IMG/VR virus record: IMGVR_UViG_3300020045_004789
Coordinates: 1-27,653 of that record
Origin: a virus
Lineage: Duplodnaviria > Caudoviricetes
DNA length: 27,653 nt
Strand: one strand, 5' to 3'
Shown: positions 1 through 27,653 of the stretch, piece after piece
Position numbering within the stretch: position 1 is the first letter of the stretch
How the letters are laid out: each line of letters starts with the position of its first letter
Position numbers and translations under genes: made by a program
The notes under the pieces: model-generated
Seen by the model: only the letters and a program-made list of their open reading frames with translations
What the model was told of the DNA's origin: nothing
The model's database searches: none

Positions 1-78
1 TGGGTGAAGGATATCAAATCCTTTGGCCATGAAGACACTGAAGGAACTTGCACCTATACCCCAGATAGGGATAAGTAA
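1..78 (+). CDS. 3' end of a hypothetical protein (truncated by the window edge)
   Basis: Open frame WVKDIKSFGHEDTEGTCTYTPDRDK* whose TAA overlaps the next ATG (TAATG at 76-80). Confidence 0.4.
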   Translation, partial: WVKDIKSFGHEDTEGTCTYTPDRDK

Positions 79-239
79 TGGAACTAAGACCTATAGACAG
101 GGTTGTTGATGCGATTGGAGTGGTTGGCATTCTGCTTGCTCTTTATCTTATCGCGATGCAGTGGCATAAGTCGTTCTCCAAGATAGAAGAGGCTTCCAGG
201 AGCATTGTGATCTCTGAATCCATGAAAAATAAGGCTTAG
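78..239 (+). CDS. Small single-TM membrane protein, 53 aa (not in ORF track)
   Basis: MELRPIDRVVDAIGVVGILLALYLIAMQWHKSF...; TAATG coupling upstream, next ATG 1 nt after the stop. Confidence 0.6.
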   Translation: MELRPIDRVVDAIGVVGILLALYLIAMQWHKSFSKIEEASRSIVISESMKNKA

Positions 240-240
240 G

Positions 241-489
241 ATGAACGTTTTTTTTACTCTATATGCATCCATTGCGTGTATGGCCTGTGAAGCGGCTCCT
301 GCTTTGTACCGATCCCAGGAATTGGATGTTAGTGAATGCGATTGGAGAGACGTACAGGCTTACCTACTTTCGTGGGATGTCGTTTACGAGTCAGTTCCTG
401 ACATGGTCGATGAGATGTGGATTAGGAGATATGGCATAACTTACCCTGAATGGAGAGAGGATGTTAGGGAGTATTATGGGTTATATTAG
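241..489 (+). CDS. Hypothetical exported/membrane protein, paralogue 1 (CxxCE plus Trp-rich domain)
   Basis: Hydrophobic N-terminus; clear similarity to the next ORF. Confidence 0.7.
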   Translation: MNVFFTLYASIACMACEAAPALYRSQELDVSECDWRDVQAYLLSWDVVYESVPDMVDEMWIRRYGITYPEWREDVREYYGLY

Positions 490-715
490 GAATTTCGCGT
501 TTCTAGGGGGTTTTTTGGCTCTATCTGTGTGTGGGGTGTGTGAAGACACCTGTGATGGCTCATGCTTCTTTCCTGAGCCTTCCTTTGGGGAGTATGTAGA
601 GTTTTGGGATCGCGTTTACCTAGCCACTCCCGATGAAGTGGATTTGCTGTGGTATAGGCTCAATGGGGTGAGCTATCTCGAATGGCGTAAAAGCGTCACG
701 CTGTCTGATAAATGA
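476..715 (+). CDS. Hypothetical exported/membrane protein, paralogue 2
   Basis: ATG at 476 after GGGAG preferred over 461; WDRVY..PD.VD..W....G.SY.EWR motif shared with 241..489. Confidence 0.7.
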   Translation: MGYIRNFAFLGGFLALSVCGVCEDTCDGSCFFPEPSFGEYVEFWDRVYLATPDEVDLLWYRLNGVSYLEWRKSVTLSDK

Positions 716-1415
716 TCTGAAAGAAGTTCGTTGATAGAGTCATTGTCGCGTTAGTTACGTTTGTGGCCGTTGCAGTGTAAAGCTGGAATTGAGCTGTTCC
801 TGAAGTTGTCAAGGCTCGAGCAAGCGTTCCAACGCTTGTGTATGTAACTGTACCAGCTCGATACTGATTCCCAGTTACTGGCGTAAATGGAAGCCCGCCA
901 ATTATAGCGGCACTTGCGTCAGCCGTTGCAGGATAAATCACGATACATGTAGCAATCACTAAAGTCCCTATGCGGATGTACGACCCTGTTGCCGTTGAAA
1001 AAGTTAGACCCGCTCCGCTAGCATCCGTCGGAGTCCATGCGGCTTCCGAACTAATTGCTGCCCATGCGGGGGGTGCTCCGCTCTGAGCCGTCACCACGTA
1101 TCCGGGTGTGCCGTTCGCCAGTAGGGAAGGAACTCCAGTGTTTGAAGTGATCAAAAGGCCATTGTTAGCGGTTGCCAGTCCAGAAACAACATTAGTTGCA
1201 CTAGAATACAGAATCTGGCTGACCGTAGTTGTAGCAGGATAAGTGGCAGTCGTATAGGCAGGTGCTACACCAGCGCCAGAACTTTGTATGAGTTGACCCG
1301 CTGTTCCAGCAGCAGTAGATGATATGACATTGCTCGCGTCGTCGTACAGTACTCCATAAGCGGTAAGACTGGTTTGATAGAGATTACCAGCAGTATTTTT
1401 TCCTGAACTAGCCAT
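696..1415 (-). CDS. Tail fibre / receptor-binding protein (239 aa)
   Basis: Thr/Ala/Gly-rich; C-terminal WTPT...GSYIRIGTLV...IGGLPF motif typical of phage fibre tips; SD AAGGT. Confidence 0.75.
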   Translation of the reverse strand: MASSGKNTAGNLYQTSLTAYGVLYDDASNVISSTAAGTAGQLIQSSGAGVAPAYTTATYPATTTVSQILYSSATNVVSGLATANNGLLITSNTGVPSLLANGTPGYVVTAQSGAPPAWAAISSEAAWTPTDASGAGLTFSTATGSYIRIGTLVIATCIVIYPATADASAAIIGGLPFTPVTGNQYRAGTVTYTSVGTLARALTTSGTAQFQLYTATATNVTNATMTLSTNFFQIIYQTA

Positions 1416-1434
1416 TTTTTACCTTTCCATATTT

Positions 1435-1995
1435 TTAAGAAACTCTAAAACCAGAGAAATATGAATACGCGGTTGTTGCATCCCCATAGACACCAACGGT
1501 TTTTGCGCCCCCGCTAATCAATGCGCCGATACTTACTGTATTACCAGAGGTTAAAGCAAGTGTGATGGAGCCGTTCAAGGATATATTCCCAGAACCTCCT
1601 AGAGCTATTGGAGCTGGGTTGAGAATGGGATTACCCCCCCATGTGGAAGTCCCTTGGATGTATAAAGTTAGTCCCGTATGCGCTCCACCTATCGACGTGA
1701 AAAATATGCCATATTGGAAACTGTACGATCCCGTAGCCGGTGCAGTATAAATTCCTGTTGCAGTGTCGTAATTGCTTCCAGTGTTGATCGCTGCTGTATT
1801 AAAAATGACCGTGTAGTTTGTTCCATCACCAGTAACATTTGTGACAGGTGTATTTACACGAGCTGAAAATACGGATGGGGTATAGGGGGCGGTTGCGGCT
1901 ACTAACACACCGTTAGAATCGGCTGCAAGAGCTGTTGAACTTGCTATGGATGTTGAGTAAAGATTTCCGCTAGTATTTTTACCTGAACTTGCCAT
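1435..1995 (-). CDS. Tail fibre protein with C1q-like globular head (186 aa)
   Basis: FSA...VIFNTAAINTGSNYDTATGIYTAPATGSYSF...FSGFRV is the gC1q signature; SD GGAG. Confidence 0.8.
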   Translation of the reverse strand: MASSGKNTSGNLYSTSIASSTALAADSNGVLVAATAPYTPSVFSARVNTPVTNVTGDGTNYTVIFNTAAINTGSNYDTATGIYTAPATGSYSFQYGIFFTSIGGAHTGLTLYIQGTSTWGGNPILNPAPIALGGSGNISLNGSITLALTSGNTVSIGALISGGAKTVGVYGDATTAYSYFSGFRVS

Positions 1996-2004
1996 AACGT
2001 CTCC

Positions 2005-2943
2005 TTATAAAATTGAAGCCAAATTTGTTTCAGTTGTTACGTTATGTCCCGATGATGTCCCCATAAATGAAAGTACAGCATATTTAAGCGTTCCCGCTCC
2101 AGTAAGCACATTCGCTGCTGAGGAATCCAGCGCACAGTTGACCATTGTTCCAACTGTACCAGCTCCTATCGATGCTACCGCCTGGCCATCTGTTGTAAAC
2201 CTGCTATTAGATGCCACAAACGTTGCTGTGCTCGAAGTGGTAATCATAGCCGCTCCTAATCCAGTAACAGTTAAACTTGTGTTGTGAAAATTAGCCGCCG
2301 AAGAGCTTTGCAGGGTCAACCCGTTCTGCCATTGCCCCCCAATTATCGAAACAGTTGTTCCTGTGGCATTTAGAGTAGAGGCTGTCGTAGATCCTCCATT
2401 TAACCAGTGGCAATCGTTAAAAATTAATGATGTGCCCGCACCCGTCACGTTGAAAACCGCTACTGCTGTTCCGCCTAGATTCCCATTGCATCGATATAAA
2501 TAATAACGGCCACCTCCACTACTGCTGTTTAACATAAAAACGTTAGTAGTTGAATAGAAGTAAGAATCTTGAACATATACGCTGGGTGCTGCTGTTCCAG
2601 TAACAGAAAATATATTGTCGCTGTTTGAGTTAAATTGAATGTTGGCGAATTTTGTGATTCCCGTAGCGTGAGTAAAGGAAATCTTTCCTGTGATGGTTAC
2701 TCCAAGGGATGTCCCGTCGTAATTTAAGCCATTTCCACCCATTCCGCAGAGGGTTATTCCGGATGTAGAGATAGTCGGATTCTCGGTGTAGGTTCCGGGC
2801 CGAATGAAAATGGTGTCTCCAGAGGATGCGACAGCGAGCGCAGCAGCTATTGTGCTGTGCGTGCCATTGGCCGTCGTAGTTCCGTCCACTATGAACTTAG
2901 CTGGCCCGTAATTTCCTGTGCTGACTGATCGTGTAAATGTCAT
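2005..2943 (-). CDS. Tailspike-like right-handed parallel beta-helix protein (pectin-lyase fold)
   Basis: TIAAALAVASSGDTIFIRPGTYTEN N-cap motif followed by Asn/Gly/Ser-rich beta-helix rungs. Confidence 0.75.
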   Translation of the reverse strand: MTFTRSVSTGNYGPAKFIVDGTTTANGTHSTIAAALAVASSGDTIFIRPGTYTENPTISTSGITLCGMGGNGLNYDGTSLGVTITGKISFTHATGITKFANIQFNSNSDNIFSVTGTAAPSVYVQDSYFYSTTNVFMLNSSSGGGRYYLYRCNGNLGGTAVAVFNVTGAGTSLIFNDCHWLNGGSTTASTLNATGTTVSIIGGQWQNGLTLQSSSAANFHNTSLTVTGLGAAMITTSSTATFVASNSRFTTDGQAVASIGAGTVGTMVNCALDSSAANVLTGAGTLKYAVLSFMGTSSGHNVTTETNLASIL

Positions 2944-2967
2944 GACGCCTCTTTTTAAACTTTTCTT

Positions 2968-4134
2968 TTACACCTGTTCTGTCCATGTCAAAGCCACAGA
3001 TGGAGATATAGCCGCCCCAGAACTAGTGGCGCTAACTGTGAGTGTATCTGAATTATTCATTATTATTGGGATATTTTTTAGATCTATTTGCGCGTTGGTA
3101 TTGCCTTGAGAAAAAAAAATAGCTACTTGCCTGCCACCGGTTACAGTTGTTCCAGCAACATCATAAGAAACAACAGATGTATTCGTAGAAATATTGGTAA
3201 ACGAAGGTGCTCCTCCAAGAGTAGCGTTCAATTTTAGTCGATATGTTACATCTGCAATTCCTGTATTTGTCGAAGAAAGAAAAAGAGGGGTGACTGATTT
3301 TCTGTTCAAAATACTGTTAAATGTTGCGTTGTTTTTTATTGTCAGAATGTTTGTTTCAGTAGTTATTGCGCTTTTTGAATTGCTAATTGAATTTATTAAA
3401 CCCAAATCTACCAACGCTCCTTCGACAAATGCAGCCATTGATGGAACTTTAAGAGATATATTTGAATCATTTGAGGTGTTGGCGACTTTGGCATATAGAG
3501 GCATTGATGGATTTAGCAGGGACGTAGAAGTGTTAGAGTTGGCATATTGAATAGAATGAACCCATGCGAATCTTCCAGTGTTAGGATTTTCAATATAGAA
3601 ATTCAGCTCCCCAAATCCAAGCCACTGGTATTGGATTTTGTAAACATTTCCCTTCGTTGGATCTAGCGTCATTCCAGACGCTCCGCTTCCATCCATCTTG
3701 TCTTTGTTCCATGCAGATTGAGCGATAAAGTTGTCTACCGAGTTTGACCGGCGATTGATCCCAAATGTTGAATTATTAAAACAAAAATTTAGTGAATTTA
3801 CTGAGTCTCCCAATCCCGCTTCTTGTATGCTACCGCTTACGCCTGGAGTGTAGATTGCTGTAAACAAACAAAGCCCACCTTCCCCAGTTTTATAGTGTAG
3901 ATTGTTTTTTGATGTAAAAGAAGCAGACGAATTGATTGCAGCAGTTGTGCTCAAAACAGCAAAAGGAGTGCTATGCGTAACAGTGCCACTCCCAGTTGTG
4001 CTCGTAGACACTTCATCAGTGTTTATATTGTATGGAAATTGCAGTTGTATTCGGGGGAGCAACGACGATGTTGTTAAATTACCAAATGCGTCTGCATTTG
4101 AAAAAACAGCGTTGATAGAATTAGCAAATCCCAT
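2968..4134 (-). CDS. Putative virion beta-sandwich (lectin/ConA-like) receptor-binding protein (388 aa)
   Basis: Long ORF in the fibre cluster; beta-rich; QSAWNKDKMDGSGASG...NVYKIQYQWLGFG motif seen in phage structural proteins; visibly AT-richer than its neighbours. Confidence 0.55.
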   Translation of the reverse strand: MGFANSINAVFSNADAFGNLTTSSLLPRIQLQFPYNINTDEVSTSTTGSGTVTHSTPFAVLSTTAAINSSASFTSKNNLHYKTGEGGLCLFTAIYTPGVSGSIQEAGLGDSVNSLNFCFNNSTFGINRRSNSVDNFIAQSAWNKDKMDGSGASGMTLDPTKGNVYKIQYQWLGFGELNFYIENPNTGRFAWVHSIQYANSNTSTSLLNPSMPLYAKVANTSNDSNISLKVPSMAAFVEGALVDLGLINSISNSKSAITTETNILTIKNNATFNSILNRKSVTPLFLSSTNTGIADVTYRLKLNATLGGAPSFTNISTNTSVVSYDVAGTTVTGGRQVAIFFSQGNTNAQIDLKNIPIIMNNSDTLTVSATSSGAAISPSVALTWTEQV

Positions 4135-4198
4135 TGGAACCTACACGATTAACCATGTTACCAAACGCATCTTCGTTTTCAAAAAAATAATTTATTTT

Positions 4199-4684
4199 TT
4201 AAGCGAGTACCCAGGTTCCTATTATCCCACCAACAGCTTCCCAGCATGTGTTTGAAGCACGATACACTAATTCTACAGAATCTCCGTGTGCGGTACTCAC
4301 AGCCGTACCACCTGCACTAGATACCAACGTGCCCATGCGAATTATCTGCGTTCCCGGCGCATCGATGGTGAGTACTTGTGTAGCGTGATCGACGAGAAAC
4401 TTAATCGTATCACCTTGCGCAGGGACAGCAGGAAGAGTTCCTGTAGCTGTTCCGGTGATGAAATATCCGTTAGATTCTAAAGGTGAAAAGGCTCCACTGA
4501 CATCATTCCATGTGAAGGCCCCATTATCAGCGGAAATCGTCGTATTACCTGAAACGCCATCGGCATTTGTTAAAGTAATTCCCGTTCCGGCTTGAAATGT
4601 TCGACCATTCCATACACCGGTTGATGCGTTGAAACTCTGATATCCACCTGTAGATGCGTTGACTGGATTGTTAATTGTTGGCAT
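4199..4684 (-). CDS. Tail fibre-associated protein (161 aa)
   Basis: AGTGITLTN fibre motif; C-terminal TW...GYF...TLP...GD...GDSVEL...WEAV domain paralogous to 4694..5281. Confidence 0.7.
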   Translation of the reverse strand: MPTINNPVNASTGGYQSFNASTGVWNGRTFQAGTGITLTNADGVSGNTTISADNGAFTWNDVSGAFSPLESNGYFITGTATGTLPAVPAQGDTIKFLVDHATQVLTIDAPGTQIIRMGTLVSSAGGTAVSTAHGDSVELVYRASNTCWEAVGGIIGTWVLA

Positions 4685-4693
4685 TTCTCTCCG

Positions 4694-5281
4694 TCAATTT
4701 ATTATAATATTCCCTGCAAACGAAACGGCTTCCCACTGGGTATTTGCCACAGAACATACTAATTCAACAACATCCCCAGTCTTAGTTGAAACTAATGACC
4801 CCAGTACGCCTACTGTCGTTGTTTGATTGGCAACTTGAATAAATTGAGCAGCATTTTGAGCTATCGTCCACCCGTTACTTGTAAATGCGTAAACTTTGAA
4901 CGTGTCTCCAACTGACGAAATAGCAGGCAAAGTAACGATTAGTCCGATTGGCCCGGGAGTTGCGCTATTGGCAAAATATCCATGTCCTTTAACTGCTGTT
5001 AAATCGGCAGCTTGGACATTCCATGTTAATCCTGAAATTGCTTGTAATTGATTTGAGGCGTTGATAAATATGGTTGAGCTGTCAGTTTGTACAACTGCAT
5101 TCATTTCCCCGGCAGCAGACGTATTGAATAAAACAGCTCCATTCGCAGTCGAGCCTCCGGCTAGTGATCCAGAGAAATTAAAATTATTTCCACTTGGTGG
5201 GGTTGCAGCTCCATTTTCCGCACTGAGGGTATTAATTGAAGAGCCAGGAATTGAATTTGAATCTATAAAGAACTGACTCAT
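4694..5281 (-). CDS. Tail fibre-associated protein (195 aa)
   Basis: C-terminal TW...GYF...TLP...GD...GDVVEL...WEAV domain (T4 gp9/gp10-like beta domain). Confidence 0.7.
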   Translation of the reverse strand: MSQFFIDSNSIPGSSINTLSAENGAATPPSGNNFNFSGSLAGGSTANGAVLFNTSAAGEMNAVVQTDSSTIFINASNQLQAISGLTWNVQAADLTAVKGHGYFANSATPGPIGLIVTLPAISSVGDTFKVYAFTSNGWTIAQNAAQFIQVANQTTTVGVLGSLVSTKTGDVVELVCSVANTQWEAVSFAGNIIIN

Positions 5282-5290
5282 TTTTTACCC

Positions 5291-5632
5291 CTATCGGTAT
5301 CCAATAATATAGAAACTACCTACTCCAGCAGATCCTTTACCCATTATGATTTGGCCTTTTCTCCCATAGAGTGTACCCGATCCATATGAAGAATTGTCAG
5401 AATGATTCGTTTGTAGGTCTAGAATTTGTGTTGAGCCAGCAGGAAAAAAATCTTGATCTGTGATTCCTCCATTATAGCTAACCGTTATCCCTACATTACT
5501 TCCATTATAGACTTTCAAAACCTTGATATCATCGCTAAAGCCGCTTCCGTTCAAGGCTGCATAAGTTCCAGCAAGCCCCGCTGTATTATAAACGGCCATC
5601 GTGATCGCTTGCATACTATTTAAATCAGCCAT
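5291..5632 (-). CDS. Small virion beta-protein (113 aa)
   Basis: SD GGAG; beta-rich; lies between fibre genes. Confidence 0.6.
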   Translation of the reverse strand: MADLNSMQAITMAVYNTAGLAGTYAALNGSGFSDDIKVLKVYNGSNVGITVSYNGGITDQDFFPAGSTQILDLQTNHSDNSSYGSGTLYGRKGQIIMGKGSAGVGSFYIIGYR

Positions 5633-5665
5633 TTTTCACTCCACAGGATTTTTTTCTTTCAGTGT

Positions 5666-5691
5666 GATGGGTGGTTTTCTTACCACCCATC
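5666..5691 (-). other. Stable intergenic stem-loop downstream of the main fibre gene
   Basis: GATGGGTGGT-6 nt loop-ACCACCCATC, perfect 10-bp stem; no U-tract on the - strand, so an mRNA stabiliser/processing site or weak terminator. Confidence 0.55.
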
Positions 5692-5708
5692 TTAACACTC
5701 AAATTATT

Positions 5709-8165
5709 TTATGCAACATAAGCATAAAGCCATACTGTTCCATTTGAATAGACGGTAGCTCCTGAGTAAGCAGCGTTCAAAACTTTTGTAGCAGCAGATG
5801 CACCACCACCAACCAGGTTTGTTCCGCCACCGTTGATAGTTATGTTATTTACTGCCGCCGTACCAGAGCCGTCTCTAATAACAAATGTTCTTCCTGCTAA
5901 GGCTGTAGCTGCAGGAAGCGTTACTTGTAAAACCCCCGCAGTTGTATCACAGTTAATCACATAGTCAGTTCCCAAAACTGTATAAGGAGTGTCAGCATTT
6001 GCTTTTGTTGTAATAGGAACAACCCATCCAGACGCAAATTTAATGCTTCCGGTGCCCGCTGTTAAATTAATTCTCGAGGCAGCCCCTCCAGCAGTAAAGT
6101 TCATAGCATCTGTTACGTTTTCCCCCGCACTTAACGTCATGGACCCGCTTGTGCAAGTAATAATTACATCTTTGGCTGCTGCTCCAGTTGCAACGATATT
6201 CATACCGCCACTGCTAGTAACATTGATGGAATCCGCGTTGGATTCGCCAGATGTCACATTCACTGCGCCAGCACTAGAAGACAATGTTAGATCTGCTGCC
6301 CCTGTTACAGTGAAATTTGAAGCAGTTGCAGAATCAATTGATACCGCTGCGGTAGTGTCTAGCGTAATACCACCAGTTCCCGCATCTACATCAATGCCGC
6401 CCGCTGCATTGCTAGCGTTTAACTTTATTGCATCAACCGCTCCTTCACCACCTTGTACAATGACGCTTCCGGCTGTTGAAAGAATGGTAATATCAAATGC
6501 CCCGGTGGCCGTTAAATTTGTTGCGCCAGCCGAATCCAATGACAAAACACCAGTAGAATCAACTGTAATACCACCAGTTCCTGCGTCAATGTCCATACCT
6601 CCAGCGGCATTACTTGCTATAATTCTTACTGCATCTGCGGCCGCTTGAGAAGAATCCAGATTCATTTGAAGAGCTACATCAACATCAAGACCACCCGCAG
6701 CCGCATCAATGTTAATTGCGTCTGTAGCCGCTTCGCCACCAGAAATAAGAATTGATCCAGCGGTTGAATTAACGGTAATATCAAATGCGCCTGTTGCAGT
6801 GAAGTTAGATGCTGCAGCGGCATCGAGAGAAATTGCTCCTGTTGTATCAAGAATAAATCCACTTGTGCCCGCATCCACATTGATGCCACCCGCTGCGCCA
6901 GATGCATTTATCGTGATAGCATTCACGTCCGATTCGGTTGCCTGGATATTGACACTAGAGCCTGTAGCAACGATGTCAATATCTTTGCCGGCTCCTGATC
7001 CAGTTGCCAGGATGTCTATACCGCCGGCCGTAGAAGTTAATGTGATAGAATCTGCGATGCTTTCTGTTGATTCGATCTTTACCGCTGATCCCGTCGCAGT
7101 GATTACTATGTCTTCGCCGGCTGCTGCTCCAGTAGATAATAGCTGAATCCCTCCAAGGGTAGATTCTAAATAAATGGCATCTCCAGCGCTTTCCGTAGAA
7201 ACCAGTCGAATCGAGGAGCCTGTCGCCGTAAGAGCAATATCCTCACCTCCTGTCGCTGAAGCTGCATTAATTTGAATACCGCCGACGCTCGAACTAATGA
7301 CGATAGAGTCCGCTACGTTCTCACCTGCTGTAATATTGACTGATCCAGCCGTACAAACAATGTCAATATCTTCCCCTGCTGCTCCTGCTGCGGTAACATC
7401 AATGCCCCCCGCAGACGCTATTAATTCGAGAGCATTAGCATGGTTTCTTGAAGATGTTAGGCTTAGAAGAAGGGCTACATCGACATCTAGGCCGCCTGCC
7501 GCCGCATCGATATTGATTGCATCCGTGGCCGCTTCGCCAGCGGTAATGTTGACAGCTCCCAGGGAACTCGATATGGTTGCATCAATTGCTGCGCCTGTAA
7601 CGCCGAAAGATGAAGCTGTATCAGAAGTGAGAATGTTTCCTGTTCCTACCCCGGTAGCCGCAAGATTTGTAAATGCACCTGCATTTGGTGCTGTACCGCC
7701 TATAGCAGGGGGGCTAGCTAAATTCGTTTTCAGCTTAAGAGGGGTAATTGCAGTATTGTCATTAGTACCCGTGTTAGTTTCTGCCTGTGTCGCCAGTTCA
7801 CCAATTCCCGATACAGTTTCAGACCAAGCAGGGGCACCAGCGATTGCGATCCCATCTACATAGTCTTTAATTTCTTTGACAGTTGGCACAAGAGTTAAGG
7901 AAGCAGCGTCCCCGAGTATAGTTGAGGATAATTGAACTATACCCGCCGCTGAAGTTGTAGCGTAGGCATTAGATCCAGCGTTCCATACTCCAGCAAATCC
8001 AGTAGTTGCATAAATTGTTTTTGCAGCAGAGCTCAGATCTTGCCATTGTGTTCCAGGTGGATATTGATCGTTTGTCGTTGGTGCGCGATTAGCTGAAATG
8101 AAAATTGGTCTAGAAGAGGTATTAGTAAGATTATCAAGAGGGTCTGAGGATACAAATCCTGTCAT
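5709..8165 (-). CDS. Main tail fibre protein (818 aa) with internal repeats
   Basis: T4 gp12/gp34-like motif SETVSGIGELATQAETNTGTNDNTAITPLKL; long run of ~22-23 aa Gly/Ala/Asp/Ile repeats; C-terminal TLPAA..GRTFVIRD..SNGTVW domain; SD GGAGA. Confidence 0.85.
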   Translation of the reverse strand: MTGFVSSDPLDNLTNTSSRPIFISANRAPTTNDQYPPGTQWQDLSSAAKTIYATTGFAGVWNAGSNAYATTSAAGIVQLSSTILGDAASLTLVPTVKEIKDYVDGIAIAGAPAWSETVSGIGELATQAETNTGTNDNTAITPLKLKTNLASPPAIGGTAPNAGAFTNLAATGVGTGNILTSDTASSFGVTGAAIDATISSSLGAVNITAGEAATDAINIDAAAGGLDVDVALLLSLTSSRNHANALELIASAGGIDVTAAGAAGEDIDIVCTAGSVNITAGENVADSIVISSSVGGIQINAASATGGEDIALTATGSSIRLVSTESAGDAIYLESTLGGIQLLSTGAAAGEDIVITATGSAVKIESTESIADSITLTSTAGGIDILATGSGAGKDIDIVATGSSVNIQATESDVNAITINASGAAGGINVDAGTSGFILDTTGAISLDAAAASNFTATGAFDITVNSTAGSILISGGEAATDAINIDAAAGGLDVDVALQMNLDSSQAAADAVRIIASNAAGGMDIDAGTGGITVDSTGVLSLDSAGATNLTATGAFDITILSTAGSVIVQGGEGAVDAIKLNASNAAGGIDVDAGTGGITLDTTAAVSIDSATASNFTVTGAADLTLSSSAGAVNVTSGESNADSINVTSSGGMNIVATGAAAKDVIITCTSGSMTLSAGENVTDAMNFTAGGAASRINLTAGTGSIKFASGWVVPITTKANADTPYTVLGTDYVINCDTTAGVLQVTLPAATALAGRTFVIRDGSGTAAVNNITINGGGTNLVGGGASAATKVLNAAYSGATVYSNGTVWLYAYVA

Positions 8166-8230
8166 ATAAATTCTCCATCGTACGATTGGTTAATTGTGAT
8201 CGCTAGCTAAGCGATTACGTTAATTTCTTC

Positions 8231-8290
8231 ATACGGTGGCGGGGCGTATTATACGGCCAATGACAGGACTGCGAATCCTTCTTTTCACGC
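8231..8290 (-). promoter_or_regulatory. Leader hairpins related to the capsid-leader motif
   Basis: GCGTGA-AAAGA-AGGA[TTCGCAG]TCCT and degenerate GCCGTA-TA-ATACG[CCCCGCCAC]CGTAT. Confidence 0.5.
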
Positions 8291-8298
8291 TGATTTAA

Positions 8299-8327
8299 AG
8301 CCTATCGATCTACATATTTATTAGCAA
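8299..8327 (-). promoter_or_regulatory. Putative late promoter for the fibre operon
   Basis: TTGCTA-N17-TAGGCT; 21/29 nt identical to 20020..20048. Confidence 0.6.
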
Positions 8328-8395
8328 AATAATTTTACACCCATAGACAAATGAGGTCATAAAATTTTATTTAGATTCTGAAAAAAGGAGTGGTC

Positions 8396-8404
8396 TGTTA
8401 ATCT
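8396..8404 (+). promoter_or_regulatory. Possible extended -10 promoter giving a leaderless mRNA
   Basis: TGnTAATCT ends 6 nt before ATG 8411; no SD at normal spacing. Confidence 0.35.
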
Positions 8405-8410
8405 TCTGTC

Positions 8411-8788
8411 ATGAGTATAGAAATAAAAGGAAAAGGTGCTGTTGGGATTGCAATATCGTACTATTCCCTACGTGGGATGGTGAGCATACCCCTTGAACCA
8501 TGTGATTACAATTTGATCTATGACAATGGACTTGTCTTATTTAGGGTTAAGGTAATCTCTTGTTCGTATAAAACGAAATATGGGATTTATTCCGCCTCTG
8601 TTAAAACCAGCGGAGGTAATCAACCTAAAACAGCAGTTAAAAAATTTAATTCCTGCTCATGCGATGGAGTTTTCATTGTCACATCCGATTTAGATATGTA
8701 TGAAATTCCATCCATTGAAATCAAATGCGGAAGACAGATTTCCCTGAATGTTTATGCTCATTACAAAGTAAATCTTGTTCCGGGTTAG
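8411..8788 (+). CDS. PD-(D/E)XK endonuclease-like protein (I-Ssp6803I / group I intron-associated family), probably catalytically degenerate
   Basis: KG..G.AI.YY...G.VSIPL...DYNLIYD...RVKVIS...SGGN...K.F...D..F...YEIP; canonical YDL and RVQVK read YNL and RVKVI. Confidence 0.65.
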   Translation: MSIEIKGKGAVGIAISYYSLRGMVSIPLEPCDYNLIYDNGLVLFRVKVISCSYKTKYGIYSASVKTSGGNQPKTAVKKFNSCSCDGVFIVTSDLDMYEIPSIEIKCGRQISLNVYAHYKVNLVPG

Positions 8789-8851
8789 CTCAGCGGTGGC
8801 AGCGGCGCCCTGTTAAGGCGTAGGTCGCAAGTTCGAATCTTGCACCCGGAG
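8779..8851 (+). tRNA. tRNA-Asn (anticodon GTT), CCA not encoded
   Basis: Acceptor TCCGGGT/ACCCGGA; anticodon arm GCGCC-CTGTTAA-GGCGT; T arm GCAAG-TTCGAAT-CTTGC; 3-bp D stem. Confidence 0.92.
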
Positions 8852-8879
8852 TTTTGTGGAAAATTTAAGGATTTTTAAT

Positions 8880-9191
8880 ATGCGTGATCCAAACACTTTC
8901 ACATTTTTTTATGTATTGATTCTATTAGTAATATTGATAGTTTTTCTTTTAGTAAGCAGAAAAAAATCAACTCCAAAAACTGATATTTCTGAATTCTCTG
9001 AGATCAAAGATTCATTAAAATATATCTCTAGTGAGATCCGTGAGATTAGAGAACGCCTAATGGCAATTGAAACTTCCTTGATCTTCATGAACATTCCTCA
9101 AGAAGAGGAAAAGCCCTGTTCTGCAAGAAGTGAAGCGGCAAAAAAAATGTGGAGAGCTAGAAAATCCAAAACACTCGAGAAGAGAGGATAG
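8880..9191 (+). CDS. Single-TM plus coiled-coil protein with basic tail
   Basis: ATG 8880 after AAGGA; FFYVLILLVILIVFLLV TM; EIREIRERLMAIETSL coiled coil. Confidence 0.65.
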   Translation: MRDPNTFTFFYVLILLVILIVFLLVSRKKSTPKTDISEFSEIKDSLKYISSEIREIRERLMAIETSLIFMNIPQEEEKPCSARSEAAKKMWRARKSKTLEKRG

Positions 9192-9195
9192 GTCC

Positions 9196-9393
9196 ATGAA
9201 GATAACGGCTAATAATTTTTTTATTTTTCCTGCCTTGATTTGGATTTCCTTTAATGTCATGTGGTTATATTTCAAGTATTCTGAAATGAATAAAAGATTA
9301 ATAAGAATCGAGAATGAGTTGATTTTAAATGGTATTATGCCTTCTGAATTGATCTCTAAGCCACTCTCTGATAAGGATATCCACCATTCTTAA
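9196..9393 (+). CDS. Single-TM plus short coiled-coil protein (65 aa)
   Basis: ATG 9196 after GAGGATAGG; TM followed by EMNKRLIRIENELIL, similar to the upstream ORF. Confidence 0.6.
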   Translation: MKITANNFFIFPALIWISFNVMWLYFKYSEMNKRLIRIENELILNGIMPSELISKPLSDKDIHHS

Positions 9394-9829
9394 TCAGGGT
9401 ATACATTGAAGCGCCAAGGGAAGGGACTTTACCTTTCCACCACTTACCCCATTTATTCTGACCATCTGTTCTAGCGGGGATTGCTCCTCGCTTGAATAGT
9501 TCGAAGATGACCCGGGGCACTCCTCCGTATTCGTAAACTGGGCCTTGACCTAAACCATCATTGCCTTGGAATTTAACGAGTAACTTTCCGCTGTCCTCAT
9601 CGAAATTGAATCCATAAACATTGCTACTTGGCATTTGGGCTGGAGGGACTTCTGGGACCTGAGGCGCTTCAATTGGGGTTTCTTCCTGAGCCATCTTAGC
9701 TTGTGCCAAAAATTTCAGACCCTCACGGATAAAATCTTCCACGACGCGTGCTTCTTCGTCTGTCAATTCATTAGCAGACGCTTGCACTAATTGCATATAC
9801 ATCTCCAGAAATTGAGCAAATTCGTCCAT
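9356..9829 (-). CDS. KTSC domain-containing protein
   Basis: SSNVYGFNFDEDSGKLLVKF...VYEYGGVP...SLGASMYTLIK..YPYQRV matches the KTSC pattern; acidic helical N-terminus. Confidence 0.8.
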   Translation of the reverse strand: MDEFAQFLEMYMQLVQASANELTDEEARVVEDFIREGLKFLAQAKMAQEETPIEAPQVPEVPPAQMPSSNVYGFNFDEDSGKLLVKFQGNDGLGQGPVYEYGGVPRVIFELFKRGAIPARTDGQNKWGKWWKGKVPSLGASMYTLIKNGGYPYQRVA

Positions 9830-10405
9830 TTATCTACCCTGATTTAGCCTTTGTAGCATTGCTAATCCTTCCTGAGTAAGTTGGATCAACCGACTCTTTT
9901 CATTAGCTTGACCATATTCAGCTTGGTGGGCTTCTTCTAATTGCTGACGCAAAGGCTTTTTTTTCTGAGGCGCCGATTGAGAAGGAGCTTGAGCATTAGG
10001 AATGCTTTGTGTCTGCATGGAAGGAGAGCCCTCTTCTGGCATAGCTTGAGAAACAGCTTGTGCTGCCACTCCAGGCATTCCCCCTGCTAAAGCTGCGCCT
10101 CCATATGCTGCGATACTTCTTGCCACTTTTCCGGGTATCTGCGCATTGCTTATCTGACTTTTAGCTGCCATTTCATCGGGACGTAAGGTTCCTTGTTGAG
10201 CACCTTTTTCCAATTGGCTTTCAAATGATTGAGAGGATTCATTTTCAAACCTATCCTTTAGATAATCCAAAGCATTATTTGCGTCATACCCATAAGCCGC
10301 AGCGGTAGTGAAATAGTTTTTGAACTTGGGATTTACCTTTTGGAGAAGCTTTACCCCCACAGATGCTGGTAGATATTTTATTGCTCCCATAATTGGCGCG
10401 ACCAT
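9830..10405 (-). CDS. Putative internal virion / ejection protein (191 aa)
   Basis: Gln/Ala-rich helical protein, position after the ejection-like genes. Confidence 0.5.
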   Translation of the reverse strand: MVAPIMGAIKYLPASVGVKLLQKVNPKFKNYFTTAAAYGYDANNALDYLKDRFENESSQSFESQLEKGAQQGTLRPDEMAAKSQISNAQIPGKVARSIAAYGGAALAGGMPGVAAQAVSQAMPEEGSPSMQTQSIPNAQAPSQSAPQKKKPLRQQLEEAHQAEYGQANEKSRLIQLTQEGLAMLQRLNQGR

Positions 10406-10411
10406 ATAACC

Positions 10412-11638
10412 TCATAAAGTATTGTATAAAATATCGCCTAACATCGAATTACTCGAAGGTTTTTGTCTCTGTCTCTGTTGTTTGGGTGTCAATGCAATTT
10501 TACCCTCATCTTCCAGCTCTGATACTCTCTCTAAGAATTGATTTACGTCATAGCGTTTATCCCTGAGCTTATGAGCAATTGAAAGAATGTTATCGTCGGG
10601 TTCAATATTTTCAATTATCGAATCTAGAGTTTTCTTGGGAAGAGGACGCACATCGACAAAGATGGTGCTTTTCAGAGGATCTAGAACCTTATTTATGTCT
10701 TTATTTTTTAAAGGATCTAAGACCGCAGCAGCTTGCATAGGAGTGATTCCTAACGCACTCGTCGCTATATCGTCAAATTGTTCTCCAAAGCCATATTTAT
10801 CAAATTGCTTCTTTTGCTCTCTCAGTTCACGCGTCTTCTCACTCGAAGGTTTTAACCAGTTGGAAATTGCCCCAGTAGTTTTTGTTTGGGTGACTGTTTT
10901 TCCCAACTCTTTTCCGATATCAGCTATTTCTTGTTGCGCAGCTTCAGGGGTTAAACCCTTCACTCCAACGAGATATTCTCCTTGATCCAATAAAGCATTT
11001 TTAATCTCGCCAGACACATCTTGGAATTGAGCAAAACCCCCTTTTTGGAGATCATTGGTTAAACGAGTTTCAAGTCCCGTTCTGAATGAGCCTAATTTCT
11101 CTCTCTGTGCCACTAAATTCTGCTTAAGTTCATTATAGGCTTGTGCTTCTGCATCCCTCTCGTTTAATGCAATTCCTGACTCAATATTTCTAATTGCCAA
11201 ATCCCGAACATCTTCCTTTGAAGGTTCTTGCTGAATAGATTGCTTGTAATTTTTAAGTTGTGAGGCTGATGCAAATCCTCCCTTACCTTGAGGTTCAATT
11301 GCAGATATTGGTTTTCCTTTCTCAGTAATATCAGCCTGTTTTGCTTGTGGGACTTCTTGGATAGGCTTACCGAAATTCTTTCTATAGGCTGCTGTCTGCT
11401 GAGATTCTCTAAGAACGGGAAGAAATGAGGAAACTTGTTCAGGAGTAAAACCAGACTTAATAAGTCCCGCAGTCTGTTGAATTGGACTTAAATTAGCGCC
11501 TTCTTTATTTAACTTTTCAAGGCCCGAAGATAGGCGATAACGTTCCATTTCTTTTGGAATTTGTTCAGAAAGACCCTTTCCAAATCCTCTTCCGATTCGT
11601 CCAGCGATATTCCCAGTTTCTTGTATAATTTGGACCAT
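10412..11638 (-). CDS. Putative DNA ejection protein (408 aa; position of P22 gp20)
   Basis: N-terminal GRIGRGFGKGL amphipathic Gly motif, helical body, synteny. Confidence 0.6.
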   Translation of the reverse strand: MVQIIQETGNIAGRIGRGFGKGLSEQIPKEMERYRLSSGLEKLNKEGANLSPIQQTAGLIKSGFTPEQVSSFLPVLRESQQTAAYRKNFGKPIQEVPQAKQADITEKGKPISAIEPQGKGGFASASQLKNYKQSIQQEPSKEDVRDLAIRNIESGIALNERDAEAQAYNELKQNLVAQREKLGSFRTGLETRLTNDLQKGGFAQFQDVSGEIKNALLDQGEYLVGVKGLTPEAAQQEIADIGKELGKTVTQTKTTGAISNWLKPSSEKTRELREQKKQFDKYGFGEQFDDIATSALGITPMQAAAVLDPLKNKDINKVLDPLKSTIFVDVRPLPKKTLDSIIENIEPDDNILSIAHKLRDKRYDVNQFLERVSELEDEGKIALTPKQQRQRQKPSSNSMLGDILYNTL

Positions 11639-11647
11639 AATTACTCC

Positions 11648-12265
11648 TTAGAAGGCTGGCCCCGCGGCACCAGAATCCATTATTCCTTTTGACTGACCAT
11701 ATGGAGAGGACTTTCCAAATTTAGACGATAACCAGTTTCCAGCCTGTCCACCTAATTTTCCTAACATTGGGCCTCCAAACATCGACAAAGCTTGACCAGC
11801 TAGAGGTGCTACTTGTTCTAAGAACCCTGGTTGGCCAGGATTGTAGATGTTTTCATTACGTTGCTGCAATCCACTCTCTCCGAGGCCCATCAATCCAGCA
11901 GCCCCTTGCTGCCTTAATTGCGCTCTAATCGCTCCAAGCCTTTCGGACAGATCTGTCCCAGCATTAACAGCAGCATTGCGAAATCCTGAGCTAGACAGAC
12001 CGCCAGAACCCATTCCTGCAAACTGTTCGGAAAGTCCAGGGATTATTTGCTCTCGAAATTGTCGCATCTCTGGGGCTGCCATCCCTTGAAAGGTGCTATT
12101 GTCATCGCCTAAAAGACTGCGATAGTAATCCGCCGCCTGACCAAACGCTCCACCCGCTCCTTGACCTTGCGCTGCCGCTAACTGTTGTTGATAGAGGGGT
12201 TGTTGCTCTTTACCTACGGTCGATAATTGCTTGTAACCGCCCTTTGTACCAGTGAGGAATCCCAT
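11648..12265 (-). CDS. Putative DNA ejection/pilot protein (205 aa; P22 gp7 / T7 gp14-like)
   Basis: Gly/Ala/Gln-rich with MGFLTG start and GLSSSG motif; follows the tail genes. Confidence 0.65.
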   Translation of the reverse strand: MGFLTGTKGGYKQLSTVGKEQQPLYQQQLAAAQGQGAGGAFGQAADYYRSLLGDDNSTFQGMAAPEMRQFREQIIPGLSEQFAGMGSGGLSSSGFRNAAVNAGTDLSERLGAIRAQLRQQGAAGLMGLGESGLQQRNENIYNPGQPGFLEQVAPLAGQALSMFGGPMLGKLGGQAGNWLSSKFGKSSPYGQSKGIMDSGAAGPAF

Positions 12266-12272
12266 AAGTCAC

Positions 12273-12791
12273 CTATTGTTCCTGTATATATTCGCATACC
12301 ACGAATACTCTTGTGTATGTGCTATAGTTTATAGCAGTTGTTATATTTATATTCGTGTTGTCCATTGTAATCTTAATGTTTTCATTTAGAGTCGGGGAGG
12401 AAAATGGAATAGGAATGGCTGCAAAGGCTTGAGGAGGGGCAACAATGGGAGGTTGCGTAGCTGCTGCCCATAAATCTATCAAAGTAAAATTTGCATCGCA
12501 GGTTATTCCATGTGCCACTGATTTTAATCCCGCATTTGGCAAAGCGCCAAAATCAATCACCTTTCTAAACACAGATCTATATTCTTGATTAGCATTGGCA
12601 CTTGGTATGAACTGTTGACCTGATAATAATTCTTCATCAAGAAGCCATCCGATAGTACGGATATTGACAGCATTGGTTATTTCCTTGAGATGCTCAATGA
12701 GAAACTGTCTTCCTTCTTCCCATGTTTCTGGTACAGTGTCGTAGACTGGTACATAGGCATCAAAGAATGTACTATCTTGTGGGGTTGTCAT
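12273..12791 (-). CDS. Tail-associated structural protein (172 aa)
   Basis: RKVIDFGALPNAGLKSVAHGI...IPIP...VVCEY motif of phage tail beta domains; TAATG coupling. Confidence 0.65.
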   Translation of the reverse strand: MTTPQDSTFFDAYVPVYDTVPETWEEGRQFLIEHLKEITNAVNIRTIGWLLDEELLSGQQFIPSANANQEYRSVFRKVIDFGALPNAGLKSVAHGITCDANFTLIDLWAAATQPPIVAPPQAFAAIPIPFSSPTLNENIKITMDNTNINITTAINYSTYTRVFVVCEYIQEQ

Positions 12792-13381
12792 TATTCAAGC
12801 CTAATCATTTGGAGTGTCCACCTAATTTCATTTAACGTCGTGGCTGGAAGGGTATTTTTGATTCTTAGCACGGCTCCTGCTACCACCCCTTCTATTCCTA
12901 CAATAGAAAGATAGTTTGTCACTAACAGAGTCGCTCCATTCCAAACAGCATAGACTTGTTGAAACCCATTTCCTGTTAAATTTGCAGCATAAAGTATTGC
13001 CATAGCTCTGGGCAATCCAGTAAAATCAAGAACATCCGCTGTCGCATTAGGAGCTAACGAAATGGCGGCGGCTTGAGACTGCCGAGTTGTAATTGGAGAG
13101 GGAACCACATTATTTGGTCCTCTTGAGTATTGAATTACTCCAACATTTGCTGAATCCTGCATTGCATAAAGTATTGGGTTAGCCCCTGTGGCTGGATGCG
13201 CAGATCCCACTATGAGAGGTGTAGTGATCTTATTATGGAATCCCAAATTTGCTGTGGAGACAGTAAAAGCATAATGATCGATCCCGTAAGTTGTATCTAA
13301 CTGTTGGAAATTTCCCAATAAGTCCACTTGTGAATCATCTAAATTATCTGTTGGCTGAGGAATATTTGCTTTATAAACCAT
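12791..13381 (-). CDS. Tail-associated structural protein (196 aa)
   Basis: IPQPTDNLDDSQVDLLGNFQQL..DH..G.H N-terminal motif; operon position. Confidence 0.65.
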   Translation of the reverse strand: MVYKANIPQPTDNLDDSQVDLLGNFQQLDTTYGIDHYAFTVSTANLGFHNKITTPLIVGSAHPATGANPILYAMQDSANVGVIQYSRGPNNVVPSPITTRQSQAAAISLAPNATADVLDFTGLPRAMAILYAANLTGNGFQQVYAVWNGATLLVTNYLSIVGIEGVVAGAVLRIKNTLPATTLNEIRWTLQMIRLE

Positions 13382-13383
13382 TT

Positions 13384-15936
13384 TTAAACTCCTGGGGGCA
13401 TTTGTCGGCCCGCTTTTCTAATATATAATATTTGAGCATCAATCTGAACATCGCTTTCTTGTTCGATTCCAACCAACTGAGCCTTGGAAAGTAGCCATTC
13501 TAATGTGATAAATGCCCCACGAACTGGACAAAAGACTCTATACCAATTCTTAGAGGTCGCAATTCCTCCTAGAGTATACGTAGGAACCACCGAATTAAAG
13601 AATGTATCAGGAGCCAAAGTATCAGGATTTTGATTCTGAGGAGCTATATTGATCGGCGAGTTATTGTTGTAGTCCAGGTAGGTATTCAATGAAATCGCTC
13701 CAGCTTCCGTAGCGCTCATCAAGATGTCGATGAATCCCAATTGAATATTCTGCCCCTCGTCAAGGAAGTTAAACTTTTTGCTTATGATACTGAATCCATC
13801 TCTAATGGCGATTTGCCCCCCTCCAATATAGGTATCTGGAGCATCTAATTGAGGGGAGCTAAATTGCTGTGTAGATGGATTGTATTTCCAAAGTTCAAAA
13901 TTGTCTTTATCCACCACAATAATAGCGAAGATATTTCTTCCCTGACTTGTCCAGCTTCCACCAACGGTATACGCGGTGTATCCGGTAGAATCAGTATTGT
14001 CTAATGTGAATGTATTGGCACCAGTAACGGTAATAGTATAAACATTACCATTAAGCTGAGTCATCCCACCTACACCTTCTATTTTTACGCTATCACCCGT
14101 TGTTAATCGATGTAATGTGCTGGTGATTTGGCAAGGATTTGCTTGAGTGGCGCCTGTAATCAATCCAGCTTGTGGATTATTCAAAGAAGAGGCGAATGGA
14201 GTGCCTATCGGAATTTCTTTGATGCTTATCACATAGCCGTCTTGCATATTGTGATCTATGCAAGTTATTACTGTAGGTGTTGTGGTATTGCCTGTGACGT
14301 TAGAAACAGATAAGCTCACATCAGCGGATACTTTCGGCTGAAGGTTGGAAGAGAGATATTCTACGTATCCTTCTTGGTTTCCTCCTACAATAGAGGGAAA
14401 TTGAGAAGGAATATCTAACCATGGAAAATCTGCTTCTGACCATGGGAAAGGGGATGTATTCCATTTTCTTTGAACTGGATTTTGAAATGTTCCCAGTGTC
14501 GTTAACGAATCTGTAAAGATAGCCCATGAATCATTTTCATAGTTGTACACAAGGCGCCTGTTTGGGAATACTACTGAAAATCCATCGCCTGGATTAAAAT
14601 GGAATGTCCAATATGCTAAACGCTGTTGGAAATCTCTTATTCCATGAACCCGATTGGTCCCATTATTCTCATTCTTAAATTCAAATACCAGGTCAGGTAT
14701 TTTTATGTCGATGCGCTCCGACTTAAAGCTGTCACATTGCACTACACCTTTATCGCCAATGCCTACCAAGGAAGTATCAAATTGGACTGCGCTAAATGTT
14801 CCTTCGGCACCAAGTTCACTATTGACCTTCTCGATTTGGAATGGAGCTATTGCACGTCCCGTGTATCTAAGCTGCCAGGTGCTTCGCTCGCAATAGATAA
14901 CTAGGTTGTCACGAACGAATCCTACAGAAATGATATTCTCAGAGGTGGGGATATCTAGAAAGCCTCCTTGGCCTCTAATATCATCTCTCCAAGCATTTGC
15001 ATTGATATCAGCAGGAAGAGGAAATAAAGCGCTCACAGTAGAAATAGGGTTTCCAATAGCACACCATCGGATTCGTTGTCTATATTGGATTGAGGTAGCT
15101 AGATTAGCCCCTTCATAGGTGTTGAAAACCACCATCCTCCCTCGGAAAGGAAGCATAGCCAGACATTGAGCAAGCACATTTCCTGCTGCATCGATAGTTG
15201 GTGCAAAATCTATCCACACACTTGAATCGGTATATCGAATAGGATCTCCACCAGTCCCAGAGAAATTTGTCGCCCAGAAAAGTTTGGAATTGTTAGGAGC
15301 TGGCGTTACCCAATAATTTGTAGTCCAGAAAAAATCAGAATCACTTCCTGTCCAGGTCGTTCCGACAATAAATTCTTGCCATCCAGAGGAAAACTTGTAG
15401 GCATAAACCTGATCGAAGGCGATCAACTGTTCATTATTGATATTGTTAAGTTCACGTGATCGTAGTCCCATCACAGGAAGAGCGGGGAAGTAATTAAAAT
15501 CTATAGTGACAGCAATCCCGGCAAGGTTGGGATTGGTATTGATCGTAAGAGCAGTAGTGGCATAGTTAATGGTTCCGGTACCTCCTGCCCCATTGGTAAG
15601 AGTTCCATTAGCAGGAGTTGACTCAGTAAATGTTTGTGCACCTACATATACTGTTACCGACCCCGGTTCTATGGTTGCGTTTGCTTCGAGTGATAAGATA
15701 GCAATTAAATTTCCTGAAAAATTCCCGGCGCCATCGGTATTCCCGAGTGCTTGTGCTGTCAAAACCCTGCGAAGTCTTCCTAATAGCTGGTAGCCTTGCT
15801 TGCGCTTGATTCTCTCTCTCCAAACATAGGCATTTTCAAGAGTTGGATAGGCATCGTTGGGTAATAGGAATTCCTCACGCGACTGGACTAGGCCGGTCTC
15901 ATTGCCAGTGATTTTTAGTGGAGTATATCCGCTCAT
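13384..15936 (-). CDS. Tail nozzle / tail tubular protein B-like (850 aa) with inserted E1-FCCH-like domains
   Basis: Beta-propeller-like blades (FRGRMVVFN, RIRWCAIGNP, VRDNLVIYCERSTWQL, YNYENDSW); follows the adaptor gene as in podoviruses. Confidence 0.75.
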   Translation of the reverse strand: MSGYTPLKITGNETGLVQSREEFLLPNDAYPTLENAYVWRERIKRKQGYQLLGRLRRVLTAQALGNTDGAGNFSGNLIAILSLEANATIEPGSVTVYVGAQTFTESTPANGTLTNGAGGTGTINYATTALTINTNPNLAGIAVTIDFNYFPALPVMGLRSRELNNINNEQLIAFDQVYAYKFSSGWQEFIVGTTWTGSDSDFFWTTNYWVTPAPNNSKLFWATNFSGTGGDPIRYTDSSVWIDFAPTIDAAGNVLAQCLAMLPFRGRMVVFNTYEGANLATSIQYRQRIRWCAIGNPISTVSALFPLPADINANAWRDDIRGQGGFLDIPTSENIISVGFVRDNLVIYCERSTWQLRYTGRAIAPFQIEKVNSELGAEGTFSAVQFDTSLVGIGDKGVVQCDSFKSERIDIKIPDLVFEFKNENNGTNRVHGIRDFQQRLAYWTFHFNPGDGFSVVFPNRRLVYNYENDSWAIFTDSLTTLGTFQNPVQRKWNTSPFPWSEADFPWLDIPSQFPSIVGGNQEGYVEYLSSNLQPKVSADVSLSVSNVTGNTTTPTVITCIDHNMQDGYVISIKEIPIGTPFASSLNNPQAGLITGATQANPCQITSTLHRLTTGDSVKIEGVGGMTQLNGNVYTITVTGANTFTLDNTDSTGYTAYTVGGSWTSQGRNIFAIIVVDKDNFELWKYNPSTQQFSSPQLDAPDTYIGGGQIAIRDGFSIISKKFNFLDEGQNIQLGFIDILMSATEAGAISLNTYLDYNNNSPINIAPQNQNPDTLAPDTFFNSVVPTYTLGGIATSKNWYRVFCPVRGAFITLEWLLSKAQLVGIEQESDVQIDAQILYIRKAGRQMPPGV

Positions 15937-16986
15937 CTAGTATCCTTGATTCCATCCAAAATTTGCACCATTTTGCTGAACAGTTCCAGAGTAAATAGTA
16001 GCATTCCTCTGACCGATCTCTTCGACACCTTGTCTTTCCAATACCATCGCTTCTTGTCTTTTAAATCCTTCCATTAGATTGGCCACCCCATCCATATCTT
16101 GTCGCTGTCTTAGGATCTCCATAGCCACTCCATAGGCTATATATTGGACCCATTGATTGAGTATGGGACTATCGGAAGTGAGCATGAACTGAACGGGAGT
16201 GAGGTATGTTTCTATCTCTACCTTATGGATAAATTTAGGAACTGGGCGCACTGTAAATTCATTGTTCCAAAACAGCAGAGATTGAGGTCTTCCGGTTTGA
16301 TACTGAGCCACTCTAAGCGTCATCTGAGTTCCAGATGCCGGGATATATCCTGCGGGAAAAGTAATTGAAAATTGACCAGTTACATAGTTAACGGTGCCTA
16401 TCGTTGTAACGATGTCTTGGCCTGGATTTGCTGTATTAAGATTTTTCATTCCTGGAGCTGGAGAAGTTTGCACGGGAACTGAAACGACAGGATTTGGAAC
16501 TTGCAGTTGCATATTTCCATTCCCATCGTCGGCCACAGAGATTGCATTTCCACCGACCGCTACACCACCCAAAGTCACCTGTTGACTTAGGAATGGCCCA
16601 GGCACAGTAAATGCAAATGTTGCGGTAACACCATCTCCAGTGATCGGTTTAAATTGAGTGGTATAACGCGTCCACATATTGAAGAATTGATTCCTGTCCT
16701 TGAAGAATGTCCCCTGGATTCCATCCACGTACATCGGTGCGCGTACCCCTTGGTTGAAATTCACATCTAGGGGGTATCTATCAATATTTGGACGCGTATA
16801 AAAAGTATAAACTGATCGCATCTGATCTAGTTTTATGGAATAGGGAAAATCTGAGCTGTAGAACATATTGACTTGCTGCTGAATGTCCACTGATCTTAGA
16901 GCAGATTCCGAAGAGGAGGCAGTATAACGCCTCACTAGTCTTTCTATCTGAGAATAGGTATTATCAGCAGGTACTACAACGCTCAT
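15937..16986 (-). CDS. Head-tail adaptor / tail tubular protein A-like (349 aa)
   Basis: Helical N- and C-termini; GRPQSLLFW...VRPVPKFIHKVEI and QYIAYGVAMEIL motifs; synteny. Confidence 0.7.
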   Translation of the reverse strand: MSVVVPADNTYSQIERLVRRYTASSSESALRSVDIQQQVNMFYSSDFPYSIKLDQMRSVYTFYTRPNIDRYPLDVNFNQGVRAPMYVDGIQGTFFKDRNQFFNMWTRYTTQFKPITGDGVTATFAFTVPGPFLSQQVTLGGVAVGGNAISVADDGNGNMQLQVPNPVVSVPVQTSPAPGMKNLNTANPGQDIVTTIGTVNYVTGQFSITFPAGYIPASGTQMTLRVAQYQTGRPQSLLFWNNEFTVRPVPKFIHKVEIETYLTPVQFMLTSDSPILNQWVQYIAYGVAMEILRQRQDMDGVANLMEGFKRQEAMVLERQGVEEIGQRNATIYSGTVQQNGANFGWNQGY

Positions 16987-16999
16987 ATTCCCTCAATTG

Positions 17000-17407
17000 T
17001 TAAAATCCTATAGCTACAACTCTGTGAATCGGATCTTCTAACTGATCTGTTTCTAAAGGCTGTCCGTTAGGACCAATTAATCCAGATCTTTTCATCTGTC
17101 TTTTCTTTGGATCGTTGATATCTTCGGCGAGGCCTCTAGGGATTTCATAAGTCTCCCCATGAAGAAATCTCCAAAACGTGATAGGCTGTCCTGCATATTT
17201 CATGTATGGACGCTCTAAGCGTTCATTCTTTCCATCTTTATGAAGGTATTGTACTTTCACGAGTTCTTCGTCCTTCTTCTTCAACGCTTCCATCTTGGGT
17301 TTGTTCTTTTCAGAAAAATGCTTAAAGCCATTGTCTGGAACTGAATTTCCCACAGTATTGATAAGTCCGTGTTGCAATCCGTTAGATGCTATTTTTGTTA
17401 AACTCAT
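17000..17407 (-). CDS. Hypothetical phage protein (135 aa)
   Basis: SD AAGGAG; GETYEIPRGLAEDIN motif; operon position. Confidence 0.7.
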   Translation of the reverse strand: MSLTKIASNGLQHGLINTVGNSVPDNGFKHFSEKNKPKMEALKKKDEELVKVQYLHKDGKNERLERPYMKYAGQPITFWRFLHGETYEIPRGLAEDINDPKKRQMKRSGLIGPNGQPLETDQLEDPIHRVVAIGF

Positions 17408-17421
17408 AATTTTTCTCCTTT

Positions 17422-17817
17422 TTAGTTTCCTACCGATCCATCTAAAGAGTGAAACGCAACAGTGGATATATTGTAAAGGTTTCTTGAACCTGCGGGAGCC
17501 AGAGAGGCAGGTTTTTGCTGCCTTATTCCTACTGGAATTACAAATGCGTTGAAGAAAGTGGTGTCGAGGGAGGTGGTAAAAGTCAGTAATAGGTTATCGA
17601 CAGCCAATATTTCGCAAGTCATCTGATCTGCTTGATACATCCCATATTCGGGTGGAATCGTAAGTTTGATTAATTGCCCAATTATGTAGGGAGAGGATGC
17701 AATGGGAACGGCATGAGTTATAACTGCATTGACAGCTTGTGTGATATTGGTAATTACAAGTGAGGGTGGGAAGACGGGAGATGGAGGTAGATACGTATTA
17801 GCAGACAATGTATTCAA
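17422..17817 (-). CDS. E1-FCCH-like domain virion protein (TTG start, possibly at 17808)
   Basis: ITNITQAVNAVIT...GQLIKL.IP..YGMYQ....CEILAV...LDTTFFNAF. Confidence 0.65.
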   Translation of the reverse strand: MNTLSANTYLPPSPVFPPSLVITNITQAVNAVITHAVPIASSPYIIGQLIKLTIPPEYGMYQADQMTCEILAVDNLLLTFTTSLDTTFFNAFVIPVGIRQQKPASLAPAGSRNLYNISTVAFHSLDGSVGN

Positions 17818-17855
17818 ATCTCCATTTTTGTGAACATCTCACCAAAAGATGTATA

Positions 17856-17878
17856 CAAAAGGGGGATTTCTCCCCCCT
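17856..17878 (-). terminator. Rho-independent terminator after the capsid/decoration genes
   Basis: GGGGGA-GAAA-TCCCCC followed by TTTTGT on the - strand. Confidence 0.8.
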
Positions 17879-17889
17879 AAATATTTAAT

Positions 17890-18930
17890 CTAAACTTCTA
17901 ATTTGTATGCCATCCAATTGATGATATCCAAACTAGCTCCTGCTGGGCTTGCAGCTCCACCACCAAGATACATATAAGGCGTAAACTGACCTGTATGGAA
18001 TGGTTGTTTGGAGAAGTCGTACCCAGTTTGCACCAAAGACACAGGATTAAAGCTAGTCTGAGCACCGGCTGGGGACAGAGTAGCAAATAATCTTGATGTT
18101 GGTGACAAGGCGGATGCTGGGAACGTAAATGTTGTAAATGCAGACGAATCTATGTCTACAGTCATGTTATAAGCTCCAATGCTTCCAGAAGCCGCCACAG
18201 CATTTACGGCTGTGATTGTTCCTGTAAGACCATCCATCTGTGTCATACTGAAAGATGAAGGGACAGAGAATCTGATCTTCATACCAACAACATAGAAAGC
18301 AGAAGGATCAACAGACGTACTAATTACCGCTGATGTCGCTTTTGAAATGTTTGTGATGTACAACATTTCTGGGTCAACTGCTGCAAATTTTGAGACTCGG
18401 CGAGTCACTCCACTTGTCGCTGCTGCCAAACCGTTTCCAGCTACGTTAGCTAAACCAAGAAGGGTATAGCCTGCGCCAGATACTGACGAAATTTGGAATA
18501 CCATTCCACCGATTGTCAAATCTCCAGTAGAACTGTAAATGCGTACATAATCACCATTGGAATAGGTATTAGTCTGAGTTACTACAGCAGGGTTTGCGGC
18601 TGTCATCCCAGTGATTAAATTAGCATTCGCAGCTTCAACATATGGACTTACTGTCACATATGTAAAACCATCTGATGCGGTTGCTGTTGCAAAAGTATCG
18701 ATTAAGATCGCGTTTGTTCCCGCTTTTCTCCATCTGATTCCATCATTTGCCGCAGAAGCGCCAGCACCAAATTTTGGTCCGAACCATTCTCCTGCCACAC
18801 AAACAGTACCAGCAGCAGCCATTTGTGTTACGTTTACCGTCTTGAAATAGTCGGCAGAGCTAGGAATAGGAATTTTAACGCCAACTCCAGTAGAGGTGAA
18901 TGAACCACCATCTAAAATTGTAAAAGCCAT
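17890..18930 (-). CDS. Putative capsid decoration/minor head protein with two FCCH-like domains (346 aa)
   Basis: Directly after the capsid gene, before the terminator; ITGMTAANPAVVT and ITNISKATSAVIS repeats; SD AAGGAG. Confidence 0.65.
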   Translation of the reverse strand: MAFTILDGGSFTSTGVGVKIPIPSSADYFKTVNVTQMAAAGTVCVAGEWFGPKFGAGASAANDGIRWRKAGTNAILIDTFATATASDGFTYVTVSPYVEAANANLITGMTAANPAVVTQTNTYSNGDYVRIYSSTGDLTIGGMVFQISSVSGAGYTLLGLANVAGNGLAAATSGVTRRVSKFAAVDPEMLYITNISKATSAVISTSVDPSAFYVVGMKIRFSVPSSFSMTQMDGLTGTITAVNAVAASGSIGAYNMTVDIDSSAFTTFTFPASALSPTSRLFATLSPAGAQTSFNPVSLVQTGYDFSKQPFHTGQFTPYMYLGGGAASPAGASLDIINWMAYKLEV

Positions 18931-18941
18931 ATTGTTTCTCC

Positions 18942-19898
18942 TTATAGTCTTGCGGTTACGTTCAAACCAGAGATCCAGTTTTGGTTTGTAATCGCACGGG
19001 CAATTGCAAACTTAGCATAGAGCTGGCTGTTTTGAGCCACGCTAGATACGACATACGGAGGTCTGTAGCCTAAGATTGCAGAATAGTTATTCTGGTCGAT
19101 CTTAGCAGCAGCTTCTAGGCCATACATCGGAATAGTGTAGACTGTTGCTCCATTGAGAGAAGCTCCAGGGATTTTAGCAGCTTTAGAAGACACGAAGAAT
19201 CTAAAGCGTGATACGGAGCAATATTCTTCAGGACGCAAACCTTCTTGATTAGGATAAGCATTTTTGAGAAGAACGCCCCCAACGTTTTGAAGGTCAGGTG
19301 TGATGTCGGTTGAAGCCAAAGCGATGAATGCATCTCTAGTTGGTGCTGTGCCGAACTTCAGGCCTGCATCGATCCCTTCGAGCATTGTACGCGCATCGTT
19401 ACCAAGCAAAATTCGCTCGATGTTGTTAATATCTTTACGGTCAATCTCACTTGGCTGATCGCCGTTTACTCCCCCTACCGCGTTTATATAACTAACTGAA
19501 CTAGAATAAAGATCTCTCATTAAAAGATCTTCCTTTTCTCGTAACCATTGTCCTAATAAAGCAGTAAACTTAGTTAGTACTTTATCATTCTCATACAAAG
19601 TAACTTGTTCGTTAATTACAACTGTCTTAGCGTAGATTTCCATCGTTGCATCGACATCAGTACGTACGACAACTTCGGGAGCTGGATCAATACCAGAACC
19701 GTCGAGTTGACCACCGTCGGTAGACAGACGCTCATATCGAGACATACGTGTTGTCTTACCGATATGCGCTTCTGCATAGTGAAGATCCGCACCAAAGGAG
19801 TGGATCAGGTTAAACATTGGGGTAGACAATAAGTCTTCGCTGAACTGTAAAGGAAGTTCAGGAGCCATATTGTTAATATTTGTGATGCCATTGGCCAT
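18942..19898 (-). CDS. Major capsid protein, N4-gp56-like (318 aa)
   Basis: GKTTRMSRYERL motif, size, position after the scaffold; ATG 19898 follows SD AGGTG by 6 nt (preferred over GTG 19907). Confidence 0.85.
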   Translation of the reverse strand: MANGITNINNMAPELPLQFSEDLLSTPMFNLIHSFGADLHYAEAHIGKTTRMSRYERLSTDGGQLDGSGIDPAPEVVVRTDVDATMEIYAKTVVINEQVTLYENDKVLTKFTALLGQWLREKEDLLMRDLYSSSVSYINAVGGVNGDQPSEIDRKDINNIERILLGNDARTMLEGIDAGLKFGTAPTRDAFIALASTDITPDLQNVGGVLLKNAYPNQEGLRPEEYCSVSRFRFFVSSKAAKIPGASLNGATVYTIPMYGLEAAAKIDQNNYSAILGYRPPYVVSSVAQNSQLYAKFAIARAITNQNWISGLNVTARL

Positions 19899-19934
19899 GA
19901 TTAACACCTATTTCAAGTGTTTAGTTCTAATTCT

Positions 19935-20012
19935 GTTGTTTGCGAGACAACTAAATCAGCTACACTTGCGAAGGTGTTAATCAGCAGGAGGCTAGCGACG
20001 CCGTATATCAGC
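19935..20012 (-). promoter_or_regulatory. Three tandem GCTGAT + hairpin (TCGCWA loop) units in the capsid leader
   Basis: Units 19986-20012, 19961-19985 and 19935-19960, with different but paired stems. Confidence 0.75.
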
Positions 20013-20019
20013 TTTTTTT

Positions 20020-20048
20020 AGCTTATCAACCTAAATATTTTATGACAA
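20020..20048 (-). promoter_or_regulatory. Putative late promoter for the capsid operon
   Basis: TTGTCA-N17-TAAGCT; predicted start site immediately before the first GCTGAT unit. Confidence 0.65.
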
Positions 20049-20053
20049 TAAGA

Positions 20054-20782
20054 CTATCTTCCACCGCTCTTCATCGTGCGTTGCATTCTAGCCCAGTTAT
20101 CTTGCCGTCTCTTCTCATCGAGCATCATCGGTGCTGAATCTGTCGTCTGAGTAGTGCCTCCTACCGCCATAGATTGAGGCTTATTAAAGTTCTTCTCTGC
20201 CGATTTTTGATCTTTCTTGGAGTTAGGATTAGGCACGAACCTCTTTACAGCCTTATAGATTGCTGCCCATTTGTCATATCCATCCGGTAAATGCTTATAA
20301 GGAGCCGCTACCTCCGGATAATGATACTCAAGATAGTCCAGATTCTCAGTGTTGCATACTTGATCGAAGTCGGAGAAATTAGCTACTAAGCGTTGAGGGA
20401 ACTCCTGCTGCTCTCTTAGACGCTTTTCCTCTTCATACTGACGATCGCGCTTAGCCATCATCTCTTCGACACGCTTATCAATCTTCTGCTCTTCGGTTAG
20501 CTCTTCAGCTTCTTGGTGTACATTCTGTTGAGAAGGCTTATTGAGCAACGATTCCATTGCAGCTTTAAGGGCGGCTATCTCTTCGGCTTTCTTAGCCGCT
20601 TCTCGTTCTGCAAGTTCTTTGGCTTTTCTATCTTGCTCTCGCGCTTCCCGGAACTTTTTCCAATTAATTTGCTCTGGAGTTTCTTGATTTGGTTCAACAC
20701 TCTTTTTTTCAGTGGCATTTAAATTATTCTCTTGCACGTTTTGTTTTACTTCTTCTACCTTAGTGTTAACAACTTCATCCAT
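20054..20782 (-). CDS. Capsid scaffolding protein (242 aa)
   Basis: Charged coiled coil (NWKKFREAREQDRK...), directly upstream of the capsid gene; SD AAGGAG. Confidence 0.75.
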   Translation of the reverse strand: MDEVVNTKVEEVKQNVQENNLNATEKKSVEPNQETPEQINWKKFREAREQDRKAKELAEREAAKKAEEIAALKAAMESLLNKPSQQNVHQEAEELTEEQKIDKRVEEMMAKRDRQYEEEKRLREQQEFPQRLVANFSDFDQVCNTENLDYLEYHYPEVAAPYKHLPDGYDKWAAIYKAVKRFVPNPNSKKDQKSAEKNFNKPQSMAVGGTTQTTDSAPMMLDEKRRQDNWARMQRTMKSGGR

Positions 20783-20794
20783 CTGTGACTCCTT

Positions 20795-21073
20795 ATGTCT
20801 GATTTAGATATTGCTGAAAAAATCAAAGATTCTCAAGAGAAATTGCAAGAAGATTTATCACATTACAGGAGAACATTGTATTATTTGGGAGCGAACGTTC
20901 CTATTCAAGTATTGTGTTTACCAAAAACTCTGGAGACATTACTGATTAACGACGGCTGTCTTCGTGTCTATGATCTTATCAATAGAGACTTTACTAAAAT
21001 CAAAGGCATCGGTAGTACCCGGCTCGCACTCCTTACATCCCGCCTTGACGAGTTTCTCTCTATTAGCGTTTAG
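20795..21073 (+). CDS. RNA polymerase alpha subunit C-terminal domain-like (HhH) protein
   Basis: PIQVLCLPKTLETLLINDGCLRVYDLINRDFTKIKGIGSTRLALL follows the alpha-CTD pattern I..L.L......L...G...V.DL....KI.G.G. Confidence 0.7.
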   Translation: MSDLDIAEKIKDSQEKLQEDLSHYRRTLYYLGANVPIQVLCLPKTLETLLINDGCLRVYDLINRDFTKIKGIGSTRLALLTSRLDEFLSISV

Positions 21074-21544
21074 ATATTCTATCTCCGAAAGATGATCAAA
21101 ATTGTTTTCTTTACGGATTTGATGCCAAAAGTTTTTATTGAAGAAAGCATCACACCAACCTTTAGTCCTCTCCCATTTCTTTGCAACTACTTGTGCTTCC
21201 GAGATTGCAGCCATAACTTTCGCAGGGGGGAGGGACCAGATAAATTTGAGAGTATCTTTGGCCTTATTGTATAGAAATACGGCTTGTTCTGGTCTGGGAC
21301 TTGGCATATAGGGATAGGAATAGAACTTTTGGCGGACGATACCTTGGATGAGTGGGTCGCTTGCTCTCACCATTACCACGAAGAATTCAGGCTCGTCGAT
21401 GATATTTAAATGGGTATGAGCGCTTTCCATTAATTGCTTATGGAGATCATGCATCTGCCCTTCGGCTACTTCCCTACCATCATATAGAGAAGAATCCGAT
21501 TGAGCTTTAAGAGATAGCTCACCAGCAGTTTTACGACGCTTCAT
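20939..21544 (-). CDS. Hypothetical phage protein (201 aa)
   Basis: TAATG coupling to the upstream gene; globular composition; in the head operon. Confidence 0.75.
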   Translation of the reverse strand: MKRRKTAGELSLKAQSDSSLYDGREVAEGQMHDLHKQLMESAHTHLNIIDEPEFFVVMVRASDPLIQGIVRQKFYSYPYMPSPRPEQAVFLYNKAKDTLKFIWSLPPAKVMAAISEAQVVAKKWERTKGWCDAFFNKNFWHQIRKENNFDHLSEIEYLNANREKLVKAGCKECEPGTTDAFDFSKVSIDKIIDTKTAVVNQ

Positions 21545-21720
21545 TAGTGCTTAAAGCTCTTTAGGGTCTCAGCTAAGCGGGCTCGCTTGGCTAGCCTCGG
21601 GTTCTTACTTTTCTCTGCCTTTTTGAGCTTAGACTCCGGAATCTTTTCCCCTTTCTTCACATGAAGAGACTTTCTAAGTGCTCCTGGTTTTTTTATTGCA
21701 CCAGAAATCCAATCAGCCAT
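21544..21720 (-). CDS. Small basic phage protein, 58 aa (not in ORF track)
   Basis: MADWISGAIKKPGALRKSLHVKKGEKIPESKLKKAEKSKNPRLAKRARLAETLKSFKH; SD GAGG; recognisable WI..AIK.PGAL...RA.LA.TL phage motif. Confidence 0.8.
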   Translation of the reverse strand: MADWISGAIKKPGALRKSLHVKKGEKIPESKLKKAEKSKNPRLAKRARLAETLKSFKH

Positions 21721-21763
21721 TAATGATCCTCACCATTTCCTTTGATATATTTTACTCCCTTTT

Positions 21764-21895
21764 CTATTTTCTTTTAGATAGAGGAACTCTTGAAAACATC
21801 ATTGATTTTCTATTTGGATTTTCATCTTTCTTAATCTTTTTTGCAATTTTTTCAGCAATCGACAAATGTTTTTTTGTAGTTTGTTTTTTTTTCAT
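21764..21895 (-). CDS. Small Lys-rich protein, 43 aa (not in ORF track)
   Basis: MKKKQTTKKHLSIAEKIAKKIKKDENPNRKSMMFSRVPLSKRK; SD GAGG; starts 1 nt after the upstream stop. Confidence 0.55.
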   Translation of the reverse strand: MKKKQTTKKHLSIAEKIAKKIKKDENPNRKSMMFSRVPLSKRK

Positions 21896-21896
21896 C

Positions 21897-22121
21897 TTAA
21901 TGATCCTCTCGATTTACTTTGATATGCGTGGTTTTTCTCTCATCTGAAGACTTAGGATTAAAATCTGCCCCTTCAGTAAGAATCATGTTCTTACTTGGAT
22001 TAGTCGCATCATACGTTCTTTCCCAATGCTCGCCTGGAATAGCTCGCTTGTTCCCCTTAGAATGACCAAGCTGGGATGTGCCTGGATTGCGGTTGTTCTC
22101 TTTACCAAATTTGTGTGGCAT
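21897..22121 (-). CDS. Small hydrophilic protein (74 aa)
   Basis: SD GAGGG; operon packing. Confidence 0.65.
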   Translation of the reverse strand: MPHKFGKENNRNPGTSQLGHSKGNKRAIPGEHWERTYDATNPSKNMILTEGADFNPKSSDERKTTHIKVNREDH

Positions 22122-22128
22122 AGTCCCT

Positions 22129-22245
22129 CTATTTCAAGCGAATAATTTTAGCTTTCTTTCCTTTAGGAACTTCCAAAAACTTGGAAATTCCTTCTTTTGA
22201 TCCTTTGAGAGCCTTTTCAGCTTTCTTCCTGTCAGATTTTTTCAT
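22129..22245 (-). CDS. Small Lys-rich protein, 38 aa (not in ORF track)
   Basis: MKKSDRKKAEKALKGSKEGISKFLEVPKGKKAKIIRLK; SD AAGGA. Confidence 0.55.
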   Translation of the reverse strand: MKKSDRKKAEKALKGSKEGISKFLEVPKGKKAKIIRLK

Positions 22246-22255
22246 TTTTGTTCCT

Positions 22256-22305
22256 TTTCCGATTTCCGATTTTCTTAAATCCCTATGGAATCGGAAAATC
22301 GGAAA
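22256..22305. repeat. Intergenic inverted repeat built from tandem TTCCGAT units
   Basis: TTTCCGATTTCCGATT ... AATCGGAAAATCGGAAA. Confidence 0.7.
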
Positions 22306-22311
22306 TACGAG

Positions 22312-22497
22312 TTAATATTTCATTTTGTTCTTTTTAGCATAGGCAGCAAGTGCCGCTGTGCTTCTGCTGAGATCTTGAGGATTGCCAAACTCCGTAGCAT
22401 ATTTCATTTTGCTAGATTGGCCAAGTTCCCCTTCGTTTCTTTCGAATTGGGAAGCTGGCATTTTAGCGCTTCTCATTCCACCTTTTTCTTTGCTCAT
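22312..22497 (-). CDS. Small basic protein (61 aa)
   Basis: ATG 22497 after GGAGGG, 1 nt after the portal stop (preferred over 22548). Confidence 0.7.
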   Translation of the reverse strand: MSKEKGGMRSAKMPASQFERNEGELGQSSKMKYATEFGNPQDLSRSTAALAAYAKKNKMKY

Positions 22498-22498
22498 A

Positions 22499-24547
22499 TT
22501 ACCCTCCTTGGGCTTGTTGAACGGGAGCTTTGTTGTTTTGCTGCCCATTATTAGCTAATTTAATTGCTTCCGCCATTTCGAAGCTAGCACGGAAGTTTGC
22601 GAGATCCATATCTTCTAGGCCTATCATCATCTTTACTAGGTCTAGATCAGCACCCATGCGCTTGTGTTCTGCATCTGCATGGATTTCCTCTACCTTCGCG
22701 ATTTTTTCTTGAACACTGGCCAGTCTCTCTTCTGCTTGAGCCAGGTCAGAACGCGCTTTTGCATGTTTTGCCACCACTTCCGCATTGTCTTTCTCCTTCT
22801 GGGTTTGAGCTTGCTCTTGTTGCATCTGCTGCTGTTGCTGCGTCTGCTCCTGCATTGCTTGAATAACCTCTGCCTTGTTGGAGATAAAGGCAGCTTGAAG
22901 TATTGACTTATCGGCGATTGGCATTCCAAGCTCTTTGAAATGCAATAGCTGTTGTAATTCCATTTGTCTTTGAGTTGTAGAGTAGTTTCCTTCCTCTACG
23001 GCAATTGAGTATTTTAAAGCGTGGGCTGTCCAGAATCTTGGATCGGCGTCGTGGCCGAGAATGCTTTTAATTTTTCCCTTGGAAAAGTTCTTGCGAATCG
23101 CTTGGAGGCGAATCTTTCCGTAGAGTCTCTGAGAATAGTCTGCTTTGTCGAATATAGTCTGCAAAGTAGTAAGTCCTGCTCCTTGTCGCAACATAGATAG
23201 GATGCCTGACTTGTCATCTGTGGCGGCTCCTAGGAGTTCTTCGTTTACTCCTGAAATCTTGGTGATGTCTTCGGATAAAGCTCTTGAGAGTTCAATCATC
23301 GATGCTGGGATCGCGGGAGCTTCGATGCGCTGAAGCTCTTGAGCTGTATGTCCTGCCTTAAGTGGTACTAGGAATCCTTGACCTTGCTGACGGAAAGCTT
23401 TGGGGTCTACTACTGCATCAATAGGATAAATCCATCCACTATTAATTTGAGATTCAAGGATGTCTAATTCTATGACTTTTCTTCGGTTGTATAAATACTG
23501 AGCGTCTCTTAGATTTCTTACTACTCCCTGAATGCGCCACGCATAAGATTGGATATCTGGTTCGTGATAGCATAGCATCGGCACAAACGGGTATGAATCA
23601 ATATTAAGTAAATTTGGCCCATCATACAAAACATGGCTACCTAGACAGATTGCGAGCTTGACAGTAGGAACTTGTTGTTTCTTGACCACAAGCCAAGGTT
23701 GTTGAGCTAATGTACGCTCCATCATGTCATCTTCGTCTTCCTCATCATGCTCCCATTCGACCGCCTCTCCGCTTTTAGGATCTAGTACAATGGTAGCTTC
23801 GCGTGTAGCTCGGTAGTGGAATTCGTCATAGGGAAACAGGGAATTGGTATCGAGGTTGATCAGTTCAGCTTGTAAAGGGAACCTTCCATCCTTCATGCCC
23901 GATGGTTGCATCTTATCTATCTCTTTAGCATGGCCAGGAAGGAGAGCCTTAGCTTGAGTCTTGTTTACCCATCGACGTCTCCATATCGCGGTGCAATCAG
24001 TTAGATCTTGCTTACGATAGTAGGGATCTATCAAGAAATTATTATAGGATACTTGGTCTGTAAATAGATCGCCAGAAATAGGGTCCATAGTGTAATCAGG
24101 ATATAAATGCAGTAGAGAGCAACCCGTATCCATTGCTCCTTCGAACGCTTGCGAAAAGTATTCTTGGAATCCATCTCTATCCTCACTCCATCTTAAGACG
24201 GCATTATAGTCATCGGCCAGAGCATCATTTTCTAGATTGGGCATTGTGACGGTAGATTTACGGTTCTTACGCTGATAGCCAACAATCATATTGATATGAC
24301 GACGGATCAGGTTGAAGAAGAAACGCCTAGCTTGGAAGTATTGATTATCGCCGTAGATCATAGACCAGAGGGTTTGGTCACCTACTTTGAATCTCTTGTC
24401 TATTGCCCCTTGCTGCCAGTAAACGCCATTCGACGGGTAACTAGCCTGATAGAAGTGAGACATGAATTGCTTGATGTTCTTGGCGTTGACATCGGAAGGA
24501 TCTATATAGCCGATACCGCCAAATTGACCATTGTCGTAGGAGCCGAT
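22499..24547 (-). CDS. Portal protein, P22-like (first ATG 24463; likely true start ATC 24547)
   Basis: NLIRRHINMIVGYQRKNR, GVVRNLRDAQYLYNRR, ISGVNEELLG...SG motifs; Gln-rich C-terminal coiled-coil barrel; follows the terminase. Confidence 0.9.
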   Translation of the reverse strand: MGSYDNGQFGGIGYIDPSDVNAKNIKQFMSHFYQASYPSNGVYWQQGAIDKRFKVGDQTLWSMIYGDNQYFQARRFFFNLIRRHINMIVGYQRKNRKSTVTMPNLENDALADDYNAVLRWSEDRDGFQEYFSQAFEGAMDTGCSLLHLYPDYTMDPISGDLFTDQVSYNNFLIDPYYRKQDLTDCTAIWRRRWVNKTQAKALLPGHAKEIDKMQPSGMKDGRFPLQAELINLDTNSLFPYDEFHYRATREATIVLDPKSGEAVEWEHDEEDEDDMMERTLAQQPWLVVKKQQVPTVKLAICLGSHVLYDGPNLLNIDSYPFVPMLCYHEPDIQSYAWRIQGVVRNLRDAQYLYNRRKVIELDILESQINSGWIYPIDAVVDPKAFRQQGQGFLVPLKAGHTAQELQRIEAPAIPASMIELSRALSEDITKISGVNEELLGAATDDKSGILSMLRQGAGLTTLQTIFDKADYSQRLYGKIRLQAIRKNFSKGKIKSILGHDADPRFWTAHALKYSIAVEEGNYSTTQRQMELQQLLHFKELGMPIADKSILQAAFISNKAEVIQAMQEQTQQQQQMQQEQAQTQKEKDNAEVVAKHAKARSDLAQAEERLASVQEKIAKVEEIHADAEHKRMGADLDLVKMMIGLEDMDLANFRASFEMAEAIKLANNGQQNNKAPVQQAQGG

Positions 24548-24611
24548 AAACCACCTCTAAGATTAAACTAAACTTTAAAGTATAAAGACAAACCACGCAA
24601 GTACTATGTGG

Positions 24612-25889
24612 TTAGAAATAGCCCCCTACATTTCCACCAATCGGATTGAAATCATTTTCACCATATACTTGTTGACGGATCTGTTGAATGGTAAGATTCT
24701 CATCAGGATGGCTAAATTCTCCTCTAGGGAAAGCAGTATAGCAAGCGTACCTAAGTGCATCACAAATATGTTCTTTTTTCTTTAATGGCTTATCTTCCCC
24801 TTGATCCGCAGCTTTAGGATCCCATGAGTATGTTTGGATACACTCTCTAAGCGTTGGACATCCTTTATGAATCACAAGGCTTTTCTGGGAAATAAATTTG
24901 CTTGTGACCTTTATTCCCTCAATCACATCATTATTAGCATCTAGCACAGGCAACTCTCTGCGTCTGAGCTCTACCTTAAGACTTGCTGCTGATGGATCGA
25001 CATAGATTGCTCTCACACTTTTCCATCCTACGAATTCCTTAATATCATCTGCTAACTCCGCGTCTGTTTTCTGACGACCTTTCTTCACAGAATCATAATA
25101 ATATTCTTCCTCGACCCGTATCTGTGGCCATCGAGTAGGAGAAACAGCGCAGAGAACAGCAGCAGTGGCGTTGGAAGTCCCATAGTCAATACCTACGATG
25201 TAATAGTTTGGAGGCTCTTTTGGCTGATCATATTCGTTGAGATCATCATAGCTATCATAGATTAGACCGTGACTAACCGCCCATTCGCCTAAGATGTAGC
25301 GCTTGTACCACATGCCGGAGTATTCTTTCTTAAGGTTCTCTTTATAAATAGGATCTAGGGAGGGATTGTCGTCGAGAGTGAAATGCCAGGATATGAGATC
25401 TAGTTCATTAGCTCGGTCGATGTAGTCTTTCTTAAGCCAATGATGAGGACCTTCTGGGTTACACGTCGCGAATATCTGTGCTCCTTTAATACTAAGACGC
25501 GACTGAAGCATCCTCCAGAAGGGCGCAGGAATGCAAGCTGCTTCGTCCACATATGCAAACGCAAGAGTACTTCCTTGGATACGTCTTACTGCTCCTTCGT
25601 CGTGGGCACCTACGAAATAGATATTACGCCCATACATCTTAGTTTCTGTGACTTTTGTGCCTGGAGGAGACCACCCTAAGAACTTGTATAACTCGATGAG
25701 AACATTGCGTTGAATAGTATCACGATTGACACCGATGATCATTCCATCACCTGGGGGGCCATTTTTGATGAAGTCTACTAGCTTGAAGATTGATGAATAA
25801 GTCTTACCAGAACGAACCGCTCCCACCCATATATTAAACCTACGGTTCGCTTTGCAGAAGCTCTCCATCTGTTTCGGACTCATATCCAT
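24612..25889 (-). CDS. terL: Terminase large subunit (PBSX-like)
   Basis: Walker A GAVRSGKT, Walker B AYVDEA, TCNP, nuclease motifs GIDYG, DPSA and HICDALRY. Confidence 0.95.
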   Translation of the reverse strand: MDMSPKQMESFCKANRRFNIWVGAVRSGKTYSSIFKLVDFIKNGPPGDGMIIGVNRDTIQRNVLIELYKFLGWSPPGTKVTETKMYGRNIYFVGAHDEGAVRRIQGSTLAFAYVDEAACIPAPFWRMLQSRLSIKGAQIFATCNPEGPHHWLKKDYIDRANELDLISWHFTLDDNPSLDPIYKENLKKEYSGMWYKRYILGEWAVSHGLIYDSYDDLNEYDQPKEPPNYYIVGIDYGTSNATAAVLCAVSPTRWPQIRVEEEYYYDSVKKGRQKTDAELADDIKEFVGWKSVRAIYVDPSAASLKVELRRRELPVLDANNDVIEGIKVTSKFISQKSLVIHKGCPTLRECIQTYSWDPKAADQGEDKPLKKKEHICDALRYACYTAFPRGEFSHPDENLTIQQIRQQVYGENDFNPIGGNVGGYF

Positions 25890-26265
25890 GCTTCTTTCTT
25901 AGCTCCATAAGTTCGTATTTCACTCTAGTCAATTCAGTGTCTGCGGTGATTTGTTGGTCATTTGGCGCTGTTGGACTTTTCTCTTCTTCTTTCTGACCTA
26001 GCCTTACTTTTCCAAGCCAAATCAAAAGGGTAGAGTTACCATTCAAAGCTTCATCAAATTGTTTTTCTCTTATCGCCGATTTACCAATTCCTTTCTTTTG
26101 GGAAGAATACTCCGTAAAATTGACACCAAATTCTTCCTCTATTTTCCTATAGAGAGTCTTAGGACACATATTAAATTCAGCCGCAATCTCTGTGCCATGA
26201 GATCCACATTTTAGTAATTTATCTACACGATCCCAATCAAGATTTTTTTCAGGTCTTCCAGCCAT
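25840..26265 (-). CDS. terS: Terminase small subunit
   Basis: MAGRP start, HTH (TEIAAEFNMCPKTLYR), LIWLGK.RLGQ motif; overlaps terL. Confidence 0.8.
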   Translation of the reverse strand: MAGRPEKNLDWDRVDKLLKCGSHGTEIAAEFNMCPKTLYRKIEEEFGVNFTEYSSQKKGIGKSAIREKQFDEALNGNSTLLIWLGKVRLGQKEEEKSPTAPNDQQITADTELTRVKYELMELRKKHGYESETDGELLQSEP

Positions 26266-26334
26266 TTATTACCACTCTAAAATATTATCTTGCTAAACAA
26301 ATCCTTACACAAGTCTTAATATTTTGAAAGCGTC

Positions 26335-26535
26335 TTAGTCAGGCGGAAACGGAAATGCCATCCAGTGAGTGATGTTTTCTGGCCAGTGGTCGCGTGAGTG
26401 GAGGGTGTTGTAGAATATTAAGTCCTCGAGGGGTTCGCATGTTTCAAGCCATCCTGCGTACACCTCATTACCATCAGTGAATAGGATGTTTTCGCAGACT
26501 CGTGGTTTTTTCTTTTCGACGTCAATCCATTTCAT
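26335..26535 (-). CDS. DUF551-like phage protein
   Basis: MKWIDVEKKKP...ITHWMAFPFPP. Confidence 0.75.
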   Translation of the reverse strand: MKWIDVEKKKPRVCENILFTDGNEVYAGWLETCEPLEDLIFYNTLHSRDHWPENITHWMAFPFPPD

Positions 26536-26753
26536 ATTTCATTTAGCTCTTGATCATATTTTTTCCCCGCTTCCATTTTCTTTTTTCCAGCACTGGTCAT
26601 GAAAGAAATTCCTGTGGAAGTTCCGAATTCCACGAAATGAGATTCTTCTGGCTTGCTCATTTCTGGGAGTTCCCGCAAGCATTTTAAATTTTCTGTCCCT
26701 TCTATATTTTCAATATTAAAAGACTTCTGACATTTTTTACATATACACTGCAT
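26532..26753 (-). CDS. Hypothetical protein with N-terminal CxCxxC
   Basis: ATGA overlap with the downstream gene. Confidence 0.55.
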   Translation of the reverse strand: MQCICKKCQKSFNIENIEGTENLKCLRELPEMSKPEESHFVEFGTSTGISFMTSAGKKKMEAGKKYDQELNEI

Positions 26754-26762
26754 AATTTTCCG

Positions 26763-26894
26763 TTAATATTTTCTCAAATGCCCATGGTCGCAGTCTATAA
26801 ACCAAGCGGGTTGCTGGTTTCCATCTCTCGTCTTTACCCAGCATTTCGTTCCAAGCTCGGGAAGAGTGTCTCCTTGTACTTTAATCCATTCCAT
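26763..26894 (-). CDS. Short DUF551-like ORF, 43 aa, possibly truncated (not in ORF track)
   Basis: MEWIKVQGDTLPELGTKCWVKTRDG...; SD GAGG; lacks the THWM.LP end. Confidence 0.5.
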   Translation of the reverse strand: MEWIKVQGDTLPELGTKCWVKTRDGNQQPAWFIDCDHGHLRKY

Positions 26895-27111
26895 TTTTTT
26901 CCTCTTGATTTATGCTTTCATAAAAATCATCAGGATTTTTTGGAGTCAATTCCTCATCAGTTATACGACGAAAAGAAACCCAGTCCTTTATCACCCAAAT
27001 AACTTCATCACAGTCATCGTATGCATGTAAAATTCCATCAATTATTCGGAAATGATGACATTCGAAATGGTAATTGTAACTTTTGTCTGTATTGACTATA
27101 TAATTATCCAT
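26881..27111 (-). CDS. Hypothetical protein (76 aa)
   Basis: Overlapping start/stop packing with its neighbours. Confidence 0.6.
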   Translation of the reverse strand: MDNYIVNTDKSYNYHFECHHFRIIDGILHAYDDCDEVIWVIKDWVSFRRITDEELTPKNPDDFYESINQEEKNGMD

Positions 27112-27409
27112 CGTCTATTTCATAAGATTTAAGTTTTTCTTCTAGATTCTTTAATATCTCAGGAGCCGTGACTTCACGAAAATGATCTTCTTCCGCCCTC
27201 TTCTCTGGCGTAAGCCGTGCTACATGATTCTTAGCATCTTCTAATTGAGAGTAATAGATGCATCCTTTCCCCACGGAATGTCCTTCAATCACGGACTTTG
27301 CCATCTTGATTCCATCCATAATCCTACATGCACAGTAACATCCCCCCTGTTCATTTATAGGGCAGCCCGCTACGCAGCATCTCCGGGAACAACATGGTTT
27401 ATATTTCAT
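27104..27409 (-). CDS. Cys-rich hypothetical protein
   Basis: ATG 27409 after GAAGGTGAAG with TAATG coupling; CCSRRCCVAGC...CYCAC. Confidence 0.6.
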   Translation of the reverse strand: MKYKPCCSRRCCVAGCPINEQGGCYCACRIMDGIKMAKSVIEGHSVGKGCIYYSQLEDAKNHVARLTPEKRAEEDHFREVTAPEILKNLEEKLKSYEIDDG

Positions 27410-27600
27410 TATGACTTCACCTTCCTGCATTTATAGAACTCCCTAGATAGAGATGGGCTAATAGAACTTAGTTTTTTTCTTTCACCGTTGGATGTCGCTG
27501 TCCTGCATGTCTTGCAAATGTCGAGGTATTTTTCCTTCAGAGTTGAGAAGGAGAAGTCCCAGAAATTCTTTTGTTGAGAACATTTGGAGCAGGTTTTCAT
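27409..27600 (-). CDS. Small zinc-finger protein (CxxC...CxxC, like the N-terminal module of HNH/EndoVII proteins)
   Basis: KTCSKCSQQKNFWDF...DICKTCR. Confidence 0.6.
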   Translation of the reverse strand: MKTCSKCSQQKNFWDFSFSTLKEKYLDICKTCRTATSNGERKKLSSISPSLSREFYKCRKVKS

Positions 27601-27653
27601 GACTTTTCTTTCCAGACGTTCAAATATTCCTCATATACCTTTTCAGTGATTTC

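Follow-up and report, generated by a model that had tools for sequence, protein, structure and literature searches.

Beyond P22, little is known about how tailed phages that rely on host-type promoters schedule the synthesis of their head proteins and keep them in balance. In P22, the N-terminus of the scaffold, gp8, is described as controlling the head operon post-transcriptionally. In the Mu Com/mom and ANTAR leaders, a protein binds the leader and releases a sequestered ribosome-binding site (RBS) or terminator, the ANTAR sites being arranged in tandem. The RNA target of P22 scaffold autoregulation is, to our knowledge, poorly defined. The put sites of HK022 and the nut sites of lambda are promoter-proximal structured phage RNAs with a terminator downstream, and the pseudoknot of the fluoride riboswitch (RF01734) joins a 5′ strand to a UCGCC-type segment. 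The nearest cousin of the element described here is the GP20-b RNA, entered in Rfam (RF03003) as a predicted cis element that precedes GP20 genes in phages. Four RNAs predicted from IMG/VR (DNAVirus_3698, _865, _5613, and _7287) are placed no more than 25 nt from capsid genes of the N4, podovirus, or P22 type (PMC10690425).

The window analyzed here comprises positions 1 to 27,653 of a Caudoviricetes record (IMGVR_UViG_3300020045_004789), with the capsid and fibre operons on the minus strand. Their features are as follows (SD, Shine–Dalgarno sequence):

5709..8165, minus strand: fibre-like structural gene, 818 aa (phrog_972 tail fibre, E 5e-10)
8163..8187, minus strand: fibre RBS region (SD GGAG 8176-8173, ATG 8165)
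8231..8258, minus strand: fibre leader unit 2, a loop variant read by eye; loop and 3′ arm predicted to pair with the RBS region
8265..8291, minus strand: fibre leader unit 1, predicted pseudoknot (descriptor match)
8299..8327, minus strand: sigma-70-type promoter of the fibre operon (TTGCTA, 17 nt, TAGGCT)
17856..17878, minus strand: intrinsic-terminator-like hairpin behind the first two capsid-operon genes
17890..18930, minus strand: second structural gene of the capsid operon, 346 aa (weak phrog_584 match; core, 20/20 records)
18942..19898, minus strand: major capsid gene, 318 aa (phrog_1357, E 9e-11)
19896..19919, minus strand: capsid RBS region (SD AGGU 19909-19906, ATG 19898); partner of unit 2 in the predicted OFF fold
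19935..19961, minus strand: capsid leader unit 3, predicted pseudoknot, within the loop of the predicted OFF helix
19962..19986, minus strand: capsid leader unit 2, predicted pseudoknot; stem and loop are also the anti-RBS strand
19990..20013, minus strand: capsid leader unit 1, predicted pseudoknot, starting at the predicted +1
20020..20048, minus strand: sigma-70-type promoter of the capsid operon (TTGTCA, 17-nt AT-rich spacer, TAAGCT), read from sequence and positional consensus

That the same promoter type stands at both structural operons, as the first-pass annotation had claimed, is borne out, and the layout recurs in 45 relatives. By their sequence, both late promoters are of the ordinary sigma-70 type: in the 45 capsid leaders of relatives, the positional consensus has T at −7 (38/45), A at −11 (31/45), and T at −35 (38/45), and unit 1 starts 6 nt past the −10 element in most of them. 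A phage-specific late promoter was dropped as a candidate, the consensus in relatives being sigma-70-type. A stock promoter scan, which overall performed at chance (44 vs. 41.5), listed neither the capsid nor the fibre promoter site.

From its predicted +1 (20013 for the capsid message), each late message opens with a unit of 22–29 nt, which is present three times in the capsid leader (20013-19935) and twice in the fibre leader (8291-8231). Judged from sequence, the unit is a mini-pseudoknot, its 5′ strand pairing into the loop of the next hairpin. The first-pass annotation had correctly placed repeated units right behind both promoters; its drawing of a hairpin with GC(U)GA and UCGCA as arms was abandoned, UCGCA being a loop that is closed by a separate covarying stem and with which the GC(U)G strand pairs. 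Anchor and loop are complementary for 163 of 172 anchors, complementarity not having been demanded by the descriptor. Two-sided changes occur at 12 of 14 pairs in 31 aligned leaders, the rows of which had been preselected with the descriptor, and slid controls collapse. A near-invariant G-C pair is flipped in the variants L169, L178, and L198 (by eye), and fibre leader unit 2 differs by a U-to-C change. Both leaders fold better than their shuffles (z −4.30 for capsid and −3.52 for fibre). Within one window, a lone unit does not exceed chance, and the case for the unit rests on conservation: the relaxed descriptor, run without a shuffle null, gave 14 matches in the window, 4 of them inside the two leaders. 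The strict first descriptor had missed the window's own units and was relaxed afterwards. At E values of 5 or less, a covariance model of the single unit picked up 89 sites, almost all of them in capsid leaders, and many fibre units were missed.

The coupling of a capsid unit to the RBS, also part of the earlier reading, was confirmed as a predicted helix between 19981-19962 and 19919-19900. Across 47 three-unit leaders, unit 2 is complementary to its own RBS (−14.6 vs. −9.3 kcal/mol when RBSs were swapped; 0/5,000 permutations), and RBS pairing of units 1 and 3 was at background, so that unit 2 alone is cognate-specific. Fibre leaders (n = 11) likewise pair with their cognate RBS (1/5,000 permutations). 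The folding energy of native leaders was −29.0, compared with −21.8 kcal/mol with a swapped RBS; SD pairing was high also with swapped RBSs (mean 0.85 swapped vs. 0.96 native). The unit-2 pseudoknot and the RBS helix of the capsid leader are predicted to be mutually exclusive. The long RBS helix is probably the default state, with the caveat that folding programs have no score for the pseudoknot. This cognate pairing was observed only in a clade, a single lineage, that also has the genes for an alpha-CTD-like and a KTSC protein. In distant leaders (n = 9), at least 9 of 107 foreign RBSs paired with the best unit as well as the cognate RBS did, or better (cognate pairing 0/9). Since RBS pairing is cognate-specific in the close clade only, an ON switch is not the universal role of the array. 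Within the clade, the comparisons support a cis-acting RNA with a putative anti-SD switch at the head of both late messages, and more strongly than the first-pass annotation could from the letters alone. The first-pass annotation had overlooked the RBS helix of the fibre leader.

Arrays are restricted to the starts of capsid, scaffold, and fibre genes. Capsid genes follow the array in 23 of 35 viral pattern matches and in 9 of 31 metagenome matches, the rest of either set having no or one stem, and they belong to three PHROG families (1357, 9953, and 14242). A second pattern matched twice, each time in frame and close to the beginning of a scaffold-position gene; a loose third pattern yielded stems in 8 of 40 distinct matches, 3 of them at scaffold genes. 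A unit stands at the scaffold gene's own start in L297, L300, L301, L319, and L359, the last two having window-type capsids (L359, phrog_1357; L319, by eye). In G028, G033, and G034, the array lies directly behind the scaffold stop, in G028 and G033 in mid-operon and with no evident promoter. The module, which precedes three capsid families and occurs in scaffold genes, could serve as a marker for spotting scaffold and capsid genes in unannotated phages. Rfam scans gave no family at the arrays, none of the GenBank phages matched the capsid or two arrays, and a scan with a capsid of 39% identity gave no loci. The distant capsid relatives examined lack the array, so no laboratory phage model was found. 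No description of the unit was found in the literature compared, supplementary files of PMC5737381 and the alignments published with PMC10690425 excepted; the main text of PMC10690425 mentions neither a tandem unit nor a switch of this kind (the word "tandem" occurs 0 times). The DNAVirus candidates of that source resemble the array in lying upstream of capsid genes, the likeness established being one of location.

Several of these observations would suit units that act as stabilizers of the 5′ end, either ligand-free or with a host factor, by burying the end or blocking 5′-to-3′ decay. The capsid message would then outlive the scaffold message, and the RBS helix would be an add-on of the clade, for example, a folding timer. 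Unit 1 starts at the predicted +1, the shape is kept while the sequence flips, the copies are redundant (2–4 per array), and the array persists in leaders where RBS pairing is not seen. Where the array lies just past the scaffold stop or in frame inside the scaffold gene, blocking decay would preserve just the capsid part of the message. However, a plain 5′ hairpin would suffice for this purpose, a pseudoknot of 3–4 bp is weak, and a cognate RBS helix that destroys unit 2, kept in two different leaders, is left unexplained. We consider stabilization unlikely to be the function of the units.

Where the first-pass annotation reported a terminator, a terminator-like hairpin is indeed present (17878-17860), and a similar hairpin occurs at the matching place in 15 of 21 records. 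The array might accordingly be read as a put-like or nut-like signal, by which a modified RNA polymerase reads through the terminator behind the first two genes. The window arrays lie just downstream of the promoter, as such sites do, and a host target would explain the spread across unrelated phages. Units also appear to be gained and lost together with the promoter, since 12 of 21 records have both ahead of the fibre gene, compared with 0 of 5 in which this gene follows KTSC within 144 nt. In contrast to put and nut sites, the capsid array is coupled to an RBS, and antitermination does not account for the cognate helix or for the promoterless mid-operon arrays of G028 and G033. No boxA/boxB or put sequence was recognized in the arrays, and behind structural genes of the highest abundance a terminator that leaks has no need of an antiterminator. 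Antitermination is thus quite unlikely, and translational control of the scaffold type fits the gene associations better.

An expression platform of this kind is riboswitch-like, and the 5′ half of the unit is similar in topology to the fluoride riboswitch pseudoknot. Tandem mini-aptamers for a small molecule or ion could time virion synthesis to the state of the host. Yet very few bases of the unit are invariant (9 invariant columns in A2), and the unit lacks the inserted second hairpin and the ion-binding junction of the fluoride riboswitch, matches to which were absent from the window and from the arrays of 5 records. No copy ahead of a bacterial metabolic gene was seen among the 31 metagenome matches. 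A riboswitch is therefore highly improbable.

The earlier proposal had joined the RNA to a set of window proteins as trans factors. The candidates are the following:

8411..8788, plus strand: PD-(D/E)XK_5-like ORF, adjoining tRNA-Asn (8779-8851); variable insert
9356..9829, minus strand: KTSC-domain protein; clade core, missing from distant array-bearing phages
20054..20782, minus strand: 242-aa gene in the scaffold position, lying between portal and capsid; clade core without family match, candidate ligand
20795..21073, plus strand: alpha-CTD-fold (helix-hairpin-helix, HhH) protein; only antisense gene of the clade core

This protein half is mostly unsupported. The nuclease-like ORF and a 58-aa basic protein were dropped as parts of the system, being present in 0 of 20 and only 7 of 20 records, respectively. 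The alpha-CTD-like fold, in contrast, is supported by structure: the top four matches were alpha subunits (best Z 9.9, rmsd 1.7, 61 aligned), with RAD51 N-domains ranking next (Z 8.3). PF03118 did not match the window protein, and its cut-off was not passed; 3 of 63 relatives gave E 0.027–0.1. The residues of helix 1 that bind UP elements in the alpha-CTD of RNA polymerase (R265 and N268, E. coli numbering) align with positions that are not Arg/Asn in the family profile.

An activator role of this protein, or of KTSC, which would bind the array and open the RBS in this clade, is very unlikely despite its attractions. All 20 records and 99 of 106 loci contain the alpha-CTD-like gene, its product combines the HhH fold with conserved basic and aromatic residues, its clade limit is that of RBS pairing, and as the only core gene on the opposite strand it would be expressed outside the lock. 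The predicted co-occurrence of motif and genes thus holds within the clade (20/20); however, it represents a single event common to all core genes, and it breaks down at depth, where three array-bearing genomes of 99–100% completeness have the array intact and neither the alpha-CTD-like nor the KTSC gene. The alpha-CTD-like gene is not needed for the array elsewhere. In addition, where the units vary, the protein shows no obvious alteration when inspected by eye.

Our preferred reading, held tentatively and with slightly less than an even chance of being right, is that the leader rests OFF until a protein of head assembly, for which free scaffold is the likeliest candidate, attaches to the units and exposes the RBS. 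Unit 2 would by default be trapped in the RBS helix, keeping capsid and fibre translation OFF, until something stabilizes the pseudoknot form. This stabilizer would be a protein, probably binding cooperatively to several units; if it is scaffold, its binding would keep the unit-2 pseudoknot, expose the RBS, and switch translation ON. Scaffold would come from the terminase-portal operon upstream, beyond the reach of the lock, and coat would be translated only as long as free scaffold is present. The lock would also stop a host-type promoter from yielding virion proteins early. In phages whose scaffold gene itself begins with the array, such binding would amount to P22-type autoregulation.

The covariation, the cognate unit-2 helix, and the joint occurrence of units and promoter favor this reading; the association with head genes, the units at scaffold gene starts, and a weak GP20-b match at the scaffold leader of L297 speak for scaffold. 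Against it, a P22-type site at the scaffold's own 5′ end, present in the five loci named above, is absent in the clade (0/21), and scaffolds across array-bearing phages are not detectably homologous (window protein against those of G028, G034, L297, L300, and L301, E 0.7–10). A basic-helix motif sought in scaffolds was at background (14/116). Also counting against the preferred reading, the fibre gene is not an obvious client of scaffold, and three records with inserts of 554–1,069 nt ahead of the fibre gene have no units. Control in P22 is negative and acts on the scaffold's own gene, whereas the predicted switch here is positive and targets capsid and fibre; gene 8 of P22 is without a unit. 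The proposed switch resembles Mu Com/mom and ANTAR in the release of an RBS or terminator by a leader-bound protein, the RNA fold being different; no Com or ANTAR domain was found among the window's ORFs. That a widespread, previously unmodelled phage RNA module reads free scaffold, repressing at scaffold starts and serving as a capsid and fibre ON switch here, is possible but doubtful. If true, scaffold-reading RNA would be a general homeostat of coat-to-scaffold stoichiometry in tailed phages. The 22–29-nt module offers strong covariation, computable ON and OFF folds, and a short list of candidate ligands.

The covariance model of GP20-b found nothing in the window (best 16 bits, in G039; cut-off 36.2), and that of GP20-a (RF02991) did not reach its threshold of 47.2 bits. 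By location, too, the window differs from GP20-b, its arrays preceding capsid and fibre genes and its scaffold having no Pfam match. The GP20 proteins are a scaffold family. GP20-b is modelled in Rfam as one hairpin with a GGCGUA/AGCGUA word in its loop, in contrast to the pseudoknot array and ON switch described here. Its consensus nevertheless carries the same GGCGUA/AGCGUA words as the unit, its model matches a permuted copy ahead of the scaffold gene in L297, though weakly at 16 bits (E 0.016), and the module may supply a function for this orphan motif.

The window spans the structural region of a podovirus-type phage (~73% complete). On the minus strand, terminase, a P22-like portal, the scaffold-position gene, the phrog_1357 capsid, and tail and ejection genes follow one another, and beyond these lie the gene for the KTSC protein, a short insert in antisense orientation that carries a tRNA-Asn, and fibre genes. 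The features concerned are as follows:

20795-21073, plus strand: alpha-CTD-like gene (92 aa)
20054-20782, minus strand: scaffold-position gene
19935-20013, minus strand: array of tandem pseudoknot units, capsid leader
19981-19962 with 19919-19900: predicted helix of unit 2 with the ribosome-binding site (RBS), which would exclude the unit-2 pseudoknot (the predicted switch)
13384-15936 and 17890-18930: 850-aa and 346-aa proteins with a common module matching phrog_584; E1_FCCH (PF16190) for the 850-aa protein
9356-9829, minus strand: KTSC gene
8411-8851, plus strand: PD-(D/E)XK_5-like ORF that runs into the 5′ end of tRNA-Asn(GTT); 6/20 relative records carry a tRNA, one each (four amino-acid types plus one Asn)
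8231-8291, minus strand: array, fibre leader
8248-8275, minus strand: second sigma-70-like match (10/12) over both fibre units, not evident in relatives
8195-8219: additional hairpin of 10 bp in the fibre leader, resembling a terminator on the plus strand, not seen by eye in relatives' fibre leaders; it may end the transcript of the antisense insert
5709-8165: fibre protein with ~43-residue repeats (129-nt spacing at the DNA level)

The array is a real, apparently unmodelled phage head-operon RNA module. Each unit comprises three bases, an optional bulge, a G, a linker of 2-11 nt, a stem of 3-7 bp and a loop of 7-8 nt of the form Y-U-C-R-Y-N-A. The first-pass annotation had taken GC(U)GA and UCGCA for the two arms of one hairpin; this did not hold, because the 5′ strand pairs into the hairpin loop, which makes the unit a small pseudoknot. 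When anchor/loop combinations were counted without requiring complementarity (75 unique leaders out of 84), GC-GC occurred 123 times, AC-GU 35 times and GU-AC five times, with nine mismatches. By unit number, six leaders had none, eight had one, 26 two, 33 three and two four; several of those scored 0 or 1 are, by eye, compensated variants, among them a flipped G-C pair and a subclade whose unit 2 has an A-rich strand and a U-rich loop. When 31 three-unit leaders were aligned with MAFFT, 92% of cells paired and 12 of 14 pairs had two-sided changes, whereas slid controls all dropped to 24-42%; this test is partly circular because the rows were picked with the descriptor. Within the window, a single unit is not above chance (14 descriptor matches). 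Four capsid leaders (L010, L056, L073 and L183) have rewritten unit loops with matching 5′ strands and are useful natural compensatory mutants.

Systems for comparison are Com/mom, ANTAR, put, nut and the topology of the fluoride riboswitch. The arrays match no Rfam 15 family. GP20-b has a 5′-strand word in common with the unit and weakly matches a loop-first copy before the scaffold gene of the distant locus L297. No description of the unit was found in the literature covered, although the candidate alignments of PMC10690425 or the PMC5737381 supplement may yet contain it.

Capsid queries yielded 85 related loci at 78-93% identity, plus 80 more with partial overlap; gene content was counted in 20 near-whole relative records, each examined as two halves. 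Since the relatives L081-L085, from bins labelled Paceibacterota, Legionellaceae, Nitrososphaeraceae and Nitrospiraceae, are probably misbinned phage contigs, no host was deduced from bin labels. Across the window and the 20 records, capsid and fibre are the only genes at which promoter-plus-unit sites recur. At the fibre leader they are present in 12/21 records (the 21 include the relative G009, which is scored neither way); they are missing in 5/5 records whose fibre gene starts ≤144 nt after KTSC and in three with gaps of 554-1069 nt. The tandem pattern had 35 viral matches, 23 of them upstream of capsid genes: 11 in the clade, eight with 30-39% identity, and four with phrog_9953 or phrog_14242 type capsids (assigned by scanning one of three similar 347-349 aa proteins). 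Among metagenome matches, 9/31 precede capsid genes and the other 22 are not arrays. Of four matches to a bulge-free pattern, one (L297) has three in-frame units within the first 35 codons of a gene that lies between portal and capsid; both matches of a further pattern, L300 (two covarying units) and L301, are likewise in frame within portal-capsid interval genes. A looser pattern, mostly noise (stem in 8/40 distinct matches), added L319 and L359, each with a unit at the scaffold gene. Loop-first copies, with a UCGCC-type word before a GGCGUA-type word, abut the scaffold-gene Shine-Dalgarno sequence (SD) at L297:1455-1485, L319:1490-1535 (minus), L300:2085-2125 (minus) and L301:820-860; the L297 copy is the one that GP20-b matches. 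Just upstream of another distant array, L218:1299-1428 (minus) partially matches HEARO RNA (32.6 bits, E 0.0025).

That the two late operons have one promoter type was confirmed; for both the capsid and the fibre message it is sigma-70-type. With 45 capsid leaders lined up on unit 1, T stands at -7 in 38, A at -11 in 31, T at -12 in 32 and T at -35 in 38, and unit 1 opens with A in 37 and G in seven; thus, unit 1 begins at the predicted transcription start. That the array is a stabiliser is conceivable but doubtful. A terminator-like hairpin is conserved in 15/21 records; that the array is an antiterminator appears quite unlikely.

The proposed RBS coupling of the capsid leader stood as a predicted fold. 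In the minimum-energy nested fold (-41.4 kcal/mol, z -4.30), unit 2 pairs with the RBS region and unit 3 lies within the loop; the pseudoknot is beyond scoring by these programs, so we infer the default state of the leader. Among 47 leaders with exactly three units (148 leaders, dereplicated to 107), unit 2 paired with its own RBS at -14.6 kcal/mol vs -9.3 with foreign ones (0/5000 permutations), whereas units 1 and 3 had no cognate preference (4624/5000 and 2406/5000), which partly controls for kinship. Fibre leaders (n=11) gave -12.2 vs -9.2 kcal/mol (1/5000). SD core pairing exceeded 0.8 in 69/78 native leaders and in 147/236 after RBS swap; as the core is often paired even then, specificity resides in helix length and energy. 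A predicted translational switch in the window's clade is well supported. Cognate pairing was found in 0/9 distant leaders, which argues against the switch as a general role of the array and gives it one common clade limit with the alpha-CTD-like gene. In a subclade that lost unit 3 (capsid leaders L061, L063, L068, L079, L080, L084, L169, L178, L184, L185 and L198), the unit-2 5′ strand mimics the SD, leaving the two to compete for one loop.

That compensatory changes preserve a fold in two leaders, where it competes with an RBS helix, implies an effector, and repeated shape-conserved sites suggest a protein; a metabolite riboswitch is highly improbable. The only phage genes that every array carrier has are head genes, and the array shifts between scaffold start and capsid leader, which points to the scaffold. 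That the scaffold protein would be the effector acting on the array/RBS switch is the leading but still tentative explanation. Scaffolds of the most distant carriers have no detectable homology, and neither P22 gene 8 nor the scaffold gene of the window's clade contains a unit.

The 92-aa antisense protein does have the alpha-CTD-type fold reported for it, but the Arg and Asn of helix 1 that contact the UP element are missing. Its gene and KTSC occur in 20/20 records each, as do all core genes. The expected co-occurrence with the array failed in three distant records (G026, G029 and G031; 99-100% complete), which have the array without either gene but do share portal, the 201-aa gene, scaffold and capsid. 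A search for both genes over 13 records matched only the two clade controls, and in seven distant records profile searches run without filtering found no alpha-CTD-like, KTSC, 74-aa or 78-aa ORF. An alpha-CTD-like or KTSC activator, as the first-pass annotation proposed, is therefore improbable; the nuclease (0/20 records) and the small basic protein (7/20) also drop out as parts, and a multi-protein regulatory system is not supported. The alpha-CTD-like gene shares 20939-21073 with the 3′ end of the 201-aa gene and lies head-to-head with the scaffold gene across 12 bp (20782-20795), so its transcription has to begin within the scaffold gene and cross the scaffold RBS in antisense. Most of the 15 listed records show this short gap too.

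Follow-up and report, generated by a model that had tools for sequence, protein, structure and literature searches.

The leader of the major capsid gene in a 27.7-kb virus record (hereafter the window, meaning the whole stretch of 27,653 nt that was analyzed) is very probably a translational control element with two alternative folds. In one, three tandem units of ~25 nt each form a mini-pseudoknot; in the other, the second unit pairs with the Shine-Dalgarno sequence (SD) and start of the capsid gene. The element is a new RNA motif that works like known anti-SD switches and phage operators, and it is a member of no family tested. It probably switches translation on when a protein binds it. As a tentative extension of this reading, a family of double-stranded DNA phages may sense unassembled scaffold protein via the ~25-nt pseudoknot, with one module wired in two ways. 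If this is true, tandem units combined with an anti-SD activate the capsid gene and a second late operon while a lone unit at an open SD represses a scaffold-capsid operon, and the motif would let RNA sense the state of assembly and thereby set the stoichiometry of virion proteins.

At the RNA level, the way in which tailed phages balance capsid against scaffold is poorly defined. Because the element offers an exact site of ~25 nt, two folds each with compensatory change, and a natural swap of polarity, a reporter and a single purified protein would be enough to test this question. The motif occurs widely, in hundreds of uncultured phages (IMG/VR has 241 and 535 capsid relatives), and is a candidate for one of the smallest ON switches that respond to a protein.

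The Window and Its Relatives

The window encodes a terminase, a P22-like portal, a putative scaffold protein, and a major capsid protein of the N4-gp56 family. For clade A, 80 of 241 viral (IMG/VR) and 80 of 252 metagenomic capsid homologues were joined by five genome loci, making 165; six were dropped, and the 159 usable leaders comprise 105 that are non-redundant, including that of the window (an earlier subset had n = 72). For clade B, in which the capsid is ~40% identical to that of the window, 80 of 535 IMG/VR matches were taken, giving 66 non-redundant leaders.

18942..19898, minus strand: major capsid protein of the N4-gp56 family, 318 aa (TIGR04387, 85.7 bits against a cut-off of 60; phrog_1357)
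20054..20782, minus strand: putative scaffold protein, 242 aa, so labeled from its position between the portal and capsid genes
20939..21544, minus strand: 201-aa protein of no known family, present in 11/11 clade A and 10/10 clade B genomes
5709..8165, minus strand: 818-aa probable virion gene, presumably tail-fiber-like, under the second leader; homologues in 11/11 genomes

Profile searches returned no family match for the putative scaffold, which is kept in 11/11 clade A and 10/10 clade B genomes. The 201-aa protein received no assignment in PDB, PHROG, or Pfam, an atlas search for it was also empty, and the 818-aa gene has no family match above the cut-off. No relative of the capsid was found among 50,697 GenBank phage records (INPHARED), and none in PLSDB. 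The clade A contigs L083-L087 are filed in MAGs of Paceibacterota, Legionellaceae, Nitrososphaeraceae, and Nitrospiraceae, a placement that is probably mis-binning and no guide to the host, since the taxa are unrelated and one contig, at 37.9 kb, has the length of a whole phage. Capsid matches at L086 3001-4229, L538 5001-6331, and L541 2297-3644 span 280-400 nt beyond the gene, which suggests insertions such as introns.

A Tandem Array of Mini-pseudoknots

The capsid leader of the window consists of three ~25-nt units, in each of which the 5' segment pairs with the unit's own loop.

20020..20048, minus strand: predicted sigma70-type promoter (-35 box at 20043-20048, 17-nt spacer, -10 box at 20020-20025), weak alone (8/12)
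19990..20013, minus strand: unit 1 mini-pseudoknot, outside the OFF rod (unit model, 15.6 bits)
19962..19986, minus strand: unit 2 mini-pseudoknot, the switching unit (knot and anti-SD comparisons, unit model)
19935..19961, minus strand: unit 3 mini-pseudoknot, with an A-A mismatch here at the outer knot pair (unit model, 31.7 bits)
19972..19983, minus strand: anti-SD/anti-start strand inside unit 2 (cognate duplex, -16.8 kcal/mol)
19915..19920, minus strand: pre-SD strand, pairing with the unit-2 3' arm (19962-19967) in the OFF rod (fold of the window leader)
19903..19921, minus strand: local SD hairpin (-5.7 kcal/mol, z -1.06)
19898..19909, minus strand: SD, spacer, and A of the start codon (capsid AUG with its A at 19898; SD AGGUG at 19905-19909)

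As defined by covariation, a unit has a knot helix of 4-5 bp (often with one bulged base), a linker of 3-8 nt, a stem of 4-6 bp, and a loop of 7 nt, with the consensus NRC(W)G, linker, and 4-6-bp stem closing the loop YUCGYNA. We take this loop to resemble an anticodon loop with a U-turn, a presumed geometry. What a reading made earlier from the sequence alone (the sequence-only reading) had described as a hairpin array is thus a repeat indeed, but one whose units are mini-pseudoknots rather than plain hairpins, as covariation between loop and 5' segment indicates.

Evidence for the knot comes from 52 units picked on invariant letters and stem only, with the two freely varying knot columns left out of the selection. 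These columns are Watson-Crick in 52/52 (39 GC, 13 AU) and 46/52 (28 GC, 13 AU, four UA, one CG), and 0/500 shuffles reach the score. In an automatic set of 144 units from 64/72 leaders, knot pairing was 83% and 67% versus 56% and 33%, and a loop matches its own upstream segment in 44/73 informative cases as compared with 5/73 for that of the next unit. At least two units occur in 86/105 clade A leaders (about eight in shuffles) and in 58/66 clade B leaders (again about eight when shuffled), in the latter mostly without the bulge. Among 47 hand-picked clade B units, a selection that favors structure, the varying knot pairs form in 44/47 and 44/47, and the otherwise fixed G-C knot pair flips once to C-G. 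The core letters of the units are near-invariant and unit 1 is retained although it lies outside the rod, as would be expected of a binding site.

The array extends to capsids only 31-37% identical to that of the window (L537-L539). A pattern scan of IMG/VR for units, through which the clade B capsid was found, gave at least 121 stretches, at least 41 of them distinct, and among the matches listed clear arrays stand only before capsid genes of the N4-gp56 family. The leaders L403 (9840-9940), L430 (9830-9928), and L527 carry at least four near-identical units with a period of ~24 nt, suggesting recent expansion by slippage. A clade A subgroup (L061, L063, L068, L079, L080, L086, L132, L157, L159, L161, and L163) has a two-unit leader in which the last unit has a variant knot yet still bears the anti-SD.

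An Alternative Fold That Buries the Start Site

The sequence-only reading had reported that 12 nt within unit 2 exactly complement the SD through the A of the AUG, and this is confirmed: 19972-19983 (minus strand) and 19898-19909 are the sole two matches in the window, whereas 100 dinucleotide shuffles gave a mean of 0.00, and a repeat scan of the window also found the pair as an inverted repeat. In both directions, the cognate duplex outscores each of the 71 non-cognate pairings. The 12-mer takes in the 5' segment, linker, 5' stem arm, and first loop bases of unit 2; because it spans the pairing strands of that unit, the unit-2 fold and the SD pairing are mutually exclusive, as had also been proposed. 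The minimum free energy (MFE) fold of 19880-20015 is a long rod with the 12-nt helix at its base (-43.1 kcal/mol, z -4.36, equaled by 0/200 shuffles), capped by the unit 3 hairpin and with the 5' segment of unit 3 sequestered.

In 72 clade A leaders, cognate OFF pairing was -13.3 kcal/mol as compared with -9.9 for non-cognate pairing (0/20000 permutations), with 64/72 beating the median and 36/72 standing out from shuffles at p up to 0.05; the anti-SD donor in this set is mostly the second-last unit. The SD is paired long-range in 94/105 clade A leaders versus 27% of shuffles. In independent sister pairs on the capsid tree, a leader's own pairing beats the swapped one in 47/52 and is worse in two (43/52 with an SD-only target), to be read beside a control donor that also leaned cognate (34 versus 17, p 0.024, median -1.1). 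In clade B, the 3' arm of the last unit pairs with the SD region. A fixed-window anti-SD test there was not significant (22 versus 11, p 0.08) and became stronger once anchored on the last unit, with cognate pairing better in 29/33 sister pairs, an anchor for which at least two of 66 rows used a false unit overlapping the target; the control using the previous unit gave 8 versus 15.

Compensatory changes in homologous leaders, named beforehand as the check on the proposal, are therefore present for both folds, and the complementarity does not lapse in relatives. The full 12 nt is particular to this phage, with relatives using shorter, shifted registers of the same unit. Of the riboswitch-like switch first envisaged, the two states survive while nothing points to a small-molecule ligand. 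The local hairpin suggested as a second mask of the SD is present at 19903-19921 but is unremarkable and was rejected as a conserved feature, with local SD pairing of at least 0.4 in 5/105 leaders and a median local MFE of -3.2 versus -3.6 in shuffles. It is a by-product, both its strands being complementary to the two unit-2 arms.

These comparisons bear on whether the repeats might instead be a repeated operator acting at the DNA level, or chance. Comparison of sense with antisense folding (57/105 clade A and 34/66 clade B leaders) did not reveal the strand and so leaves room for such a view; that letters change while pairing stays, that spacing varies, and that the pairing partner is the SD make it extremely unlikely.

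Folding Order and the Cost of the ON State

From the predicted promoter, which is absent from the output of a consensus promoter scan, transcription of the window leader would start near 20013, at unit 1. Among 103 leaders examined, the first unit starts 6-7 nt past the best -10 box in 49 of the 85 scoring at least 13, and promoter scores of at least 15 occur in 22% of leaders versus 3.5% when shuffled. With transcription beginning at unit 1, the three mini-pseudoknots could fold before the SD is made. Unbound RNA would then refold to the rod, with unit 2 on the SD and start and the unit 3 5' segment sequestered, a fold argued for by covariation and presumably repressive. A multivalent ligand holding the knots would keep the anti-SD occupied, so that capsid is made.

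In the 88/105 leaders in which units 2 and 3 were located, locking them lowered the median cost of opening the ribosome-binding site (RBS) from 13.6 to 5.7 kcal/mol, with a drop of more than 2 in 81/88; opening in the locked state still costs more than 4 kcal in 70/88 (8.0 in the window), and SD accessibility fell on locking in 9/88. An ON state of hairpins only, knot energy excluded, lies a median of 18.8 kcal/mol above the rod (-10.0 versus -38.0 in the window), and the knot helices, taken as isolated duplexes, add only 2-5 kcal each. Given this large gap and small gain, the ON state needs either kinetics or strong multivalent binding. Prefix folding indicates that the rod forms only once the downstream strands exist, and the barrier without knots is ~2.5 kcal, in two calculations that both ignore pseudoknots.

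Kinetics could in principle suffice without any ligand, if knots folding during transcription delayed the rod and allowed a short burst of translation per transcript. The early transcription of the units, the dependence of the rod on downstream strands, and an energy gap that favors eventual collapse all agree with such a timer, for which the leader of the MS2 maturation gene, as described in PMC4615214, is a precedent. Yet it is rather improbable, as the barrier without knots is so low and as the timer leaves unexplained unit 1 and the further upstream copies outside the rod, the near-invariant core letters, and the lone unit without an anti-SD in group C (below). It would also lower output, a poor fit for the most abundant virion protein.

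A static repression relieved by transcript context (for example, ribosomes completing the scaffold gene on a read-through transcript, RNase processing, or a later start), with the knots serving stability or processing, is very unlikely. No terminator separates the scaffold stop (20054) from the leader, and T4 hides SDs in stems on early transcripts (as described in PMC3014915). Nevertheless, the short transcript carries the anti-SD too, since the predicted start is upstream of it; the anti-SD is always inside a unit, making the folds exclusive; and in many clade B phages the scaffold stop is 167 to 1077 nt upstream.

A Second Leader and an Opposite Arrangement

The 818-aa gene has a leader of the same kind.

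8299..8327, minus strand: predicted promoter of the second leader (read from the sequence)
8265..8291, minus strand: unit a, with no bulged base (unit model, 11.9 bits)
8232..8258, minus strand: unit b, whose 3' arm pairs beside the SD at 8173-8176 (unit model, 12.9 bits)

Its fold buries the SD and start (-43.4 kcal/mol, z -3.71), and cognate anti-SD pairing across 12 leaders was equaled in 30/20000 permutations. A first look gave 0 unit-model matches in 21 loci and none by eye before seven N-terminal homologues; arrays before the 818-aa homologue were then counted by eye in 7/11 genomes, in 4/10 loci holding the gene, and in further records. The distribution of this leader is patchy. Together, the capsid and 818-aa leaders may constitute a regulon sharing the unit. 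Just upstream of the second promoter, an ORF with a weak PD-(D/E)XK-like match (8411-8852, plus strand) and, directly after it, a tRNA-Asn(GTT) run against the direction of the late genes.

A quite different arrangement is found in group C, 33 loci in which the capsid gene lies 2-63 nt after the scaffold gene and has no array of its own. In 20/33 of these loci, versus 1.2 when shuffled, a single unit has its end 9-21 nt ahead of the scaffold start, some misses having doubtful start codons, and the outer knot pair, unused in detection, is Watson-Crick in 13/20. There is no anti-SD in group C, where opening costs 2.6 kcal/mol versus 12.0 in clade A and cognate pairing is no better than swapped (6664/10000 permutations). 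Conversely, units stand at the scaffold start itself in 3/78 clade A and 0/51 clade B cases. By its placement, the lone unit at an open scaffold SD looks like a repressor site. The ribosome has a footprint on the mRNA, which a bound knot at this unit would be predicted to overlap. A second hairpin stands 40-75 nt before the scaffold start, upstream of the unit, in L477, L482, L510, L523, L518, and L468; its loop could pair with a 5' segment in mirror order, or with the loop of the unit.

Relation to Known Elements

Translational ON riboswitches, including those with tandem aptamers, share the logic of aptamer versus anti-SD, and like them the element has a conserved, structured 5' leader with covariation and a platform mutually exclusive with the conserved fold. 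We take the strand order of the unit to be like that of the fluoride (crcB) aptamer pseudoknot, from which it differs in leaving no room for the second hairpin, in its virion-assembly gene context, and in the lack of an Rfam match. On the window, Rfam 15, with its riboswitches, leaders, GP20-a/b, and type III antitoxins, gave only a tRNA at gathering score and only miRNA/snoRNA noise at E up to 10. On 40 related loci it gave nothing on the leader, the matches being one tRNA and one marginal int-alpA match away from it (L023 2484-2545, 39.8 versus 35.8 bits), probably chance. A literature search whose coverage left out most subscription papers found no description of the element.

Among candidate structured RNAs from IMG/VR that lie within 25 nt of the same capsid family, DNAVirus_3698 (85 nt, 180 sequences, 37 before capsid_maj_N4, two covarying bases) and DNAVirus_865 (62 nt, four before capsid_maj_N4) may overlap this motif; compared by description only, their rows in PMC10690425 (Fremin 2023) give no pseudoknot, array, or switch. 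In the MS2/Levivirus maturation-gene 5' UTR, as described in PMC4615214, an upstream strand likewise buries the SD long-range and an earlier-folding structure sequesters that strand. A long-range anti-SD helix in the final fold is found here as well, whereas the MS2 case, in the same account, concerns an RNA phage, a low-copy protein, and a single metastable hairpin without repeats or ligand.

The T4 gene 32 operator, as described in PMC3014915, is also a leader pseudoknot in a phage mRNA that is bound by a phage protein and acts on translation, and it resembles the placement in group C. Features of its own in that account are one classical pseudoknot, repression only, no anti-SD, and an SSB gene; here, by contrast, 2-4 knots of ~25 nt stand in tandem, each with 0-1 nt before its last strand, the anti-SD rod excludes them, and the predicted effect is to activate the capsid. 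A pseudoknot upstream of the RBS is common to both, with other loop lengths in the present motif. The open A/U-rich RBS of the gene 32 type is absent from clade A, where the RBS is buried, and only that of group C is open.

Candidate Ligands

The opposite placements constrain what the ligand may be. A phage protein is favored over a small molecule because of the repressor-like placement in group C, and the non-tail genes common to clades A and B include those for the portal, the 201-aa protein, the scaffold, and the capsid. Free scaffold protein is the likeliest single ligand because it explains both polarities, an assignment made with some reserve. An excess of scaffold would turn on capsid in clades A and B; in group C, with its coupling of capsid to scaffold, binding of the unit would turn the pair off, so that both wirings would limit unassembled scaffold. 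The P22 scaffold (gp8) has been implicated in translational autoregulation (bioRxiv 10.1101/2022.12.13.520362). The likeness to the present phage, with its P22-like portal, would be one of role in post-transcriptional control, and the available text of that account gives no RNA site and no activation of coat translation. The putative scaffold has no known RNA-binding domain; in its N-terminal helix N40 is 90% and R45 83% conserved across 41 scaffolds, a lead only.

More doubtful as ligands are the 201-aa protein, some other phage protein, and a host protein. A metabolite or the 201-aa protein fits less well because either would activate capsid in clades A and B and switch it off in group C. 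Occurrence of the 201-aa protein is not tied to that of the capsid array, the protein being in 23 loci scored without an array and 15 with one; it is kept as a weaker candidate because group C has units elsewhere. Autogenous binding by the capsid in the style of gene 32 would amount to positive feedback in clades A and B, and the capsid is less fitting as ligand because it would there feed forward on itself.

The same reversal of polarity weighs against a small-molecule riboswitch in which every knot would bind a metabolite, ion, or second messenger as an aptamer, with cooperativity arising from the tandem copies. The compact pseudoknot, conserved core, tandem copies, and classic anti-SD platform, common to two operons, are what such a switch would offer; but a single signal would then activate capsid in clades A and B and, by placement, shut it off in group C, few unpaired bases are conserved, the bulged base is optional, and Rfam gave no match. 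Known riboswitches are rare in phages, according to PMC5473149, and this reading is quite improbable. A protein-bound switch remains preferred, and two further phage proteins were tried and rejected as its ligand. A KTSC-domain protein (9356-9829, minus strand), considered as a universal ligand, is in 11/11 clade A genomes but in 0/18 long clade B loci and 0/17 clade B records (13 near-complete), the records having been screened in one search without a positive control. A 92-aa ORF that lies, antisense, between the scaffold gene and that of the 201-aa protein (20795-21073, plus strand) is in 0/18 clade B loci. The KTSC protein has an acidic helical N terminus and a basic/aromatic insert, and is a core protein in clade A only. 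The 92-aa ORF has no family match and is conserved in clade A, and we presume a likeness to the C-terminal helix-hairpin domain of the RNA polymerase alpha subunit.

Follow-up and report, generated by a model that had tools for sequence, protein, structure and literature searches.

The mom message of phage Mu is shut by an inhibition hairpin that the Com protein opens, according to the accessible part of PMC6483171. By analogy, the element described here appears to work most like Com/mom, and its layout resembles that of tandem mini-riboswitches such as guanidine-II. In the accessible account of Com/mom, as seemingly at our locus, a late phage mRNA is turned OFF by a hairpin over its start signals, an adjacent hairpin is the proposed landing site and motifs are repeated; however, the Com zinc finger reads a CC-N2..3-GAG loop motif, whereas here we observe a covarying pseudoknot in 2-4 copies, before virion genes and at two promoters (PMC6483171). 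A start-sequestering default hairpin, as in Com/mom-type activation, is predicted computationally in the window, by which we mean the whole stretch of DNA analysed (27,653 nucleotides, the full extent of IMG/VR record IMGVR_UViG_3300020045_004789). The unit loop consensus lacks CC-N2..3-GAG, no Com family is present among the ORFs of the window, itself a fragment, and inspection of the shared gene clusters reveals no conserved Com-like ORF.

Guanidine-II (mini-ykkC) RNAs, as far as the partial sources describe them, are likewise tandem small hairpins with similar loops that lie in the 5' UTR and exert translational ON control. Their ACGR tetraloops kiss each other, whereas the 7-nt loops N-U-C-G-Y-N-A of the present element pair with their own 5' strand, and the genes that follow encode virion proteins. 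Loop-loop kissing between units is not supported, as the loops covary with their own 5' box and not with those of neighbours.

Two further phage systems offer partial parallels. The T4 gene 32 operator, as covered in the available sections of PMC10690425, is also a phage leader pseudoknot and serves as the nucleation site for a cooperative protein, but it is a single pseudoknot used for autogenous repression of an SSB gene, whereas the knots here oppose an anti-SD helix, as expected of activation, and precede two genes. In P22 scaffolding autoregulation, a head-assembly protein of a P22-portal phage is similarly implicated in translational control, but it acts on its own synthesis, whereas the present element follows the scaffold gene and precedes the capsid and tail-fibre genes (bioRxiv 10.1101/2022.12.13.520362, in the part available).

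Among catalogued RNAs, GP20-a and GP20-b are predicted cis RNAs before head genes (available sections of PMC10690425), but cmscan gives no match of either to the element. The same sections list the Fremin 2023 candidates DNAVirus_3698 and DNAVirus_865 within 25 nt of capsid_maj_N4 genes (37/180 and 4/139 sequences, respectively), with DNAVirus_865 spread over soil, freshwater and rhizosphere. These are automatic predictions of 85 and 62 nt with 2 covarying pairs and no function; compared by their table description only, they may overlap part of the element, and with this qualification the RNA family is apparently uncatalogued. An Rfam 15 cmscan of the window reports a tRNA only, the array region at E<=10 yields one snoRNA (9.4 bits vs 50), six loci of relatives at E<=1 give nothing credible over the leaders, and the sister genomes show tRNAs and int-alpA only, elsewhere than in the leaders. 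The earlier note's impression of a new RNA motif is thus in keeping with scans of the window, the region and the relatives, which show no match over the element. A literature search found no published description of the element, and the accessible part of PMC10085705 makes no mention of it.

Genomic context

The virus record is a 27.6-kb fragment with a late operon on the - strand, which encodes the terminase large subunit, a P22-like portal, a 201-aa protein, a probable scaffold, an N4-gp56 capsid, virion proteins and an 818-aa tail-fibre-like protein (Table 1). The nearest named Atlas cluster of the 242-aa ORF is 'scaffolding protein' (score 0.93, with the family on 13% of members), which we treat as a lead only, and the 818-aa protein has Atlas neighbours that resemble tail-fibre or baseplate proteins (about 0.9). 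Between the portal and 201-aa genes, at 21544-22548 (-), lies a patchily conserved cluster of small, strongly basic ORFs (43-78 aa), which possibly encode core or RNA-binding proteins. A C1q-like domain is seen in a tail-region protein (1435-1995, -) and an E1 FCCH-like domain in an 850-aa virion protein (13384-15936, -).

The fragment belongs to a group of uncultured soil- and water-type bacteriophages with 241 capsid-encoding stretches in IMG/VR, next to a sister clade with 264. Its relatives are 35-39-kb phages, many of them with terminal repeats. One relative (G002) encodes an integrase and another (G001) is classed as a provirus, and the group is therefore at least partly temperate. With regard to the host, a capsid search of GenBank phages gave no match, the portal found matches of ~21-23% only, five GTDB contigs fall in unrelated MAG bins and look like co-binned phage contigs, an HTH protein has no plasmid match, and a resolvase matches many genera at ~53%. 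A suspected link to Chlamydiae as hosts found no support from any search or from the literature. In a related phage, the C-terminal domain of RNA polymerase alpha is encoded as a stand-alone protein (L212:11053-11472), and int-alpA RNA (RF02996) scores above gathering in two relatives, outside the leader (L272:1116-1180; L428:14225-14289).

Table 1. Features of the window around the two arrays and in the late operon
Feature	Position	Strand	Details
Predicted sigma70-type promoter	20020..20048	-	-35 TTGTCA 20048-20043; 17-nt AT-rich spacer; -10 TAAGCT 20025-20020
Unit 1	19990..20013	-	box AGC(U)G 20013-20009; stem GGC/GCC; loop GUCGCUA; box predicted to pair with loop CGCU
Unit 2 (putative switch unit)	19962..19986	-	box UGC(U)G 19986-19982; stem ACAC/GUGU; loop CUUCGCAA
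Unit 3	19935..19961	-	box AGC(U)G 19961-19957; stem GUUGU/ACAAC; loop CUCGCAA
Spacer and translation-initiation region	19896..19934	-	SD AGGUG 19909-19905; AUG 19898-19896; 3' arm of the predicted OFF hairpin
N4-gp56 family major capsid protein, 318 aa, putative controlled gene 1	18942..19898	-	TIGR04387 E 3.6e-24, 85.7 bits vs cut-off 60; phrog_1357
346-aa virion-type protein, co-transcribed with capsid	17890..18930	-	phrog_584, weak
Terminator-like hairpin, 3' of the 346-aa gene, two genes downstream of the array	17878-17860	-	
242-aa coiled-coil protein, probable scaffold, candidate trigger	20054..20782	-	by position; 31/31 genomes
201-aa protein, candidate trigger	20939..21544	-	no family or fold match
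818-aa tail-fibre-like protein, putative controlled gene 2	5709..8165	-	phrog_972 tail fibre E 4.8e-10, short stretches
Second array	8163..8291	-	unit AGCG 8291-8288 / AGGA[UUCGCAG]UCCU; unit GGC(C)G 8258-8254 / UACG[CCCCGCCAC]CGUA
Second predicted promoter	8299..8327	-	-35 TTGCTA 8327-8322; 17 nt; -10 TAGGCT 8304-8299; +1 near A8291; by eye

The capsid-leader array is conserved and begins at a predicted transcription start

Three units of box, stem and loop are present on the - strand at 20012-19935 exactly as the earlier note wrote them. Within the window, GCTGAT-N4..12-TCGCWA has 3 matches, all at the array, against 0.02 expected, and this number is reached in 0/100 shuffles. The three hairpins alone (86 nt) are no more stable than shuffled sequences (z +0.50; 132/200 shuffles as good).

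Searches with the capsid yielded 80 viral loci at 80-93%, and a relative at 68% led to a further 80. Removal of duplicates and short leaders left 109 leaders (71/81 of the first set and 38 new), and 7 with no SD match were dropped to give 102. Conservation in relatives, on which the earlier note had made its motif depend, is evident in that 98/102 parsed leaders carry 1-5 units (none in 4, one in 13, two in 22, three in 58, four in 4 and five in 1). The note had taken both box and loop to be fixed; what is kept across these leaders is box-loop complementarity, whereas 'GCUGAU' is not the conserved unit, the box varying in step with the loop (GGCUG, GACUG, AGCG and GGUUG, among others). The stems, which were noted to differ in sequence and still pair, show covariation in the relatives' alignments. 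Six capsid leaders (L014, L019, L020, L022, L029 and L039) have additional, unrelated hairpins separating unit 1 from unit 2, with the units themselves undisturbed, so unit spacing is free there.

The predicted +1, A20013, is the first base of the unit 1 box, as judged from the sequence. In a generic promoter scan (9-of-12 cut-off) the capsid promoter scores below threshold; it was read by eye and then scored separately. In 74/102 leaders the first unit is >=78 nt away from the start; 33/74 of these have a strict sigma70-like match whose end falls 4-9 nt ahead of the first box (26 of them at exactly 6 nt), against 0-6/74 at shifted positions. This agrees with the placement of the array at a predicted transcription start in the earlier note.

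A two-unit covariance model, R1, matched 68/80 metagenome loci at E<=0.01, some of these contigs being duplicates of the training set, and returned no row for 5 loci, three of which have a leader of <45 nt. Other searches were less useful. An exact two-unit pattern scan of viral contigs hit at least 120 loci, and the 80 inspected comprised 3 capsid leaders and otherwise chance-like matches in coding DNA; a single-unit model, R2, is too weak for genome searches (1/33 sister genomes, with unit 2 of the window missed); and for distant capsids, alignment A1 is too divergent for scanning and P0130 found nothing.

Covariation supports a pseudoknot in each unit

Comparative evidence establishes each unit as a predicted module of ~25 nt, in which a 5' strand N-R-C-(bulge)-G would pair with the 7-nt loop N-U-C-G-Y-N'-A of its own hairpin. 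The earlier note had suggested such a box-loop pseudoknot, and it turns out to be the conserved core, each 5' box pairing with its own loop over 4 bp with a bulge. Such a short knot (4 bp), with a single nucleotide in its third loop, is unusual among H-type pseudoknots.

In alignment A2 (56 leaders, made up of the window and 55/57 leaders with three parsed units, two near-duplicates being omitted), all 18 named pairs, including 8/8 knot pairs, show two-sided compensatory changes. The A2 knot cells are 97.8% and 97.6% paired, a level reached in 0/500 shuffles and compared with 20-45% in slid controls, the percentages being inflated because the parser that picked A2 and A3 requires pairing. The informative part is therefore the exchange of pair types. 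For example, in A3 (135/142 units with seven-nt loops and the 3 window units, 138 in all) the second knot pair is G-C in 102, A-U in 36 and mismatched in 0. A parser blind to complementarity, though noisy and picking wrong boxes in some rows, finds 128/190 matches of loops to their own box, compared with 18/121 to the next box, 15/121 to the previous box and a mean of 56.8 (maximum 73) in shuffles. Mapped on the capsid tree, the second knot pair (X2) changes in concert 12 times in unit 2 (with 12 and 13 single-side changes) and in 7/7 cases in unit 3, compared with 4 in cross-unit controls. RNAalifold independently found two of the unit stems.

Base identity is loosely constrained. The loop U is the sole invariant base among the 138 units, with three more positions at >=90%; the bulge is U, A, C, G or absent in 107, 38, 19, 4 and 22 cases in a noisy parse; and the box-loop spacing varies from 7 to 15 nt. 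By eye, the last knot pair also flips in variants, from G-C to A-U or C-G, and one sub-clade has its middle unit replaced by an AGAG/CUCU knot. In the unit stems, G-U outnumbers A-C by 30 to 7, which favours RNA of the - strand as the folded molecule.

A predicted OFF hairpin competes with the units

When the extra 40 nt up to the start codon are included, the default fold is a long hairpin that buries the SD and AUG (-38.4 kcal/mol, z -3.91, 0/200 shuffles). Within unit 2, 19983-19972 is a perfect 12-nt complement of the SD-to-start stretch 19909-19898, and 19968-19962 complements 19920-19914. The earlier note mentions neither this competing anti-SD hairpin nor the second array and the permuted units described below. 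The unit 3 hairpin forms the apex of the OFF hairpin, with the unit 3 box captured, and unit 1 is predicted to be free in both states because it lies outside. Comparison shows that in relatives the last unit but one likewise complements the SD region; its own fold and the OFF fold are predicted to be mutually exclusive. In the free ensemble the SD has P(open)<0.3 in 90/98 leaders, and its pairing partner lies inside a unit in 79/98, mostly the unit ~70 nt upstream. RNAalifold did not predict the OFF helix from the alignment, as its register shifts between phages and is not column-alignable.

Across 86 leaders, the duplex of the switch unit with its own start region has a median of -18.8 kcal/mol, against -11.8 with the regions of other phages; the own region is better than the mean in 80/86 and in the top 5% in 41/86 (unit-1 control 3/66), these own-versus-other tests being confounded by relatedness. 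The duplex of unit 1 with the start region is weak (median -7.7) and shows no own-region preference. Opening the SD-to-start stretch costs 12.6 kcal/mol in the free ensemble, and this drops to 4.4 when the units are held and to 5.7 when the sequence upstream is shuffled; the corresponding costs for the window are 19.0, 6.5 and 6.2 kcal/mol. Holding the units lowers the cost by >3 kcal in 73/86 leaders, and of the 13/86 that gain 3 kcal or less several form a sub-clade whose variant middle unit is missed by the parser.

Forcing the units leaves the SD mostly paired within local hairpins: its P(open) has a median of 0.27, exceeds 0.7 in 1/98 leaders and is 0.02 in the window, so the ON state would be only relatively open. 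In the window, a weak local hairpin (-5.7) persists in the spacer and initiation region when the units are formed. Holding the units costs a median of ~20 kcal/mol, counted without pseudoknot or ligand energy, and a switch would therefore need strong binding or kinetic capture. The general layout of a riboswitch, with a 5' UTR site and a mutually exclusive expression platform, is present in these computations. Taken together, the models lead us to regard the element as a real, conserved and pseudoknotted structure that would act in a switch-like manner as an anti-SD ON switch of more than one gene.

A second array precedes a tail-fibre-like gene

R1 located a second array at 8163-8260 (E 2.8e-4), before the 818-aa tail-fibre-like gene, and here too a long OFF hairpin is predicted to fold onto the GGAG/AUG region (-39.9, z -4.22). 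When 19 clade genomes were scanned blind, 35 arrays emerged, 17 of them ahead of the capsid gene, 10 (in 10/19 genomes) ahead of the tail-type gene cluster and 8 elsewhere; for comparison, 19 shuffled genomes contained 13 adjacent pairs. R1 matched 46 of 50 related records, and 17 had a second match. At all 18 weaker-scoring sites (the 17 second matches and the only match of G045) two units are seen by eye to precede an in-frame start, and a promoter-like stretch is likewise visible at most of them. The second array is absent from G001 and G002. At both sites, complementarity to the SD is retained throughout the clade. A second array with a predicted promoter of its own before a tail-fibre-like gene points to a late-gene regulon, and as the arrays precede two unrelated genes, they are not confined to the gene of their own binding protein, as a T4 gene 32-type operator would be. 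A short way upstream of the second promoter, the opposite strand carries a tRNA-Asn(GTT) (8778-8852, +).

Permuted units in a sister clade

Capsids of the sister clade are 35% identical and their genomes give no R1 match. Three forms of the same core occur in their capsid leaders: units like those of the window, units surrounded by a long stem, and units with swapped strand order, which start with the (U/A)CGN strand and have NCGU(U/C)A as the loop strand. Among 73 script-picked swapped candidates, the variable pair is CGC/GCG in 41, CGU/ACG in 13, CGG/CCG in 3 and not fully complementary in 16, counts in which the CG core was set by the regular expression and some rows are out of register; looser parsing gives 65/122. 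The permuted units are counted by script only, and MAFFT failed to register their 5' strand. The SD of the sister leaders sits in a short local hairpin with no link to the units, from which it is separated by variable inserts, and the same modules therefore probably act otherwise there.

Sister leaders L438-L517 show a third element, with a unit-type core inside a long conserved stem and a covarying inner helix of two base pairs. The capsid gene of G052 (L429:15995-16210) has a ~210-nt intron-like insertion near codon 10, over which an Rfam gathering scan found nothing, and 200+ extra bases in other sister capsid matches (L493, L503, L508, L510-L512 and L514-L517) suggest similar insertions. 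A tRNA lies near the capsid leader in sister genomes.

Proposed mechanism and alternatives

We hypothesize, with a probability of roughly one half, that the element is a cis-acting translational ON switch in the 5' UTRs of two separately promoted late transcripts, flipped by a multivalent late phage protein. The host-type promoters of both genes would fire early or in the lysogen, and with promoters active at such times the message would be OFF by default, folding into the long hairpin. The pseudoknot would hide the loop bases that seed SD pairing. A late trans-acting factor may then bind the units by shape and multivalently, with unit 1 as a landing pad, and hold unit 2 knotted, probably co-transcriptionally, thereby freeing the ribosome site. 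The low base invariance, variable bulge, variable copy number, free unit 1 and large energy gap favour a multivalent protein, and that every knot pair can flip and unit number varies points to a protein over a small molecule.

A broader reading, which we regard as doubtful, is that of a modular RNA sensor of a new kind. Such a pseudoknot, ~25 nt long and found in either strand order and in 1-5 copies, would sense a small host or infection signal or a new-fold protein and license capsid and tail-fibre synthesis in temperate phages, making it a riboswitch class carried by phages that gates the assembly of virions. It is unlikely, although this is the main rival, that the mini-pseudoknots are aptamers of a new class of small-molecule or ion riboswitch; tandem copies would then give a steep response, and ligand binding would free the SD and thereby restrict capsid and tail-fibre production to times when the host or the infection supplies a signal. 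Such a class would fit the small size, the location in the 5' UTR from +1, the anti-SD expression platform, and a bulged pseudoknot with a loop that we take to be U-turn-like. The permuted forms retain the core duplex, and tandem minimal aptamers are known from the available guanidine-II descriptions. However, invariant bases are few, the bulge is variable or missing, the arrays precede only phage virion genes, the energy gap to the OFF state is large and no Rfam riboswitch matches.

The arrays begin at +1, a terminator-like hairpin lies two genes downstream and the sister units are set apart from a locally paired SD by variable inserts, all of which would suit units that dock a host factor or the RNA polymerase, whether for antitermination of the nut/put type, for protection of the 5' end or for S1-type ribosome standby, with the anti-SD pairing secondary and limited to one clade. 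We consider this improbable, as that complementarity is kept at both sites across the clade and no boxA/boxB or put-like Rfam family matches. A little less probable still is a ligand-free kinetic timer, in which the knots fold first and delay the OFF hairpin, allowing a burst of translation per nascent transcript under control at the promoter. The units are local and 40-100 nt before the SD, the OFF fold is far more stable, and pairing is strict while base identity is loose, as a timer would have it; but it leaves unexplained both unit 1, which lies outside the OFF hairpin yet is kept at +1 at both sites, and the sharing of the core duplex by sister leaders, in which no link to an anti-SD helix is seen. 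DNA-level operator repeats, ssDNA hairpins (e.g. N4-type promoter hairpins), which the earlier note had allowed for, or chance are very unlikely, for despite the direct-repeat look in the window and a + strand that folds too (z -3.27), the covariation is crossing, the box-loop spacing spans 7-15 nt, G-U exceeds A-C (30 vs 7) in the unit stems, the units pair to the SD/AUG and the site is downstream of a sigma70-type promoter.

For tailed phages, the timing of late genes is usually ascribed to transcription; here, in a widespread uncultured group, an RNA switch common to two promoters seems to time the most abundant virion proteins. Few structured motifs with complete pseudoknot covariation are as small as this module, which has natural permutations and a predicted dynamic range of 12 to 4 kcal/mol, and is thus directly testable in an E. 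coli reporter. Such tests could bring to light a previously unseen riboswitch ligand or RNA-binding protein fold, plus a compact synthetic ON switch.

Candidate triggers

The factor is most likely a phage protein of the upstream terminase-portal-scaffold operon, perhaps the 201-aa orphan-fold protein or the scaffold. Two other triggers were considered. Autoregulation by the capsid protein was downgraded in view of the second array site, two target genes disfavouring autoregulation, and an antisense sRNA was rejected, since box and loop differ between units within one leader and such unit-specific sequences exclude a single antisense RNA.

Near the element, the two clades share the scaffold-like ORF (31/31 genomes) and the 201-aa protein. 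The latter is found in 19/19 clade genomes, with a homolog in 12/12 sister genomes (hhalign 99.4%). Its gene is on the capsid strand in 19/19 clade genomes versus 0/12 sister genomes; there it runs the other way, an arrangement that would suit a regulator expressed on its own and that we take as a lead only. The AF2 model of the 201-aa protein has a pLDDT of 86.5; Pfam, PDB sequences and Foldseek against solved structures gave no match, and VIA gave a best Z of 3.2 with no RNA-binding fold seen, a lack of matches that does not establish a new fold. In BFVD it matches uncharacterised phage proteins only. A further trigger candidate may be a 157-aa ORF at 9356-9829 (-), present in 19/19 clade genomes and absent from the sister clusters, with a weak match (24 bits, cut-off 25) to KTSC, a predicted nucleic-acid-binding domain.
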